Shown: positions 1 through 60,787 of the stretch, one piece after another
How positions within the stretch are numbered: the first letter of the stretch is position 1
Layout: every line of letters begins with the position of its first letter
Assembly (NCBI GenBank): GCA_012959275.1
Contig: DUDM01000058.1
Coordinates: 367-61,153, forward strand
Direction of reading: 5' to 3'
DNA: 60,787 bases
Source of the DNA: Candidatus Poseidoniales archaeon
GTDB taxonomy: Archaea; Thermoplasmatota; Poseidoniia; Poseidoniales; Poseidoniaceae
The notes under the pieces: generated by a model
Told to the model about the DNA's origin: nothing
The model's database searches: none
Seen by the model: only the letters and a program-made list of their open reading frames with translations
Position numbers and translations under genes: made by a program

Positions 1-255
1 GTCGTATAATCGAAATATGCCGGTAGGATTTTCAGCCGTATTTTCAATACCGCTGCGATTTGCTGTCTCAACGACAAAATCAGTCGCCAATTCAGCCTCA
101 TCAGAGGTGCCGAATCCTTTGGCGGCAGAATCAAACAAAGTCAAGGCTGCCGTGGCAATGATGCCAAATAGCACTATGCTAATGCCAAATGCTTGCCAAG
201 TCTGCTTTTGTTTGAAGACACCGAAGTCAAGGCCAAGGCGTTCCTGTAGACCCAT
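1..255 (-). CDS. Membrane-anchored protein, 5' part only (runs off window start); possibly redoxin-like
   Basis: Not in the ORF track. Translates by hand from ATG 255 as MGLQERLGLDFGVFKQKQTWQAFGISIVLFGIIATAALTLF..., open to base 1. One TM helix; TTGAAA box 31 nt upstream. Confidence 0.7.
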   Translation of the reverse strand, partial: MGLQERLGLDFGVFKQKQTWQAFGISIVLFGIIATAALTLFDSAAKGFGTSDEAELATDFVVETANRSGIENTAENPTGIFRLYD

Positions 256-323
256 GTAAGGAGGGCGATGCAGAGTTGGTTTTCAATCTCTTTGCTAATT
301 ACTGCTCAATGTAAGAATTTAAT

Positions 324-3086
324 TTAATCTTTTCTTCTGAAAAAAGCCATAGCACTAAGAGCGCAAATTGCTGTCAAGAATGAGAACCCAGGAACAAAAC
401 TCCCAGAACCAGCATTCGATGGGTCTGGAGTTGCACCCAATTCAACCGCAAAACTAGCTTGGAAGTTATCCTTTCCATCATCCCAAACTAACTGTATGGG
501 GATAGTATCAGTCATATCCTCTGAGACCTTGACCAATGCTCCAACCTTAACTGAAGTAGCACTCTCGCTATGGACTCCCAATGGAGTCGTTATCGTGACA
601 TTGACTGAATCTCCATCTGGGTCTGAACAAACCGCTACGATGTAATACTCACCAACTGGTATTGGAACTATTCCTGCAGTTCCACTAACCGATGAAATTG
701 CCGCTTCACCAGCAATTATCATTCCTTTAGACTTGATAGAGAAATAGATATCACAAGTAGGTGCTTGGTTAACTGGGCAGCCATCTGTTTGAGTACCAGC
801 CTTATTTGGACAGGCATCTGCTGAATCAACGACTCCATCTGAATCTGAATCTCTCTGATTATCTGAACATCCGTCGGTATCAATTACTTCTCCAGAAACA
901 GTTGCAGGGCATGAGTCGAGATTATTGCTAATTCCATCATTGTCAGTGTCAAGTTGAGATGATGCGCATCCATCTGCATCAACACTCTCGCCAGCAGGGG
1001 TTCCGGTACACAGGTCAAGTGAGTCGAGCACCCCATCGCCATCAGGGTCGAGTTGTTGAGCCGAACAACCATCTGCATCGACGCTATCATCAACATCGGT
1101 TCCAGAACAAAGGTCCACATTATTCATCACACCATCTTCATCATCATCCAATTGGTCCTCTGCACAACCATCAGTATCCACGATTGCACCTTGAACAGTA
1201 TTGGGACACATATCATCGATATCCGTTATTCCATCACCATCACTATCCAACACTGAGGAAGGACAGCCATCTGAGTCAACCGTCGCTCCCGTAGGAGTCT
1301 CTGGACACTGATCATCTGCATCGTTAACTCCATCATCATCTGAATCAAGTTGAGAAGGTGAACATCCATTGGAGTCTGCAACTTCATTTCCAGGTGTATT
1401 TGCACACAAGTCGTCTTGATTGTCCACACCATCATTATCTGAATCAAGCAGTTGCTGCTGCGAACAGCCATCAGAATCGACAGTTGCTCCAGTGACAGTT
1501 CCGGGACAAAGGTCAACATCGTTGCTCACACCATCACTATCATCATCCAATTGTGAACCTGAGCAACCATCTGCATCCACTGTTTCTCCCGCAAGTGTGC
1601 CAGGACACAGGTCCTCAAGATTTGAGATACCGTCGCCATCATCATCGAGTTGATTGTCTGAGCAACCAACTGCATCAACTGTTGAGCCTTGAACAGTATC
1701 TGGACACAAGTCAACATCATTCATCACTCCGTCCGAATCATCATCCTTCTGAGACTCGGCACAACCGTTCACATCAACGGTCTCGCCAGCAGCTGTGTTA
1801 GCGCACCAATCATCTAGGTCCGGCACCCCATCTCCATCAATATCAGGGAGTTCTATCGTGAAACACGATTGATTAGTAGCCTGAACATAATCGGTTCCGA
1901 CATAGAGTGTGGCATCAACGCAATATGTGCCTTCATCGAGATTTGTGAAGGGTAATTCCCTGCTGTAACTGTTCGATATCGCCATCCAACCGAAATCATC
2001 CGAATCTATCTCTTGTCCATTTGGATCAGTCAAGTTCCATGCTACAGTATACCATTCATCCACATCTTGTTCAGCAAAGGATAAGTTGGCCCATGCAAGG
2101 CCATCTCCAGGTGAACCAATCTCGGTGGTCATGTTCATGGTGGAGTTGTCATCGATTCCCAGTATCATTACCCTGAACGATTGGTTCTCCGAGTCGGTCT
2201 GCACCCCAGCATGGCTGAGATTGGCCCAGAGCGTGAAGTTGCCAGCACCAGTGGGTCCCCAATCCCAAGTTCCGCTGCTTCCATTGGTTCCGTTGGACCC
2301 GTTGGCTTGGGTGAAGATGTTGACCCAGCTGTTGGTTCTGCAATTGTTGGCGGTCCAGTTGTCGTGACTGCTGCTGTTGACTTGTGCGCCGGTGTCATCG
2401 TTGACCAATTCCCATGTTGTAGTGTGCATTGCAGAATAATACCGGAATCCACAGGATTCAATCTCAAACGTTTTAGTATCACCAAGAACGACATCTCCAC
2501 TGTGTTGGCTGTAGTCGTTGATGTAGACAGACCCATAATGACCATAGGTGAAGGAATCGCTGGCATCATCTAGGTCATAACCTGAGGTGCGCAGTTCTGC
2601 GACGATGTAGAATCCATACCGACTACTGTAGTAGGAGGTGTTGTAGGATGGTTCGAACTGTACACTTGTCGAGTGGCTTGAGACACCAGAAGGAACGGTG
2701 ATGTTTCCTCCGATGTACGTGTAGTCATAGGACTGATTGACCTGATTCCAAGTCTCCTCACGGAGTTGTCTATAGTTGCAGTCGCTGAAATACATCACAC
2801 CTGAGTTACTTCTGTAACAGACCTTCCACTCGATGTCATAAGAGACTGTAGAACTCAGGCCGCTCAAGGTTATCGAAGCATTGGCAGATGTATTCCACTC
2901 ATATGAATCAGAACCGATTGTGACATTGATAGTTTCATTTCCAGTTCGCCCACTGGTTGAAAGTGATTCTTCGGCATCGGGCAACGCCTGAGGCATTGAG
3001 GCGGCGATACTCGAAAACAGCATCAAGATAATGAGAACTAATGCGGTCGGCTGGCTGGAATCTTTCTGTTGAAAAAGATAACTCAT
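324..3086 (-). CDS. Cell-surface protein with thrombospondin type-3-like Ca-binding repeats and a PGF-CTERM sorting tail
   Basis: Signal peptide; about 11 repeats of DxDxDGVxxxxDxCxxTxxGxxVDxxGC; C-terminus VPGF + hydrophobic helix + RRK. Confidence 0.85.
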   Translation of the reverse strand: MSYLFQQKDSSQPTALVLIILMLFSSIAASMPQALPDAEESLSTSGRTGNETINVTIGSDSYEWNTSANASITLSGLSSTVSYDIEWKVCYRSNSGVMYFSDCNYRQLREETWNQVNQSYDYTYIGGNITVPSGVSSHSTSVQFEPSYNTSYYSSRYGFYIVAELRTSGYDLDDASDSFTYGHYGSVYINDYSQHSGDVVLGDTKTFEIESCGFRYYSAMHTTTWELVNDDTGAQVNSSSHDNWTANNCRTNSWVNIFTQANGSNGTNGSSGTWDWGPTGAGNFTLWANLSHAGVQTDSENQSFRVMILGIDDNSTMNMTTEIGSPGDGLAWANLSFAEQDVDEWYTVAWNLTDPNGQEIDSDDFGWMAISNSYSRELPFTNLDEGTYCVDATLYVGTDYVQATNQSCFTIELPDIDGDGVPDLDDWCANTAAGETVDVNGCAESQKDDDSDGVMNDVDLCPDTVQGSTVDAVGCSDNQLDDDGDGISNLEDLCPGTLAGETVDADGCSGSQLDDDSDGVSNDVDLCPGTVTGATVDSDGCSQQQLLDSDNDGVDNQDDLCANTPGNEVADSNGCSPSQLDSDDDGVNDADDQCPETPTGATVDSDGCPSSVLDSDGDGITDIDDMCPNTVQGAIVDTDGCAEDQLDDDEDGVMNNVDLCSGTDVDDSVDADGCSAQQLDPDGDGVLDSLDLCTGTPAGESVDADGCASSQLDTDNDGISNNLDSCPATVSGEVIDTDGCSDNQRDSDSDGVVDSADACPNKAGTQTDGCPVNQAPTCDIYFSIKSKGMIIAGEAAISSVSGTAGIVPIPVGEYYIVAVCSDPDGDSVNVTITTPLGVHSESATSVKVGALVKVSEDMTDTIPIQLVWDDGKDNFQASFAVELGATPDPSNAGSGSFVPGFSFLTAICALSAMAFFRRKD

Positions 3087-3160
3087 AATATTGGTTCATA
3101 CTGTGAGTATTTGAGTATTTCTCAGGACTTATAAAATACAGTTACCAAGGAACACCACTC

Positions 3161-3787
3161 ATGCCCGGCATCCACCCCGACCCAACTACTACCTTCCACC
3201 AAATTCAGGTGCAACCAGAAAAAAGTAGTACAGGAAAAATCCTCTTGTTGATTGGAGTAGCAGTATTCGTGCTCGGAATTGTGCTTGGAATCTCAGGCTT
3301 CACCTCGGTTGAAGACGACCCCGAAGTTTGGGTATCTGAAGTTCAATCTGACATCGACGATGCCATCATCTGGCAAGGCACTGGTGAAATTAATGAAAGC
3401 ATTTCTCTTGACCCAGAAAAGAGCTATGGTGTGGCCATAAGTCAAGATTCTGAAATTTTTAATATCTCAATTTCCGAGGCAAATTTAAGCGTTTTTAGAG
3501 CCGAGGAATGTGAAGATTCCAACCCAGATGATACTGTTGAAGATTGTAAGGATTATGCACACTATAGTATAGGTCAAATTGAAAATGCAAGTAATGTAAA
3601 GTTGTTTTTCAATTCTACCGGAGAAGTTGTCATCGTCGATAACCTTGTTTTCTTCAAGGGTCTTGAGTCCACCGTCTGGGAACTTGCTGGTAGCGGTTTA
3701 TTGCTTGCCTTTGTTGGTGGCGGATGTAGCCTATGCCTCGGGGTGACTTTGTTGGCAGTCGGTGCTTTCATCAATTTCAAAGATTAA
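3161..3787 (+). CDS. Hypothetical membrane protein (N- and C-terminal TM helices, acidic external domain)
   Basis: 208-aa ORF; canonical TTTATAAA box about 33 nt upstream. Confidence 0.7.
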   Translation: MPGIHPDPTTTFHQIQVQPEKSSTGKILLLIGVAVFVLGIVLGISGFTSVEDDPEVWVSEVQSDIDDAIIWQGTGEINESISLDPEKSYGVAISQDSEIFNISISEANLSVFRAEECEDSNPDDTVEDCKDYAHYSIGQIENASNVKLFFNSTGEVVIVDNLVFFKGLESTVWELAGSGLLLAFVGGGCSLCLGVTLLAVGAFINFKD

Positions 3788-3793
3788 TACTCA

Positions 3794-4939
3794 ATGCTCA
3801 AACAACTTGAAAGGTGCTGCAATCAACAGGAATTTGTGGCCCCACCTAAATTGGCGATTGAGTTGCCCGATTCTTGGAAAGTCCAGCACGGTCAAATAAT
3901 CCCTGAAGAAGATTTTCCTGATGAGGAATTAGACTCTTGGCCAAAGCGCTACTTGATCCGGTTATTGGCAATGCTTTTGGTTGCAGGTGGGTTGTATTAC
4001 TCTCAAGAAGGATTAGTTGTTTTAATTGTATTATTCATCGCTGTTGTGCCTTTTGAAAAATTATTCCCTCGCCATAAGGGCCAGAGGATTCGCCGACCTG
4101 AATTAGGAACAGACATCGGATATGCTATTGCCACCCCTTTGATGGGAGTTGCTACTGCTGCTGTTGTTATTGTCATTGGAGTGCTGAGTTTTGCTTGGGT
4201 TCCAGGTTTGCTGATACGGCCATTAGTTGCAAAAATTCCAGTTGAAATAGCCCCTTATGTTGGATTTTTGTTGTTTGATTTTGCGGTTTATTGGACTCAT
4301 CGATTTTATCACGAAATAGATTTCTTGTGGAAGTTTCATGCAATCCACCACTCTACCGAGACATTGGACTGGGTAAGTGGATTCCGAGGCCATCCATTCG
4401 ATGGAACCTTATTGGCGCCAGCATTTTTCTTTTTGATAGCAGCCGGATTTACTGCTGAATTGACCGGAATCTTTGTTGTTCTCCAAATTTTACTCGGTTT
4501 GTTTTTACATGCAAATGTCAGATGGAAATTAAAGCCTCTTCATCGGCTTTTCATTACACCAGAATTTCATCATTGGCACCACACCAATGAAGCGGATGCG
4601 ATTTGGACAAATTACTCTACCTTCTTGCCTATTTGGGATATGATATTTGGAACATATTTCATGCCAAAAAATAGACGACCCGCTGTATATGGGTGTGGGG
4701 AGGATATTCCAAAGGGAATTATCAAACAGTTGAAATGGCCGATACCGAAATTGATTAATCCACTTTGGGTCATTAGACATCCTTTGAAATCAATTGCCAA
4801 AATTTGGAGATTTACGAAAAGATTGTTGAAGGCAATGAAAGGTTCGGCATTTAGACCGAGAGGTAGTAAACCTGGTTTTCGTAAAGGAGTTACGCCTCAT
4901 CCTGAATTATTTCATGATAATGAAATTGAATCACTTTGA
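3794..4939 (+). CDS. Sterol desaturase / fatty acid hydroxylase superfamily di-iron membrane enzyme
   Basis: His boxes HRFYH, HAIHH, LHAN, HHWHH; NYS...WDxIFGT motif. Confidence 0.9.
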   Translation: MLKQLERCCNQQEFVAPPKLAIELPDSWKVQHGQIIPEEDFPDEELDSWPKRYLIRLLAMLLVAGGLYYSQEGLVVLIVLFIAVVPFEKLFPRHKGQRIRRPELGTDIGYAIATPLMGVATAAVVIVIGVLSFAWVPGLLIRPLVAKIPVEIAPYVGFLLFDFAVYWTHRFYHEIDFLWKFHAIHHSTETLDWVSGFRGHPFDGTLLAPAFFFLIAAGFTAELTGIFVVLQILLGLFLHANVRWKLKPLHRLFITPEFHHWHHTNEADAIWTNYSTFLPIWDMIFGTYFMPKNRRPAVYGCGEDIPKGIIKQLKWPIPKLINPLWVIRHPLKSIAKIWRFTKRLLKAMKGSAFRPRGSKPGFRKGVTPHPELFHDNEIESL

Positions 4940-4978
4940 ATGGTGGGATTCAAGAATGAGACCCTGCACGGCGGCTCG

Positions 4979-5518
4979 ATGACTGAAGACAAAAGCGCGG
5001 AAGCCGAGGATAGCGTTGAAGAAGATGAGGTCATCGAAGAGGTCGTAGAACCAACACCCGCAGAATTAATTGCCACTGCAGAAGCAAAAGCCGAGGCCGC
5101 TGAAAAGGAAATTGGCTATCGTGATGCTGAAATTCAGAATGTTCAACGCCGTCTTGCAAAAGAGAAATCAGAATTGATTCAGTATGCAAGCATGAACCTC
5201 TCCCGTCGAATGCTCACAGTTATCGATGATGTTGATAGAGCATTGGAGAATATTCCTACTGAAGTTTCAGATGAAATCAAACCAGTCCTTGATGGTTTGA
5301 AGTTACTTCGCGACAAGACTTGGATGGAATTGAAGGCATCTGGAGTCGCGGCGATGGAATCCAAAGGAAAGGCATTCAATCCTAAAAATCATGAGGCATT
5401 GACAACAATTCCTGCAACAGACGAGTATCCTGCTGGTACAATAATCGATGTCATAGAGCCAGGCTATATGTTCAAAGAACGCTTGTTGAGAGCGGCGAAG
5501 GTTGTAGTTTCTTCTTAA
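4979..5518 (+). CDS. grpE: Nucleotide exchange factor GrpE
   Basis: AEIQNVQRR, FNPKNHEAL and GYMFKERLLRAAKVVV motifs; ATG 4979 chosen as start. Confidence 0.95.
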   Translation: MTEDKSAEAEDSVEEDEVIEEVVEPTPAELIATAEAKAEAAEKEIGYRDAEIQNVQRRLAKEKSELIQYASMNLSRRMLTVIDDVDRALENIPTEVSDEIKPVLDGLKLLRDKTWMELKASGVAAMESKGKAFNPKNHEALTTIPATDEYPAGTIIDVIEPGYMFKERLLRAAKVVVSS

Positions 5519-6123
5519 CCAACGTGCTCTACTTTCGGCCCAAGGAAGGCAAGCCGCCTTATTCTGAAATCATCTTCCAATAACCAATCGATTATTATTG
5601 GCTCGAGGGTAATTGACATAACTTCCTTCAAGGCATCTGGATTGTTAAGAGTGCTTAGCATCAATAGATTTTGACGCACTCTCCAACCTTCAAAGGTATC
5701 TCTTTCAGTTAATGAAACTGTATGAACCTGCCATCCGGATTCTTCGTAAAGTGTAGTTGTTGAATCATTACTACTGACTAGGATTCCCGACTTGCCATGC
5801 CAATTCTCTGCATGACTAACCCAATTTTGTGGGTCTCCTAAATCTGGAACTGCTAATACTTCGGAATGGTTAACTTGCTCGGATTTTAGCCAAATCTGCA
5901 GTAATTCAACTCTTTCTTCCCATGTCCATGGGTTTTCGGGAGATTGCTCAATATTTGAAGAGCCAACCATGATTCTGAAGGTTGTTGAGGGGTGATGTTC
6001 ATCTCTAAATTCAATGGCTTTTCTAAGTAAAAAAGTATGCCCTTTGTGCAGGGGTTGGAACCTGCCGAGGACTAGGATTGCCGGCTCAGGGATTACTTCA
6101 GGGGCAGGTGGAATCATCTCCAT
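5515..6123 (-). CDS. Nicotinamide-nucleotide adenylyltransferase (NadM-type cytidylyltransferase family)
   Basis: GRFQPLHKGH (HxGH) and GSSN...ENPWTWEER motifs; RBS GAGGTGA before ATG 6123. Confidence 0.85.
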   Translation of the reverse strand: MEMIPPAPEVIPEPAILVLGRFQPLHKGHTFLLRKAIEFRDEHHPSTTFRIMVGSSNIEQSPENPWTWEERVELLQIWLKSEQVNHSEVLAVPDLGDPQNWVSHAENWHGKSGILVSSNDSTTTLYEESGWQVHTVSLTERDTFEGWRVRQNLLMLSTLNNPDALKEVMSITLEPIIIDWLLEDDFRIRRLAFLGPKVEHVG

Positions 6124-6127
6124 TCTT

Positions 6128-7321
6128 TCACCTCTCGAAATGACTCTCAACTTCGCTAATTGGTAGGTCCAATCCCATCTCATTGAAGCAGGTTATCATT
6201 CTCTTACAGCCTTCGATCATTTCCTCAATCGGAGTCTCTCCCATCGAGCCGATTCTGAACATTTTTCCTTTCAAGTGGTCTTGAGCCCCAATCACAAAGG
6301 TCTTGTATTCAGATTGAAGTTTTGAGCGCCATGAATCATCAATTCCTTTGGGATAAAGAATCGCCGTTACTGTATTTGAGCGCTGCTTTTCATCTGCTAA
6401 TAGTTCGAAACCGAGGCTGTTGAATAATGAACGGACTCCTGTGGCCATAGTTTCACACCTTTGCCAACGCTTTTGCAATCCTTCTTCAGCCAAAGTTCGC
6501 AGTGCTGCACACCAACCTAATGTTAGGTTAATCGCTGGAGTCCAAGGAGTTTGGTCGTCTCCCCCTTTTTTGAGGGCTGCATGAATATCGAGATAATAAG
6601 AGGGGTTTGCGGAACCATCTTGTTTCCTCTTTTGTGCCTCTTCAATCCATTTTTCGCTAACTGCGATTGCTGCTACTCCGCTTGGACCTGCACTGCATTT
6701 TTGCGCTCCCATGACAATCGCCTCTACATTCCACTCTTCGGGGTGTACTGGTATTCCACCAACGCTGGTTATGGCATCCAAAAGTAAGCCTACGTCATAT
6801 TTTGTACAGAGTTCTGACAATGCTGCGACATCTTGAGTGATTCCACTGCTCGTTTCATTATGGCAAAAAGCCAAGGCTTCGTATTCACCACTTTGTAGAT
6901 GGCTTTCTATTTCATCAAGGTCGAATGCCTTTCCCCAATCGTATTTGAGATGAACGCAATTTGCAAATACATCAGTGATTTGTGCTACTCGTTCTCCAAA
7001 TTTTCCATTGCTTGGAACGAGTACTTTGTCAGTTTTTCGAAACCGGTTGGCTATCGACATTTCAGTTGCAGCTGTACCGCTCCCAGAGACAACGATGACA
7101 CTGTATCCATCTTCTCCAGTCCAAGATTGTCGCCCTCTTTCTTGGGAAGATAGGCTGAGGTTGAAGGCTAATCTTAGGAGATAGTTTAGTTCTGCCATCA
7201 CTGATTTGTATTCAGGTCCTCGTGCCGTCATTACAGGGGCGGACATCGCAGTAAGAACTCGGGAATTCATCCTTACAGGTCCGGGAACCAAGAAGCAGGA
7301 CTCGCCATCCCATTCATCCAT
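6128..7321 (-). CDS. Class V PLP aminotransferase (alanine-glyoxylate / serine-pyruvate type)
   Basis: VPGPV, SGSGT, HNETSSG, DAITS, GAQKC and FRIGSMG motifs. Confidence 0.9.
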   Translation of the reverse strand: MDEWDGESCFLVPGPVRMNSRVLTAMSAPVMTARGPEYKSVMAELNYLLRLAFNLSLSSQERGRQSWTGEDGYSVIVVSGSGTAATEMSIANRFRKTDKVLVPSNGKFGERVAQITDVFANCVHLKYDWGKAFDLDEIESHLQSGEYEALAFCHNETSSGITQDVAALSELCTKYDVGLLLDAITSVGGIPVHPEEWNVEAIVMGAQKCSAGPSGVAAIAVSEKWIEEAQKRKQDGSANPSYYLDIHAALKKGGDDQTPWTPAINLTLGWCAALRTLAEEGLQKRWQRCETMATGVRSLFNSLGFELLADEKQRSNTVTAILYPKGIDDSWRSKLQSEYKTFVIGAQDHLKGKMFRIGSMGETPIEEMIEGCKRMITCFNEMGLDLPISEVESHFER

Positions 7322-7385
7322 GCTACCTTCCCGAGGCATTCAGTCCTTCAATGCACCCATTGATATTTCACATAGCATTGAATGG

Positions 7386-7976
7386 ATGAACACCTTCGGA
7401 GAGGCTGTGTTGAGAATCGGCATTGCCATGCTACAAGGTGCACGGAGTGAGCATGCACAGGCTCTTTTGCAAGTTGATTCTGAAATTGAAATTGTTGAGT
7501 TACGCAGGCCAAGTGACCTTTTGCTGGGAATAGATGCCTTGATTCTACCAGGTGGTGAATCTACCAGCATGAGGTTGGCATCAGCATCCAAAGGATTACT
7601 TAAATCATTATTTGATTGGATGATTGAAAATAAAGATAAGCCAGTTTTAGGAACATGTGCAGGTGCTATTTTACTCTGTCAACCTGAATTTGAATTGACG
7701 CCATTCGTTGATGCCATGATTAGTAGAAATTCATTCGGTCGCCAGTCAGATTCATTTCAGGCTAAATTGAAAGTGCGAATTATTGAAGAAAGTGAATTCT
7801 CTGGAGTTTTCATTCGAGCACCCAGATTCATTGAGAATGGTTGCCAAGCGGTTGCATGGTTAGGTGATGAGGTTGTGGGCATTCTTGATGGAAATAGGAT
7901 GGCCTTGACATTCCACCCCGAGTTAACCGATGATTTGTTGTTTCATCGCTGGCTAATAACTCAGGCTTCTGCTTGA
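7386..7976 (+). CDS. pdxT: Pyridoxal 5'-phosphate synthase glutaminase subunit
   Basis: LQGA, PGGEST, GTCAG, RNSFGRQ, FIRAP and FHPEL motifs; start is 7386, 7407 or 7410. Confidence 0.95.
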   Translation: MNTFGEAVLRIGIAMLQGARSEHAQALLQVDSEIEIVELRRPSDLLLGIDALILPGGESTSMRLASASKGLLKSLFDWMIENKDKPVLGTCAGAILLCQPEFELTPFVDAMISRNSFGRQSDSFQAKLKVRIIEESEFSGVFIRAPRFIENGCQAVAWLGDEVVGILDGNRMALTFHPELTDDLLFHRWLITQASA

Positions 7977-8012
7977 CAGCATCTTGAAAACGTCAATCAC
8001 CGCCGATGGGTT

Positions 8013-9143
8013 GTGCAAGACCTTTCTCCATCTGGAATTCAAGCAGCAGATGCTAATGAAGCGGTCGGTTGTATTCAATGCCAAACAGGAAGCAAGTTGG
8101 TGTTGTTCGTAACTGGGCATTGCCATTGGATGTGTGATTACTGTCCATTGTCTGAAAACAGAAGGGAGGTGGATGTGATGTTTGCCAATGAACGCCCTTG
8201 TACTGATTTTGCTCAAGTCATCGAGGAAGCCAAAGCGATGGATGCGACTGGAACTGGAATTACCGGCGGCGACCCATTGATGGCAAGAGAGCATACAATT
8301 GAAGCAATAAAGGCATTAAAGGCTGAATTCGGACCTCAACACCACATTCACATGTATACCAGTATTCCATTTGCTGTCGAACATGCAGCCTCATTTGCTG
8401 AAGCAGGTTTGGATGAAATTAGATTTCATTTATTGAAGTTGGAATTGGAAAAATACTTACCGACGATGCAAGCCTGTAAAAATGCAGGATTGGTGGTCGG
8501 AGTTGAAATTCCTGCAGAACCGGATGAAGAGCATAGACTATTTGAGTTACTTGAGGAATTAAGAAAAGCACCGATTGAATTCCTCAATCTAAATGAATTA
8601 GAAATAACTACTGGAAATCATTCTGAAATGGAATTGCGCGGATTCAATCTTTCAAATGAAATGACTGCAGGTGCGGAAGGTTCGGCAGAATTATCCTTGG
8701 CATTACGAGATCGAGTAATGTGTGCAGAATTGGGCATCCCAGATGTTCATGATGAATTATTGAGAGAAGCATATGGATTTCATTTGAAGTTTTGCACATC
8801 CTCATACAAAGATGCGGGGCAATTACGTGCCAGATTCAAGAGGCGAGCCGGCCACACTCTACGACCCTATGAGGAATTGACTGATGATGATACTATCATC
8901 TTTGGAGCATTGTTTTCTTCAACATCTTTGATCGAAAGTGACATCGAAGAAATACTTGAAGAAACTGGAATTTCTGCTGATTGGATATTTAGAGATGATG
9001 AAAATCTGCGAATTGAAATGCCAGTTGAATTAGCAGAAGAATTTGCCGAAGAGGTGAATGCACCTGTTGCGATTATCGAAGTCCACCCAACCCATGAAAG
9101 GCTAGAAGTTTCATTGACTTGGCTTAATTCTCAACGTCCTTGA
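8013..9143 (+). CDS. Radical SAM protein (archaeal uncharacterised family)
   Basis: CHWMCDYCP (CxxxCxxC), TGGDPL, GLDEIRFH, FLNLNELE. Confidence 0.85.
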   Translation: MQDLSPSGIQAADANEAVGCIQCQTGSKLVLFVTGHCHWMCDYCPLSENRREVDVMFANERPCTDFAQVIEEAKAMDATGTGITGGDPLMAREHTIEAIKALKAEFGPQHHIHMYTSIPFAVEHAASFAEAGLDEIRFHLLKLELEKYLPTMQACKNAGLVVGVEIPAEPDEEHRLFELLEELRKAPIEFLNLNELEITTGNHSEMELRGFNLSNEMTAGAEGSAELSLALRDRVMCAELGIPDVHDELLREAYGFHLKFCTSSYKDAGQLRARFKRRAGHTLRPYEELTDDDTIIFGALFSSTSLIESDIEEILEETGISADWIFRDDENLRIEMPVELAEEFAEEVNAPVAIIEVHPTHERLEVSLTWLNSQRP

Positions 9144-9750
9144 GTTTTTTTCCATCCAACATCCATTTGCTTGCAGGCATATGTTCTCTACCCAAGAGCA
9201 AACCGATGCCCTCTTTTTTTGACATTTGCAATACATGAAATAGGCCTTCAGCATTGCGCTGATGCGCTTCCATAGTAGGTAGAATATGTGGGTCTGATTT
9301 TTCATCAAGACTCTCTCCTAATTTCTCTCGTCTTTGCATCCAGTCCATGACCACTGCATTGGAATATTCTTTTTTGGTAAATGTTGAGATATTCTCAATC
9401 AATTCAAGCCATATTTCAGGCTCATATAATTCATCGACATGCTCAACTTCTCTTCCAAGCAGTGTTTCGATATAGATGAAAGTTCTACCTTCCCATGCTT
9501 CCCATTCTCCAATTGCAGACCATCTTGCGAGTAGCAACATTCCTTCGGGTGACTCTAATTCACCAGATTCCAAAAAATCTAGAATTTCAGCCCCAGCATC
9601 AATATCAAATTGACGTTCCATTTCAGGGTCAGCGATTGGTCTTGCCAAGGTGGAGGACTCTAACTTTCCAATTAGGTCGATGGTAGCCAGAGACAATAAT
9701 TCTTGGAGAGCATTGTAGTCAATCAGAAGCACCACCATGTCAATGCCCAT
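9124..9750 (-). CDS. Hypothetical acidic protein
   Basis: Long ORF with host-like codon use; ATG 9750 preferred over GTG 9780. Confidence 0.7.
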   Translation of the reverse strand: MGIDMVVLLIDYNALQELLSLATIDLIGKLESSTLARPIADPEMERQFDIDAGAEILDFLESGELESPEGMLLLARWSAIGEWEAWEGRTFIYIETLLGREVEHVDELYEPEIWLELIENISTFTKKEYSNAVVMDWMQRREKLGESLDEKSDPHILPTMEAHQRNAEGLFHVLQMSKKEGIGLLLGREHMPASKWMLDGKKLKDVEN

Positions 9751-9780
9751 CGCTTTGCCCAAGTGCACTGATGCTTTCAC

Positions 9781-10131
9781 CTAATCGGAAGGGCTGTTCA
9801 TTTCTCCTCTAGAGGCATGATGTTCAAGACAGCGTTCTAAATAAGCAGGTATCTCACCGAGGAGAGAGTCGTTTTCATCCCTAAACCCCAAACATGATTT
9901 TCCAATTCGTGCTCCCTCCAATGGTCCTGCCAATGTTGAGTCCTCATACAATGCTATCATATACAGGCCAACATGTTTCTTCTGAACCGCTACAGCCGAA
10001 AAGGGTCGTCCACTTGGTGTTTGAAGTCTATGATAGCCATCTTCGTCTTTTACTTTTAGCATTATTTTCTCATAAGGTTTGCACATATCGACAATGTGCT
10101 GCCATAGATAAGCCAAGGCTGGATTCTTCAT
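9781..10131 (-). CDS. Small hypothetical protein, DUF1801/YdhG-like
   Basis: AVAVQKKHVGLY...IGKSCLGF resembles the DUF1801 core. Confidence 0.6.
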   Translation of the reverse strand: MKNPALAYLWQHIVDMCKPYEKIMLKVKDEDGYHRLQTPSGRPFSAVAVQKKHVGLYMIALYEDSTLAGPLEGARIGKSCLGFRDENDSLLGEIPAYLERCLEHHASRGEMNSPSD

Positions 10132-10199
10132 GTTGATGGCAGACAGGTGTAAGCCTTGAAGTGCATGGCTCAGCCCGACGCCATCAAGGGGGAGTGTCT

Positions 10200-11315
10200 A
10201 TGGCAACAATCGAAGAGCAGATTAAAACCATTCAGACTGAAATTGACAAGACCCAGAAGAATAAGGCCACCGAACATCACGTCGGTCGCTTGAAGGCAAA
10301 GATTGCCAAATTAAAGATGGCTCGAGAGAAAGCCGACGCCCACGCAAAAGCCAGCGGCGGAGGTAAAGGCTTCGAAGTCAAGAAGAGCGGGGATGCAACC
10401 GTTGCCTTGGTAGGATTCCCTTCGGTTGGAAAATCAACCCTAATCAACCAGGTCACCGATGCTAAATCCGAAACTGCAGGATATGCTTTCACTACTCTCA
10501 CATGTATTCCAGGTGTGATGGAACATAGAGGGGCTAAAATCCAGATCCTTGACCTGCCTGGGCTGATAAAAGGGGCTGCAAATGGAAAAGGACGAGGCCG
10601 AGAAATACTCAATGTGATTCGTTCATCAGACATGGTCTTGTACATTGTTGACCCCTTTCAAGATGCCCATTTCAGAGTTTTACACAAAGAATTGGAACTT
10701 GCTGGAATGCGCTTAAATGAAGGAAAACCTCCTGTTTTTATCAGCCGTACAGATAGAGGCGGAATAGATGTACGAACTACAGTTGAACAAACCCGATTAA
10801 CTGACGAACAAATTTCGGATATCATTCGTGAGTTCGGTTATACGTCAGCAATCGTCACCTTGAGAACGGATGTCTCAGCCGACCAAATTGTTGATATCTT
10901 AGCAGGCAATAGAATTTATTCGAAGGCTGTTGTTGCAATTAATAAAATCGATATCGCCAAAGAAGAACAGTTGGTACATATGGAAAATATGCTACCAAAG
11001 GGCTGGCCACTGATGAGAATCTCCGCATTCAAGGGTGATGGCCTTGAGGAGTTGAAGGATTTTATCTATGATAACCTCGGCTTTATGCGAGTATTTCTTA
11101 AACCACAAGGCCAAGAGGCTGATATGGAAGAGCCACTCATTATCAAAGATACAAGCAGAGTGGAGGATGTGTGCAATAACCTGCACCGAGACTTTGTCAG
11201 AAAGTTCAGATTTGGCAGAGTGAAGGGCCCATCTGCTAAATTTGATTGGCAAAGAGTAGGGCTGGATCATTTGCTTAAAGATGGCGATATTCTAACCATC
11301 ATTACGAGACGTTGA
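10200..11315 (+). CDS. drg: DRG-family (OBG-like) GTPase with TGS domain
   Basis: KNKATEHH, GFPSVGKST, YAFTTLT, DLPGLI, NKID, C-terminal TGS; RBS GGGGAG. Confidence 0.95.
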   Translation: MATIEEQIKTIQTEIDKTQKNKATEHHVGRLKAKIAKLKMAREKADAHAKASGGGKGFEVKKSGDATVALVGFPSVGKSTLINQVTDAKSETAGYAFTTLTCIPGVMEHRGAKIQILDLPGLIKGAANGKGRGREILNVIRSSDMVLYIVDPFQDAHFRVLHKELELAGMRLNEGKPPVFISRTDRGGIDVRTTVEQTRLTDEQISDIIREFGYTSAIVTLRTDVSADQIVDILAGNRIYSKAVVAINKIDIAKEEQLVHMENMLPKGWPLMRISAFKGDGLEELKDFIYDNLGFMRVFLKPQGQEADMEEPLIIKDTSRVEDVCNNLHRDFVRKFRFGRVKGPSAKFDWQRVGLDHLLKDGDILTIITRR

Positions 11316-11324
11316 GGTGAAAAA

Positions 11325-12272
11325 ATGGACTCAGGATTAGATTTTTTGAATAAGATTCACGATCGTATTCCAGTATCCTTAGAGATTCTACCTCCAAATA
11401 GAGGACTCGGACTGGATGCAATTCATTCATTCTTTGAGGGCTTGAAACCATGGAAACCTGCCTTTGTCAGTGTAACGTATCATCAGGCCTTCAAAGTTGA
11501 AGAAAATGAAAGTAGGATTTGGAATCGTAAGAAACCTGGCACCATTGGAGTATGTGCAATGTTAAAATTTCAATATGGTTTGAAAGTCATACCCCACGTT
11601 ATTTGTGGTGGTTTCTCATCATTTGAATCAGAAGATTTTCTTGTAGATTTGGATTATTTAGGATTGGATACGATTCTTGCATTAAGAGGCGACCCCAAAA
11701 AGGGGGATGCTGAATTCAAACATCACCGAGACGGACACCGTTATGCTTCTGAACTCGTTGACCAAGTAATGCGCTTGAACATGGGTGAATACATGGAAGA
11801 TGTCAAAGAAGCAAAATCAACTTCCTTTGTAGTCGGAGTTGCAGCCTATCCCGAAAAACACCGTGAAGCGGTTAGTTTAGATGTTGACATTCAAAATTTG
11901 AGGAATAAAGTAAATGCTGGCGCTTCCTTCATCATTACTCAAATGTTCTTTGATAATCAGGTATACTTTGATTTTGTTGAAAGAGCAAGAAATGCAGGAA
12001 TTACAATACCTATTATCCCAGGTCTAAAAATAATCACCAGTAAAAGACAAGTCGAAATATTACCTGAAATTTTTCATACAAAAATGCCTGCTGACTTGTG
12101 TAGTATTATTCAGAGATGTGAAAATGATTTTGAGGCGACGGAAATCGGAATCAAGCATGCAATTTCTCAATTTAAGGGATTAGAAGAGTATGGAGTGCCA
12201 TGTATCCACTTATTTAGCATGAATAATCTCACGCCAATTACTTCTTTATTGAAGGGTGTTCAACGTATATAG
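11325..12272 (+). CDS. metF: 5,10-methylenetetrahydrofolate reductase
   Basis: SLEILPP, FVSVTY, LALRGD, AAYPEKH, KVNAGA, ITQMFFD. Confidence 0.95.
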   Translation: MDSGLDFLNKIHDRIPVSLEILPPNRGLGLDAIHSFFEGLKPWKPAFVSVTYHQAFKVEENESRIWNRKKPGTIGVCAMLKFQYGLKVIPHVICGGFSSFESEDFLVDLDYLGLDTILALRGDPKKGDAEFKHHRDGHRYASELVDQVMRLNMGEYMEDVKEAKSTSFVVGVAAYPEKHREAVSLDVDIQNLRNKVNAGASFIITQMFFDNQVYFDFVERARNAGITIPIIPGLKIITSKRQVEILPEIFHTKMPADLCSIIQRCENDFEATEIGIKHAISQFKGLEEYGVPCIHLFSMNNLTPITSLLKGVQRI

Positions 12273-12293
12273 AGGAGGAAATACCGGCAAGGT

Positions 12294-12313
12294 CTTGATA
12301 AGCACTTGTCAAG
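12294..12313 (+). promoter_or_regulatory. 20-bp inverted repeat overlapping the putative metK TATA-like box
   Basis: CTTGATAAG-CA-CTTGTCAAG, one mismatch between arms; TTGATA lies 30 nt before the metK ATG. Confidence 0.5.
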
Positions 12314-12324
12314 TCGGCGGGTCT

Positions 12325-13575
12325 ATGAGTCAAGGCCACTTGTTTACTTCTGAATCCGTTGCTGCTGGGCATCCTGACAAATTGTGCGATAATATTTCAG
12401 ATGCAATTCTAGATGCTTGCCTTTCCGTAGACCCTAGTGCGAGGGTTGCGGTTGAGACATTAGTCAAGGCAATGGATGATGGTTCTCATATCGTTATAGC
12501 GGGAGAAGTTTCCATTCATGGCGGACACACAGTCGACTACGAGGCAATCGCCCGTAAAACTGCCAGCGAAATCGGCTATACAAGCCATGATTATGGAATG
12601 TGCGCAAACGATAGTGAAAGTTGTAAAGTTCAACTTTTTCTCAGTTCGCAATCAGAAGATATTTCACAAGGAGTCAACGAAGGAGAAGGTATGTTTGAAT
12701 CTCAAGGGGCTGGCGACCAAGGTCTGATGTTTGGATATGCAACAGATGAAAGTGAATCATGGGATGAGTTGAAGGGGTTTTACATGCCTCTGCCAATATT
12801 ACTCAGTCAAAGATTGACAATGGCTCTAAGCGCTGCTGGTCTGAATGGGACCCTTGAATGGGCAAGGCCTGATGCCAAAAGCCAAGTAACAATTGAGTAT
12901 TCTGCAGAAGGAAAGCCTATTCGCTGTGAGACAATTGTTGTTGCAATTCAACACGATGACCTACTCGGTATGTTTGATGGAGATGAGTCCAAAGAACAAC
13001 AGTATTTCCAGAGCCAAGTTGTCGAACACATCATCAACAAGGTCATCCCATCTCAATTAATGGATGAAGAAACTAATGTTATTGTAAATGGTACAGGACG
13101 CTTCGAAAAAGGTGGACCTCATGCAGATGCAGGCCTAACTGGTCGTAAGATTATCGTTGACACTTATGGTGGAATGGGGCGCCATGGTGGAGGTGCATTT
13201 AGCGGCAAGGACCCAAGTAAAGTAGACAGGTCAGCAGCCTATGCATCGCGTTGGGCTGCAAAACACATTATCGCTGCAGGACTTGCACAGAGATGCGAAA
13301 TCCAACTTGCATATGCAATTGGAGTTGCAGAACCCATCAGCATCAGAGTGGAGTCATTTGGCACAGGAACTATTCCTGACTCCGAAATTTCAGAGCGCTT
13401 GGCCAAAGCCTTCGATTTCCGCCCAGCAGCAATTATTTCAGAACTCGGGCTACTCAAACCAATCTTCAAGCGAACCGCTGCTGGCGGACACTTTGGAAGA
13501 GTTCCAGAGGACGATGGTGGATTCAGTTGGGAAGCTCTTGACCAAGCAAAAATTGCTATTCTGCAAAACCAGTGA
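12325..13575 (+). CDS. metK: S-adenosylmethionine synthetase, bacterial/eukaryotic type
   Basis: [50 protein letters not shown]. Confidence 0.97.
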
Positions 13576-15017
13576 GGACTGATTCAATGTTGATGGAGGA
13601 GGATAATTTGCAGATAGAAGATTACCAAGTGGCTGATATCAGCCTTGCAGACTGGGGTCGTAAAGAAATTGACATCGCAGAGCATGAAATGCCTGGATTA
13701 ATGTCAGTTCGTGCTAAATATTCGCCGGAGAAGCCTTTGGCTGGAGTGCGTGTAACCGGCTCACTGCATATGACAATTCAAACCGCAGTGCTTCTTGAAA
13801 CCCTAGTTGAACTGGGCGCAACAGTACGTTGGGCAAGTTGCAATATTTACTCTACTCAAGACCATGCTGCAGCCGCTATCGCAGTAACTGGAGTTCCAGT
13901 ATTCGCTTGGAAGGGAGAAACTTTGGAAGAATACTGGGATTGTACATTCAAAGCGCTTGACCATGGAAATGGACTTGGACCTCAACTAATCGTCGACGAT
14001 GGTGGAGATGCGACACTTCTCCTTCACCGTGGCTATGAATTAGAAAATGGCTCTAACTGGGTTAACGAAGCAACCTCCAACCATGAAGAACAAGTTATCA
14101 AAAATTTACTCAAGAAAATTCATTCCGAAAGGCCATCATATTGGAAATCTGTTGTAGAAGAGTGCAAGGGAGTTTCTGAAGAAACAACTACTGGAGTTCA
14201 CAGGCTCTATCAATGGGTGAAAACTGGTTCCCTATTATTCCCAGCAATCAATGTTAATGACTCGGTTACGAAGTCAAAGTTCGACAATCTATACGGCTGC
14301 CGTGAGTCACTTATCGATGGAATAAAGCGTGCTACCGATGTTATGATTGCAGGTAAAACTGCTGTTGTTTGTGGCTACGGAGATGTCGGAAAAGGCTCTG
14401 CACAGGCATTGAAGGCAATGGGAGCAAAAGTCATCGTAACTGAAATTGATCCAATCTGTGCTCTTCAAGCAGCAATGGAAGGCTTTTATGTTCAGACTGT
14501 CGAAGATACATTAGGAACTGCAGACATCTATGTTACTACCACTGGGAACAAGGATGTCATCACCCTATCGCATATGGAAGCGATGAAGGACCAAGCAATT
14601 GTTTGCAACATTGGTCACTTTGACAATGAAATTCAGGTCGATGCCTTGGAAGCACGAGAAGATGTTGATTGCCTAAACATCAAGCCTCAAGTTGACAAGT
14701 TCACTTTCCCTGCTGGAAATTGTATCTTCCTCTTGGCCTCAGGTCGCTTGGTTAACCTTGGTTGTGCAACTGGACATCCAAGTTTTGTCATGTCCAATAG
14801 TTTCACCAACCAGACTTTGGCCCAAATGGACCTTTGGAAGAACAAAGAAACTTACGAGAATGATGTTTACATCTTACCAAAGCACCTCGATGAAGAGGTT
14901 GCAAGATTACACTTGGAAAAAATTGGCTGCAAATTGACCACAATGACTGAGGAACAATCAGAATATCTCAACGTGCCAAAGTCTGGACCCTACAAGCCTG
15001 AACACTACAGGTACTGA
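13572..15017 (+). CDS. ahcY: Adenosylhomocysteinase (SAH hydrolase)
   Basis: [45 protein letters not shown]; carries the long insert. True start may be 13587 or 13593. Confidence 0.97.
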
Positions 15018-15024
15018 ATGATGG

Positions 15025-18000
15025 ATGATGGAGATGGACGCCTCGCGTATATCCTCCTTCAAGGAATTACTCGCTCAACGTATCCTAATCATCGATGGTG
15101 CAATGGGCACCATGCTACAACGCTATGACCTTGAGGAAGAGGATTTCAGAAACGATTCCCTCAAGGAGCATCAAATTGACCTTAAAGGAAATAACGATTT
15201 GCTTGTTCTAACAAAACCTGAAGTTGTCAAGGAAGTACATCTTCAATATTTTGAAGCAGGGGCAGATATTGTCGAGACCAATACATTCGGCGCCACAAGT
15301 ATTGCTCAATCTGAATACGGACTTTCCCACTTGGCCTATGAAATGAACTTCACTGCGGCTAAGATTGCACGAGAGGCTGCGGAGGAATGTTCTGAAAATA
15401 GTGGTAGGTCTTGTTTCGTTGCTGGTGCAATTGGCCCAACCAATATCACACTTTCAGCATCTGCTGATGTAGATGATGCTTCATCACGAGCCTCTACTTG
15501 GGACGAGGTCTATGCAGCCTATGTTGAACAGGTAAAAGGCCTGATTGACGGGGGTTCCGACATTATCTTGATAGAAACAATATTCGATGTTTTGAATTCA
15601 AAGGCAGCAATAAAAGCGACTCTCGATGTCTTTGAAGAACTTGAAATTGAATTACCGATTATTATCTCGGTTACTTTCATTCAAGAAGGAGGAGACCGAA
15701 CCGTATTTGGACAAAGTGTCGAAGCCTTCTGGGAGACTATTAGACATGCAAAACCAATCTGTGTTGGATTGAATTGTGGACTCGGCGCATCTGGGTTGCG
15801 AGGTAAACTACAGACTCTCTCTCGAATTGCTGATACAAATATCCACATTTATCCAAATGCTGGCTTACCCAATCCCCTTTCCCCTTCAGGCTTTGATGAG
15901 ACTCCCGAAATCACCGCTGCTCACATCCAACATTTGGCAAAGGACGGATTGTTGAACTTAGTAGGGGGATGCTGTGGAACAACCCCCACACACATCAAAG
16001 CAATTGCACAGGCAATGAAGGGAATCGCGCCCCGTGAAATCCCTACTCATGAACGCCTTCCGAGTTATGCAGGACTCGATACTTTTGTCGTTAGAAAAGA
16101 CTCCAATATGGTGATGATCGGAGAGCGAACCAATGTCACCGGTTCGGCTCTATTCAGGAGATTGATTACCTCAAATGACTTGGAAGCAGCCGTTGAAGTT
16201 GCAACAGACCAAATAAAAAATGGTGCGAATATACTCGATGTCAACATGGATGAAGGCCTAATTGACAGCGAGTTGATGATGACTAAGTTCCTCAATATTA
16301 TCGCTACAGAACCAGATATCTGCTGTGTTCCAGTGATGATTGACTCCTCCAAGTGGAGCGTTATCGAAGCCGGCTTGAAATGTGTTCAAGGAAAACCAAT
16401 TGTAAATTCCATTTCACTAAAGGAAGGAGAAAAGGAGTTTCTCCGCCAAGCCAAGGAAATCCGCCGCTATGGGGCGGCTGTTGTCGTCATGGGTTTTGAT
16501 GAAGAAGGGCAGGCAGATACAATTGAAAGAAAAGTAAGTATTGCAAAAAGAGCACATCAGTTGCTTATCGATGAAGCCGGATTCGACCCAACAGATATCA
16601 TTCATGATCCAAATATCTTAGCAATCGCAACTGGGATGGAAGAGCATAATGAATATGCCATCAACTTCATTGAAGCCACTTCTTCGATAAGAGAACAGTG
16701 TCCAGGTGCAATGGTTAGTGGAGGAGTTAGCAACCTGTCATTCTCGTTCAGAGGAAATGATCAAGTTAGGGCTGCAATTCATGCTGTATTTCTCAAACAT
16801 GCTATCGATGCTGGGTTATCGATGGCAATTATCAACCCTGCTCACCTAACCATTTTGGAAAATGTGGACCCTGAACTTCAGCAATTGGCAATTGATGTGG
16901 TATTGAATAAACGCGATGATGCAACGGATAGATTGGTTGCTTCTGCGAATAAATATTCAGGAAAGCAAGAAAAGAAAGAAGAAACTCAGCAATGGAGGAC
17001 ACTACCTGTTGAGGAAAGATTGTCGTATTCATTGGTAAATGGAATCTCAGAATTCGTAGAAGCCGATGCAGCAGAAGTTTTGGCAATATTGCAAGAGCCT
17101 CTGCAAGTTATTGAGGGGCCATTGATGGCTGGAATGGCCGTGGTTGGTGAATTATTCGGTTCGGGACAGATGTTCTTACCGCAAGTTGTGAAGAGTGCTA
17201 GGGTCATGAAAAGAGCCGTCGCTTATCTTGAACCATTCATGCAAAAAGAAGGTGATGTGCACAAAGGCAGAGGTCAAGTTGTTATGGCTACTGTCAAGGG
17301 AGATGTTCATGACATTGGCAAGAACATCGTAGGTATTGTTCTCCAATGCAATGATTATGTTGTCCACGACCTTGGTGTCATGGTTTCATGTGAAGAAATA
17401 CTGGCAAAGGCAGATGAAGTTGGGGCCGATTTCATTGGCCTTTCAGGCCTAATCACTCCATCTCTTGATGAGATGATGAGAGTGGCAGCAGAAATGCAAC
17501 GCAGAGATATGAAAACTCCACTACTCATTGGTGGTGCAACCACCTCAAGGCAGCATACAGCGGTCAGAATATCTCCAAAATATCAGCATGAAGTAGTGCA
17601 TGTCAAGGATGCATCTTTGGTATCTGGGATTCTTTCAAATCTCTTAGATGATGTCAGAAGGATTGAATTCAACGCTAAATTAGAAAAAGAAGAAGCACGA
17701 TTAACTGCACTTCACCAAAAGAAAATGTCTAACCCATTACTCAGCCTTGACAAAGCAAAGGCAAGGGCTCCAAGCCTAGTTTTTGATGATTCAACGATGC
17801 CAACCCCCGATAAACTAGGATTAGTAGTTGAAGAAATTAGTTTAGAAGAAGCATCAACATACATCGACTGGACTTTCTTCTTCACTGCCTGGCAGATAAA
17901 AGGAAAATATCCGGCAATTCTAGAGGATGTCGAAAAGGGTGAAGTGGCTCGAGAATTATTCGAAGATGGACAGGAAATGTTGGATAATATAATCGCTGAT

Positions 18001-18690
18001 AAATTGATGCAAATTAAGGCCATCAGAGGATTTTGGCCGGCATATTCAGATGGTGATGATATTCATGTCCAATCGACGACAGGGGACTCTAAACTTGGGA
18101 CATTTGTCATGCTGCGTCAACAGAGGGACCACTCAAAATCCTCAAATTATTCACTCTCAGATTTTATTTGCCCAGATGGAGATCATATTGGCGCCTTCGC
18201 GGTTTCGGTACATGGTGCTGAAGAAATGTGCAAGCAGTTTGAAGCAGAAAAAGATGACTATTCTTCGATAATGGCAAAAGCCATTGCTGATAGGTTGGCA
18301 GAAGCAAGTGCAGAATTATTACATTCAAGGGCCAGAAAATCTTGGGGATTCGGAGATAGTAATGATACCGATTTACAGACTCTATTGAAAGAGGATTATC
18401 GCTCAATAAGACCGGCTTTCGGCTATCCAGCCTGCCCTGACCATAGCGAGAAGAGATTATTGTTTGACTTGCTTGAAGCAGAAAACCATGGGTTTATTCT
18501 AACCGATTCATTTGCTACTTACCCTGCTGCTTCAGTATCTGGGATATATTTGGCACATCCTGAGGCTCATTATTTTGCTATTAATCGGGTTGATGAAACA
18601 CAAGTAATGGATATTGCTAGAAGAAAAGGAACTTCAAGACGTGATGCCGAGTATTGGTTAGCTTCGATTATTGATTATGATCCAGATTGA
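15025..18690 (+). CDS. metH: Cobalamin-dependent methionine synthase, full four-module form
   Basis: [30 protein letters not shown] (B12 motif), [12 protein letters not shown] (activation domain). Confidence 0.97.
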
Positions 18691-18698
18691 AAACCTGT

Positions 18699-18743
18699 CG
18701 CGTGCGCGGCTGTATTGCTTTTTGATGTTCAGCGCACGCTAAG
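18699..18743. repeat. 45-bp hairpin element, copy 1 (convergent metH/antiporter gap), followed by T-rich tract
   Basis: 35/45 identical to 53626-53670; stem GCGTGCG/CGCACGC. Confidence 0.85.
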
Positions 18744-18782
18744 GTTGACGTTTTCGTTGCTTTTTTGCTTTTAGTGAAAACC

Positions 18783-20480
18783 TCAACCCTCACTCGCTTG
18801 TGGCAACGGAACTTCGCCCATCAAGCCACTTTCCTCAAGAAGAATAATTAAGTCAGTGTCCAATTTCCATCTCAAATCATGACTGGTATGCTCAGAAATT
18901 AGACCTTGTCGTTCTGCATCATCAACTGCTCTTTGGCGAATCGCCAAAAGTCGCGCATCTAGTCTTCCTTGCAATCTCTCTTTGAATGATTTATCTTCAT
19001 TTAACTCCTGAAGTAATTCCTTGGATTCGGAGATTTGTTTCTTCTCTTTCTTGATTGCCTCAAGCAACTGTTCTTCAGGAGCAATGCCCATCTTATGCAT
19101 CCTCTCTAATTCAATCAATGCAGCCCCACTAGACATCAGAGTAGCAATTGCAATCTCGAATTTTTCACTATTACCATCAGATTCCTTGCCTAATCCCAAC
19201 TTATTCATCAGCGGAGTGATGGTCATTCCTTGCACAATTAGAGTGAAGATGACAACTCCCGATGCCATCAGCAACATATCATCATAGACGCCAGACGGTA
19301 GATTGGCCGCTACATCTGCATTAGGATGAAGGATCCATTGGTCAAGCAAAATTAGCATCAGTGCCAAAGGAATACTACCTCTTAGGCCACCCCAGAAAAT
19401 GACATGTCTCCAAGGCTTGGGGATGTCTGAATCAGGACTCCAGCGGGTAACCAATTCGCACATTGGATAAACTGCCAGTCTTGCTACCGTCGCAGCAAAG
19501 ATTCCAATGATGACCATGAAGAAGGCATTGGATGAAGGTGAAAGCCTATTCATCATTTCAAAGCCGATTAAGAGGAATAGCACGCTATTCATCAAGAAAG
19601 CAACCATCTCCCAAAAGTGGTCCAAGCCAACTCTTGCCTGAGGAGTCATCGCTTTCAACTTACCAATATTTCCAACCATCATTCCTGCCACAACTACTGC
19701 AATTACTCCGCTTCCATGGTAAGTTTCAGCCATTAGGAAAGAGCCAAATGCAACTGCTACTGTTATGGTGACTTCCAGTAAATGGTTGCGCGTCCATACT
19801 AATGCTTGATTAGCAGCAAAGCCAAATATTGCGCCGATAATTGAACCTATAATGACCATTTGAAGGAACATTAGACTTCCTTCAACCAAGATTCCTTGGA
19901 TACCTGTTGAGGCCCCAGATAAATCTGCAACAACTAATGCTGCCATTACCTGAAAAAGGACGACGCCTGTACCATCATTGTAGAGCGACTCACTCTCGAC
20001 AATGGTACTCAACTGGTGGGGTGCACCACATTCCTTGAATAATGCAAGAACACTCACTGGGTCAGTAGGTGCTAGGACCGCCCCTAACAATAATGCAAAT
20101 AGCAACATTTCTTGACGGGCATCCCAAACTAACCACCAAATGATTAGGCCAATGACAAACATTGATAGTAGCACAACTGGAACTGCTAAGAGAGTAGTCA
20201 ACCGCCAATTTTGTTTGAAAGAAGAAAATGATAACTTACTCGCTCCATCAAATAACAGTGGTGGTAATATCAGGTAAAGGATGACTGAAGCCGATAGGAT
20301 TCCAGATAATTCAATTTGAAAGAGGTTGTCAAATCTCGACATTAAACCAAGTATCAAACCCGCAATCACTAATGCAATGGTGTAGGGCATTTTGAAGCGG
20401 CGAATTACCAATGCTACCATTATTGCTAAAGTTAAGGCACCAAGAATAGGGGCAAGGGCCGAAGGTGGAACTGCGCTCAT
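18783..20480 (-). CDS. CPA1-family Na+/H+ antiporter (NhaP/NhaG-like)
   Basis: LPPLLF, PTDPVSV, ESLYNDG and GGLRG motifs; about 12 TM helices. Confidence 0.93.
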   Translation of the reverse strand: MSAVPPSALAPILGALTLAIMVALVIRRFKMPYTIALVIAGLILGLMSRFDNLFQIELSGILSASVILYLILPPLLFDGASKLSFSSFKQNWRLTTLLAVPVVLLSMFVIGLIIWWLVWDARQEMLLFALLLGAVLAPTDPVSVLALFKECGAPHQLSTIVESESLYNDGTGVVLFQVMAALVVADLSGASTGIQGILVEGSLMFLQMVIIGSIIGAIFGFAANQALVWTRNHLLEVTITVAVAFGSFLMAETYHGSGVIAVVVAGMMVGNIGKLKAMTPQARVGLDHFWEMVAFLMNSVLFLLIGFEMMNRLSPSSNAFFMVIIGIFAATVARLAVYPMCELVTRWSPDSDIPKPWRHVIFWGGLRGSIPLALMLILLDQWILHPNADVAANLPSGVYDDMLLMASGVVIFTLIVQGMTITPLMNKLGLGKESDGNSEKFEIAIATLMSSGAALIELERMHKMGIAPEEQLLEAIKKEKKQISESKELLQELNEDKSFKERLQGRLDARLLAIRQRAVDDAERQGLISEHTSHDLRWKLDTDLIILLEESGLMGEVPLPQASEG

Positions 20481-20541
20481 AGCCCTTGAGACAACGATAT
20501 ACCACTTATGCATTGACCCTTCAGCGAGGATGCGGATGGGT

Positions 20542-20856
20542 TTACCAAATGCCCATATCCATCAAGGCATCTTCAGAAGCATGAGTTTTAGCGTCCCACC
20601 TCGGACTCCAAATCAAATTAATGTGAACACTATCAACACCTTCAGTTGATAGAGCAGCCAGATGAGCAGCAGCCATTATTTCAGCAGCCATTGGACAGCC
20701 TGGTGAAGTCAAAGTCATATCTACCTCAGCGTGAATCCCTTCATTCTTATCCTCAAACCGAACAGCATATACCAAGCCAAGTTCTACTATTGAGATATCT
20801 AATTCAGGGTCAACTACAGATTGCATCGATTCTTTGACCATTTCCTCGTCAACCAT
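20542..20856 (-). CDS. DUF59/SufT (PaaD-like) Fe-S assembly factor
   Basis: DPELDISIVELGLVY, MTLTSPGCP. Confidence 0.9.
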   Translation of the reverse strand: MVDEEMVKESMQSVVDPELDISIVELGLVYAVRFEDKNEGIHAEVDMTLTSPGCPMAAEIMAAAHLAALSTEGVDSVHINLIWSPRWDAKTHASEDALMDMGIW

Positions 20857-20858
20857 AT

Positions 20859-21284
20859 TTACTCCCCCAATAATGCTGCTTCTTGCTGCACCTTCTTGAA
20901 CATGTTTAGAAAACCATTAGCCCTTGAAGGAGATAATGCTTCTTTCAACCCCATTTCCTCAACATATGTAGGTGAAAATATTGCTACTTCTGCTAGGCTT
21001 AGGCCTTCAAGAGCGATAGCGGTGATTGAAATCAATCCTTGAACTAATTTAGAATCTGCAGCCCCTCGAAGATGAAAAGTTCCATCCTCATTCAAACATG
21101 CTAATACATGTGCTTCAGATTGACAACCATGAACTTTGGTTGATGGAGTCCATTCTGATATCGGTAATTCATCAACATCATCTGCTAATTCAAAGAGCAT
21201 TTCATAGCGCTCTGAAGTATCGAAAGCGGCGGAAAAATCCTCGATAATTTCTAATAATTTCTCAGGCCATTCTGTTGTTGCCAT
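20859..21284 (-). CDS. sufE: Sulfur acceptor SufE
   Basis: VHGCQS, DSKLVQG, LSPSRANG. Confidence 0.92.
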   Translation of the reverse strand: MATTEWPEKLLEIIEDFSAAFDTSERYEMLFELADDVDELPISEWTPSTKVHGCQSEAHVLACLNEDGTFHLRGAADSKLVQGLISITAIALEGLSLAEVAIFSPTYVEEMGLKEALSPSRANGFLNMFKKVQQEAALLGE

Positions 21285-21296
21285 AATCAAAACCAC

Positions 21297-22553
21297 TCAA
21301 GCATACTTATTACAAATCTCATTTACTGCAGAAATGAATTCATCTACCTCATGCTCTGTATTGTAGAGCCAATATGAAACCCTATTTGTTGCAGCGATAT
21401 TGAATTTTCTCAATAATGGTTGAGCACAGTGATGGCCGGTTCTAATGGCGAAACCTCTTGCATCTAGAAATGACGCTAAATCATTTGCATGTAGACTTTC
21501 ATGCAAGAATGATACCACTGCGCCATCACCTTCTGCATGTCTTCCGTAAATTTTCATACCTGGGATTTTTCGCAATTCAGCAACGGTTTTTTGGGCCAAA
21601 AATAGCCCATGTTGATGTACACTATCAATATCCCATTGTGCCATCCAATCTATGGCTGCTCCCCAACCTATTGCTTCGGCTATTTTAGGAGTACCAGCCT
21701 CCAACATATGCTCGTTTTCTTGATAAGTAGAATAATCCAAATGAACTTCTCTAATCATATCTCCACCGCCCATGAATGGTTCCATTTGCTGGAATGTTGA
21801 TTCATTTATTATTAGAGCCCCAATACCGGTTGGTCCACCCATCTTATGGGCAGATATTGCCAACATATCAACACCTAATCCTTCAAAGTTGAGGCGATCA
21901 TGAGGGGCCGCTTGGGCTGCATCAAGGATTAATTTTGCACCTGCTTCATGAGTTAGATGTATTATTTCCTCTATCGGATTTCTAACTCCGAGTACATTGG
22001 AAGTATGTACACAAGCAACAAGTTTTGCCCCCTTTACCGCAATTGCAAATGCATCCATATCAAGTTCAAAAGTCTCCAAATCAAATGGAGTCCAGCGAAG
22101 TTCAACTCCTTTTTCCTTAGCCAACATTTGCCATGGAACAATATCGGCATGGTGTTCCATTTCAGTTAAAACAATTACATCTCCTTCAGCAAGATTTGTT
22201 CTTGCCCATGCATGAGCTGCTAAATTGATGGCTTCGGTTGTTCCACTGGTGAAGACCAAACGTGATTGCGTTGCTCCAAACCAATGTTTGAGTTTCAATC
22301 GGCTTTCCTCGTAAGCAGTTGTAGCCTCACTTGCCAAGGTATGGGCGGCCCTGTGAACATTGGCATTGTTATTGCGGTAATATTCACTCATTGCATCAAT
22401 CACTTGCTGAGGCTTTTGTGTAGTAGCAGCATTATCTAAATAGATTAGTTGCTTTCCATCTCCGACTTTCCTTTTTAGGATGGGGAAGTCGTTGCGTGCA
22501 TCTTCTACAGAAAGGGCAATTGGCTCGGGCCAATCATCACTAGACCACGCCAT
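21297..22553 (-). CDS. sufS: Cysteine desulfurase SufS (group II)
   Basis: YLDNAATTQKP, NVHR, EHHAD, SAHKM, RTGHHCAQP. Confidence 0.95.
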   Translation of the reverse strand: MAWSSDDWPEPIALSVEDARNDFPILKRKVGDGKQLIYLDNAATTQKPQQVIDAMSEYYRNNNANVHRAAHTLASEATTAYEESRLKLKHWFGATQSRLVFTSGTTEAINLAAHAWARTNLAEGDVIVLTEMEHHADIVPWQMLAKEKGVELRWTPFDLETFELDMDAFAIAVKGAKLVACVHTSNVLGVRNPIEEIIHLTHEAGAKLILDAAQAAPHDRLNFEGLGVDMLAISAHKMGGPTGIGALIINESTFQQMEPFMGGGDMIREVHLDYSTYQENEHMLEAGTPKIAEAIGWGAAIDWMAQWDIDSVHQHGLFLAQKTVAELRKIPGMKIYGRHAEGDGAVVSFLHESLHANDLASFLDARGFAIRTGHHCAQPLLRKFNIAATNRVSYWLYNTEHEVDEFISAVNEICNKYA

Positions 22554-22558
22554 CTTAA

Positions 22559-23662
22559 CTACTCCAGTAAATTGCAATCTAAATGTATTGTAAGCCTGCC
22601 TTTTAACCAATCACTTATCGAATCACGAGGTGAATTTTTGAAGGCGGCAACAAGAAATCCATTGACGATTAGTCCTTCAGATTCTTCCGCATCCAAGCCT
22701 CTACTCATTAAGTAAAACATTTGGTTGGCATCAAGTGGAGCACTTGCGGCTCCATGTGCGGCACTGACGTCATCAGCCAATACCTCCAACTCAGGAATCG
22801 AATCCGCCCTTGCTTTTTCAGAGAGCAGGAGATTCTTGAATATTTGACTTGCATCACTTCCATCAGCACCCTTGGCTATCGTCAATTTACCTGTCGATAT
22901 TGCTCTACTTTTGTCATCACAAGAACTGTGGATAATTAATTCACTTTGATTATTTCCTACTGGGTGAGTTAGTTGCAAATGGTGGTTATCCTTTCGACTT
23001 CCTTTGCCGTTACTGGCAATGAATTGTTTGTAAGTCGCACCTTTACTGAGACTTCCTCTTAAGTCGCTGCGAACCAATTCTCCACCCAGCGACAGGAGAC
23101 TTGAAGTCGTTGTTGAATCCCTTCCTATATTCCAAGATTCTGCCCTAAGAATAGTACTGAATGGTGATAATGCCTGTTCCATTCCTTCGTGATAATGGCT
23201 GCCATGACCGGTGGTGCCCTCTCTTAGTAATCCAAACCAACCTGCTTCTCCAGAGAGCGACCACATTATCTCGACATCAGAATTATTTCCAACTTCAACT
23301 TGAATATGACTAATTGCTAAATGGCCGCTTGCTCTAATGGACACATGTATTGGGCTTGTAATAATGGTGTTTTCTTCGATGTCTAATTTCCAAGTGCTGC
23401 CGTCACAAGCAGCCAGTAAAAATGCCACTGCTTTATCGTCGTGCTGAAATGATGAATTACCATTTGAAACCGTTTTGGTGAGTGAGATTCCAGATTCTAG
23501 TTCTGACCCATTCATCATCGAAATAGTTACTTCGGCTTCTAAGAAGTCATCTGGTACTTCATTTAATTTTCCAGTTGGATGAAGTTTCTTCCAAGGAGTA
23601 TACTTCCATGCATGGATAGCCTGAGATGGAATCTCCAATGTTTCATAGAATGACTTGCTCAT
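22559..23662 (-). CDS. sufD: Fe-S assembly protein SufD
   Basis: WKYT, LLLSEKARADSIPELEVLADDVSAAHGA, FYLMSRG. Confidence 0.9.
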   Translation of the reverse strand: MSKSFYETLEIPSQAIHAWKYTPWKKLHPTGKLNEVPDDFLEAEVTISMMNGSELESGISLTKTVSNGNSSFQHDDKAVAFLLAACDGSTWKLDIEENTIITSPIHVSIRASGHLAISHIQVEVGNNSDVEIMWSLSGEAGWFGLLREGTTGHGSHYHEGMEQALSPFSTILRAESWNIGRDSTTTSSLLSLGGELVRSDLRGSLSKGATYKQFIASNGKGSRKDNHHLQLTHPVGNNQSELIIHSSCDDKSRAISTGKLTIAKGADGSDASQIFKNLLLSEKARADSIPELEVLADDVSAAHGAASAPLDANQMFYLMSRGLDAEESEGLIVNGFLVAAFKNSPRDSISDWLKGRLTIHLDCNLLE

Positions 23663-23677
23663 GAGCCCACCCGCACT

Positions 23678-25084
23678 TCATCCAATGCTGCCTTCCATTT
23701 CCATTTCCAGTAACTTATTCAGTTCACTAGCATATTCTAATGGAAGTTCTTTGGTGAAAGGTTCAAAGAAACCGTTGATAATCATCCCCATTGCTTGCTC
23801 TTCAGTATGTCCTCGACTCATCAAGTAGAATAATTGTTCACCTGAGACTTTGGAAACGCTTGCTTCGTGTTCAACGACACAACTTTGGTTGGATACCTCC
23901 ATTGTTGGATAAGTATCTGAGCGGCTATCTTCATCGAGCAACAAAGCATCACATACAACACTCACTTTACAATTATGCGCTTTCGGTGAAACTTTGACTA
24001 ATCCACGATAAGAAGAACGGCCTCCGTTTTTAGATATCGATTTTGCTAGAATTCTACTGGTAGTATTAGGTGCTAAATGATGGACCTTACTGCCGGCATC
24101 TTGGTGCTGTCCCTCTCCAGAATATGCTACGGATATGACTTCTGCATGGGCGCCCTCTTCCTTTAAGATGACAGCAGGATACTTCATTGTCAAGCGAGAA
24201 CCGATATTGCCATCAACCCATTCAATTGTTGAGTTTCGGTAAGCAACCCCACGCTTGGTCACTAAATTATAGACATTGGTTGACCAGTTTTGGACGGTTG
24301 AATATCTAATATGCGATCCTTCTTCAGCGATTAATTCAACTACTGCTGAATGCAGAGAATCTGTGGAGTAAGTTGGGGCTGTACATCCCTCGATATAGTG
24401 GACACTACTCCCAGGTCTTGCGATTATCAAAGTCCGTTCAAATTGACCCATGTTCTTTGCATTGATTCTGAAATATGCCTGCACTGGCATTTCCACGTGC
24501 ACCCCTTCAGGAATGATAAGGAATGAACCTCCTGACCAAACTGCGGTATTTAGAGCAGAGAACTTATTGTCGCTATATGGGACTACACTACCGAAGTATT
24601 CCTTGACTACATCTTCATATTCTCTTAAACCACTATCCATGTCCAAGAACACAACTCCTTGTTCTTCTAAATCTTCACGGATGCTGTGATAAACCACTTC
24701 TGATTCATATTGAGCGGTTACTCCGCCAAGCCATTTTTGCTCAGCATCAGGAATACCCAATCTCTCGAAAGTGTTCTTTATGTCTTCAGGTACTTCGTCC
24801 CAATCAGTTTCAGAACCTTTGCTGGACTTTAGGTAATAGCATACTTTCTCAAAATCAATGCTATTCAACATCTCACTATTTCCCCAATCTGGCATTGGAC
24901 GGGAGATGAAGTGCTTGAATGCCTTAACTCGAATATCAGTCATCCATTGAGGTTCATTCTTCAATTCGCTGATATCCCTGACTACTTGTTCGGAAAGTCC
25001 GAAATCAAAGCGTATAGTTGCATTTTCTGGGTCATGAAAACCATAGCGATAATCACCAACAGCATCCCTTGCATCCTGACTCAT
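23678..25084 (-). CDS. sufB: Fe-S scaffold SufB
   Basis: GQFERTLII, YIEGCTAP, LHSAVVE, HEASVSK, EMEGSIG. Confidence 0.97.
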   Translation of the reverse strand: MSQDARDAVGDYRYGFHDPENATIRFDFGLSEQVVRDISELKNEPQWMTDIRVKAFKHFISRPMPDWGNSEMLNSIDFEKVCYYLKSSKGSETDWDEVPEDIKNTFERLGIPDAEQKWLGGVTAQYESEVVYHSIREDLEEQGVVFLDMDSGLREYEDVVKEYFGSVVPYSDNKFSALNTAVWSGGSFLIIPEGVHVEMPVQAYFRINAKNMGQFERTLIIARPGSSVHYIEGCTAPTYSTDSLHSAVVELIAEEGSHIRYSTVQNWSTNVYNLVTKRGVAYRNSTIEWVDGNIGSRLTMKYPAVILKEEGAHAEVISVAYSGEGQHQDAGSKVHHLAPNTTSRILAKSISKNGGRSSYRGLVKVSPKAHNCKVSVVCDALLLDEDSRSDTYPTMEVSNQSCVVEHEASVSKVSGEQLFYLMSRGHTEEQAMGMIINGFFEPFTKELPLEYASELNKLLEMEMEGSIG

Positions 25085-25095
25085 ATTTATCCCCC

Positions 25096-25848
25096 CTATG
25101 CATTTGTTGGCTCAAGCCAATCATAGCCCTTATCCTCGACTTGAATTGCAAGTTCTGGGCCGCCTTCTTTGACTATTCTACCATCTATCATGACATGTAC
25201 ATGTGATGGTTTAACATGGTCAAGGAGTCTTTGATAATGAGTAATCACCAAACATGCTGCATCATCAGAGATGCTGTTGATTCCATCTGCAACCATCCTA
25301 AGAGCGTCTATATCAAGTCCAGAATCAGTTTCATCTAGCATCGCTAATTTGGGTTTGAGCAAGAGCATCTGAAGGATTTCCAACCTCTTCTTTTCGCCAC
25401 CTGAAAAACCGTCATTAACATATCTTCCCAAAAACGAATTTTCAACCCCAAGGATTTTCATCGCAACTTTCATTTCATCTCTTAACTCACGATTGGTAGG
25501 ACAATCCTCTTTGCGTACTGCCTGAACTGATTTTCTCAAGAAGGTACCAACTTGTACCCCCGGAATTGCTTGTGGATATTGGAATGAAAGGAACATCCCT
25601 GCCCTTGCTCTTTCAAAAACTTCAAGTTCATCCAAAGGAATTCCATTGAAATGAATATTACCCTGAGTAATTTCATAGGATGGATGGCCCATCAATACGT
25701 TTGCAAGAGTCGATTTCCCTGCCCCGTTTCTTCCCATGAGGGCATGAACCTCTCCCTTCTTAATTTCCAACGATAAACCCTTGATGACCGTAGTGCCCTC
25801 CACTGAAACGTGTAGGTCAGAAATACTGAGTACGCAACTAGTAGGCAT
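25096..25848 (-). CDS. sufC: Fe-S assembly ATPase SufC
   Basis: GRNGAGKST, FSGGEKKR, LDETDSGLDID, ITHYQRLL. Confidence 0.97.
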   Translation of the reverse strand: MPTSCVLSISDLHVSVEGTTVIKGLSLEIKKGEVHALMGRNGAGKSTLANVLMGHPSYEITQGNIHFNGIPLDELEVFERARAGMFLSFQYPQAIPGVQVGTFLRKSVQAVRKEDCPTNRELRDEMKVAMKILGVENSFLGRYVNDGFSGGEKKRLEILQMLLLKPKLAMLDETDSGLDIDALRMVADGINSISDDAACLVITHYQRLLDHVKPSHVHVMIDGRIVKEGGPELAIQVEDKGYDWLEPTNA

Positions 25849-25902
25849 GTTCTCAAGATGAGGGGCAAGAATACCCTTCATCAAACTGTGCATTGAATAG
25901 AT

Positions 25903-26358
25903 TCACACAAAATCCACATTTCCATGGGCTAGAATGAACTCTCTTCCCAAGTCATCGAATGTATCCAATAAGGCAACACTGAATTTTATTAGCGATATTT
26001 CTTCATCGGCCTCAAGGTCTTCTTTAACTCCTGACAAGGTCCCAGGGGCAGCCCCACAAGACAAACAAGCTCCTGTTAGGTCGAGTACAAGGTCTAGTCC
26101 TTCAGTTGTATGTGAATGACTTACTAAGGCAATCCCTCCTCCATGTCCATCCAATGCTGCTGCTACTGGACCCAAGCGGACAAAACAGGCTTTGATGAAA
26201 GTTTCAACGTCTTCATCAACTAATATTTTCAATGAGGCTGCCTGCAACCGAATCCGCTCAATTGCAGGAATTGATTTCTCAAGCCGCTTTTTTGCCTCGA
26301 TACGGACGGACTCCTCTGCCTCTGCCCGATAGCGAGCAGCCAAGTCATCCTGTTCCAT
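25903..26358 (-). CDS. NifU C-terminal (Nfu) domain protein
   Basis: HGGGIAL...LTGACLSCG (CxxC); lies upstream of sufC. Confidence 0.8.
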   Translation of the reverse strand: MEQDDLAARYRAEAEESVRIEAKKRLEKSIPAIERIRLQAASLKILVDEDVETFIKACFVRLGPVAAALDGHGGGIALVSHSHTTEGLDLVLDLTGACLSCGAAPGTLSGVKEDLEADEEISLIKFSVALLDTFDDLGREFILAHGNVDFV

Positions 26359-26384
26359 AGGCAATGCTGTATGGCCACCACTAT

Positions 26385-27053
26385 TCAACTGATGTCATCA
26401 AGCCTTTTTCTTAGACTATCTGCCATAGTTTTCTCTACTGCCCTCAAGTGACCTGCGACGGTTGATCTTGAAAGGTCCAAATCTCTTGCAATTTCTACCA
26501 GACTAGTTTTGCGAGGTGAATCATAATATCCCGCTGAATGTGCGTTTCGAAAAACATTGGATTGAGATTCACTTAGCAATCCAGCCATTTCAGCAAAATT
26601 ATCTTCTTCTGTATCCACAAATGAAATACTAGTTGGTGCTTTCCATGCTTTAAAGCCCTTGACCATATTGCTTACTCCAGATGGTGCTCCTCTAACTATC
26701 AGAGTTGCACCTTGAATGCCAAATTCCGAACCAGGCATTACAACTGCATCTTCAATATGCTTTCCAATCAGCACCAAATCATGGCTATTTTGAACCATCA
26801 GAGTATAGACATCATCACCATTTAGCCTGCGTTGGTGGAGATTTGTTTCCACCTCAAAGAAAAACACTTCTGATAAGTCATCGAGAGTTTTTCCATCTTG
26901 TAGGATAATTTCCACAACTTGTCGTATCCAATTCTCTTCCCACTCATGGTAAAGTGTTGCCTTTAGCACTACTTTTTTGACAATTTGGAACAATTCCTTG
27001 AAGTTTGAACTTAAAATCGCTGCGGGGCTGTATCTCATCCTAACCTCGCGCAT
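26385..27053 (-). CDS. Bat-type (HTH_10) transcriptional regulator
   Basis: C-terminal LSESQ...GYYDSPRKTSLVEIARDLDLSRSTVAGHLRAVE. Confidence 0.88.
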   Translation of the reverse strand: MREVRMRYSPAAILSSNFKELFQIVKKVVLKATLYHEWEENWIRQVVEIILQDGKTLDDLSEVFFFEVETNLHQRRLNGDDVYTLMVQNSHDLVLIGKHIEDAVVMPGSEFGIQGATLIVRGAPSGVSNMVKGFKAWKAPTSISFVDTEEDNFAEMAGLLSESQSNVFRNAHSAGYYDSPRKTSLVEIARDLDLSRSTVAGHLRAVEKTMADSLRKRLDDIS

Positions 27054-27141
27054 GGTCAATGATTTCTCATCTTTTATTCAACACTTGCCCAAACGAGCAC
27101 TACCGAAGCGGCATTGAAGGAGATACTTGCCGCAATGATTT

Positions 27142-29343
27142 ATGGTACCCAAAAATGTGGATGACCCGAAGCCCTGTCGGGAGCAAGATTTGGGTAAATT
27201 TGAAGTCATACATAGGGATGGTATAGCCAAGTTAGGGCGGTTACATACCGCTCATGGTCCACTCCATACCCCCGCTCTTCTGCCGGTGATAAACCCAAAT
27301 ATACGGACGATTGAGCCACGGGAGTTATGGGATAATTGGGGTATTGAAGGGCTTATCACAAATTCATATATTATATGGAAACATGAAAAATTAAGTGTTC
27401 CCGCACAAAAATTGGGAGTTCACAAATTACTTGATTTTCCAGGAGTTATAGTCTGTGACTCTGGCACATTCCAATCCTACATCTATGGGGATGTAGAGGT
27501 TGGAGTTGAAGAGATAATAGAGTTTCAAAAATCCATTGGAGTCGATGTTGCGACCATGCTCGATGTCTTTGGTCGACCTGATATGACACGTCAACAGATG
27601 ATGGAGGCGGTTGAAACTACCATCGAAAGGGCTGAACCTTCCATCAATGCTGCAGAAGGTATGATGCTAAATGGGCCAATTCAAGGTGGCCTAGAATGGG
27701 ATTTAAGGCAGCGCTCCGCTCAACAAATGTCAAAGTATGACTTTGCAATTCACCCAATAGGTGGAATCGTTCCTATAATGGAACAGCACCGATATTTGGA
27801 ATTGACAAAAATAATGTTAGCATCTATACCGCACTTACCAGCCAGTCGTCCAGTGCACCTCTTTGGTTGTGGGCATCCAATGTTATTCCCGATGGCTGTA
27901 GCATTAGGGGCTGACCTCTTTGACTCGGCGGCTTATGCATTATTTGCCAAGGATGACAGATTATTGTTGCCTTGGGGTACAGTCAAATTAGAAAATCTAG
28001 AATATTGGCCATTGCTCACACCTAGCCTTCATGGTTGGACTCCTTCGCAAGTGCGAGATTTAGGCAAGGAGGAGAGAACTGCTTTACTTGCAAGATTCAA
28101 TATGGATGTTACTGTTGCAGAGTTAAATCGCTGTAGACAGGCAGTAAAAGATGGCACCATATGGGAATTAACCGAAATGCGAAGCCATCAACATCCGGCA
28201 TTAAGAGAAGCTTATCAGTGGTTAATTACCGCGCCAAGTGAAAATTTTGGCTTCCATAACGATGATGGATTAGTACTCAGTGAAAGTGATGCAAGTAGAG
28301 AGCACGGTAGCGAATACGGCATCTGGGAAGGAGCCTGGGAATGGGTGATTGATTCAACTTCGCAACAACGAGATGGTGGCGTAAGTTGGCTTGGTCCAGA
28401 AAGCCACGAACGGCCGTGGGTAGAGGTCGCCCGTCGCCTTCTCCATAGTCGTTGGAGAACTTCAACACAAAGTGAAGAAGTTTTGATTCTTCATGGCCGC
28501 TCAGGTCCATGGCGGGATAGGATCGGGAATATAGTTTGTAGAATCAAAGCGAAAATGCCTGATTTGGAAGTCCTAATCCAAACTCCCTTTGGATTACTTC
28601 CTTGGTCGCTGGAAGACGTCAATCCATTTGCCCATGTTGAAGGCCCAAGTTGGTTACATAGGCGCAGACCAGATTTACGCTGGTGCGCTAATGAGTTATC
28701 CCGACTTGGATTATCAGGAAAGAAAATAATTCTCTTTGACATGGCAACTGCGGACATGAAGGAGACGTTGAAAGAAGCGCTACCAAGTTTGACATTGGAT
28801 GCAGATACTGATGAATTGGTAGTCTTTGAATTAGAAAGAGAACAGGCTATTTCCAAACTCTCTCTCTTTGCAAACATCCATGCAGAAGTTTGTCGTAATG
28901 CATTGACAGGGTGTCAGTTCATTCACAGTCGTACCCGTAGAGTGAAGAATATCTTGCTCCAAGATGGTAGGCACATCGCATCTCCCCGCCTAACTGATGG
29001 TGGCCTTAGTCTAACAGAAGTAGGGGCCAAATGGGCCCATAATTTGCGTACTGCCCCTGTACCTGCGGGTTTTGAATGTCAGAGAATTGAAGAAAATGTT
29101 TCACAAGGTCCACCTTGGGTAGTAATTGAGGATGATGCCGTTCCATTCATCAGAGATGGGCGCAATGTATTCCATGGATTTATTACCGCTGTTGATGCTT
29201 GGTTAAGACCTGGGGCTTCTTGTTTGATTGTCAATTCCAAAGGTGAACTTATTGCTCATGGAATCAGCAAGGCGGCACCAAAAGAAATGGCTGAATTGAA
29301 AAAAGGTATTGCGGTTCGAACGAGAGATGGAATCAAGGTCTGA
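27142..29343 (+). CDS. tgtA: Archaeosine tRNA-guanine(15) transglycosylase with PUA domain
   Basis: TPALLPVINP, ITNSYII, DSGTFQ, HLFGCGHP, DLFDSAAY; C-terminal PUA (GRNVF...KGIAVRTR). Confidence 0.93.
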   Translation: MVPKNVDDPKPCREQDLGKFEVIHRDGIAKLGRLHTAHGPLHTPALLPVINPNIRTIEPRELWDNWGIEGLITNSYIIWKHEKLSVPAQKLGVHKLLDFPGVIVCDSGTFQSYIYGDVEVGVEEIIEFQKSIGVDVATMLDVFGRPDMTRQQMMEAVETTIERAEPSINAAEGMMLNGPIQGGLEWDLRQRSAQQMSKYDFAIHPIGGIVPIMEQHRYLELTKIMLASIPHLPASRPVHLFGCGHPMLFPMAVALGADLFDSAAYALFAKDDRLLLPWGTVKLENLEYWPLLTPSLHGWTPSQVRDLGKEERTALLARFNMDVTVAELNRCRQAVKDGTIWELTEMRSHQHPALREAYQWLITAPSENFGFHNDDGLVLSESDASREHGSEYGIWEGAWEWVIDSTSQQRDGGVSWLGPESHERPWVEVARRLLHSRWRTSTQSEEVLILHGRSGPWRDRIGNIVCRIKAKMPDLEVLIQTPFGLLPWSLEDVNPFAHVEGPSWLHRRRPDLRWCANELSRLGLSGKKIILFDMATADMKETLKEALPSLTLDADTDELVVFELEREQAISKLSLFANIHAEVCRNALTGCQFIHSRTRRVKNILLQDGRHIASPRLTDGGLSLTEVGAKWAHNLRTAPVPAGFECQRIEENVSQGPPWVVIEDDAVPFIRDGRNVFHGFITAVDAWLRPGASCLIVNSKGELIAHGISKAAPKEMAELKKGIAVRTRDGIKV

Positions 29344-29407
29344 GGCCATACGAGCAGATGAAAATTTGAAGGTGTATGGCAGACCACGGCAAAATAGGGT
29401 GGCTGCA

Positions 29408-30406
29408 ATGGTGGAAAATGTCATCCAAACTAATTCATTGACTAAAGCCTACGGACCACACATTGCCTTGGATTCTATGAACCTCAAGGTACAGCATGGA
29501 GCAACCGGCTTACTTGGCCCGAATGGAGCCGGAAAATCCACCCTCATCAAGACCCTCCTCGGATTGATTACAGCAACAGAAGGGGAAGGGGAAGTTCTAG
29601 GTTTCAACATACGAACAGAAGGAGAGGAAATTCGCAAAAGAATTGGCTATATGCCAGAATATGATTGCCTCGACCCAAGATTGAGTGCGGTTGACCAAAT
29701 CAAATACTCTGGTGAATTACTTGGAATGAATCCAAGCGTTGCAACTCAACGAGCCCATGAGGTTTTGGAATATGTGGGCCTGAGGGACCAAAGATATCGC
29801 GAGATCGGTACTTTTTCAACCGGTATGGCTCAAGCAGCAAAACTTGCTACTTCGATCATCCATGACCCGCAATTACTGATTGCCGATGAACCAACCAATG
29901 GTCTTGATACTCAAGCCCGTGATTTCATGTTAGGTACAGTCACACAAATTGTTCAGGAAGGTGGTCGCAGCATGTTGATGGCAAGCCACTTAATGGATGA
30001 TGTAGAGAAAGTATGTTCGCGTATTGTAATGCTACACAAGGGTAAATTAATCGCCCAAGGAAGAATTGAGGACCTCAAAGGCATTGACCAAGAAATAGAA
30101 GTTCATGCCTGGGGTGGAGCCACAAAACTAGAACAAGAATTGAATAATTCAGGTTTGAAAGTCAGAAGAACAGGTAGAGTTTTGCGAATCATCAAAGACG
30201 ATGATGATGCCTATTCAACTATTGTTGAAGCAGCAACAAAGACAGGTTGCCAAATACGCAGAATGCATGACCATGAACCGAGTCTCGAAGATCTTTTTCT
30301 CGTAATCATGGAACGACTTGGTTATGAGGTGAAAAGTTCAGAGGACCTACTCGCAACTGGTCCAAGTGCTCGTAAAGTTGATGCCCCAGAGGAGTTGAAG
30401 GGATGA
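29408..30406 (+). CDS. ABC-2 exporter ATP-binding subunit
   Basis: GPNGAGKST, FSTGM, ADEPTNGLD, SHLM. Confidence 0.93.
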   Translation: MVENVIQTNSLTKAYGPHIALDSMNLKVQHGATGLLGPNGAGKSTLIKTLLGLITATEGEGEVLGFNIRTEGEEIRKRIGYMPEYDCLDPRLSAVDQIKYSGELLGMNPSVATQRAHEVLEYVGLRDQRYREIGTFSTGMAQAAKLATSIIHDPQLLIADEPTNGLDTQARDFMLGTVTQIVQEGGRSMLMASHLMDDVEKVCSRIVMLHKGKLIAQGRIEDLKGIDQEIEVHAWGGATKLEQELNNSGLKVRRTGRVLRIIKDDDDAYSTIVEAATKTGCQIRRMHDHEPSLEDLFLVIMERLGYEVKSSEDLLATGPSARKVDAPEELKG

Positions 30407-31428
30407 GCGAGGATGTCGATGCAGAATTCCTCGGCCAAGAGGGCTTAGCAGTCACTGGCAAGGCTCGTATGGAAGCCGCTTACGGGTCAGGAGATGGTGA
30501 TGAGGAATTAACCGCCCAAGTTGCTCAGTCAAGTGTTGTTGGGGGAACAATCTTTGAGCAAAAATACCGGCCATGGAGGGGTGAATTAAACCCTCGCTGG
30601 ATGAGAAATTGGTCTATACTTAGGCATCATTTACTAGGCATCGTAAAGAAAGGACACAAGCCATGGGGCTGGCCAATGAGGATGGCGCTACTATCCTGCT
30701 TCTTTGTGGCGATGGGAGACCTTAGCCTAGCATTCCTAGGAACAGTGATTGGAGATAGCGATATTTATCGCTTATTCGGCGTTAGTCGAGGAAATCTCTA
30801 CGGGCATGTTCTAGGGTTTTTCCCTCGTAATGCTATTTGCTTTCCAGTTATAACGGCGCTATTAATTGGGGGAATGATAAGTGACGATAGGCGCCACGGC
30901 ACTAGTGCTGTGTATTTTTCAAGACCTATTAATAGACGCGATTATACTGCTATGAAATTCATCTCAATAGCGGTAATATTGGGACTCCTAATTGTCGGCA
31001 CACTAGTACTTTATTACGTTGGAGATATATTGATGAGAGGCGAAGGCTGGGCTTGGTTGATAGATACATTTCCTGCCTTTTTATTAGCGGCATTAGCGGG
31101 AACGATTCTAGTTTTTACCTACACTAGTATTGGCCTTGCTCTTTCTAGCGTTAGCCAAGGGCGCTTCTTCCCTGCTGTCGCATTCATGGCGATTATTCTT
31201 GGTAGCAAATTGCTTGCCTTCCTTGTTTGGCAATTATTTGAACGAAGCGTCATCTATCTGATTTCTCCATATGATGTTGTTGCACATATTGGACAATCAT
31301 TATTGGGATTATCATCTGATTATTCCCACCCTTGGACATGGAGTTTGGTGTCAATGTTATTGATGAATGCAACCGCTCTCTATGTACTAACTTCTCGAAT
31401 CGCCTCAATGGAGGTTAGCAGAGAATGA
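30403..31428 (+). CDS. ABC-2 type permease
   Basis: Six TM helices; ISDDRRHG...YFSRPINRRDY..MK motif; ATGA overlaps at both ends. Confidence 0.88.
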   Translation: MSEDVDAEFLGQEGLAVTGKARMEAAYGSGDGDEELTAQVAQSSVVGGTIFEQKYRPWRGELNPRWMRNWSILRHHLLGIVKKGHKPWGWPMRMALLSCFFVAMGDLSLAFLGTVIGDSDIYRLFGVSRGNLYGHVLGFFPRNAICFPVITALLIGGMISDDRRHGTSAVYFSRPINRRDYTAMKFISIAVILGLLIVGTLVLYYVGDILMRGEGWAWLIDTFPAFLLAALAGTILVFTYTSIGLALSSVSQGRFFPAVAFMAIILGSKLLAFLVWQLFERSVIYLISPYDVVAHIGQSLLGLSSDYSHPWTWSLVSMLLMNATALYVLTSRIASMEVSRE

Positions 31429-32405
31429 TTCCTGATATGTCCCAGCAAGGGGGGGATGAGCCAATTGCGCAAGCAGATTCCCCAGCCATTTTACTTGACC
31501 ATGTCAGCAAATGGTATGGTCAAGTCGTTGGATTAAATGATGTTAGTATCGCAATTAGTGGAGGGGTTACTGGTGTCCTTGGAATGAATGGTGCAGGGAA
31601 ATCTACCCTTTTCAAATTATTATGCGGACGAATTAAACCCAATCAAGGAACTCTTCGTTTATTTGGAATTAATCCGTGGCAAAGCACTTCGCCATTTTCA
31701 AAAATCGGTTATGTTTCGGAATCTGAACGCCTCCATGATTGGATGACTGGGCTTGAATTTGTATCCACATTCGCAAGACTGCATGGTTTGAGCCGAGAAG
31801 AAGCAGTGAAACAAGCAGAAAGAGTTATCGAATTCGTTGGCTTAACTGATGTAATGAATAAAAGAATTGGCAAATACAGCAAAGGAATGAGGCAACGGAT
31901 AAAAATCGCCCACGCTTTGGTTAATGACCCTGAACTTATCATCCTCGACGAGCCTTTGCAAGGGTGCGACCCATTGGCTAGAACTACTATAATGAATGTC
32001 ATAAGAGAACTTGGAGCACAAGGAAGAACAGTTCTCGTCAGTAGCCATATTCTTCAAGAAATTGAGAGAATAACAGAACAAATAGTGATTCTCCACAGAG
32101 GCCGCCTATTGGCATTAGGAAACTTACATGCCATCCGCTCAATGCTAGATGAACACCCTCATAGTATCAGGTTGACCTGTGATAATCCTCGCGGTATTGC
32201 CCACGCACTGGTTGAAAATGATTTAGTTGATGGTTTAGTTTTTGAAAGTGATGAATCATTGGTCATTAAAACCCACCACTTAGGAGACATGCACGCACAA
32301 CTACCCGCGGTAATTCATGAAAGTGGAGTTCGAGTTACCGGCATTGATAACCCCGATGACAATCTTGAATCTATCCTCCAATACTTGACGCGAGGTGATT
32401 CATAA
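31425..32405 (+). CDS. ABC-2 exporter ATP-binding subunit 2
   Basis: GMNGAGKST, YSKGMRQR, LDEPLQGCD, SSHIL. Confidence 0.93.
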   Translation: MIPDMSQQGGDEPIAQADSPAILLDHVSKWYGQVVGLNDVSIAISGGVTGVLGMNGAGKSTLFKLLCGRIKPNQGTLRLFGINPWQSTSPFSKIGYVSESERLHDWMTGLEFVSTFARLHGLSREEAVKQAERVIEFVGLTDVMNKRIGKYSKGMRQRIKIAHALVNDPELIILDEPLQGCDPLARTTIMNVIRELGAQGRTVLVSSHILQEIERITEQIVILHRGRLLALGNLHAIRSMLDEHPHSIRLTCDNPRGIAHALVENDLVDGLVFESDESLVIKTHHLGDMHAQLPAVIHESGVRVTGIDNPDDNLESILQYLTRGDS

Positions 32406-33751
32406 TGACTGAGAAGAAATCTCGATACAGCGGTGTCGATAAGAAGGCAGCAGCCTTGACAGGTTTTACAATCCGTCAAATGCGCACCAAGTTATCAACA
32501 TGGGCAGTGATGGGGGTTGGAATGCTTGCTATTTTGATGGTCTTACTTTTCCATGTTGATGCTCAGACAAGAACAATCGAGGACATTGACAATGACTTGG
32601 ACTCCTATGACTTCGATGGCGATGGTTATCCAAACGGGCAGGAAGTAAGATGGTTAACCGATATTCGGGACCCCGATGACCACCCCGGCTTAATCAATTC
32701 AAGCATTACCCCAGATGACCCTTCTCTCTACATTAATGAAGATGGATTCGATTGGGATATTGATTCAAGTAGCCTTCAAAGTGTCGGCAAAGACGACGAT
32801 GGTGATTGTGAACATCCCGAAGCAGGTGAAATGGTTACCGATAGTCAAAAAGACAGCAATGGTAATGGAATTCCTTGTGACATTCAAGTTCGTTGGTCTG
32901 AAATTGAGGGCAAATGGCAGAGCAAATCTGACATTGGAGTGGATGAAGACCCAGATGAGGATGAGTATTTTCATGAGGCTATGCATCGCGCCTTTATTAT
33001 CGGCTTTGGCAAAGTTGGATTTGTTTTATTGATTGGAATATTTTTACCATTATTCCTCGCAACAGGATTAATCCGTCAGGAAATAGAAAATGAGACCTTA
33101 CACTATCTCGTCAGCAAACCGATTCATAGAGCAGAAGTTTTGATTTATCGCCTGCTTGGATTCCTTGCGATAGCAATTCCCTATATTGCAATTTTAGTGA
33201 TTTTAAGTGCTTTGGTGGTTGGATTTGCCGCCCCTGGTGATTCATTTTTTAGAATACAAGATTTAGGAATATGGCTTGGAATAATGTTGGCATCTTGGTT
33301 GATGGTGATAGTTTATGGAGCAATATTCATGGTCTTTGGAATGGTTCACCGATTTGGAATGATTGCTGCTATTATTTTGGGAGTATGGGAATTCGTCTTG
33401 GCGATGATTACCTTAGCAGACCCAAGTCTATTCATTGCACGGTTGTCGGTGGTATTCTGGGGGATGACAATCGTAGATGCTTGTGCATCGATGATATATC
33501 CCAATACTCCGCTTCTGATTGCTCAAGGAAGGTCGATCTCTGGGGGGGATGATTTTAGCGCTCTAACGGGCTATATTTCCTCACCAAATAATTTACCTGG
33601 AACCGAGGCCTTGAATTCTTTCTGGAATTCTCCATCCCTAGGATTTAGTCCATTCATCACATTGCTAATATCAGTATTCGTATTATTGGCAATGATGATT
33701 TCAATGCTATTCATTGGGCAAGCCATTTTCAAGGGCAAGGAAATCTCCTGA
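32405..33751 (+). CDS. ABC-2 type permease with an acidic Ca-binding-like external loop
   Basis: EIENETLHYLVSKPIHRAEV motif; loop contains DFDGDG, DDDGDC, DSNGNG. Confidence 0.85.
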   Translation: MTEKKSRYSGVDKKAAALTGFTIRQMRTKLSTWAVMGVGMLAILMVLLFHVDAQTRTIEDIDNDLDSYDFDGDGYPNGQEVRWLTDIRDPDDHPGLINSSITPDDPSLYINEDGFDWDIDSSSLQSVGKDDDGDCEHPEAGEMVTDSQKDSNGNGIPCDIQVRWSEIEGKWQSKSDIGVDEDPDEDEYFHEAMHRAFIIGFGKVGFVLLIGIFLPLFLATGLIRQEIENETLHYLVSKPIHRAEVLIYRLLGFLAIAIPYIAILVILSALVVGFAAPGDSFFRIQDLGIWLGIMLASWLMVIVYGAIFMVFGMVHRFGMIAAIILGVWEFVLAMITLADPSLFIARLSVVFWGMTIVDACASMIYPNTPLLIAQGRSISGGDDFSALTGYISSPNNLPGTEALNSFWNSPSLGFSPFITLLISVFVLLAMMISMLFIGQAIFKGKEIS

Positions 33752-33760
33752 GGGCATATT

Positions 33761-34927
33761 ATGCAACGCTTTGAAGGACCTCTACAGGACCTTTGGTCAA
33801 TGGACCGAGATAGCCCAATCCATAGGCTGACTTGGGATTGGTGGTGGTGGCTGGTTATGTTAGAGCCTGAAAAGGTCAAAGGCGGTAAGCAATTGATGGT
33901 TCTATGGTCGAGTAAAGATACCCGCAATATAGATGTTAATTTCCAGCCTTGGGAAAGTGAAGGTAGAGCCAATGTTGGGAAGCAAGGCAGTGTTCTGTCT
34001 GGCATGGTCGCATCATGGTGGTGGGATGGTGAGAAGATGTGGGAGCCAATTCGCCTTCAGTCTTGTAGAATGGCAGTTATTGATGGCACAAAGGAACTAT
34101 GGAAAAATTGTGATAATAGTGCAGCAGGTGCAATCATACCATTGCTAAAGGATGATTTGTCAATGGGGCTGGATTCTAAATCAGAGAAATTTTGGTTGAA
34201 TTTGAAATCATCGGAGCAGTCAGGTGGCCCATCTTTCAAAATCGAAATGACTCCTTGGCACCAAGCAGTATCAACTTTGAGAACAGCAGGTTCGGAATAT
34301 GGTGGTGGCCTAGGGTATGAAATTAATCGCCTGCATGGAGCCAAAGCAAAGGCGCTTGTGAATGGAATAGAATCTGAAGGTACAGCCTATTTGCAAAGGG
34401 TTCGAGTTCAGGCTCCAGCCGTACCGTGGTATTGGGGAATGCTGCATTTTTCCGATGGTTCATACCTTGATTGGTTCTTGCCTCATGTTTCTTTGTCGAT
34501 GACAAGGAAATCCGACAGGCCTTGGCCGATGCGCCACATTGGCCATATTTCTGTATCTCAAGGTGGTATTTGGCATGATAGAAAAAGAGAGAGAAGTGAA
34601 ACTTTCAATCGATGTTCTGTGACTTTGATTCCTTCGAAGAATACAGAAGGTGATGAAGGCCACAGTCCACAGGCTCCATTGCCAATTTTTGAAGTTGCAT
34701 TAGAAAACGGCAGAACTTCGATAAAACTTCGTGCCAAAGCCAAAGCAAGAGCACATTTTAGATTCGATCAACCAACCCGCGCGGGGATGATTAGCCACTT
34801 GACTTACAATGAATATCCTCTTGAGTTAGAAAAAATCATTATCGAAGATGAAAAAGGCCGCAGAACACTCTCACAATGGGAATGGGTAATGGGTAATGGC
34901 GAGCATAGTTGGGGCCTATTACACTGA
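33761..34927 (+). CDS. Trp-rich protein, probable lipocalin-like double beta-barrel (CrtC/AttH/tocopherol-cyclase-like)
   Basis: WDWWWWL at the start of the first half, PWYWGMLHFSDGS at the start of the second, ends GNGEHSWG. Confidence 0.5.
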   Translation: MQRFEGPLQDLWSMDRDSPIHRLTWDWWWWLVMLEPEKVKGGKQLMVLWSSKDTRNIDVNFQPWESEGRANVGKQGSVLSGMVASWWWDGEKMWEPIRLQSCRMAVIDGTKELWKNCDNSAAGAIIPLLKDDLSMGLDSKSEKFWLNLKSSEQSGGPSFKIEMTPWHQAVSTLRTAGSEYGGGLGYEINRLHGAKAKALVNGIESEGTAYLQRVRVQAPAVPWYWGMLHFSDGSYLDWFLPHVSLSMTRKSDRPWPMRHIGHISVSQGGIWHDRKRERSETFNRCSVTLIPSKNTEGDEGHSPQAPLPIFEVALENGRTSIKLRAKAKARAHFRFDQPTRAGMISHLTYNEYPLELEKIIIEDEKGRRTLSQWEWVMGNGEHSWGLLH

Positions 34928-34994
34928 AATTTGGGGCATCGGTGGGAAAACCTTCATTTGGGCCTACGATGGGTTGCGGGCCAAGGTGAGCACC

Positions 34995-36026
34995 ATGAGT
35001 GACGAGGAAACGACAACTGAAGCGGCAGAAGAAGCCAGTCCTGCGCAAGAAGAACCTACACCAACAGCAGCTGTTTCTCCCGATAATAGCAGAGAATTAG
35101 GACAGAAATTTGGCCTTGTATCTGGTGAGGAAATACGCCACGTAGTAAAGCCAAGTATCTTCGCCTTCTGGTCAATGTACATGTTGGGGCTAATCGTATT
35201 GGGCGTTCACATGCTATTCTGGTGGGCTGGAACATTTGACACAAAAGAAGACTCAAGCGTAGTTGTTGACCTAATCCACTTCGCCGCCGACACTGCACCA
35301 ACTGTAACATACACCATGCTGATGCTTGTCGTGCTGTGGTTTAACCGCATGTTGAACGTGGGGACAAGTGGCAAGGGATTCTCTTTCTTGCTATTCTTGA
35401 TTGCACTAATCCCATCCCTGATTGAACTCGATGATGTCTTGGAGTCTTTCGGCATTACCGAGAAGGAAATCCTTCCTAGTTGGCTTGAATATGATTTCTT
35501 CTTAGGGGGAATCGGCTGGTGTGCGTTCATCTTTGTTTTCACATTCTGGACCCAGCGCTCTTACTCCTATGCCATCACATCTCAAGCAGTTATCCTTCAA
35601 CAAGATTTCATGATGAGTCGCTCAAGGCGCAGATTCCTTTATTCAAATGTACAAGAAATCAATGTTAGGCAAGGTGCAATTGGTAAAATATTCAACTTTG
35701 GCTCCGTCATCCCAATGACCAGTACGGGCCTAGGTCTGGAGGAAAGTACCACTGGAATTGCTGCCGGCGCCTCAATTGGTCCAACCGTAGATAAGGATGA
35801 TAGCGCAGCAGAAAAGACTGGCAAGAGATTGATTAAAGCATTCATGGCAATCTTAATGTTCCAGCGGACCAAGAGAACAGTTTCTCAAAACCCAAAGCAT
35901 TGCTTTTTTGGTGTTCACGACCCGTGGGGTTTGGAAACAAGAATCAGTGAAGCAACCGGTGAAGCAAGCGAGTCAGCATTACTGACAAAGATTGCTGACA
36001 AGTTGGACCAGCAAGCTGCACAGTGA
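34995..36026 (+). CDS. Membrane protein with bacterial-PH (bPH_2) domain
   Basis: Four TM helices, then YAITSQAVI...YSNVQEINVRQGAIGKIFNFGSV; RBS AGGTGA. Confidence 0.8.
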   Translation: MSDEETTTEAAEEASPAQEEPTPTAAVSPDNSRELGQKFGLVSGEEIRHVVKPSIFAFWSMYMLGLIVLGVHMLFWWAGTFDTKEDSSVVVDLIHFAADTAPTVTYTMLMLVVLWFNRMLNVGTSGKGFSFLLFLIALIPSLIELDDVLESFGITEKEILPSWLEYDFFLGGIGWCAFIFVFTFWTQRSYSYAITSQAVILQQDFMMSRSRRRFLYSNVQEINVRQGAIGKIFNFGSVIPMTSTGLGLEESTTGIAAGASIGPTVDKDDSAAEKTGKRLIKAFMAILMFQRTKRTVSQNPKHCFFGVHDPWGLETRISEATGEASESALLTKIADKLDQQAAQ

Positions 36027-36087
36027 ACTTGGCCTTCCGCCATCTTCATGAAGGCTATTCTCTAGCCACGCTCATCGGGGAATCGAA

Positions 36088-36600
36088 ATGAGCGCAGAAA
36101 TAATGGAACCAGCAATCGAGATGTTTCGCAATGGCGACCTAAAAGGAGCGGTTGAGAAATTAGAAATTATAGCAAAAGAAAACAAAGATGTGGCGATGAT
36201 TCACCATACCTATGCTGAGTTTGCTAACATGTTGAACACAGAAGAACAAGAAGATATAGTTCCTGGAACAAAAATCATGATGTCTTACAAAAAGGCCATG
36301 GAGTTAGACGAAGAAAATGACGAATACATAGCAGATTTCGCTGGCTTCGCTCTTGAATGCCGTAGAATTCCAGTCGCAGTAAAGGAGTTTCAGCGCTATA
36401 GTACTCGCTTGAAGATGGCAGATATTCCTGTTGATGACATACTCTACAATGCAGCCCGCAATATCGTTGATACCATTGAAGTCATTGACCCAGAAAAGAA
36501 AAATCCAATGGTCCAACCATGGATTAAGCAAGCACTTGAATGGGCTGTGGGCGGACTTGGCTACGAAGTCGATGCAGCCATTGAGATTCTAAAGGAGTGA
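36088..36600 (+). CDS. Helical-repeat (TPR-like) protein
   Basis: YKKAMELDEEN pattern; all-alpha composition. Confidence 0.65.
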   Translation: MSAEIMEPAIEMFRNGDLKGAVEKLEIIAKENKDVAMIHHTYAEFANMLNTEEQEDIVPGTKIMMSYKKAMELDEENDEYIADFAGFALECRRIPVAVKEFQRYSTRLKMADIPVDDILYNAARNIVDTIEVIDPEKKNPMVQPWIKQALEWAVGGLGYEVDAAIEILKE

Positions 36601-36607
36601 GGCTAAG

Positions 36608-37507
36608 ATGGTGGGCGGTAATTGCCGCCTTGCATTTGCCTTTGGCCACCGAGGAGACACATTTCATGGCTCTCAGGTACAACCAGGCTTGAGGACTGTA
36701 CAAAGCAGTCTTCAGGAAGCACTCTATGAACTTGGATTTATCAAAAAGGCAAATGCTTCGGGACAACCATGTATTCTTTCCAGTCGGACAGATGCTGGAG
36801 TTCATGTTCGGATGAATATTGCAGCCATCGACATCCCAGAGGCAGTATGGGATGGGATGGGAGAGTCCGGTTTCCTTACTGCAATGAATGATCAATTAGA
36901 TGGCGACATCGCAGTTTGGGGTGCGCAAAAGGCCGGAAATAATTGGAATCCAAGAAGAGCGATTAGCAGAACATATCGCTACCGGCTTGAGGGCTGTTTC
37001 GATTGGCGAGGAGCAGAAAAAAAACAGTTTTGTGAATGGCTCAATGTTTTTGTTGGTCAACACGACTTCAATAATTTCAGGAAGGTCGATGAAGTTCCAA
37101 GCACGGTTAGAGAGATACTGAGTCTAAAGCCTTGGATTGAAAATGAAATTATCATTGGTTTTGAAATTCAAGGTAGGGCATTTCTATGGAATATGGTAAG
37201 AAGAATTGCTGCTGCCCTTTGTGGACTATCAAAAGGTGTATTTACAATTGAAAAGGTACTACAGGCCCTAAATGAACCAAATGTCGAACATGATTTGGGA
37301 TTGGCTGTTGCTGATTGGCTAATACTGTGGGAAGTAGAGCATGAAGAAATTAATTTGTCTCAAAAAGCCCGAGTGTTGATACTTGAACATCCATTGAGTA
37401 GACCACCAAATAGATATGACAATAGGGCCAATGATAGATGGATTGAAAGAGCCAAATTAGAACAAATAATGTTGTGTCATTCAGAGTGGGAAGGACTCAT
37501 CTCTTGA
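36608..37507 (+). CDS. truA: tRNA pseudouridine(38-40) synthase
   Basis: FHGSQVQP, SRTDAGVH, RTYRY, GQHDFNNF, AFLWNMVRRI. Confidence 0.95.
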   Translation: MVGGNCRLAFAFGHRGDTFHGSQVQPGLRTVQSSLQEALYELGFIKKANASGQPCILSSRTDAGVHVRMNIAAIDIPEAVWDGMGESGFLTAMNDQLDGDIAVWGAQKAGNNWNPRRAISRTYRYRLEGCFDWRGAEKKQFCEWLNVFVGQHDFNNFRKVDEVPSTVREILSLKPWIENEIIIGFEIQGRAFLWNMVRRIAAALCGLSKGVFTIEKVLQALNEPNVEHDLGLAVADWLILWEVEHEEINLSQKARVLILEHPLSRPPNRYDNRANDRWIERAKLEQIMLCHSEWEGLIS

Positions 37508-37946
37508 GAGATAATTCCATCTCATCCCCATCAACTAAGTCCAAATGTTCTCTGAGAAATATTCCTGCGATTACCTCCACAACATCAACATGACGTGTCA
37601 AATCGGGGATTAAAACTGCACAGGGAATATCATCTCCGTCTACTACAATATTTGCAAGGTAGGCAGTTGCAGCCCCAAAGGAAACTCCATCTCGCATGAA
37701 TCCTTCAACCTTTTTTGCTTCAATACCTTCGACATTAACAATATTGGTTTCTTCATCTGTTGAAAGGCCTGCTAAATTTCTCAAAGCAAGTTGATTTTGC
37801 AAGGATTCGCCTTCTACTGTTAGGTTGAGTGTACCTGGCCATGCAGTCATCCCTAATATTCTCTTAAATTGGCTTTGATAATGAGGTTGAGACATGAATA
37901 CATGAGCCCGACCAAGGCCAGAACTAACAGTGCCCACTATCCTCAT
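37497..37946 (-). CDS. ribK: CTP-dependent riboflavin kinase (archaeal, DUF120), no HTH fusion
   Basis: GTVSSGLGRA, PGTLNL, VVEVIA...LREHLDLVDGD. Confidence 0.92.
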   Translation of the reverse strand: MRIVGTVSSGLGRAHVFMSQPHYQSQFKRILGMTAWPGTLNLTVEGESLQNQLALRNLAGLSTDEETNIVNVEGIEAKKVEGFMRDGVSFGAATAYLANIVVDGDDIPCAVLIPDLTRHVDVVEVIAGIFLREHLDLVDGDEMELSLKR

Positions 37947-37988
37947 CGAGATATGCGAGTGGCTTTTGATTCATCAAGATACGGATTA

Positions 37989-38876
37989 TCACAACTGCAA
38001 AGTCATACCCTCGTGAGCGACTTCCCAACCTGCCTCGATTACTTTTTGATATTCTTTTGAATTGCTCCTGTGTAATGGATTGGTATGATTAAGATGAAAG
38101 AAAATTATTCTTACATCATGGATTTTCTTATCGTCCAAGCGTTGGAGGGTTTCTTCGACAGTAGGGTGAGGTATTTCTTCTGCCGCACGATTAGGGATTT
38201 CATCCAAAGACCAAAATGTGCCATCGATTAGGGCAATGTCTACTGACAATTTTGAAAACCATTCCTCAATGCTTTCACAACCATGTAGAGTTAGAGTTTC
38301 TTGCCAAGAATCATGGTCCGGTAAAAATAGCAGCCGTTTTGATGGACCAGAAATTAAGAATGCATGGGTATCAGATAATTCATCACGATGTGGAACCCTG
38401 ATGGGAGTTATCGTGAAGCCACTTTGAATTGTCGGTTTGATAGATTTGTCAGAAAATACTTGAGGAATGAAAACGCCTTGCTGAATCAAGTTATTCCATG
38501 CCGGTGTTGCCTGCATTAACTGTAAAAATGAATTGCTACAATGCAATTTTAATCCAGATACTCCCATCACTTCTCTTCCAAATAATCCCAAACCGTCAAC
38601 ATGCCCAAGGTGAGCATGACTAATCCACAGTGTGTCCAATGGTCTAGGCTCGGAGTCACTATCAAACCAAGTCTCAAATTGACTGGCTAATTTTCTTGTA
38701 GCCTCAAATAAATGAGTGCTATGATCAGAACCCACCACCCCTAAACTTACTGGACTACGATGCAAGGAGAAATCTGAATGGATATCAACGCAGCATTGAC
38801 GAACACAACCTGCTTGAGGGCGGCCGCCATCTTGAGCGATTCCAAGAACCGTGGCGCTAACATGTCTCGGCTGCAT
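37989..38876 (-). CDS. PqqB-like metallo-beta-lactamase-fold hydrolase
   Basis: LGIAQDGGRPQAGC, SHAHLGH, VPHRDE, DGTFWS, HLNHTNP. Confidence 0.85.
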   Translation of the reverse strand: MQPRHVSATVLGIAQDGGRPQAGCVRQCCVDIHSDFSLHRSPVSLGVVGSDHSTHLFEATRKLASQFETWFDSDSEPRPLDTLWISHAHLGHVDGLGLFGREVMGVSGLKLHCSNSFLQLMQATPAWNNLIQQGVFIPQVFSDKSIKPTIQSGFTITPIRVPHRDELSDTHAFLISGPSKRLLFLPDHDSWQETLTLHGCESIEEWFSKLSVDIALIDGTFWSLDEIPNRAAEEIPHPTVEETLQRLDDKKIHDVRIIFFHLNHTNPLHRSNSKEYQKVIEAGWEVAHEGMTLQL

Positions 38877-38952
38877 GTTTTCTGATATCGGCCCTTATTC
38901 ATTGTCTTTTGTAGCCACAACTCACATCAACCGGACCTCTCGTCTAGGCAAT

Positions 38953-40134
38953 ATGGGCGGCGAAACTAATTGGATGAATGAGCGGTATGCAGAGTTGCAA
39001 AGTCAAAATATTCAGTGGGAACCACCAACCTTGGAAAGCGCAAGTACACCTCGTTGCGAAATGGATGGAAAGGCAATGATAATGCTCTCTGCAAATAATT
39101 ACCTGAATTTAACAACCCATCCAAAAGTGGTTGATGCAATGGTCCAAGCGACCTTGAAATTTGGGGCTGGTTCAGGTTCAGTGAGAGCAATTGCGGGAAC
39201 CATGGATATCCATTTAGAAGCAGAAAAAAAGGTTGCTGCATTCAAAGGTGTTGAGGCTTCATTGATTTATTCAGCAGGTTATACGGCTAACGTTGGCCTC
39301 ATTCCTACCTTGGTGAAGGGAAAGGATGATGTTATCATCTCAGACCAATTGAATCACGGTTCAATCATCGATGGAGTTCGATTAACTAAGGCCAGTCGTG
39401 CCGTATATCCTCATAATGACATGACAGGGCTCGAAGCATGTTTGAAAGAGCATAGTAATGCAGATAGAAAATTGATTATTACCGATGGAGTATTCAGTAT
39501 GGATGGAGACATTTCTCCACTCGATGAGATTAGTGAATTGGCAGAACAGCATGGTGCTATGGTCTATGTTGATGATTGTCATGGAGAAGGAGTTCTGGGT
39601 GAAACTGGTGCTGGCATTGTTGACCATTTCAAATTGCAAGGAAAGGTGGATTTTGAAATTGGGTCATTTTCCAAGGCACTTGGAGTACAAGGCGGCATAG
39701 TCGCAGGTAGCGATACAATGCGAACTCATGCCCTAAACCATAGCCGTTCATGGCTATTATCTGGAAGTCAACCTCCGGGGGTTGCTGCCGCACAAAAAGC
39801 CGCAGTAGAAGTATTGATGGAAGAGCCTCAACATCATCAACGGCTATGGCAAAACACTGAATATTTCCGGAAAGAAATGCATTCTCTCGGCTTTGACCTC
39901 GGAGTATCAACCACTCCGATAATCCCTGTCATGTGTGGAGAATCAGCGCGTGCTAAGCAGTTATCACATGGATTGCGTGATGAAGGAGTGATGGCAGGAG
40001 CCATTGTTTTCCCAATGGTTTCAAGAGATGGTGCAAGAGTTAGAAACCAATTATCCGCGGGGCTTTCAAAAGATGATATTGAAGAAGTCCTGAGAATCTA
40101 TGAATCGGTAGGAAAGCAAATCAACCTCATCTGA
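38953..40134 (+). CDS. Alpha-oxoamine synthase family: glycine C-acetyltransferase (Kbl) / BioF-like
   Basis: ANNYLNL, LNHGSIIDG, DGVFSMDGD, DDCHGEG, SFSKALG. Confidence 0.9.
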   Translation: MGGETNWMNERYAELQSQNIQWEPPTLESASTPRCEMDGKAMIMLSANNYLNLTTHPKVVDAMVQATLKFGAGSGSVRAIAGTMDIHLEAEKKVAAFKGVEASLIYSAGYTANVGLIPTLVKGKDDVIISDQLNHGSIIDGVRLTKASRAVYPHNDMTGLEACLKEHSNADRKLIITDGVFSMDGDISPLDEISELAEQHGAMVYVDDCHGEGVLGETGAGIVDHFKLQGKVDFEIGSFSKALGVQGGIVAGSDTMRTHALNHSRSWLLSGSQPPGVAAAQKAAVEVLMEEPQHHQRLWQNTEYFRKEMHSLGFDLGVSTTPIIPVMCGESARAKQLSHGLRDEGVMAGAIVFPMVSRDGARVRNQLSAGLSKDDIEEVLRIYESVGKQINLI

Positions 40135-40135
40135 T

Positions 40136-40723
40136 TTACTCTTCCTCAAACTTGGCAACAACCTCTTCAAGTTCTTCATCGCCTACCTGTGGCTCTTTCT
40201 CAAAGGGTGTTTCATTTCCATCGAAGGGATCGATATTAGCCTCTAACATCGATAATAATCTCCACCGGGGCGCCCAAGACATGTGTATGTAAATTGGCCC
40301 AGGAAGAAGTAAACATAACCAAGCACCTAATACCCAAAAGTCGACAATCTCGGTCATCTCTAATGTTAACCAAGAGAGGCCAATAAATGGCATTGGGTAG
40401 AGCAACTTACGCGGCGGTGCTAATGGATTCCTCTTGCTAATGCCAACAGATATCCGTGAAATCAGGCCCAATAGAGAAGATGAAGTAACCAAAATTAAAG
40501 CATGCATCAAGAATGTCTTCCACCAATCCATCAAATCCCATTCGGTAAATTGCCCCATAGGCAATAGTAGAGCTAAACTGATGAGTAATCCATAGAGAGC
40601 ACCAATGAATGCAGGATGAGAAAGGTCCAATGGCATTCTAATGAAGCGTTGAGACAAGCCTCCTCCAAGTACTAAATTTCGCTGCTCTCGCGGCAATTCA
40701 TTGATGGAGTCGCGCCAAGACAT
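40136..40723 (-). CDS. Hypothetical membrane protein (4 TM)
   Basis: Hydrophobic segments and acidic tail; ATG 40723. Confidence 0.7.
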   Translation of the reverse strand: MSWRDSINELPREQRNLVLGGGLSQRFIRMPLDLSHPAFIGALYGLLISLALLLPMGQFTEWDLMDWWKTFLMHALILVTSSSLLGLISRISVGISKRNPLAPPRKLLYPMPFIGLSWLTLEMTEIVDFWVLGAWLCLLLPGPIYIHMSWAPRWRLLSMLEANIDPFDGNETPFEKEPQVGDEELEEVVAKFEEE

Positions 40724-40759
40724 AGTGAAATCTAAGCCTGTGGATTTCAAGTATAGATA

Positions 40760-41425
40760 TCAACCTTCGCCGTTGGTTGAGTCATCTGTCTCCATCTTGG
40801 CATTGCGTAGCAAGGCGCCAAACTCAATTTCATTTTGACCTGGTGTTGTATCCAACCAATTACGTTCTAGTAGACCTGAATCATCTTCTTCTCTAATTCG
40901 GGCAGATTCAAAATCATCTCCACTGCCATTTTGCATATTTCTCAAAGCAATCGCTTCCTTCAGAAAAAAGAGGTGCAAATCAATTTGATTTTGCTTTGCT
41001 GATTGAAATAACCAAAGTCCAAAGTCTGTTCGTCCTTGGTCTTCGAGAGTTATTGTCCATTCCCTGCTCAATTGTCTTTTTACCACTCTCAAATTCACCT
41101 CTCCAGCATCTTTCCATCCTCGTAAATGATGCAGCATGACAATTGAATCACTATCTTCTTCACCTATCCATGGATGCGCATTGTTTACACAAATAGGAGT
41201 CTCTCTAATTGCAGCAATTCGTTTAGAGAAAAAGGCTGTAATAGCAAACAAAAAAGGCAGAATGATAATGCTGAATATTCCATAATAAAACAATATTAGA
41301 ATAAAGATAATTAGCAAACCTGAAATAATAATCAACAAGGATTTAATCAATGGCTTGACCATCTCTGAAAAGCGCTCAGTCTGTCTAAATAGGATAAATC
41401 CTTCAGGTATTTCATCAAATTCCAT
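40760..41425 (-). CDS. Hypothetical membrane protein (2 TM)
   Basis: ORF overlaps the end of the upstream DUF309 gene. Confidence 0.7.
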   Translation of the reverse strand: MEFDEIPEGFILFRQTERFSEMVKPLIKSLLIIISGLLIIFILILFYYGIFSIIILPFLFAITAFFSKRIAAIRETPICVNNAHPWIGEEDSDSIVMLHHLRGWKDAGEVNLRVVKRQLSREWTITLEDQGRTDFGLWLFQSAKQNQIDLHLFFLKEAIALRNMQNGSGDDFESARIREEDDSGLLERNWLDTTPGQNEIEFGALLRNAKMETDDSTNGEG

Positions 41426-41837
41426 CAACTTTCAACTCCTCTGACAAATGTATCTGAACGAGATTGCAATTTAGATTCCAGTCGGCATTATTTGCAGCGA
41501 TAAAATAGGATTCTATTTTGGCCAATAAATGACCCACATCTATACCCCATAAATAAGTGAATTTCAAGTTCCCTGGCCGGCCCATTTTTTCACATAATTT
41601 TGACCACATATTTGAAACTCCACGTGGATTCTCTTTTTGATACTGATAGAGAAGGGCAGCACATTGAATCAAACCTTGAAGTGCCTTATATTGTGGTTCT
41701 GGAAAATCAACTTTTAGCCGCTTCCACAAATCTTCCCACTCTTCATGGGCTTGCCAATATCTGCCATTGTTGAACTCTGAAATACCCACCATTAACAGAG
41801 CCATTTCGACATCATTCAGAGGCAAAGGGGTGGTCAT
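41415..41837 (-). CDS. DUF309 family protein
   Basis: FNNGRYWQAHEEWEDLW...QGLIQCAA. Confidence 0.88.
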   Translation of the reverse strand: MTTPLPLNDVEMALLMVGISEFNNGRYWQAHEEWEDLWKRLKVDFPEPQYKALQGLIQCAALLYQYQKENPRGVSNMWSKLCEKMGRPGNLKFTYLWGIDVGHLLAKIESYFIAANNADWNLNCNLVQIHLSEELKVDGI

Positions 41838-41964
41838 CTAATGCTCTTGAGGATGGGCATCCCGCATAGAGATTAGGGGTTGTTTTTCCGCCTCCACGTA
41901 GTGGAGGGGTGGCAGACATTCAAATGATGGGAAAGAAGCGGTCCTAACCTAAGGCGGTGCAAAA

Positions 41965-44013
41965 ATGGTTGAACTACCGAGCGGGAGTATCGAAGAAACT
42001 CGTCGCGGAGGACCAGATGTACTACAGGTGATGGTCCAAGATATCGTTTCATCTTCAGCCGATGGCTACATCCGAAGTGAGCGCAGACCGGAATCGGGTT
42101 TACCCCGAATTGGATATCTTGTATTTCGAGAAGGGCAACCAGCGATGGCCTTACACGAAGGCGAAATCACACGCTTAGGATTGGATGCATTGATGGAATT
42201 AGAAGAGGATGCGATGAGTATTGAAGCCTTATTGACTTTGCACCAAGGAATTGATACTCGAACTATAATCGAATTACATTCAGAGGCAATCCTACATCTC
42301 GATAGAATTGAAGAAAGCAATCCTGATTCAACAAATGACACTCTCGCCGGAGAATGGTGGAATGAAGAAAAAATCCAAAGTTTGTCTTGGAGGAAAGCAA
42401 CCGACTTGCCTGACTTGATTCCTTCAATGCAGGCTCCTGAATTTATTCGGCGCATTGGAGAAGCGAGGATTGGGGGGCATTCTTCTGATGAGACTCTAAT
42501 GGGGGGGCATCTGCACTTAATCGATTGTCAAGAAATAAGTTTGGTTATGGAATTAGCGGGTGAACTAAACCGGCGAGGAAGGCCACTCATTTCAATTTCC
42601 AGATTACGTGTCGAAAAGCAATTGGAATTTTATCAAGAAGAAGGTAATACTTGTTTTTGGTTAGTAGAAAGGCCAGAAGATGCAGAGCATATCGGACCTT
42701 CTCTTGAAGGACTATTGAGACTCATCGAAGGCTGGCTCGAGGAGCACCGTTCCGCCGTCATCCTGTTCGATGGATTTGAATTCTTATCAGGAACCCACGG
42801 TGATAGCAGGACAATCGGTTTCTTGAGGCGCTTAGCAGACTTGGTCAGGGATAGTGACGACATCATGTTAATGCCAGTCACCCTCGATTCATGGGAGGAA
42901 ATAATTCAGAATCAATTATTGAGAGCAACCGACCCATTGTCAACCGAACTAATCGAGGAATGGTTGATTGACCCTGATGTTCTCGATGACCATCCTTTCA
43001 TGGAATTGGTATTGGATGATTCAGAAGCAGCAGCAGTTGAGTTTGCATTAAATCAAAAACTTGGCGTTGATGAAGAGGTTCCAATTCCAGAAGGTGAATC
43101 CCCTGTAATTGGAACGAGCAATGATACCTCGCTCGATGAATTAATGAAAGGGTGGGCAAAAGAATCGACGGTTCAAGAAGACGGAGTCTCAACAACTTCC
43201 AGCGCTGTAGAATGGACGCCTAGTTTCCATTCTGGAGCGACCGGTGAAGAAATTGTAGCAACCGAAGAGCATATCGAAGAGCAAGTTGAAGAAGAAGAGA
43301 TAGTGCAAATTGTCGATAAATCTATTCAGCCAAGACCAGCAGTGAAAAGAAAGAGGCGCGTAAAGAAATCGATTCCCAAAACAAATATCAGTCCTCAATC
43401 AATCCTCAAAGCAGTTGCAGCAAAAGAGGTTAGTATCGCTGAAAGCATTCCTGAAATGAATAGAATGTTAACAGATGAACTACGAGATGCATCTTGCAAT
43501 GCTACTGAAAAAGAATTAGAATTACCTGAAATTGAAAAGTCTGCTAGGGCTTTTCAAAAAGCCTTGGAAGCAGGAAGTGAACATGCAGGAACAAGGATTG
43601 ATTCAAGCAAGATTCCCGAATTAGTTGATGCTCAAAAAATAAAGACCCATGTAGATGAATGGAATGAAGCTGCAGAACAAAATAGGGCTAAGAATAATGC
43701 AGAATGGCCCCCTTATACTGATCTAGATGATGCCGTCTCCCAAAAATTGCAAGCAGCAACTGAGGCTGCAATCAATCCCCCTCATCTCGATGATAGCCGT
43801 GATCGGAAAACTATTGGCCCGATGAAAGCCAGACCGGGGTCAGAATTAAAAAACAAAATAAACACCAGCAAGGACCTCCAAGAAAGGCGGCAAAGAGCTA
43901 GTGACCCTGCGACGATTGAGAGAAGAGTAAGGGAAAAAGAAATGCAAGCCTATCGAGAATTTCAGATGGAAGGAAAGATATCCCGTGAAAATCTACCAGA
44001 GGTTGAGGACTAA
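41965..44013 (+). CDS. Multidomain protein: N-terminal DUF2226/PATAN-like domain, DUF835 (inactive KaiC-like ATPase), long charged tail
   Basis: GYIR...GYLVFREGQP; LISISR...CFWL...HIGPS.LE.L...AVILFDGFEFL...FLRRLADLV; no Walker A. Confidence 0.7.
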   Translation: MVELPSGSIEETRRGGPDVLQVMVQDIVSSSADGYIRSERRPESGLPRIGYLVFREGQPAMALHEGEITRLGLDALMELEEDAMSIEALLTLHQGIDTRTIIELHSEAILHLDRIEESNPDSTNDTLAGEWWNEEKIQSLSWRKATDLPDLIPSMQAPEFIRRIGEARIGGHSSDETLMGGHLHLIDCQEISLVMELAGELNRRGRPLISISRLRVEKQLEFYQEEGNTCFWLVERPEDAEHIGPSLEGLLRLIEGWLEEHRSAVILFDGFEFLSGTHGDSRTIGFLRRLADLVRDSDDIMLMPVTLDSWEEIIQNQLLRATDPLSTELIEEWLIDPDVLDDHPFMELVLDDSEAAAVEFALNQKLGVDEEVPIPEGESPVIGTSNDTSLDELMKGWAKESTVQEDGVSTTSSAVEWTPSFHSGATGEEIVATEEHIEEQVEEEEIVQIVDKSIQPRPAVKRKRRVKKSIPKTNISPQSILKAVAAKEVSIAESIPEMNRMLTDELRDASCNATEKELELPEIEKSARAFQKALEAGSEHAGTRIDSSKIPELVDAQKIKTHVDEWNEAAEQNRAKNNAEWPPYTDLDDAVSQKLQAATEAAINPPHLDDSRDRKTIGPMKARPGSELKNKINTSKDLQERRQRASDPATIERRVREKEMQAYREFQMEGKISRENLPEVED

Positions 44014-45929
44014 TGGGTAGTAGTAGTTTATCGGCGGCTGTTGACAAAGCAGTTAATGCACTTGGAGAGGCAAAATATCTACTTCTTTCAGGTGATGAGA
44101 AAACAAAAACGAAAGGAAGGCGGGGCAGTTTATTGGATATCTCATCTCCTGCTGCCCGCAATACTTCATCGATTATTTCAGAAAGAGTGCTTGGTCCCAA
44201 AACGGATGTCGATTGGAAAACAATAGATTTGATGCCTGACATGAGAGCATCTGCTGACCGAGAATTAAGCAATATAGTCAGTGAAAGGTTTGCTGCTATG
44301 AGATCAAGGATGGAATGGTTGGAAACTCCGAGTGGAGAAATACCTTCAAGAAGCGGCGATTCTGATACCGCCCTTGGATTCACAGAAGATGGTGAACCGA
44401 TTTGGAGAGAGGTCGTAGGTGAACACCGAAAACGGCTAATGGCATTGGAACCATCAAGCGTTGCTCACAATATTAAAACCATACAACCACAGGAAATAAT
44501 TGGCCCTGATTGGCCATCTCAAATCCCCAGCCATTCACCATATGATTTCGCAGGATTCCATGTCTGCCCAGAAAATTTGAGAGCAGCAAGAGCAGTTGAT
44601 ACCATTCTTGATGAGCCATGTAGCAGATGGAATCCCTTACTATTAGAAGGAGGGCATGGGACAGGGAAAAGCCACCTTCTTTGGGCCTGTGGTCAGCAAA
44701 TGAAACTACAAGACCCACTTCGTCAAGTCAGAATTTTGAATTCCAGTCAATGCTCGGACAAAAGGCCTGAAGGGTGGGAGAGAACTTTGACTTCGACCTC
44801 AATGCTGTTGGTAGATGATTTACATGAAATAAGCGATGCCAATCACCAAAACCTTGGAGAAATAATTGATTGGGCAATCAATGCTGGTTGTCAAGTGGTG
44901 ATAACCTCTAATGGATTTGAGCATCGCAAATTACCGCCATCTCGACTAAAGCATGTCTTAGTTGATTCAAGGTGGGTTTCGTTGAGGAGACCCCGAAAAG
45001 CCAGTCGAATGACATACCTGAGAGAAAGGTCTGCAACCAGACGTTTGCTCATCGATGATTCTGCACTTGCAGTTGTGGAGGAGTGCAGCCCAGGTGACTG
45101 GAGGTCTCTTTCACAATCGATTGAAGTTCTTGCCGAGAGTATTGAAAGAGGGGCTGCATTTGATTCAAGCGAAGATATTAGAAATATTTTCTCCACCATT
45201 CCTAATGAGCCTGAGGAACTCCATAGCGATGCTCAATTAGATTCTGCTTCACTTGCAACAGAGTTGATAGAAGAGGCCATTAAATCAGCAATTCATCTAC
45301 CATTGGAACCAGATATTACATTGGTTTCATCGATGCAAGAAATAGTTGATGATGATTATCAAGTTCCTGATTTAATGCCTGCAAATTCTGAAACTGCGGT
45401 CAAGAACCTCCTTGACAGACACCTCGGCGAAGAATTGCGGAGAATGTCAGAACCGGTAGGAGATGCTATCGGTGTACATGAAAGAGAGCGTCATTTTATT
45501 GATGAAAGACGTACTCCAAGTTCTGATGAAATGATTAAAGTCAAAAACGACCTATCCACTCTTGATTTGCAAATTGATGCAAAATTTGATCTGGCCTATC
45601 ACAAAGTCGCTGATGAAAAATCACAACTAATTACATTGCTAGATGAATTGCAATATCTATCTGAATCAATGATTAATGCAGGTGCAAGAGACCTTATTCG
45701 GATGGTTGACAGATTATATAACATCGAAATGCAATTGCATCAACTCGACCCAGAACGTTGGCCTGTTCCATCAATGCCGAAAAATAAGAGACGTGTGAGG
45801 CGGAAGATGCCTGAACCTGAAGTCGAGGAAACATTCAGCAGTCCACAGGCTGGAAACCGTTCTGTTGCAACGATTAGAACTTTGAGAATATTGCAACCAA
45901 CTACTGAACAGATTTCGGAGGAAGAGTAA
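44013..45929 (+). CDS. DnaA/Hda-family AAA+ ATPase lacking the DnaA domain IV HTH
   Basis: YDFAGFHVCPENLRA, WNPLLLEGGHGTGKSHLL, LLVDDLH, QVVITSN, RMTYLRER, GDWRSL follow DnaA domain III in order. Confidence 0.82.
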   Translation: MGSSSLSAAVDKAVNALGEAKYLLLSGDEKTKTKGRRGSLLDISSPAARNTSSIISERVLGPKTDVDWKTIDLMPDMRASADRELSNIVSERFAAMRSRMEWLETPSGEIPSRSGDSDTALGFTEDGEPIWREVVGEHRKRLMALEPSSVAHNIKTIQPQEIIGPDWPSQIPSHSPYDFAGFHVCPENLRAARAVDTILDEPCSRWNPLLLEGGHGTGKSHLLWACGQQMKLQDPLRQVRILNSSQCSDKRPEGWERTLTSTSMLLVDDLHEISDANHQNLGEIIDWAINAGCQVVITSNGFEHRKLPPSRLKHVLVDSRWVSLRRPRKASRMTYLRERSATRRLLIDDSALAVVEECSPGDWRSLSQSIEVLAESIERGAAFDSSEDIRNIFSTIPNEPEELHSDAQLDSASLATELIEEAIKSAIHLPLEPDITLVSSMQEIVDDDYQVPDLMPANSETAVKNLLDRHLGEELRRMSEPVGDAIGVHERERHFIDERRTPSSDEMIKVKNDLSTLDLQIDAKFDLAYHKVADEKSQLITLLDELQYLSESMINAGARDLIRMVDRLYNIEMQLHQLDPERWPVPSMPKNKRRVRRKMPEPEVEETFSSPQAGNRSVATIRTLRILQPTTEQISEEE

Positions 45930-46406
45930 TTGTCACGCAGTGGCTGGCGAAAAGAAAATGCATGGTGGCAGGAAGGGCTTCAATTCACATGTATTGAAGG
46001 CTGTGGAAAATGCTGCAATGAACCGGGTGGTATCGTTAATCTCTCTGTTGAAGATGCAAAAAAGTTGGCTCAATATTTTGAGATGACAACGAGTGATTGG
46101 TTAGAACGGGATTGTGTTCGTAAATTGGATGGCAAATGGGTCTTAAGAAGTAAAAAATCAGATGGTATCTGCATTTATCTCGATACAGAGATGAGTTGCA
46201 CAGTTTATTCGGCTAAACCAAATCAGTGTTCGGCATTCCCTTGGTGGGGTGAAAATTTGCGCAGCGAAAGAACTTGGAAAAAGACTGCTCGCACTTGCCC
46301 GGGTTTAGAAATTCACGAAGCGCCCATTATTCCTGGAGAAATTATTAGCAAGTGGGTAGAAGCAGATAGGCACTCGTCCAAAGGCTTTCGACACTTGCCA
46401 GAATAA
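45930..46406 (+). CDS. YkgJ-family (CxxCC) Cys-cluster Zn/Fe-binding protein
   Basis: FTCIEGCGKCC, CIYL, CTVYSAKPNQCSAFPWW, CPG; TTG start directly after the previous stop. Confidence 0.9.
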   Translation: MSRSGWRKENAWWQEGLQFTCIEGCGKCCNEPGGIVNLSVEDAKKLAQYFEMTTSDWLERDCVRKLDGKWVLRSKKSDGICIYLDTEMSCTVYSAKPNQCSAFPWWGENLRSERTWKKTARTCPGLEIHEAPIIPGEIISKWVEADRHSSKGFRHLPE

Positions 46407-46542
46407 AGTGACTTTCCTGCTGCGCGGGTAGGATACACTTGGTGCATTTGCCACACCTTCTTGAAATTAAAAGCATCAAACTCAACAAATATGCACCGTG
46501 CTTATACCAAAGAGGCAAGTCGGCGGGTGCGAGGCAAGGAAT

Positions 46543-47712
46543 ATGTCAGATGATAGAGATTCTAAGAAGGTGCTTTTGGAACTCACGGAAGAACATCTTG
46601 ACATCGGTATGCGGGGCATTCCAGTTGGTACCTGCAGAACAAGTTCGGTCAGTCCTGACGGAGGTGTTCATTACGTTGGCTACCCGATTGCAGCGGTAGC
46701 AGATAAGGACCCTGAAGATATTGTCTTCCTATTGTTCAACAAAAGGTTGCCTACTGAGGAAGAATCCATCGCATTTCGAAAAGATTTGTTTTCGAGAGCA
46801 ACAATTCCTAATGGTTTAGTAAATATGCTTGAGAACCTTCCCCGTGATGGCCATCCGATGGATTGGTTATCAATCGGAATTCATGCTCTTGGCATGTTGG
46901 GTAAAACCGAAGATTGGGAGGAGGATGCACTCAACCTTATTGCCCAAATGCCTTACTTGATGGCTGCTATTTTCAGAATCCGAGGAGGAAGGAGTGGAAG
47001 TTTGCCAGATGTTGATCCAAATGTCGGAATGGTTGAGGCATTTGTTGCAATGCTTGAACCTGAACCTGAGCAAGTCGCAAACATGGTCAAAGTTTTACGA
47101 ACATTTTTGGTGTTACACATGGACCATGGAGGAGGGAATCTCTCAACCTTTACCGGTAAAGCAGTCGCCAGCGGTCATGCTGACCTTTATGCATCAATGG
47201 CAGCAGCAATGAATGCTCTTTCAGGACCACTTCATGGTCGAGCCAATCAATCATGCCTTGAATTCGTTCAGAGAATCGGCACAAATGATCCAAAAAAGGT
47301 TGAAGAATTCGTCAGGACTGAATTAGCCGCTAAAAGACCAATATATGGTTTCGGCCATGCTGTCTTAAGGGTCGAAGACCCAAGGGCAACCTTCCAATTT
47401 TTATTAGGTGAGAAAATTTGCCCAGATGATGAATACTTCAGTATCATCCGAACTCTGCGAGAAGTCGCTCCAAGAGTGTTGAGGGAGAATCCGAGAATTA
47501 GTAACCCGAATGCAAATGTCGATATCGCATCTGGTACATTGTTAAACCATGTCGGCTTCAAAAAACCATCATACTATACCACCTTTTTCGGATGGGCAAG
47601 AGTGGTTGGAATTGGGGCTCAAATTGTCGATGAACGAACCATCGCACGCAATGGGAAGGGTATTCCAATCTATCGACCAAAGTACATTGCAATAGAGCAA
47701 GAATTAAAGTGA
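46543..47712 (+). CDS. gltA: Citrate synthase (or 2-methylcitrate synthase)
   Basis: HMDHGGGNLST, GPLHGRAN, GFGHAVLR, DPR, NANVD. Confidence 0.9.
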   Translation: MSDDRDSKKVLLELTEEHLDIGMRGIPVGTCRTSSVSPDGGVHYVGYPIAAVADKDPEDIVFLLFNKRLPTEEESIAFRKDLFSRATIPNGLVNMLENLPRDGHPMDWLSIGIHALGMLGKTEDWEEDALNLIAQMPYLMAAIFRIRGGRSGSLPDVDPNVGMVEAFVAMLEPEPEQVANMVKVLRTFLVLHMDHGGGNLSTFTGKAVASGHADLYASMAAAMNALSGPLHGRANQSCLEFVQRIGTNDPKKVEEFVRTELAAKRPIYGFGHAVLRVEDPRATFQFLLGEKICPDDEYFSIIRTLREVAPRVLRENPRISNPNANVDIASGTLLNHVGFKKPSYYTTFFGWARVVGIGAQIVDERTIARNGKGIPIYRPKYIAIEQELK

Positions 47713-47741
47713 TTATTTGTATTTCTGTGAAATGCTTGTAT

Positions 47742-49502
47742 TCAGGCTTCTTCCGCCCCACCACGCTTAATGGCATCTTCTTGCTTTGCTACTCTTGTTC
47801 CTTCTTCAACATCCACCCAGTGCATCATAGCAGTACCAACTAGAATCAAAAGAAGAATCGAAAATACAGCGACTCTATCATCCATAGTTGTGGAAACTAG
47901 GAAGTAGACCCATGGGCCAATTACACTCGCTGCTTTGCCAATGAAACCGAAGAATCCAAAAAATTCTGTGGCTCTAGTTTCGGGAACCATCATCCCGAAT
48001 ATTGAGCGAGCCAAGGCTTGACTTCCACCCATCACAATTCCCACTCCCAGTCCAAGGAAAAGCCATTGGCCATCAATTCCAAGACTCAAAGGCTTCCAAA
48101 CATTTTCTCTCAATGTTTCAGGCCAAGAATCCATTGTACCTTCACCAATTTGACTTGGGTGTTCTTTGCCATAAACTCGCTTTGGCCCAACTCCATCAGA
48201 AGCAGGCCCATCGGCGATGAAAAGCGTAAATTCAGTATCTTCGATAGCCGTAGATAAAAGTAGGATTTCGGAGGCGTTAATGCTAACTCCATTAGCAAGA
48301 CCCCATGTAGAATTCCATTTCCTATGAACTCCATCATCTTCCAAGTCTAACTCATGACCATCTATCACTGAAATCTCGTAAGTTTGGCCACTTTCGACCC
48401 AATTTGCACGATAGATGAAATCCTCTTCTGCATCGGGCTCTAATGCACAAAAACCTGTAGCCATAGAAATAATCAAACACCAACCTACCAAACTGACTAT
48501 CAGGGCTTTCTTGGTAGTGGTTTTTTCTGCCAAACGACTGAAGGCCATGGCGCTTGGGGCCGCAACAAATTGAATCATCAATATAACTACCATATTGGTA
48601 ATCATTGAAACACCGAGCACATCCCCTCCAAATGCTCCAGCGATTGCAAGCACTGTTTGAATTCCATCATTGAACATCAAGAAGGCGATTAAGTAAATCA
48701 CCAACATCTTGAACTTGGTCAATTCTCTAAATGTCTTCTTCAATTCCTTGAAAGCCATCTTAGTGATAGCAGCGGCTCTCATGCCCGTAATTGCATCTTT
48801 AATGACTGGTTCAGGAACATGCCTGAAGGTATAAACAGAAAATCCCCACCACCATATTCCAACTGATGCTAAAGATAACCTAATCATCAAATCAGAATTA
48901 TCAGTTGCCATCAGCAGGCCAAGATGAACCGCTAGTAATAGACCGCCACCAATGTAGCCATAGGCGAAACCGCGACTGCTGATATCATCCATCAATTCTT
49001 CATCTCCCATATAGGGGAGTAAAGCATTGTAAAACACATTGGCACCAGCAAAACCGGTATTCGCAACGAAGAAACAGAGTAGCAAAAATAACCAGTCATA
49101 ACCTCCAAAAAGGGCCGAAAAGAACATCATTACCGTTGCGCCTGCACCAACAATTGTATAGACTTTCAATAATTTCATCTTTATTTCCATTCGGTCTGCG
49201 ATAATCCCCAAAAGAGGAGATGATAATGCTACCAATAGGGTGGAAAAACCAACTACGAATGCCCACATCCCACTAGCAGAAAAGTTAGCAAAGAAAGAAT
49301 CTGGATTGTTTTTTAGAAATGTATTAATCAATGCCATAGCATAGATAGGAAGGATTGCAACTGTTATGCTCGTTGAAAAGGCAGAATTAGCCCAATCATA
49401 GACACACCAACCCTTGATTTTTTGCTTCTGTTCATCGGGGAGCCCCTTCATTTTCTGCTTAATGCTGACTGCGGTAGTTGTCTCAGTCATGCTGCTCTCC
49501 AA
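47742..49502 (-). CDS. MFS transporter, UMF1/Atg22-like family, with a large inserted loop
   Basis: WCVYDWANSAF, FYNALLP, GYIGGG, NDGIQT, GGSQALARS, EFFGFF. Start could be 49490. Confidence 0.9.
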   Translation of the reverse strand: MESSMTETTTAVSIKQKMKGLPDEQKQKIKGWCVYDWANSAFSTSITVAILPIYAMALINTFLKNNPDSFFANFSASGMWAFVVGFSTLLVALSSPLLGIIADRMEIKMKLLKVYTIVGAGATVMMFFSALFGGYDWLFLLLCFFVANTGFAGANVFYNALLPYMGDEELMDDISSRGFAYGYIGGGLLLAVHLGLLMATDNSDLMIRLSLASVGIWWWGFSVYTFRHVPEPVIKDAITGMRAAAITKMAFKELKKTFRELTKFKMLVIYLIAFLMFNDGIQTVLAIAGAFGGDVLGVSMITNMVVILMIQFVAAPSAMAFSRLAEKTTTKKALIVSLVGWCLIISMATGFCALEPDAEEDFIYRANWVESGQTYEISVIDGHELDLEDDGVHRKWNSTWGLANGVSINASEILLLSTAIEDTEFTLFIADGPASDGVGPKRVYGKEHPSQIGEGTMDSWPETLRENVWKPLSLGIDGQWLFLGLGVGIVMGGSQALARSIFGMMVPETRATEFFGFFGFIGKAASVIGPWVYFLVSTTMDDRVAVFSILLLILVGTAMMHWVDVEEGTRVAKQEDAIKRGGAEEA

Positions 49503-49595
49503 GCCTTGATGTACACCTCCAACAAATGAGTCTTCTGCTCAGCGTCCGGCTTGAGGTTCAATAACAAGACCCTGCATCAAATACCCGTTGATGGA

Positions 49596-50639
49596 ATGAC
49601 TTGGAGTCAGCCGACGGAGAATAGTGTCGCTTCTTTAGCCGAAGGCATAGAAAGATTCGATGGCGTTGAATTAGACCTCAGATTAACCTGTGACGGAGAA
49701 TTAGTTCTACATCATGATAGAGAACTAGCAGTTCAAGGCACCACGCAATTCGTTGAGGATTGTACTTTAGATGAAGTGAAATCCCATGGCTTTGACTCCT
49801 TTGATGACTTAATTTCCAACCGTCAATTTCTCAAATCATGGACCGAGGAAGCGAAATTTGTTTGTCTTGAATTGAAAGTCCCTCACCCTGCTTCAAAGGC
49901 AGGAGGAGGATGGATGAATGCAAAAAAACGGGTAACTCATTTGCAGACTATCATGGAAAATACAATAGAAAAAATCTCTAGTGCAGAAATTGACCCCAAT
50001 AACACTGTTTTCTATTCATTTCATAGTAAGGTTAACCAGGTTAACAATAAAATCGGGGGAGGATGGAATGCCTCTTCCCTAAGACCAGTTGTACCCCCAT
50101 ATGGCTCAGCATTTGTTCAAAAACTAATTTCATTACCTCAATTCATCTTTAATCCCTTATCGCGCCTGATTAGGCGTCAACAAAATTCAGGTTCCAAACT
50201 ATTACCCGTCGCCATAGAATATTTTGAAGGTTGGACGCGCCACCTTCCACTCGGTAGAGCTGGCTCACTACAAGGAAAAGGCCTCCAAAGATTTAACCGA
50301 TTGAGAAAGGGGTTGCCTGTTGTCGTTTGGCAAGTTGAAGAACGTCATGAAGAAATCCTACTCAATGCTGGGATGAGCCCGTTGACAGATGATGCTGACC
50401 CTTCCTCAGAGATTAGGAAAGATGGAACAAAGAGAAAATTCAGGCCTGCAACTATGCCCAACTCCAAGACGCCTTGGCATGAATTGAATGATTCCGAAAG
50501 AAAAGAACATATCTCAGAATGGAGGAAAAAGTGGAGTTGGGGAACTAGTCTTGACGTATTATCTAATCAATCAAGCAGCACTAGCCTCCCTTGGCAATCC
50601 ACTAGAATGCTTGGCCACCGAGGTTGTGGCAAAAACTAA
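49596..50639 (+). CDS. Glycerophosphodiester phosphodiesterase family protein, circularly permuted
   Basis: Begins TENS...GVELDLRLTCDGELVLHHD; the LGHRG motif is at the extreme C-terminus. Confidence 0.85.
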   Translation: MTWSQPTENSVASLAEGIERFDGVELDLRLTCDGELVLHHDRELAVQGTTQFVEDCTLDEVKSHGFDSFDDLISNRQFLKSWTEEAKFVCLELKVPHPASKAGGGWMNAKKRVTHLQTIMENTIEKISSAEIDPNNTVFYSFHSKVNQVNNKIGGGWNASSLRPVVPPYGSAFVQKLISLPQFIFNPLSRLIRRQQNSGSKLLPVAIEYFEGWTRHLPLGRAGSLQGKGLQRFNRLRKGLPVVVWQVEERHEEILLNAGMSPLTDDADPSSEIRKDGTKRKFRPATMPNSKTPWHELNDSERKEHISEWRKKWSWGTSLDVLSNQSSSTSLPWQSTRMLGHRGCGKN

Positions 50640-51445
50640 GTTTTTGAAGCACTGAATATTTTGTCTATTAACAATGCAACTTCAAACAATAAAAGCATTG
50701 GTGCAGCCACCAAAATCATCGATAATGGGTCTGGGGGGGAAAGCAATGCACCCATCACAATCGAGGCAAACCAAACATGCTTACGGTGGTTCCTGATAAC
50801 CCTTGATTCAACTGCCCCTGAACGTATTGCAACTAGAGTAACAAGTGGAGTTTGAAAGGCGATAAGGCCGGCAAAACACAAATTGATAATGAAGCCAATG
50901 AAGGCTGATAATCTCCAAGTTGTATCAAGTCCAGCAGCAGCAGCATCAGAAGCAAGGTACTCCAGTACCAAAGGAATGATGAAACTCAAAGTCCACCATT
51001 GAGAAAGGATTACCAAAAATAAGATTCCAGTCAGAGTCAATAATACAGCCAAACCGGGTTTAGGGATTTCCAAGTCTGCCTCGGCGATTCTTGCCTTCAC
51101 TGCTGGATGACGGAATCCATTCAAAGATGCATCGATAACCAATAATATAAAACCGATTGAGAGGCCAGCGAATGCAGCGATTCTAAGTTTTAATGCTAGC
51201 AATTCAATCGGGGAAAGGATGACTACATCGGTGCCTTCTGGAACAAAGCCCGAACCTTCAACCAACCATGAAATCACGGTGCCTGCGAATGGAAATGCCA
51301 ACATAAATCCAAACAAAAAAAGGCTGAATAGAATATACATTCTGTTCTTCAAATGATGACGGATGGATACTAATATCTGCCCACCGGGGCTTTCGAGTAA
51401 ATCCCTCGTGGAATCCTCAAGACTTTGCTCCTCTGGAACAGCCAT
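50636..51445 (-). CDS. tatC: Twin-arginine translocase subunit TatC
   Basis: LSPIE, FQTP, RKHVW, LSPPDPLSMILVAAPMLLLFE. Confidence 0.9.
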   Translation of the reverse strand: MAVPEEQSLEDSTRDLLESPGGQILVSIRHHLKNRMYILFSLFLFGFMLAFPFAGTVISWLVEGSGFVPEGTDVVILSPIELLALKLRIAAFAGLSIGFILLVIDASLNGFRHPAVKARIAEADLEIPKPGLAVLLTLTGILFLVILSQWWTLSFIIPLVLEYLASDAAAAGLDTTWRLSAFIGFIINLCFAGLIAFQTPLVTLVAIRSGAVESRVIRNHRKHVWFASIVMGALLSPPDPLSMILVAAPMLLLFEVALLIDKIFSASKT

Positions 51446-51486
51446 CAAGTCAACCGGAGCAGGTAGTTCACATCAAATCGACGGAA

Positions 51487-52374
51487 TCAATCTCCTAAGG
51501 AAGGTAGGCTGGGGAGGCTGGGTAGAGAAGGAAGTGATGGAAGTGAAGCAACAACAACTTCTTCCTCCTCTTCAACTTCTGGAAGTTTTGGCAAAGCAGG
51601 AGGGGTTGGAGGCAATGGGATTGGCTCATCAAGAATTGCTTCTGGGATAACACCGGGTTTTGAGCCGGATGAAAACACATCCATTCCGCCACTCACCATT
51701 CTCACTACTGGCTCTTGTACATCCTCAGGTTCATTGAGTTCAATGGACTCTTCAATTAACTCGCCAATATCGGATTCATTATTCTCGGTTTTAGGAAGGG
51801 GAACAGGAGTGGTTAAAGGAACATATTCTGTTGGCAATAAAACTTCTCCTTCGATCTTAGGGTTTTCAGCAACTACTCTTGCCGCCTCTTCTCCGAACTC
51901 ACCCTTCGATAAAGCACCCAATGCACCGCTGATTGCATCTTCACTCTGAGCTGCCATCTCATCAACTATTCCAGCCACAATCGACGCAGTAGTTGGATTG
52001 ATTGTGGTTGAAGTGGACGATATTGAAATTGCTTGGGATTCCATCGCTAAGCGCATGCTCTCTTCGTCTCCAGCATCTGGAACATGCATTTGAGGCCGAA
52101 ATCTTTGGCCCCACCATCCGGCCATAAAACCACAAGCAGAGAGAAAAAGTAAAGCCCAATCTTGAACACTGTAGGTGTGTTTTGAGCCCCAGATTACTTG
52201 GCCGCTGGCATCACCAAATAAGTCAATTAAGAAAGGGAGGCCATAGAATTTCATTCCCCAATGGCCTGGCCAAGGGGCGAAATGGATGTTTACAATTGTG
52301 AAAAACAATAACATGCCGCCAATCCAATGACCAACCATCCCAACAAGGGGATTGCGTCGCTCTCCCTCTATCAC
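51487..52374 (-). CDS. Hypothetical membrane protein (2 TM) with acidic, Pro-rich tail ending (LPS)4
   Basis: 295-aa ORF; TTGATG box 31 nt upstream of the GTG start. Confidence 0.7.
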   Translation of the reverse strand: MIEGERRNPLVGMVGHWIGGMLLFFTIVNIHFAPWPGHWGMKFYGLPFLIDLFGDASGQVIWGSKHTYSVQDWALLFLSACGFMAGWWGQRFRPQMHVPDAGDEESMRLAMESQAISISSTSTTINPTTASIVAGIVDEMAAQSEDAISGALGALSKGEFGEEAARVVAENPKIEGEVLLPTEYVPLTTPVPLPKTENNESDIGELIEESIELNEPEDVQEPVVRMVSGGMDVFSSGSKPGVIPEAILDEPIPLPPTPPALPKLPEVEEEEEVVVASLPSLPSLPSLPSLPSLGD

Positions 52375-52417
52375 GTCTGATGCACCAACCTCATCCCTTC
52401 ATCAATCCTTTCCATCA

Positions 52418-53299
52418 TCAACGAGAGAGTTTTTCAGCAGCATTAACTGTATTTGACATTAACATAGCGATAGTCATCGGACCGACTCCCCCTGGAACAG
52501 GAGATAGTATAGACGCTACTTCTGAAACATCCGGATCGACATCTCCAGCAAGAGACCAACCTCTTTCTCGAGAAGTATCTTCAACTCGGTTTACACCTAC
52601 ATCAATAACCACTGCGCCATTTTTTACCCAGTTATTCTTGACCAATCCGGCAACTCCTACAGCCGCAATTAAGACGTCTGCTTGTTGACAATGTGATTCA
52701 ATGTTTTCAGTTCTACTGTGAACAATAGAAACTGTGGCGTTACTGCCTTTTGCAGCCAACATCAAGGAAAGAGGCATTCCGACAATTCTACTTCGACCAA
52801 TTACCACGGCCCGCTTTCCAGTCAAATCCACATTTGCCCATTCTAGCATTCGCATAACACCTGCAGGAGTGCAGGGTAAATGACCATCCATACGTCCTTG
52901 AACTAAGCGTCCAAGGTTCACAGGATGGAAACCGTCAACATCTTTGTTAGGGTCTATCATATCTGTCAAACTCAATTCATCTAAGTCATCTGGTAAAGGT
53001 GATTGAACGAGAATACCATGGACAGCATCATCAGCATTTAGTTTTGAAAGTAAATCCCTCAATTCGATTTCAGAAGCATTTGCGGATAAAGAATGTCGAG
53101 TTGAGACGATTCCTAATCGTTCACATGCTCTCTCTTTTGCGCCAACATAAATCTTGCTCGCTGGATCTTCTCCAACGATGATAACAACCAAGTGAGGATT
53201 GACTCCTTTTGATTTCAAAGATGAAATCCGTTCTTTCAAATTAGCCTCGACATTCTCCGCACATGCCTTACCGTCAAGACTCTTTGCGGCCATGCTCAC
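52418..53299 (-). CDS. folD: Bifunctional methylene-THF dehydrogenase/cyclohydrolase
   Basis: KDVDGFHP, PCTPAG, GRSRIVG, PVPGGVGPMT. Confidence 0.97.
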   Translation of the reverse strand: MSMAAKSLDGKACAENVEANLKERISSLKSKGVNPHLVVIIVGEDPASKIYVGAKERACERLGIVSTRHSLSANASEIELRDLLSKLNADDAVHGILVQSPLPDDLDELSLTDMIDPNKDVDGFHPVNLGRLVQGRMDGHLPCTPAGVMRMLEWANVDLTGKRAVVIGRSRIVGMPLSLMLAAKGSNATVSIVHSRTENIESHCQQADVLIAAVGVAGLVKNNWVKNGAVVIDVGVNRVEDTSRERGWSLAGDVDPDVSEVASILSPVPGGVGPMTIAMLMSNTVNAAEKLSR

Positions 53300-53376
53300 G
53301 CCACTAACAATTCTCTCTTGACCCTACCGCACAATCCGTTTACTTCAAAAACGCCTTTCACCGCCCCTTGGCCACA

Positions 53377-53449
53377 GCCTGTGTTGCATAGCTGGTAGTG
53401 CGGCGGATTTGTAATCCGCAGGCCGGGGGTTCGAGTCCCCCCGCAGGCT
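53377..53449 (+). tRNA. tRNA-Thr(UGU), no intron, CCA not encoded
   Basis: Acceptor GCCTGTG/CGCAGGC; anticodon arm GCGGA-TTTGTAA-TCCGC; T-arm GGGGG-TTCGAGT-CCCCC. Confidence 0.96.
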
Positions 53450-53714
53450 CTTTGATTATTGGTGATATTAGCAAGCATGCTAAGTATCGCATTGCACACA
53501 ATGCTCAACCCCCGCAGGCTCTTTGATTATTGGTGATATTAGAAGCATGCTAAGTATCGCATTGTGTACAATGCTCAACCCCTGCAGGCTCTTTGATTAT
53601 GGATGATATTAGCAAGTCTGCTAAGCGCGTGTGCGTCTGCATTGACAAATAATGTTCAGCACACGCTAAGTATCGCATTGCGTACAATGCTCAACCCCTG
53701 CAGGCTCTTTGATT
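53438..53714 (+). repeat. tRNA-linked tandem array, about 71-bp unit, 3 full copies plus a partial fourth; each unit starts with the tRNA 3' end
   Basis: GCAGGCTCTTTGATT recurs at 53443, 53514, 53584 and 53700 (spacings 71, 70, 71+45). Confidence 0.95.
53626..53670. repeat. 45-bp hairpin element, copy 2, inserted in array unit 3
   Basis: Interrupts GCTAAG|TATCGC; homologous to 18699-18743. Confidence 0.88.
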
Positions 53715-53822
53715 TCTGAAGAATTGGGTATTGTGTGTTGTCCTCGCCCCCTAAGGGGGCGTGGCTTTGGATGCCTACATTGATAGGGGTTCGGTGACCC
53801 CCGTAAAGTCAGAGGCTTGCCC

Positions 53823-56800
53823 ATGCGTACCAGAATTTTGATTGGACTGTTGTTTTTGACAGCAGCTTTTGCCCCACTTGCGACTAACCAAATCCCACTT
53901 GGAATTGATGAAGTTTTCACTTCAGAAACAAATGAGGACCCCCGAGAACTCACTAAAATTAATGTATTACCAGGAACACGAACTGTGAACAATGCAGGTG
54001 GCCGTGCCCCTTGCCCAACTATCCAAACCGATGCTGGAATGACCGGTGATGCTGGAAATGAGAGTAATACATCTAGACCTCTTGGACAAAACCCAACAAC
54101 CTCGAAGACCGGCTGTATGGATGCAACTGATAGTTCAGATTGGTATTCATTCTCCTATACCCAAGGCAAGGACATCGATATCGAATTAGTTGTTCCAGCA
54201 GGTGCTGATTTCGACTTATACTTGTACGATGATGCTAATCAATATCTAGCGGACTCTTCAGAATATAACGACCCACTTGAGAAAGTAACCAGTGTTGGCT
54301 CACAAATTTCAGGGGTTGCAGGAACATACTATATCGCCCTCTACATGTATAGTGGTGATGGAGGATATACAGTTCGAACTTGGACAAATAATTCCCCTCC
54401 TGCACCTGATTTACTGACTACTGCAATTACCTCCCCAAGCCGTGGTAATGCAAGCGACGTAGTGGATATCGCATACACAATTGAAAACAAAGGAAATGAT
54501 AACAGCAGTAATTTCAATGTAACTTTCATTCTATCAGAGGATGAAATATATGACTGGTCAGATACTCTTCTATCTCATGGAGAGAATCACACAAATCTTG
54601 GTGAAAATACCAGCCTAAACAATACTGCTACCATTACAATCCCTTCCACTCTTGCGAATGGCTCCTACCATTGGTTAGTTTGGCCGGATGCTTATGGGAC
54701 GATTACAGAAAAGAATGAATCCAATAATATGATGGCAAGCCCAGTGAAGATGACGGTTGGGGAATCCTGCGAAGATTTCCACCCAAGTGGACAAGATGAT
54801 GCAAGTTCAGGCCAAGATGCAGCAACAAATTGGAGTGATGTTACAACTGCCACCGGAGATAATTACACAGGAATGATTTCTGGGTGTATGGATGGAAATG
54901 ATGGAAATGACAACTACCGCTTCGATGTACCCATCAATCACGATTTGGAAGTTGTTTTGACTAGTCAAGGAGATGACAGAGGATACATAGATATCCTTTC
55001 CTCAAATGGTTCATATGTTGATTACGACTACTCTTGGAATACCTCCACTAAGAGTGCAGCAACCTCGGGTGGAGACTATGACGGTGATGGAGGCACATTC
55101 TTCGTCAATATCAGCCATTCAGAAGGAGCAGGGAACTATACTCTCGATGTATGGACCAACTATAGTGCTCCTGCCCCGAACCTATTCGTCGAGGATGTTA
55201 GCGGACCTCTTACATCAAACCCAGGGGATTCAATAACCATCGACTTTGATATCAGCAACGATGGAAAGGTTGACTTGAGCAATTCAGCACTTGTCAGTGC
55301 GTGGCTATCAGTAAGCACCGATTGGTCAGAATACGACCATGAAATTGGTAATACTACTATCTCATCAGTAGTTGTCAATGGTACAACAAATGGTCAAATC
55401 AATGGCCTTGTCCCTCAGGATATTATTGAAGGAAATTACAGCATCATCGTCATTGTCGATGGTGATGAAATGATTGATGAAGTAAATGATGATGATAACA
55501 CTGGAATAGCCGACGATCAAGTGCAAATCGGTTCAATCCCTTCAGGATGTTCAAGCCAAAATGATGCCCTATCTGGCGGTGATGCTGGTAATGATGCTAA
55601 TAATGCATATGACCTTGGCGCAGATGCCTCAGTTGAAGTCATCGGCTGTCTCGATAAAAATAGTGATGCTTCAGATTTCTACAAGGTAACTATGAGTTCA
55701 GGGATGGACATCTCTGCAATCCTAATTGTTGCACCAAGTTCAGACTTCGACTTGGAGTTGAATAATGCTCAAGGTCAATTGATTGGCCAAAGTTGGGGAG
55801 CGGGCAGCAATGATGAAGATGTTGCGAGTGATGATGGGGCTGGCGGGGTATTCTACATTGAAGTAATAGCCTGGTCTGATGCAGGTGAATACCGATTGAT
55901 AATCAACGATGCCAAAAATCAAGTCACACCAGTATTCACCTGTGGCCAACAGATGGACCTTGGATTGAATGGAGATGCCAGCGATGCTAGCAGTAACCCA
56001 ACTGCCTTAGGAGATAATCCAATGCAAATTGGAATGGGCTGCCTAGATGGCAACGATGTTGCTGATGCATATGGCTTCTCTTTGACAGAGCAACAGAATA
56101 TTGAAATCACCTTTTCACAAGATGGGGAATCAAACTTTATGGTCGCTCTTTACGAAGGAAATAATTTCATCGAAAGTTGGGATAACACTACTGCCCTGGT
56201 AGAATGGGAGACTCTTGGTACCGAGCGTGAAGGTACCGATTCATCCTACCGCATAGTCATCGGAGCCAATGGTGGAGTGGGCTACTACAACCTTAGCATC
56301 ACCACAACTGATGCTGCTGCTCCTGATTATGTAGCGGATGCAGTAAACTGTCCTATCGACCTCATCAGTGGAGAAGAGGGATACTTTGGCTGGGAGTTCT
56401 CCAATATCAATGGAGTATCACAAGGCCCAGTTTCATTCAGTATTTCTCTTCTTGATGAAAATAGTCAAGTAATCGCAGTTCTTTACAATAGTAGTGCAAT
56501 TTTGGATTCGAGTAATGCAGAGATGGAAAGCGGAAGTTCATCCTATGGATTCCCAGAAGCGATGGAAAGCGGGTCATATTCCTGCCAACTTGAAGTTGAC
56601 CAAGAAATGCTAATCGTTGAAGATAATGAAAGCAATAACATCATCATAGGAAATTCATTCAACATCACCAATTATTGGGACCTTTGGGCAAATGACATAG
56701 ACCAAGATGGATACAATACCACCGATACTGGCGATGGAATAGTTGATGCTTGTCCTGAATCATTTGGAGAATCAACGGGAGACGGATATGGTTGCCCAGA

Positions 56801-57500
56801 TATTGATGCAGATGGTTGGTCAAACGCTAACGACATCATGCCATTAGATGCAAGCCAATGGGTTGACAGCGATGGGGATGGCTATGGTGATAATTTGACT
56901 GGCACCGACGGCGACCAATGTCCAGATGTTGCCGGAGTCTACAATGGCGAAGGTGGACAAGGCTGTCCACTTGCAGGTGCTGTTGACACTGATGGAGACG
57001 GAGTCTTCGATGAAATGGATGATTGCCCAGAAACTCCTGTCGGAGATGAAGTAGATGTCAAGGGCTGTACAATTATAGATAATACTGGCAACAATAGCAA
57101 TGGCGGGACGGACCCCGGAAACCAAGGTGGCGATGAACCAGATGATGTCATAGATGAGCCAGATGATGGAGATGGTTCAGCCGAAGAGGAAAATGATGCC
57201 GCACTAGGAGATAATGTTCTCGGACTTTCTGATGATGAAACTCTGAAATATGGAATGCTGGGTGGAGCAATCTTAGTAGTTTTACTTCTCCTAGTTTTGA
57301 TACTACGTGGCCGTGGTGGCGATGATGATGAATTAGTAATCAATCAAGCATTCAATACTGGTTTAATGAATGGAGACCCATATGGTGGAGTAGCAGCTCG
57401 CACCCCAGAGGCTATGGCATATGAGCAGCAATTGATTGCTTCTGGATATGATGCAGCAACAGCAAGAGCATATGCTGACCACTATTTTAACAACCAGTGA
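53823..57500 (+). CDS. Large membrane-anchored surface protein: PPC-like x4, CARDB x3, TSP3-like repeats, C-terminal TM
   Basis: Signal peptide; ADFDLYLYD (PPC); PDL...ExNExNN (CARDB); DxDxDG repeats; TM followed by RGR. Confidence 0.85.
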   Translation: MRTRILIGLLFLTAAFAPLATNQIPLGIDEVFTSETNEDPRELTKINVLPGTRTVNNAGGRAPCPTIQTDAGMTGDAGNESNTSRPLGQNPTTSKTGCMDATDSSDWYSFSYTQGKDIDIELVVPAGADFDLYLYDDANQYLADSSEYNDPLEKVTSVGSQISGVAGTYYIALYMYSGDGGYTVRTWTNNSPPAPDLLTTAITSPSRGNASDVVDIAYTIENKGNDNSSNFNVTFILSEDEIYDWSDTLLSHGENHTNLGENTSLNNTATITIPSTLANGSYHWLVWPDAYGTITEKNESNNMMASPVKMTVGESCEDFHPSGQDDASSGQDAATNWSDVTTATGDNYTGMISGCMDGNDGNDNYRFDVPINHDLEVVLTSQGDDRGYIDILSSNGSYVDYDYSWNTSTKSAATSGGDYDGDGGTFFVNISHSEGAGNYTLDVWTNYSAPAPNLFVEDVSGPLTSNPGDSITIDFDISNDGKVDLSNSALVSAWLSVSTDWSEYDHEIGNTTISSVVVNGTTNGQINGLVPQDIIEGNYSIIVIVDGDEMIDEVNDDDNTGIADDQVQIGSIPSGCSSQNDALSGGDAGNDANNAYDLGADASVEVIGCLDKNSDASDFYKVTMSSGMDISAILIVAPSSDFDLELNNAQGQLIGQSWGAGSNDEDVASDDGAGGVFYIEVIAWSDAGEYRLIINDAKNQVTPVFTCGQQMDLGLNGDASDASSNPTALGDNPMQIGMGCLDGNDVADAYGFSLTEQQNIEITFSQDGESNFMVALYEGNNFIESWDNTTALVEWETLGTEREGTDSSYRIVIGANGGVGYYNLSITTTDAAAPDYVADAVNCPIDLISGEEGYFGWEFSNINGVSQGPVSFSISLLDENSQVIAVLYNSSAILDSSNAEMESGSSSYGFPEAMESGSYSCQLEVDQEMLIVEDNESNNIIIGNSFNITNYWDLWANDIDQDGYNTTDTGDGIVDACPESFGESTGDGYGCPDIDADGWSNANDIMPLDASQWVDSDGDGYGDNLTGTDGDQCPDVAGVYNGEGGQGCPLAGAVDTDGDGVFDEMDDCPETPVGDEVDVKGCTIIDNTGNNSNGGTDPGNQGGDEPDDVIDEPDDGDGSAEEENDAALGDNVLGLSDDETLKYGMLGGAILVVLLLLVLILRGRGGDDDELVINQAFNTGLMNGDPYGGVAARTPEAMAYEQQLIASGYDAATARAYADHYFNNQ

Positions 57501-57572
57501 ATCGATCATATCGGATGAAAAACCCCTTAATTTGGGGATTGCTTGAAGGGGTGACACTACATGGATGAGCAC

Positions 57573-58835
57573 ATGCAGAGCGTAAATAGCGAGAAATCTC
57601 TCCAATTAGGAGTTGATTTCGCAGTTAATCTGCTCAACCCATTAGCCTCCAAAAAATCTGGTGATGATCCCATCTTTTTTTGGTTCAGCAGATATCTTTC
57701 TGCTCGTGATGCTGGACGTGATGCTGTAAATGGAACGCTTGGCTCTTTGCTCGATAATTCAGGCAACCTAATGTTGAATAGAACCGTCATTGATTCCCTG
57801 AGAAAACAAAAGGGTCACGATATGGCCGGTTATGCGCCATTAAGAGGAATTCCTGAATTTAGAGAATTGGCGATTGATTTAGCCTTGGGTGAACATCGCA
57901 AAGATATCCCAGCATCCGCTCTTTCAATAGCAACCCCTGGAGGATGCGGTGCCCTATATGCAGCAGCAAATAACTTTGCAGACCCAGGAACGAAAGTTCT
58001 GTTACGAGACCTTCATTGGGCGCCATACCAGACAATCTTGGCTGAAAATCAATTGACTAGCACAAGTTATCCACTTTGGGGTTCAGGTCTAGAACTTCAA
58101 TTAGCACTTGAAGAACTGTGTCAAAGTCAGAAGAGGATTCTCTCATGGCTGAACGACCCTGCGCACAATCCAACTGGATTGACGTTGACTTCACAAGAAA
58201 GAGAACAAACTCTCAATGCTTTCATAGATTCTGCAAATAAGAATCCAAGCATTGGCCACACACTTCTAATCGACTCTGCCTACCATCTCTATTCAGAAGA
58301 CCCACACGCTTGGGCGAGGACAATTTCAAAACTCCACGACTGGCCGAGCAATTTCCTGATCCTCTTTGCCATTTCATGTTCAAAATCTCACACAATCTAC
58401 GGCATGAGAACTGGTGCAATTGTTTGCCTACATCCAAATCAGAAATTCTTGCAAAAATTGGATGAGGTTATCCTCCATACTGGAAGAGGTACTTGGAGCG
58501 CAGCACCTCGGCTATCACAAGTTGCACTTGCCCAAATCCATGCGCAATGTGAAGATGAATGGTGTGATGAAAAGGATACACTGAAATCAATCTTGAAAGC
58601 ACGAAGAAAAGCATTCAATGAAGAATTGGACAAAGTTTCTCTCAAAGCATTACCAAATCACGATGGTTATTTCGCCTTCATCCAATGCCAAAACCCAGAA
58701 GCAGTGTGTGAATCTTGTGCTGCAGAAGATGTATACCTAGTTCCCCTAAAAGGCGGAGTTAGGATAGGTATCTGTGCAATACCGAGTGATAAGATGGCTA
58801 GAGTTGCAAATGCTCTGGCAAATGCTTTGAGGTGA
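57573..58835 (+). CDS. Class I/II PLP aminotransferase (aspartate/aromatic type)
   Basis: YAPLRG, TPGGCGAL, NDPAHNPTG, DSAY, SCSKSHTIYGMRTG. Confidence 0.9.
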   Translation: MQSVNSEKSLQLGVDFAVNLLNPLASKKSGDDPIFFWFSRYLSARDAGRDAVNGTLGSLLDNSGNLMLNRTVIDSLRKQKGHDMAGYAPLRGIPEFRELAIDLALGEHRKDIPASALSIATPGGCGALYAAANNFADPGTKVLLRDLHWAPYQTILAENQLTSTSYPLWGSGLELQLALEELCQSQKRILSWLNDPAHNPTGLTLTSQEREQTLNAFIDSANKNPSIGHTLLIDSAYHLYSEDPHAWARTISKLHDWPSNFLILFAISCSKSHTIYGMRTGAIVCLHPNQKFLQKLDEVILHTGRGTWSAAPRLSQVALAQIHAQCEDEWCDEKDTLKSILKARRKAFNEELDKVSLKALPNHDGYFAFIQCQNPEAVCESCAAEDVYLVPLKGGVRIGICAIPSDKMARVANALANALR

Positions 58836-58839
58836 AAAC

Positions 58840-59226
58840 TTGCAGCACTTGCGCACTAATTTGCTCCTAACATCCATAATTTGCTTGGTGATTGGTGCTA
58901 TGTTTATCATTTCAAAGGAAGACCTTGGGATATCCATTGGAGCACCTATTTCTTTGCTAGGAATGGTCATTTTTATGTGGGGTATTTCAATCAATGAAGA
59001 AAATGCAGTTTGGTCAAAAGAAAAGATTGCAAATTGGATTCCTGATGCTGAAGAAATGGCAGAGGCTGGACGAATAATGTACAGAGTTGATACAACGCTT
59101 GATGAGCCAATAATAACTACGGTACTATGTGGGTCATGTGGAAATATAAGCGAACAAGAGGGAGTGAAACCCAAGACCTTTACTTGTCCAACATGCTCTA
59201 AGGAATTATGGCAAGAAGAAGAATAA
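58840..59226 (+). CDS. Small 2-TM membrane protein with C-terminal zinc ribbon
   Basis: CGSC...CPTC; RBS GAGGTGA before the TTG start. Confidence 0.75.
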   Translation: MQHLRTNLLLTSIICLVIGAMFIISKEDLGISIGAPISLLGMVIFMWGISINEENAVWSKEKIANWIPDAEEMAEAGRIMYRVDTTLDEPIITTVLCGSCGNISEQEGVKPKTFTCPTCSKELWQEEE

Positions 59227-59336
59227 CATGAAGCCTTTTCACAAATTGATGGCTTAGGGCTTGTTCTCCATTGAAGGTGCATTTTGGCGGAGTTGTTGAA
59301 GAAAAGGTCATGACTTGCATTCGGCTCGAAGCCAGC

Positions 59337-60787
59337 ATGGGCAGCCACTCACTGAGTAATCCACAGCGCCGCCTATTACGGGCGATGCGGGAATCTGGTG
59401 CTCAAACTACTTGGTCAATAGCTTCAATTCTAGAGGAATGTGGATGGAGTGACCAAGCCCAAGCAGCAGGCGCAGCCCTAGGTTTGGTAGAAGCAGGATT
59501 TGCTGATGTAGACAAAAAAAGCGCCGTAAAATGGACTCTCGGTCCAGAGGGCAAAGCCGCTCTAGAAAACGGATTGTTAGAGGCGCGCCTGTGGACTTGG
59601 CTCTCAAATGCCAAAGAAGACCAGTCCTACATGCAAGATTTACAATCTTCAGGCATCGTAGAAAAACACGAAACAGGAATCGGAGTTGGCCTATTGAAAG
59701 GCTTAGGAGTGGAAATAGTATCAGGTTGCCTAGTAATTCCCACAGATAGTATGGCAGAAGAAATTATCCAAGAGCGTTATGACTTCCTTTCCAATATCGT
59801 TGAAGGCCCCCTATTAGACTATTTCAAAGGGCGAAAAGGATTACTCCAATCCTCTGAATCAACAAGCAGAACATGGACGATAACAGAAGCAGGCTCGAAT
59901 GCGGAAGACCTCGATGAAGTGGACGAAGTCGTTGAATTAACTCCAGAAATGCTACAAGGTGAAGAATGGCGAAATATGACTTTCAAATCATTTGACCAGA
60001 CTCTTGAATCAACTACTCCAACCACCGGTAAACCTCACCCAATGCAATCTCTGATCGAGCGGGTTCGTTCGGTATTTTTAGAAATGGGCTTCAGTGAAAT
60101 AGATGGAGATTACGTCCAAAGTGCCGGTTGGAATATGGATGCATTATTCATCCCTCAAGACCATCCGGCCCGTGAAATGCAGGACACTTTCTATCTCGAT
60201 GAACCAGCATCTTTGGAAATTGATGAAAAGAATCTCAAGCAATGGAGAGAGATTCACCAACATGGGGGTGACACAGGCTCAACTGGCTGGGGTGGTGAAT
60301 TCAGTGATGAGATTGCACGTAAGGGCTTACTTCGCACTCACACTACGGTAAATACCATCAAACACCTCGCAGATGCTCCTGATGAACCATGCCGTGTATT
60401 CGCTGTTGGTAGAGTCTTTCGCAAAGAGAGTATAGACCGCACTCACCTTCCTGAATTCCACCAAATTGAAGGGATCATCATGGAACCAGGAGCGAACCTT
60501 CCTATGCTAGTCACCACTCTGAAAACCTTCTATGCCAAGATGGGTTACCCAGAAGTCAGGGTTAGGCCTGCCTATTTCCCTTATACTGAACCCAGTCTTG
60601 AAGTTGAAGTGAAGTGGCGTGGTAAATGGCTAGAATTAGGAGGAGCTGGTATCTTCCGTCCCGAAGTTAGTGAACCACTTGGAGTTAAGTGGCCAGTTTG
60701 TGCTTGGGGCATGGGATTGGAACGCTTAGCAATGTTAGTTCTCGGCCTTGATGATATTCGTCAACTGTATATTTCAGACCTCGAGTG
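59337..60787 (+). CDS. pheS: Phenylalanyl-tRNA synthetase alpha subunit, archaeal type (truncated by window end)
   Basis: Not in the ORF track. Hand translation gives GKPHP, WNMDALFIPQDHPAREMQDTF, LRTHTT, THLPEFHQIEG, YFPYTEPS, AWGMGLERLAM. Confidence 0.96.
   Translation, partial: MGSHSLSNPQRRLLRAMRESGAQTTWSIASILEECGWSDQAQAAGAALGLVEAGFADVDKKSAVKWTLGPEGKAALENGLLEARLWTWLSNAKEDQSYMQDLQSSGIVEKHETGIGVGLLKGLGVEIVSGCLVIPTDSMAEEIIQERYDFLSNIVEGPLLDYFKGRKGLLQSSESTSRTWTITEAGSNAEDLDEVDEVVELTPEMLQGEEWRNMTFKSFDQTLESTTPTTGKPHPMQSLIERVRSVFLEMGFSEIDGDYVQSAGWNMDALFIPQDHPAREMQDTFYLDEPASLEIDEKNLKQWREIHQHGGDTGSTGWGGEFSDEIARKGLLRTHTTVNTIKHLADAPDEPCRVFAVGRVFRKESIDRTHLPEFHQIEGIIMEPGANLPMLVTTLKTFYAKMGYPEVRVRPAYFPYTEPSLEVEVKWRGKWLELGGAGIFRPEVSEPLGVKWPVCAWGMGLERLAMLVLGLDDIRQLYISDLE

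Follow-up and report, generated by a model that had tools for sequence, protein, structure and literature searches.

What is the 45-nt hairpin that stands at positions 18699-18743 of an archaeal contig and again at positions 53626-53670, and how did it come to lie there? The question arises from a preliminary description of a 60,787-nt stretch of a Candidatus Poseidoniales genome (contig DUDM01000058.1; hereafter the window), in which the two stretches were interpreted as a mobile hairpin resembling REP or MITE sequences or as a family of small structured RNAs. Marine Group II archaea are, to our knowledge, an abundant uncultured lineage of the ocean whose mobile DNA is little known. Here we report that the hairpin (hereafter E) belongs to a dispersed family that is tied to the 3' ends of tRNA genes and is flanked by copies of those ends, two features that the preliminary description had missed. 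The genome holding the window (G000) comprises 1.92 Mb in 68 contigs and is 77% complete.

The ungapped match of the two stretches at 35 of 45 positions was reproduced, and the differences (positions 7, 11, 15, 20-24, 26 and 36) are the ones previously listed. Positions 7 and 36 form a compensatory change from C:G to T:A within the outer stem, and positions 15 and 26 convert T:G to C:G and T:A in the proposed inner stem. All differences had been said to preserve a series of three stems; this is well supported for the outer stem, which has 8 bp (arms GCGTGNNC/GNNCACGC) and not 7, whereas the inner 3-bp and 5-bp stems are weak across the family. The intergenic position of both copies was borne out by the gene positions and a tRNA search around each. 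Two matches to the core pattern GCGTG-NN-C-N20-TTCAG-NN-CACGC were counted in the window, against none in any of 100 dinucleotide shuffles.

Copy 1 (18699-18743, plus strand; covariance model 76.9 bits, pattern match) is a solo form consisting of a C, the 40-nt core (18700-18739) and TAAG. It begins 9 nt past the stop of the MetH gene (15025-18690) and precedes a convergent Na+/H+ exchanger gene (18783-20513, minus strand). In the minimum free energy (MFE) fold, copy 1 is predicted to form an extended hairpin (18692-18746, plus strand) with an outer 5-bp stem (AACCU/AGGUU) that encloses the 8-bp stem, a 3x2 internal loop between the two, and an MFE of -22.8 kcal/mol (z = -1.86); its AACC...GGTT flanks were found again at other copies of E. 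The 9-nt string TGAAAACCT of the metH stop (18688-18696) is repeated 85 nt downstream, past E (18773-18781), and is too short for calling a displaced gene end.

Copy 2 (53626-53670, plus strand; covariance model 61.6 bits, pattern match) lies 176 nt past a tRNA-Thr(UGU) gene (53377-53450, plus strand; ARAGORN; Rfam RF00005, 65.3 bits) and ahead of a CARDB-domain gene. It sits as an insert of 45 nt within unit 3 of a tandem array of cassettes of about 70 nt (53438-53716, plus strand), for which this tRNA is the source of the 3'-end copies. Tandem Repeats Finder (TRF) delimited the array at 53438-53625 (period 70, 2.7 copies, 91% matches), up to its interruption by E, and the remainder was recognized by reading its continuation after E. 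Each cassette comprises the 3' end of tRNA-Thr (CCCCGCAGGCTC), a trailer, a short stretch of this end in inverted orientation, a hairpin of 16 nt (GCATTG-N4-CAATGC) and TCAA. Units 1 and 2 read uninterrupted from GCTAAG into TATC where unit 3 carries copy 2, the extra block of unit 3 coincides with the 45-nt limits of E (C, 40 nt, TAAG), and GCTAAG borders copy 2 on both sides. On the 5' side of copy 2, sequence reading revealed a short inverted (antisense) piece of the acceptor 3' strand of tRNA-Thr (53611-53621, plus strand), whose ortholog in the related genome G007, AGCCTGC, is the exact complement of GCAGGCT. On its 3' side follow the small hairpin of the host cassette (53675-53690, plus strand), a module that also stands after E on contigs C26 and C61, and a direct copy of the tRNA-Thr 3' end (53695-53707, plus strand; local alignment score 10 versus at most 8 in 20 shuffles). 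An ortholog of copy 2 was found in G007 (contig C28), in which the length of the array is unlike that in G000.

The expectation of a dispersed hairpin family was confirmed by 12 full copies of the 40-nt core (GCGTG-NN-C ... TTCAG-NN-CACGC) in G000. The covariance model built from these copies recovers all 12 and one half copy, and its weak matches in the genome adjoin three further tRNAs. The copies are palindromic and intergenic; the 12 full and few decayed ones are a lower bound, since contigs often begin or end at E cassettes and such repeats break assemblies. Three contig ends of G000 (C6:1-45, C8:1-45 and C26:1-300) fall inside or beside E cassettes. Among 60 related genomes, the model detected E in six of eight congeners versus 2 of 52 others, namely one in the remaining 28 genomes of the same family, one in the 22 genomes of family f3 and none in the two of family f2. 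Scanning of metagenome contigs with a 20-base pattern yielded 61 loci with 67 copies of E; a looser 16-base pattern on genome contigs was uninformative, the matches listed including chance matches in GC-rich bacteria. E has no counterpart in Rfam (at the gathering score tRNA alone matched, and at the E-value threshold no match overlapped E), nor was any IS-end family matched.

Selection for the stem, as previously suggested, is supported by 38 aligned copies, in which six of the eight outer-stem pairs are altered on both sides. The outer helix is 99.3% paired and its covariation score was reached by none of 500 shuffles, in an alignment fitted to the covariance model, so that structure is favoured in these pairing statistics. 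In the proposed inner stems about 81-88% of the cells are paired, and one pair is unpaired in 21 of the 38 copies. At six orthologous pairs of loci, 3 of 96 stem positions differ (a compensatory pair accounts for two of them), compared with 15 of 145 in the apical part and about 5-10% in the alignable flanks. Two unpaired motifs show sequence conservation, GGY behind the 5' strand and TGTTCA ahead of the 3' strand. Comparison by eye with consensus structures led us to reject a K-turn (the 3-nt loop is not flanked by GA pairs), C/D box and H/ACA RNAs (the spacing is too short for guide regions) and a bulge-helix-bulge motif (the bulges face each other across an 8-bp and not a 4-bp helix).

E might be a cis-acting RNA structure at the 3' ends of tRNA precursors and mRNAs that spread through its usefulness, for instance by helping termination, blocking exonucleases or signalling processing. 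Five copies lie 10-70 nt past the stop of a protein gene on the same strand and two behind a tRNA on the same strand, and compensatory change keeps the stems at orthologous loci. Of 37 copies, 19 are followed by a run of at least four T on the strand of E and 3 on the other strand, and G:U pairs, which can form on the strand of E alone, are abundant in the proposed inner stem; both fit a transcribed RNA and count against a DNA reading. The outer stem, however, has a single G:U among about 300 cells, as expected for a DNA inverted repeat, and E is antisense to the upstream gene at C8:13410 and on C17. Archaeal transcription termination requires oligo-T and not a hairpin, and the tRNA-end copies, the target duplication and the stacking described below are left unexplained by a role at RNA 3' ends, which we consider unlikely. 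A small structured RNA, the second interpretation in the preliminary description, is in general the less likely one.

Empty sites in congeners at two loci and the contrast between empty and filled units within the tRNA-Thr array document that E is insertional, and it was inserted recently. Behind metH, the block of copy 1 is absent from the two closest genomes, G007 (contig C40) and G003 (contig C5), which are 93% identical to G000 over the last 393 nt of the gene. The site reads ...AAATC ATT GTTGAC... in both and ...AAACC TGTC-E-TAAG GTTGAC... in G000, with no target duplication. At tRNA-Val, a 99-nt block is absent from the same two genomes, the flanks are conserved on both sides, and there is no cargo. 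The block consists of 76 nt (inverted tRNA-Val end, E and a short piece resembling a T-arm) and a 23-nt direct repeat made up of the last 8 nt of the tRNA and 15 nt of trailer. The target duplication is thus uneven: it is absent at copy 1 and measures 4-6 nt (TAAG or GCTAAG) at copy 2 and 23 nt at tRNA-Val. Since close relatives lack E at the same genes, it is dispensable, which again argues against a function at RNA 3' ends. The number of units varies between species at tRNA-Gln, tRNA-Thr and the C51 locus. At tRNA-Tyr, metagenome contigs hold one to five cassettes in variable order, and the E cassette either adjoins the tRNA or is displaced outward by a cassette with a different hairpin. For tRNA-Arg, the search of the two closest genomes did not yield the orthologous locus.

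Of the 12 copies in G000, six stand downstream of a tRNA gene (Gln, Arg, Lys, Pro, Val and Thr), at distances of 38-177 nt. In the metagenome, an intron-aware tRNA search placed 37 of the 67 copies within 300 nt of a tRNA, 36 of them downstream and with nine tRNA species involved, and a further 15 copies have a contig edge within 300 nt; many of these copies are orthologous, so that the counts are not independent. Intron-bearing tRNA-Trp, tRNA-Met and tRNA-Tyr are present in G000. Relative to the tRNA, E points in the same direction in 23 of the 37 cases and in the opposite direction in 14. Occurrence in either direction fits a DNA element better than a transcript signal, and a structure acting at the 3' ends of tRNA precursors would not be expected antisense to the neighbouring tRNA.

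The placement of the tRNA ends that accompany E follows the orientation of E. Where E is inverted with respect to the tRNA, an antisense copy of the tRNA end lies between the two in 15 of 17 cases; where both point in the same direction, a direct copy lies beyond E in 23 of 26. Read on the strand of E, the copy of the tRNA end is therefore on its 3' side in 38 of 43 cases, and the 5' side bears only a short inverted piece of that end. The copies are decayed, with 2-5 mismatches in about 22 nt plus indels, and an ungapped 15-nt test that was too strict for them was replaced by local alignment. By this measure, G000 has an extra copy of the tRNA's own end within 150 nt downstream at 9 of 30 tRNAs in inverted and at 5 of 30 in direct orientation, and such copies were found at none of the 20 tRNAs sampled in each of two complete relatives without E. 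The flanks had at first suggested half of a split tRNA or a tRNA whose variable arm is giant; this interpretation was dropped because they are inverted and direct copies of the end of the neighbouring tRNA.

The oriented module of E followed by a tRNA end would also be compatible with a small RNA gene in which the hairpin is fused to a mimic of the tRNA 3' end; its promoter would lie in the AT-rich loop of the hairpin upstream, and its terminator would be oligo-T. By eye, several copies are preceded at 13-20 nt by AT-rich strings resembling a TATA box, and the tRNA-end copy is followed by TTT. We attach very little probability to such a gene: the promoters are candidates read by eye, the tRNA-end copies decay, solo copies of E have no such copy, and no Rfam family corresponds to it.

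Direct repeats of the tRNA end on both sides of an insert are also what is found at attL and attR. The cassettes could then be passive att-site scars of integrase-bearing plasmids or viruses that lost their interior, and E would never move. The junction between E and the tRNA end resembles an attR junction, foreign DNA with integrase and methylase genes occurs at the same tRNA-Tyr and tRNA-Glu loci, and synteny breaks 14-17 nt past tRNA-Pro in three congeners. The filled sites themselves point the other way: the tRNA-Val insert is a clean block of 99 nt with conserved flanks and without cargo, copy 1 is a solo insert of 45-50 nt distant from any tRNA, and copy 2 is a 45-nt insert within an older cassette. 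Moreover, the elements integrated at tRNA-Tyr lie upstream of the E cassette and have no E themselves, and none of the 33 loci at which viral contigs matched the looser 16-base pattern of E is a real E according to the covariance model (best score 18.4 bits). The identical deletion would have to recur at about a dozen different tRNAs, and we regard an origin as scars as improbable.

Integrated elements were nevertheless encountered at these tRNAs. Beside tRNA-Glu(UUC) on contig C43 of G000 (1300-3200; L074/L138) lies one without a copy of E, in which the tRNA 3' end is directly followed by a 173-aa ORF and a 346-aa tyrosine integrase whose gene contains a masked or N stretch. This is the only element-type integrase of G000; it occurs in 2 of 61 genomes, a distribution that does not track E, and was rejected as the partner of E. 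A relative with 38% identity was found in G007 only. G000 also has a XerA-like recombinase of the host, on contig C18. At several metagenome loci (L293, L312/L270, L296 at about 1870-2000, and L311:1-1400), the region upstream of the E cassette contains a junction of foreign DNA with a displaced tRNA-Tyr 3' end that begins in the T-loop. In L311, the ORF of a tyrosine integrase reads through the distal copy of the tRNA-Tyr end without a stop, and DNA methylase genes lie near the foreign DNA in L307 and L312. None of the integrated elements examined at tRNA-Glu and tRNA-Tyr carries E, and no free or excised form of E was seen. Charybdis elements are reported to integrate next to the tRNAs of Poseidoniales (10.1101/2025.08.03.668216).

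We lean towards the interpretation that E is a non-autonomous DNA hairpin element moved in trans by a putative recombinase, because it occurs in either direction, is dispensable in close relatives, stacks, duplicates its target and has almost no G:U in the outer stem. E would be the hairpin core of a small insertion element without genes that takes two forms: solo, of about 45-50 nt (copy 1), and as a cassette of about 100-125 nt located immediately after a tRNA gene. Along the strand of E, the cassette begins with a short antisense piece of the tRNA end, continues with E and closes with a direct tRNA 3'-end copy that extends from the T-arm or T-stem through the acceptor end; such cassettes stack in tandem behind the tRNA. 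We infer that the element acts as folded DNA. The antisense piece may pair with the direct copy and thereby recreate the tRNA end in double-stranded form at the foot of the hairpin; since this pairing is possible, the folded strand would carry a duplex tRNA end capped by E. By analogy with attC and the CTXphi attP(+), a site-specific recombinase supplied in trans could use this duplex as its recombination site. The likeliest enzyme would be a tyrosine integrase of the elements that integrate at the same tRNAs, and the conserved unpaired GGY and TGTTCA beside the stem are candidate protein contacts. How the antisense arm is matched to each different tRNA is left unexplained by this model. Also counting against it are the uneven target duplication, the negative outcome of the enzyme searches in G000 and beside the metagenome copies, and the fact that E was never seen in free or excised form. 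Reverse transcription, fold-back priming and Cas1-type integration were considered as conceivable sources of the inverted copy and the long duplication.

More tentatively, the E cassettes may form a class of hairpin elements, so far undescribed, that are programmed by tRNA ends. In this view, the guide would be the arm on the 5' side of the hairpin, a short sequence complementary to the first target bases; the fold would display the duplex tRNA end, and an altered arm would send the element to another tRNA or gene end. We consider this extension rather doubtful.

Several known systems resemble a mobile hairpin of this kind. Like the REP sequences of RAYT systems and the PATEs of the IS200/IS605 group, E is a short non-coding intergenic hairpin repeat with compensatory stem changes, and at least one of its insertions (copy 1) lacks a target duplication. 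The suggested relationship to REP/RAYT was nevertheless not upheld, as no Y1 HUH transposase (PF01797) was found in the 77%-complete G000, whereas control genomes matched, and the count of E, a lower bound, is about a dozen copies rather than hundreds. A search for TnpB-like proteins in G000 gave only a match below the threshold. Unlike PATEs, E has no fixed target tetranucleotide, the sequences 5' of E varying from site to site, and its tRNA-end copies and the 23-nt duplication have no counterpart in either group. The comparison with MITEs was partly justified: E has terminal inverted repeats (the 8-bp stem arms) but no target-site duplication of fixed length, and in the cassette form the inverted and the direct tRNA-end copies make up the outer arms. 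No parent IS whose ends match was found among the 94 ORFs beside the 67 metagenome copies, which include one integrase and no transposase, or in the Y1_Tnp and TnpB searches. By these tests, E is neither a REP/RAYT or PATE sequence nor a classical MITE.

The duplications left by integrases at att sites are closer, in that a direct repeat of the 3' part of the tRNA also flanks E inserts (23 nt at Val; copies at Arg and Thr), but the E inserts measure 45-125 nt and contain neither an ORF nor a recombinase gene. In tycheposon islands, stacked remnants and partial tRNA duplications (attL/attR) reportedly derive from elements with tyrosine integrases (10.1101/2020.12.28.424599). Att sites of the tycheposon or Charybdis type share with E the insertion at the tRNA 3' end, the outward displacement of older by newer inserts and the variation among close relatives; E differs from them by its inverted tRNA-end copy, by its conserved covarying hairpin and by landing also away from tRNAs. 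The nearest item in the literature that we searched is a palindrome about 10 bp after tRNA genes of Methanopyrus kandleri, which is not accompanied by tRNA-end copies (PMC5217627). A printed description of tRNA-end hairpin cassettes was not found in this literature.

For the proposed folded site, the closest parallels would be two imperfect palindromes. In the attC sites of integrons and in the forked hairpin of the CTXphi attP(+), a folded single strand rebuilds a duplex recombination site; attC sites are recognized by their R''/R' core boxes (RYYYAAC/GTTRRRY), extrahelical bases and the IntI integrase. E may be likened to both by its palindrome, the conserved unpaired bases beside the stem and the tandem stacking at a fixed site. 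The analogy is incomplete, since the arms of E copy the adjacent tRNA and have no universal core, the cassettes lack an ORF, and dependence on IntI or Xer is a property of the two known sites; the top of the E stem is often GAAC/GTTC, which is only a loose resemblance.

Transfer RNA genes are classic landing sites for viruses, plasmids and islands, and the actors known to us at such sites all carry a recombinase. E would represent a gene-less element of 45-125 nt that exploits the same sites, duplicates the tRNA end in both orientations, accumulates in stacks and also moves to other gene ends. New features are the orientation rule, the solo form, the clean empty sites in congeners and the presence of E inside an older cassette. 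If the folded-site idea is true, it would extend the principle of folded single-strand recombination known from integrons and CTX to archaeal tRNA genes, and would also account for the assembly breaks beside tRNAs in these genomes. The covariance model together with the tRNA-end rule provides a route to the annotation of E units, and the same tools help to spot displaced tRNA ends where gene finders wrongly call giant tRNA introns.

Two such predictions were made by ARAGORN, a tRNA-Pro with a 377-nt 'intron' (G000 C61:16324-16792) and a tRNA-Tyr with an 810-nt 'intron' (metagenome locus L310). These are probably not real introns; the program seems to have paired the 5' part of a tRNA with a displaced copy of its 3' end. 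A second conserved hairpin (CAGAGTTTCAT, an AT-rich loop and ATGAAACTCTG) follows the E unit at tRNA-Pro(UGG) and tRNA-Leu(UAG) (G000 C42:82010-82060 and C3:790-830), and at tRNA-Leu(UAG) it is followed by a 12-nt direct copy of the tRNA end. In other cassettes, the same slot is occupied by other hairpin cores (GCATTG-N4-CAATGC plus TCAAC; GAGAGG...CCTCTC). Behind tRNA-Met (G000 C21:24800-24890), an inverted copy of the tRNA end is followed by TA without a hairpin, and behind tRNA-Pro GGG (G000 C68:6850-6915) the inverted copy is fused directly to the inner half of a decayed E; both units look like deletion derivatives of cassettes.

What the first reader, a model, noticed from the sequence alone, without database searches (positions are those of the whole stretch)
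41965..46406. Archaeal operon pairing a DnaA/Hda-type AAA+ ATPase with a DUF835 (inactive KaiC-like) protein and a YkgJ metal-cluster protein
Seen: three abutting genes (TAATG overlap at 44013; TAA-TTG junction at 45929/45930). The middle protein follows bacterial DnaA domain III motif by motif, not Orc1/Cdc6, and carries unrelated N- and C-terminal extensions. The first protein has a DUF835-like core, a DUF2226/PATAN-like N-terminal domain and a charged tail of about 330 aa. Established: archaea initiate replication with Orc1/Cdc6, and DUF835 is regarded as an inactivated KaiC-like domain proposed to act in archaeal signalling. Inference: this may be an uncharacterised nucleotide-switch module (signalling, cell cycle or positioning) built from a repurposed DnaA fold. 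It is the best candidate for a new system in this window.
Basis: partly seen in the sequence, partly recalled or inferred. Interest (0 to 1): 0.85.

Follow-up and report, generated by a model that had tools for sequence, protein, structure and literature searches.

The report
Split DnaA-like / KaiC-like archaeal module
Two coupled genes of a marine archaeon encode a bacterial-DnaA-type ATPase domain and an inactive KaiC-like domain that are fused into one protein in related archaea, so they form a conserved, undescribed non-replicative module of unknown function.

Summary
The three abutting genes are real: A 682 aa, B 638 aa, C 158 aa. The domain calls hold: DUF835, DnaA-type AAA+ and YkgJ.

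B is closest to bacterial DnaA domain III by profile and by fold, not to Orc1/Cdc6. It has no DnaA domain I or IV. Its arginine finger is absent in all 23 orthologues compared, and the Walker A Lys or Walker B acids are lost in 4-5 of 23.

A and B are neighbours or lie at contig ends in 32 of 41 related genomes.

The new evidence is domain fusion. In other Thermoplasmatota, A's N-domain, a DnaA AAA+ domain and DUF835 lie in one polypeptide. Among 20 loci I fetched there were 6 fusions and 3 adjacent pairs. Of 30 database relatives of a fused DUF835, 25 carry both Pfam domains.

A/B is therefore a split, permuted version of a wider DnaA-iKaiC module with an eroded catalytic site. My literature searches did not find it described.

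It is not the replication initiator. Orc1/Cdc6 is present, the locus lies 306 kb from orc1 in a closed relative, and one clade lost it cleanly together with an upstream membrane-protein gene.

Function is inferred only. The pair is most likely a scaffold or adaptor for RecA/KaiC-type or type IV filament ATPases.

The parts
40760..41428 (-). c4: a 222-aa membrane protein of no known family. It has a hydrophobic hairpin at about residues 22-74 and invariant HPW and AR.RE...LLEREW motifs. It is a candidate fourth component, transcribed divergently from A.
   Evidence: Found in 31 of 41 relatives, absent from the same 9 genomes as A/B/C; the one further miss, G002, has A at a contig end. It is missing together with A, B and C at the syntenic locus in 5 of 5 genomes examined. 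Pfam gave no meaningful hit among 19 members. The hydropathy scan is and the alignment.
41965..44013 (+). Gene A (682 aa): N-domain, inactive KaiC-like DUF835 core and a disordered charged tail.
41965..42318 (+). A residues 1-118: a compact alpha/beta N-domain, possibly DUF2226-like.
   Evidence: pLDDT is about 90. The same domain sits at the N-terminus of DnaA-AAA+ proteins in other Thermoplasmatota. That includes two proteins not used to build the profile: L046 at E 2.8e-22 and L045 at E 4.2e-11. DUF2226 was hit by 2 of 21 members.
42490..43011 (+). A residues 176-349: DUF835, a RecA/KaiC-fold core without a P-loop.
   Evidence: Pfam PF05763, 37.4 bits. VIA-align best matches: FlaH/ArlH 4yds (Z 13.8, rmsd 3.6, 151 aligned), PH0284 (13.4), SSO2452 (13.0), KaiC (12.4). 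Foldseek gave KaiC 8db3 at E 5e-4. The sequence has no GxxxxGK[ST] between strand 183-187 and helix 192-203.
43012..44013 (+). A residues 350-682: a low-confidence, acidic tail with a basic patch (residues 456-472).
   Evidence: The tail is poorly conserved, apart from a P-R...R..RR patch, in the alignment of 19 orthologues.
44013..45929 (+). Gene B (638 aa): an N-extension, a DnaA-domain-III-type AAA+ domain and a helical, coiled-coil C-terminal region.
44523..45212 (+). B residues 171-400: AAA+ domain of the DnaA type, base plus lid.
   Evidence: Family profile against PDB sequences: DnaA 8btg 4.1e-24, 2z4r 1.3e-23, 1l8q 1.1e-16; Hda 3.5e-4; DnaC 3.9e-3. Foldseek: 8bv3 DnaA domain III, TM 0.82 (target-normalised), rmsd 2.7 over 232 columns.
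45522..45746 (+). B residues 504-578: a predicted long helical hairpin (coiled coil). It is preceded by a conserved acidic DDY.PPDL.P motif at about residues 445-456 and followed by a basic patch at 589-597.
   Evidence: AF2 secondary structure and pLDDT of 77-89. Motif conservation is shown. No Pfam family matched.
45930..46406 (+). Gene C (158 aa): a YkgJ-type CxxCxxCC metal-cluster protein.
   Evidence: Pfam PF03692, 38.2 bits. Cys at positions 21, 25, 28, 29, 62, 81, 90, 100 and 123. Same 32 of 41 phyletic pattern as A and B. It is on the same strand and abuts B in f1 relatives, and is on the opposite strand in f2/f3 relatives.

Best explanation
A and B are two chains of one conserved, non-replicative module. 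The module is built from three domains: a small N-domain (possibly DUF2226-like), a DnaA-domain-III-type AAA+ domain, and an inactivated KaiC-like DUF835 domain. In other Thermoplasmatota these domains are joined in one polypeptide in the order N - AAA+ - DUF835. In this Poseidoniaceae lineage the module is split and permuted: A carries N + DUF835 + a disordered tail, and B carries the AAA+ domain with new N- and C-terminal extensions.

Shown here:
- homology of each domain;
- the fusions in other lineages;
- order-wide, translationally coupled adjacency of A and B;
- purifying selection on all three genes;
- loss of the arginine finger in B.

Inferred:
- The two proteins form a complex.
- B has lost the trans-acting Arg and, in some lineages, the Walker residues. 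It therefore acts here as an ATP-binding or nucleotide-free scaffold rather than a cycling ATPase.
- A's iKaiC domain docks onto an active RecA/KaiC-superfamily or type IV filament ATPase.
- The membrane protein c4 and the YkgJ protein are lineage-specific accessories.

It does not initiate replication.
For: 1. Domain identity.

2. Fusion. I fetched 20 of about 70 non-Poseidoniales places listed.
- 6 ORFs carry Bac_DnaA and DUF835 together, both above Pfam cut-offs: L053 611 aa, L049 743, L057 977, L052 867, L044 1223, L050 484.
- 3 more loci have the two domains as genes next to or one gene apart from each other: L047, L054, L051.
- A's N-domain heads 6 DnaA-AAA+ proteins.
- 25 of 30 database relatives of the L053 DUF835 part carry both PF00308 and PF05763. 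NCBI names them only 'DnaA ATPase domain-containing protein' or 'DnaA/Hda family protein' from Thermoplasmatota or Thermoplasmata archaea.

3. Conservation. A, B and C are found in the same 32 of 41 relatives. In the phylum sample, full-length B is found in f1 42/42 and f3 8/21. A's stop and B's start overlap by exactly 4 nt in 14 of 19 loci (L013-L031) and by 1 nt in the window. dN/dS is 0.06-0.21.

4. Erosion of B's ATPase site: Arg finger 0/23, Walker A Lys 19/23, Walker B DD 18/23, sensor-II Arg 12/23. By contrast 19 of 20 other Thermoplasmatota DnaA-like domains keep all motifs. Poseidoniales B sits on a long stem (1.14, support 98) in the domain tree.

5. Not replication.
- Orc1/Cdc6 scores above cut-off in 5 of 5 genomes tested, including 3 that lack the module.
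- In the closed genome G019 the module lies at 1.519-1.524 Mb, and the orc1 genes at 1.830 and 0.701 Mb.
- B gave no DnaA_C or DnaA_N hit.

6. Context of relatives.
- Active KaiC/Rad51-like ATPase genes lie beside or inside 3 of the 9 DnaA-DUF835 loci (L052, L057, L051).
- A Ras-family GTPase gene lies beside L053.
- In L048 a DnaA-AAA+ domain is fused to a T2SSE pilus ATPase inside a pilin/T2SSF locus.
Against: - No experiment or prediction here shows that A binds B.
- The domain tree does not resolve where B came from. Its grouping with the fused protein L050 has only 80-84% SH-aLRT support, and both are long, degenerate branches.
- The whole neighbourhood (aminotransferase, c7, c4, DUF309, A, B, C, citrate synthase, ATG22-like) is syntenic across the order. 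Adjacency alone is therefore weak evidence.
- The window's own B keeps GKS, DD and the sensor-II Arg. ATP binding, and even slow hydrolysis, cannot be excluded in this genome.
- The proposed output, a RecA/KaiC-type or type IV filament ATPase, rests on contexts in distant relatives.
- Neither c4 nor YkgJ accompanies the fused forms.
Confidence: 0.55

Rival explanations
1. Active nucleotide switch. B binds and hydrolyses ATP like DnaA or Hda, and the ATP/ADP state toggles A and downstream partners.
For: The window's B has Walker A GKS, Walker B DD and the sensor-II Arg. Its fold superposes on DnaA domain III at TM 0.82. The fused relatives keep every DnaA motif (19 of 20), so the ancestral module probably was a switch.
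Against: The Box VII arginine-finger position holds no Arg in 0 of 23 orthologues. The Walker A Lys is replaced by R, C or G in 4 of 23. Walker B is degenerate in 5 of 23. The sensor-II Arg is present in only 12 of 23. A function shared by the whole family therefore cannot depend on hydrolysis.
Confidence: 0.2
2. Specific regulator or scaffold of a type IV filament machine, a Tad-like pilus or the archaellum. A's iKaiC domain would play an ArlH-like part, and B would play the part that the DnaA domain plays when fused to a pilus ATPase.
For: - The best structural match of A's core is FlaH/ArlH (Z 13.8).
- L048 is a DnaA-AAA+::T2SSE fusion inside a pilin/T2SSF locus.
- The nearest bacterial relatives include tandem-DnaA proteins with MshEN domains.
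- A ~415-aa T2SSE ATPase was found in 30 of 32 module-bearing genomes and in 0 of 9 genomes without the module. G016 adds a truncated match, and G005 (78% complete) has none. In G000 this ATPase sits in a T2SSF-T2SSF-T2SSE operon.
- Archaellin was found in 26 of 32 genomes with the module and 1 of 9 without.
Against: - The five module-less genomes tested form one clade (support 100). All these co-absences may therefore reflect a single genome-streamlining event.
- Three genomes that are 93-98% complete have the module but no archaellin (G026, G028, G034). One genome, G035, has archaellin and an ArlI-like ATPase but no module.
- The module is not encoded near the pilus or archaellum loci in G000.
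Confidence: 0.15
3. Replication or cell-cycle factor: a DnaA- or Hda-like regulator of origin firing, Orc1/Cdc6 or MCM loading.
For: The AAA+ domain belongs to the initiator clade and is nearest to DnaA. Both tails carry a basic patch that could bind DNA.
Against: - B has no DnaA domain IV or I.
- The Arg finger is lost.
- Orc1/Cdc6 is present in genomes with and without the module.
- The module lies 306 kb from the nearest orc1 gene in the closed genome G019.
- The module is dispensable in a whole clade.
- DnaC/IstB matches are weak, at E 3e-3 to 4e-3.
Confidence: 0.06
4. Neighbours by inherited synteny only. A, B and C have unrelated functions, and the DnaA-like gene is a decaying bacterial import.
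For: The region is syntenic across the order whatever the functions of its genes. B's motifs are eroded and its branch is long.
Against: - The same domains are fused in other lineages.
- The A/B junction overlaps by 4 nt in 14 of 19 loci.
- dN/dS is 0.11 for B.
- c4, A, B and C were excised together while the flanking genes stayed in place.
Confidence: 0.04

Closest known systems
Bacterial DnaA domain III, with Hda as the shorter relative
   Same: The AAA+ base and lid share sequence and fold with DnaA. Profile E-values against DnaA structures are 4e-24 to 1e-16. Foldseek TM is 0.82 to B. subtilis DnaA domain III. Also conserved are the N-P-L / G.GK[ST]HL Walker A context, Walker B, and the first Box VII Arg (18 of 23).
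   Different: B has no domain I and no DnaA-box-binding domain IV. TIGR00362 scores 61.7 bits against a cut-off of 343.9, and the Hda model 39.1 against 194.8. The arginine finger is absent in 0/23, and the DnaA-type sensor-1 Asp is kept in 1/23. B has about 170 aa of extension at the N-terminus and about 240 aa at the C-terminus. The host is archaeal and has its own Orc1/Cdc6.
DUF835 (PF05763), listed as an inactivated KaiC domain ('iKaiC') of archaeal signalling proteins, and the archaellum protein ArlH/FlaH
   Same: A passes the Pfam cut-off. It has the RecA/KaiC fold, with FlaH and archaeal KaiC-like ATPases as best matches, and it has no P-loop. A table in Galperin et al. 2018 (PMC5847659, passage read) lists 'DUF835 (iKaiC)' as an output domain fused to REC in Methanomicrobia and Thermoplasmata.
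   Different: Here the partner is not a receiver domain. It is a DnaA-type AAA+ domain plus a DUF2226-like N-domain. The searchable literature did not show that combination. ArlH is an active ATP-binding protein encoded in the archaellum operon. A is neither.
Fused 'DnaA ATPase domain-containing protein' / 'DnaA/Hda family protein' of Thermoplasmatota (database entries only, no study found)
   Same: They hold the same three domains: N-domain, Bac_DnaA and DUF835.
   Different: They are one chain in the order N-AAA+-DUF835, with all DnaA catalytic motifs intact in 5 of 6. Some have KaiC/Rad51-like ATPase or Ras-like GTPase genes next door. The window has two chains in the order [N-DUF835][AAA+], an eroded ATPase site, long tails, and its own neighbours, c4 and YkgJ.
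YkgJ / CxxCxxCC family (PF03692)
   Same: C passes the cut-off and has the N-terminal Cys cluster.
   Different: No function is known for this context. The match to the flagellin lysine methylase FliB model is not significant (E 0.17).

Membership tests
DnaA, bacterial replication initiator (TIGR00362; PF00308 + PF08299 + PF11638) | AAA+ domain III homologous to DnaA | tested here: met
   PF00308, 44.5 bits against 23. Family profile against DnaA structures, 4.1e-24. Foldseek TM 0.82.
DnaA, bacterial replication initiator | Whole-protein equivalog score | tested here: not met
   TIGR00362 scores 61.7 bits against a cut-off of 343.9.
DnaA, bacterial replication initiator | C-terminal DnaA-box-binding HTH (domain IV, PF08299) and N-terminal domain I (PF11638) | tested here: not met
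   Neither family is listed for B at E<=1. A canonical DnaA from the same search, P0127, shows both. B's C-terminal region is predicted as long helices.
DnaA, bacterial replication initiator | Box VII arginine finger and sensor-II Arg (residue roles recalled from the E. coli literature) | tested here: not met
   Arg at the finger column in 0 of 23 orthologues. Sensor-II Arg in 12 of 23. The 12 canonical DnaA rows and 19 of 20 other archaeal rows show the R..SRF-type Box VII.
Hda (TIGR03420) | Equivalog score and a single-domain protein of about 230 aa | tested here: not met
   39.1 bits against a cut-off of 194.8. The model has 226 positions and B has 638 aa.
Orc1/Cdc6 (TIGR02928) | Profile match | tested here: not met
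   The family is not among B's NCBIfam hits at E<=1. No Orc1/Cdc6 chain appears at E<=0.01 in the PDB profile search. The genome's own Orc1 lies elsewhere, at G000:C34, scoring 419 bits.
DnaC / IstB helicase loaders | Better profile match than to DnaA | tested here: not met
   IstB model E 0.0029, 17.3 bits against a cut-off of 200. DnaC chain E 3.9e-3, against DnaA at 4e-24.
DUF835 / inactivated KaiC (PF05763) | Pfam gathering score | tested here: met
   37.4 bits against 33.1, residues 193-313.
DUF835 / inactivated KaiC (PF05763) | RecA/KaiC fold without a Walker A P-loop | tested here: met
   FlaH Z 13.8, PH0284 13.4, KaiC 12.4. No GxxxxGK[ST] after the first core strand in A or in the consensus of 19 orthologues.
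DUF2226 (PF09987) / PatA_N (PF14332) | Profile match of A residues 1-118 | tested here: inconclusive
   The window's N-domain gave no hit at E<=5. DUF2226 was hit by 2 of 21 members, best 4.4e-5. Atlas leads were 0.79 and 0.77, both under its trust mark. No PDB sequence match at E<=10.
YkgJ / CxxCxxCC (PF03692) | Pfam gathering score and Cys cluster | tested here: met
   38.2 bits against 23. Cys at 21, 25, 28 and 29, plus five more.
Fused N-domain-DnaA-DUF835 proteins of Thermoplasmatota (unnamed) | All three domains present | tested here: met
   A carries the N-domain and DUF835, and B carries the AAA+ domain.
Fused N-domain-DnaA-DUF835 proteins of Thermoplasmatota (unnamed) | One polypeptide, in the order N - AAA+ - DUF835 | tested here: not met
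   There are two genes in the order [N-DUF835][AAA+] in the window and in all Poseidoniales loci read.
Known anti-phage defence systems (PADLOC) | Any model match | tested here: not met
   No family at E<=0.01 for A, B, C or c4.

The most novel reading that the evidence does not exclude
The DnaA domain-III fold has a second, non-replicative role. In this reading it is an oligomerising ATP switch that partners with RecA/KaiC-superfamily and type IV filament ATPases. It would be widespread in Thermoplasmatota as N-domain-DnaA-iKaiC fusions and a DnaA::T2SSE fusion, and in bacteria as tandem-DnaA proteins with MshEN domains. The abundant marine Poseidoniales would keep a split, membrane-associated, catalytically silenced version that controls pilus or archaellum assembly or another surface machine.
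Probability: 0.22. Interest if true: 0.8.

Novelty: new variant of a known kind. Interest (0 to 1): 0.6.

Why it matters
DnaA is the textbook bacterial replication initiator, and archaea are not supposed to use it. Here a DnaA-type ATPase domain turns out to be common in one archaeal phylum. It is found in 92 of 301 sampled Thermoplasmatota genomes and is repeatedly fused to an inactive KaiC-like domain.

That gives a concrete, testable partner for the DUF835/iKaiC domains that have been proposed as archaeal signalling parts. It also gives a natural series running from intact fused forms to a split, eroded form. Such a series can be used to ask what the ATPase cycle is for.

The hosts, Marine Group II archaea, are among the most abundant planktonic archaea and are uncultured. 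Conserved order-specific modules are therefore some of the few handles on their cell biology.

Tried and rejected
- Complex prediction of A(1-350) with B(1-600) gave no verdict: ipSAE 0.00 in two runs, controls not folded. It is evidence neither for nor against binding.
- Expression: no RNA holder was listed for window 40100-47800. Only DNA metagenome runs hold it, from hydrothermal-vent and marine samples.
- Phyletic co-variation as a functional argument. The archaellin, T2SSE, c4 and A/B/C patterns agree largely or wholly. However, the five module-less genomes I could place form one clade. I treat this as about one event and as weak evidence. The other four module-less genomes (G030, G032, G036, G038) were not placed.
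- Origin of B. The domain tree had 93 rows. Kept were 16 of 23 Poseidoniales B, all 20 other archaeal proteins, 14 of 55 two-domain proteins plus P0137, 12 of 18 canonical DnaA, 14 of 17 other single-domain proteins and one Orc1. It was run with quick IQ-TREE and left the deep branching unresolved, so no donor can be named.
- The N-extension of B shows only a loose, low-complexity match to the region before the AAA+ domain in the ~425-aa f19 proteins. Nothing was built on it.
- The fold of A's N-domain could not be tested.
- c4 has no Pfam family; there were only scattered single-member hits at E 0.011 or weaker.
- Defence-system reading: no PADLOC hits for the window's proteins.
- Neighbourhoods of the ~425-aa f19 DnaA-like genes hold housekeeping genes (UbiA, amino-acid kinase family, FMN dehydrogenase, RDD, TtuA-like, methyltransferases). 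They gave no functional hint.
- Literature. Searches were 'DnaA'+'Marine Group II'+'archaea' (one unrelated paper, passages read), 'DUF835'+'KaiC' and 'DUF835' (only PMC5847659, passage read), 'DUF2226' (none), 'Bac_DnaA'+'archaea' (listing only, unrelated titles) and 'DnaA-like'+'archaeal'+'KaiC' (none). The key paper on KaiC-like ATPases in archaea (Makarova, Galperin and Koonin 2017, mBio; cited in PMC6393860) is not held. It may describe DUF835 contexts that I could not see, and what I say of it is recalled. Supplements were not consulted.

Full report
**1. What is there**

The window carries three abutting plus-strand ORFs:
- A: 41965-44013, 682 aa.
- B: 44013-45929, 638 aa.
- C: 45930-46406, 158 aa, TTG start.

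A's TAA and B's ATG share one base. B's TAA is followed directly by C's TTG.

Pfam places DUF835 on A (residues 193-313, 37.4 bits, cut-off 33.1). It places Bac_DnaA on B (177-300, 44.5 bits, cut-off 23). It places the YkgJ-type CxxCxxCC domain on C (38.2 bits, cut-off 23).

The host is an archaeon of the Marine Group II lineage.
- Relatives of A at 68% identity are named 'Candidatus Poseidoniaceae archaeon'.
- The genome has archaellins and Orc1/Cdc6.
- One record holding a 93%-identical copy is titled 'Deltaproteobacteria bacterium'. Given everything else, this looks like a mislabel.

**2. Protein B**

NCBIfam ranks DnaA first (E 6.7e-17) and Hda second (5.5e-10). ZapE, IstB and RFC follow at E of about 1e-3 or weaker, and no Orc1/Cdc6 model appears.

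A profile of 23 orthologues (alignment A1) was searched against PDB sequences. It hit:
- five DnaA sequences, E 4.1e-24 to 1.1e-16;
- two Hda-type chains, about 4e-4;
- DnaC, 3.9e-3;
- one unrelated P-loop protein.

The AlphaFold model has a mean pLDDT of 67.7, with residues 170-395 mostly at 83-92. It superposes on B. subtilis DnaA domain III at TM 0.82 (target-normalised) and rmsd 2.7 A. T. maritima DnaA, A. aeolicus DnaA and Hda follow, and only then generic AAA+ proteins.

The domain is therefore of the DnaA type. B is still not a DnaA.
- The equivalog scores are far below cut-off: 61.7 against 343.9 for DnaA, and 39.1 against 194.8 for Hda.
- No domain I or domain IV is detected.
- The C-terminal 240 residues are predicted as helices with a long hairpin at 504-578.

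A motif census shows that the catalytic site is eroded across the family:

| Motif | Orthologues that keep it (of 23) |
|---|---|
| Walker A Lys | 19 (replaced by R, R, C, G in the other four) |
| Walker B DD | 18 |
| Box VII first Arg | 18 |
| Arginine-finger column | 0 |
| DnaA-type sensor-1 Asp | 1 |
| Sensor-II Arg | 12 |

The residue roles are recalled from work on E. coli DnaA. The columns come from the alignment.

The window's own B keeps GKS, DD and the sensor-II Arg, but not the finger.

**3. Protein A**

The model has two confident domains, residues 1-115 and 176-345, both at a pLDDT of about 90. The rest is largely disordered.

The core matches KaiC, Elp4/5/6, FlaH and RecA in Foldseek. 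With VIA-align the best matches are FlaH/ArlH (Z 13.8), PH0284 (13.4), SSO2452 (13.0) and KaiC (12.4). No P-loop follows the first core strand. This fits DUF835 as an inactivated KaiC, the label used in PMC5847659.

The identity of the N-domain is unsettled.
- DUF2226 is hit by 2 of 21 members, best E 4.4e-5, and not by the window's copy.
- The Atlas gives weak leads to DUF2226 and PatA_N.

**4. Conservation**

A, B and C each match in the same 32 of 41 related genomes: f1 24/24, f2 2/2, f3 5/14, plus the window's own genome. Each is missing from the same nine genomes, which are 91-97% complete and 1.3-1.6 Mb in size.

In a phylum-wide sample of 301 genomes, full-length B occurs in f1 42/42 and f3 8/21. 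It does not occur in the sister family of the same class (0/8).

At ORF level, A precedes B on the same strand in every locus long enough to show both. The junction overlaps by exactly 4 nt in 14 of 19 loci. C abuts B on the same strand in f1 and lies next door on the opposite strand in f2/f3.

dN/dS against the two closest relatives is 0.11 (B), 0.06 (C) and 0.16-0.21 (A, last 490 codons). The more distant pairs are saturated.

One caveat applies. The whole neighbourhood is syntenic across the order, so adjacency alone says little.

**5. The decisive evidence: fusions**

The same profile found DnaA-type AAA+ domains in 41 further Thermoplasmatota genomes, at about 70 places. I fetched 20 of these places.

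HMMs of A and B and Pfam show the following.
- Six ORFs carry Bac_DnaA and DUF835 in one chain. Their lengths are 611, 743, 977, 867, 1223 and 484 aa.
- Four of the six begin with A's N-domain.
- Three further loci have the two domains as separate genes, adjacent or one gene apart.
- The N-domain profile also finds two long DnaA-AAA+ proteins that were not used to build it, at E 2.8e-22 and 4.2e-11.

A database search with the DUF835 part of one fusion returned 30 proteins. Of these, 25 carry both Pfam domains, and they are named only generically, from Thermoplasmatota or Thermoplasmata archaea. One representative in the 1.8-billion-protein library, P0137, is 2x Bac_DnaA + DUF835.

So A and B hold the parts of a wider three-domain module, rearranged as [N-DUF835][AAA+]. 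In those relatives every DnaA motif is intact in 19 of 20 domains. The erosion is therefore specific to Poseidoniales, which also sit on a long stem in the domain tree (1.14, support 98).

The tree does not resolve B's origin. Its nearest neighbours are L050, a degenerate fusion, and a few unnamed proteins, joined with only 80-84% support.

**6. Not replication**

- Orc1/Cdc6 is present above cut-off in 5 of 5 genomes tested, three of them without the module.
- In the closed genome G019 the module lies 306 kb from the nearer orc1 gene.
- At the syntenic site of five module-less genomes, the aminotransferase and citrate synthase genes are only 0.1-1.3 kb apart.
- In all five of those genomes c4, A, B and C are gone. 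The membrane-protein gene c7 remains in four and DUF309 in two.

**7. A fourth gene**

The divergent upstream gene c4 (40760-41428, minus strand) encodes a 222-aa protein with a hydrophobic hairpin and invariant HPW and AR.RE...LLEREW motifs. It has no Pfam family. It shares the module's phyletic pattern at 31 of 41 genomes and was lost with the module.

The five losses fall in one clade (support 100). This is about one event and should be weighted accordingly.

**8. Hints to function, all indirect**

- Active KaiC/Rad51-like ATPase genes lie beside or within three of the nine DnaA-DUF835 loci. A Ras-family GTPase gene lies beside a fourth.
- L048 fuses the DnaA domain to a T2SSE ATPase inside a pilin/T2SSF locus.
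- The next-best relatives of B in the large library are two-domain DnaA proteins of about 650 aa. Some of them carry MshEN domains.
- In the 41 relatives, a ~415-aa T2SSE ATPase of a Tad-like operon is found in 30 of 32 genomes with the module, plus one truncated match, and in 0 of 9 without it.
- Archaellin is found in 26 of 32 genomes with the module and 1 of 9 without it. There are three high-quality exceptions.
- Both tails carry a similar proline-flanked basic patch.

**9. Reading**

Most likely (confidence 0.55), A and B form a complex that descends from an ATP-dependent N-domain-DnaA-iKaiC signalling ATPase. In Poseidoniales this complex has become a largely non-catalytic scaffold or adaptor, possibly held at the membrane through c4. 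Its target would be a RecA/KaiC-type or type IV filament ATPase.

The rivals are an active switch (0.2), a dedicated pilus or archaellum regulator (0.15), a replication role (0.06) and unrelated neighbours (0.04).

My searches found no description of the DnaA-DUF835 pairing. The most relevant paper could not be read.

Noticed in passing
G000:C50:12503-13405 (+), outside the window; locus L066:7504-8406: A second, 300-aa DUF835 protein in the same genome (Pfam E 2.3e-17), with an acidic linker and a helical C-terminal part. It is divergent from a 598-aa protein with a zinc ribbon and several EF-hands. Weak matches to similar ORFs of about 290-330 aa appear in many relatives and in none of the nine module-less genomes.
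   Followed up: partly
L039-L043 and L058 (family f19 Thermoplasmatota): Stand-alone DnaA-domain-III proteins of about 415-440 aa. Bac_DnaA scores E 4.8e-60 and all catalytic motifs are intact. They lack domain IV and sit in a conserved block of housekeeping genes. They were found in 23 of 24 sampled f19 genomes. Their role is unknown.
   Followed up: partly
L048:6856-9297 (+): An 813-aa fusion of a DnaA-type AAA+ domain to a T2SSE pilus or archaellum-type ATPase. It lies between a 957-aa archaeal pilin-like protein, a DUF7289 protein and two T2SSF genes. A second ORF of the same length class is listed for G156 but was not read.
   Followed up: partly
Proteins P0059-P0125 (library representatives, origin unnamed): A large set of proteins of about 600-690 aa, each with two tandem Bac_DnaA domains. 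These are the nearest non-archaeal relatives of B (E 1e-55 to 1e-35). Two longer ones (1990 and 1248 aa) carry MshEN domains. Similar proteins are named 'DnaA/Hda family protein' from Gemmatimonadales.
   Followed up: partly
window 43330-43380 (A residues 456-472) and 45777-45803 (B residues 589-597): Both tails carry a similar proline-flanked basic patch, rich in K and R around an R-R-V core. A comparable patch recurs in orthologues of both proteins. It could be a shared binding motif for DNA, membrane or a common partner.
   Followed up: no
window 41415-41837 (-): A DUF309 gene lies between c4 and A. It is kept at the syntenic site in two of the five module-less genomes (G039, G037) and is missing in the other three. 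It is therefore probably not part of the module.
   Followed up: partly
L067 (record JAOMAZ010000023.1): A contig titled 'Deltaproteobacteria bacterium isolate AH-558-G13' holds a 93%-identical copy of archaeal gene B, and NCBI names its A homologue under the same organism. The taxonomic label is probably wrong, or the single-cell assembly is mixed.
   Followed up: no
G001:C17:7194-9104 and G005:C90:4791-7008: In two relatives of the same genus, B is interrupted. G001 has one in-frame TGA. In G005 the match is split into two pieces, query residues 4-479 and 479-633. This could be sequencing error, a frameshift or incipient decay; I did not examine it.
   Followed up: no
window 53817-57500 (+): A 1227-aa protein with a signal-like N-terminus, several repeated acidic domains of about 110 aa, D-rich calcium-binding-like repeats and a C-terminal hydrophobic anchor. 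It is probably a surface protein (translation seen).
   Followed up: no
window 51487-52374 (-): A 295-aa membrane protein that ends in a run of LPS repeats before its C-terminus (translation seen).
   Followed up: no
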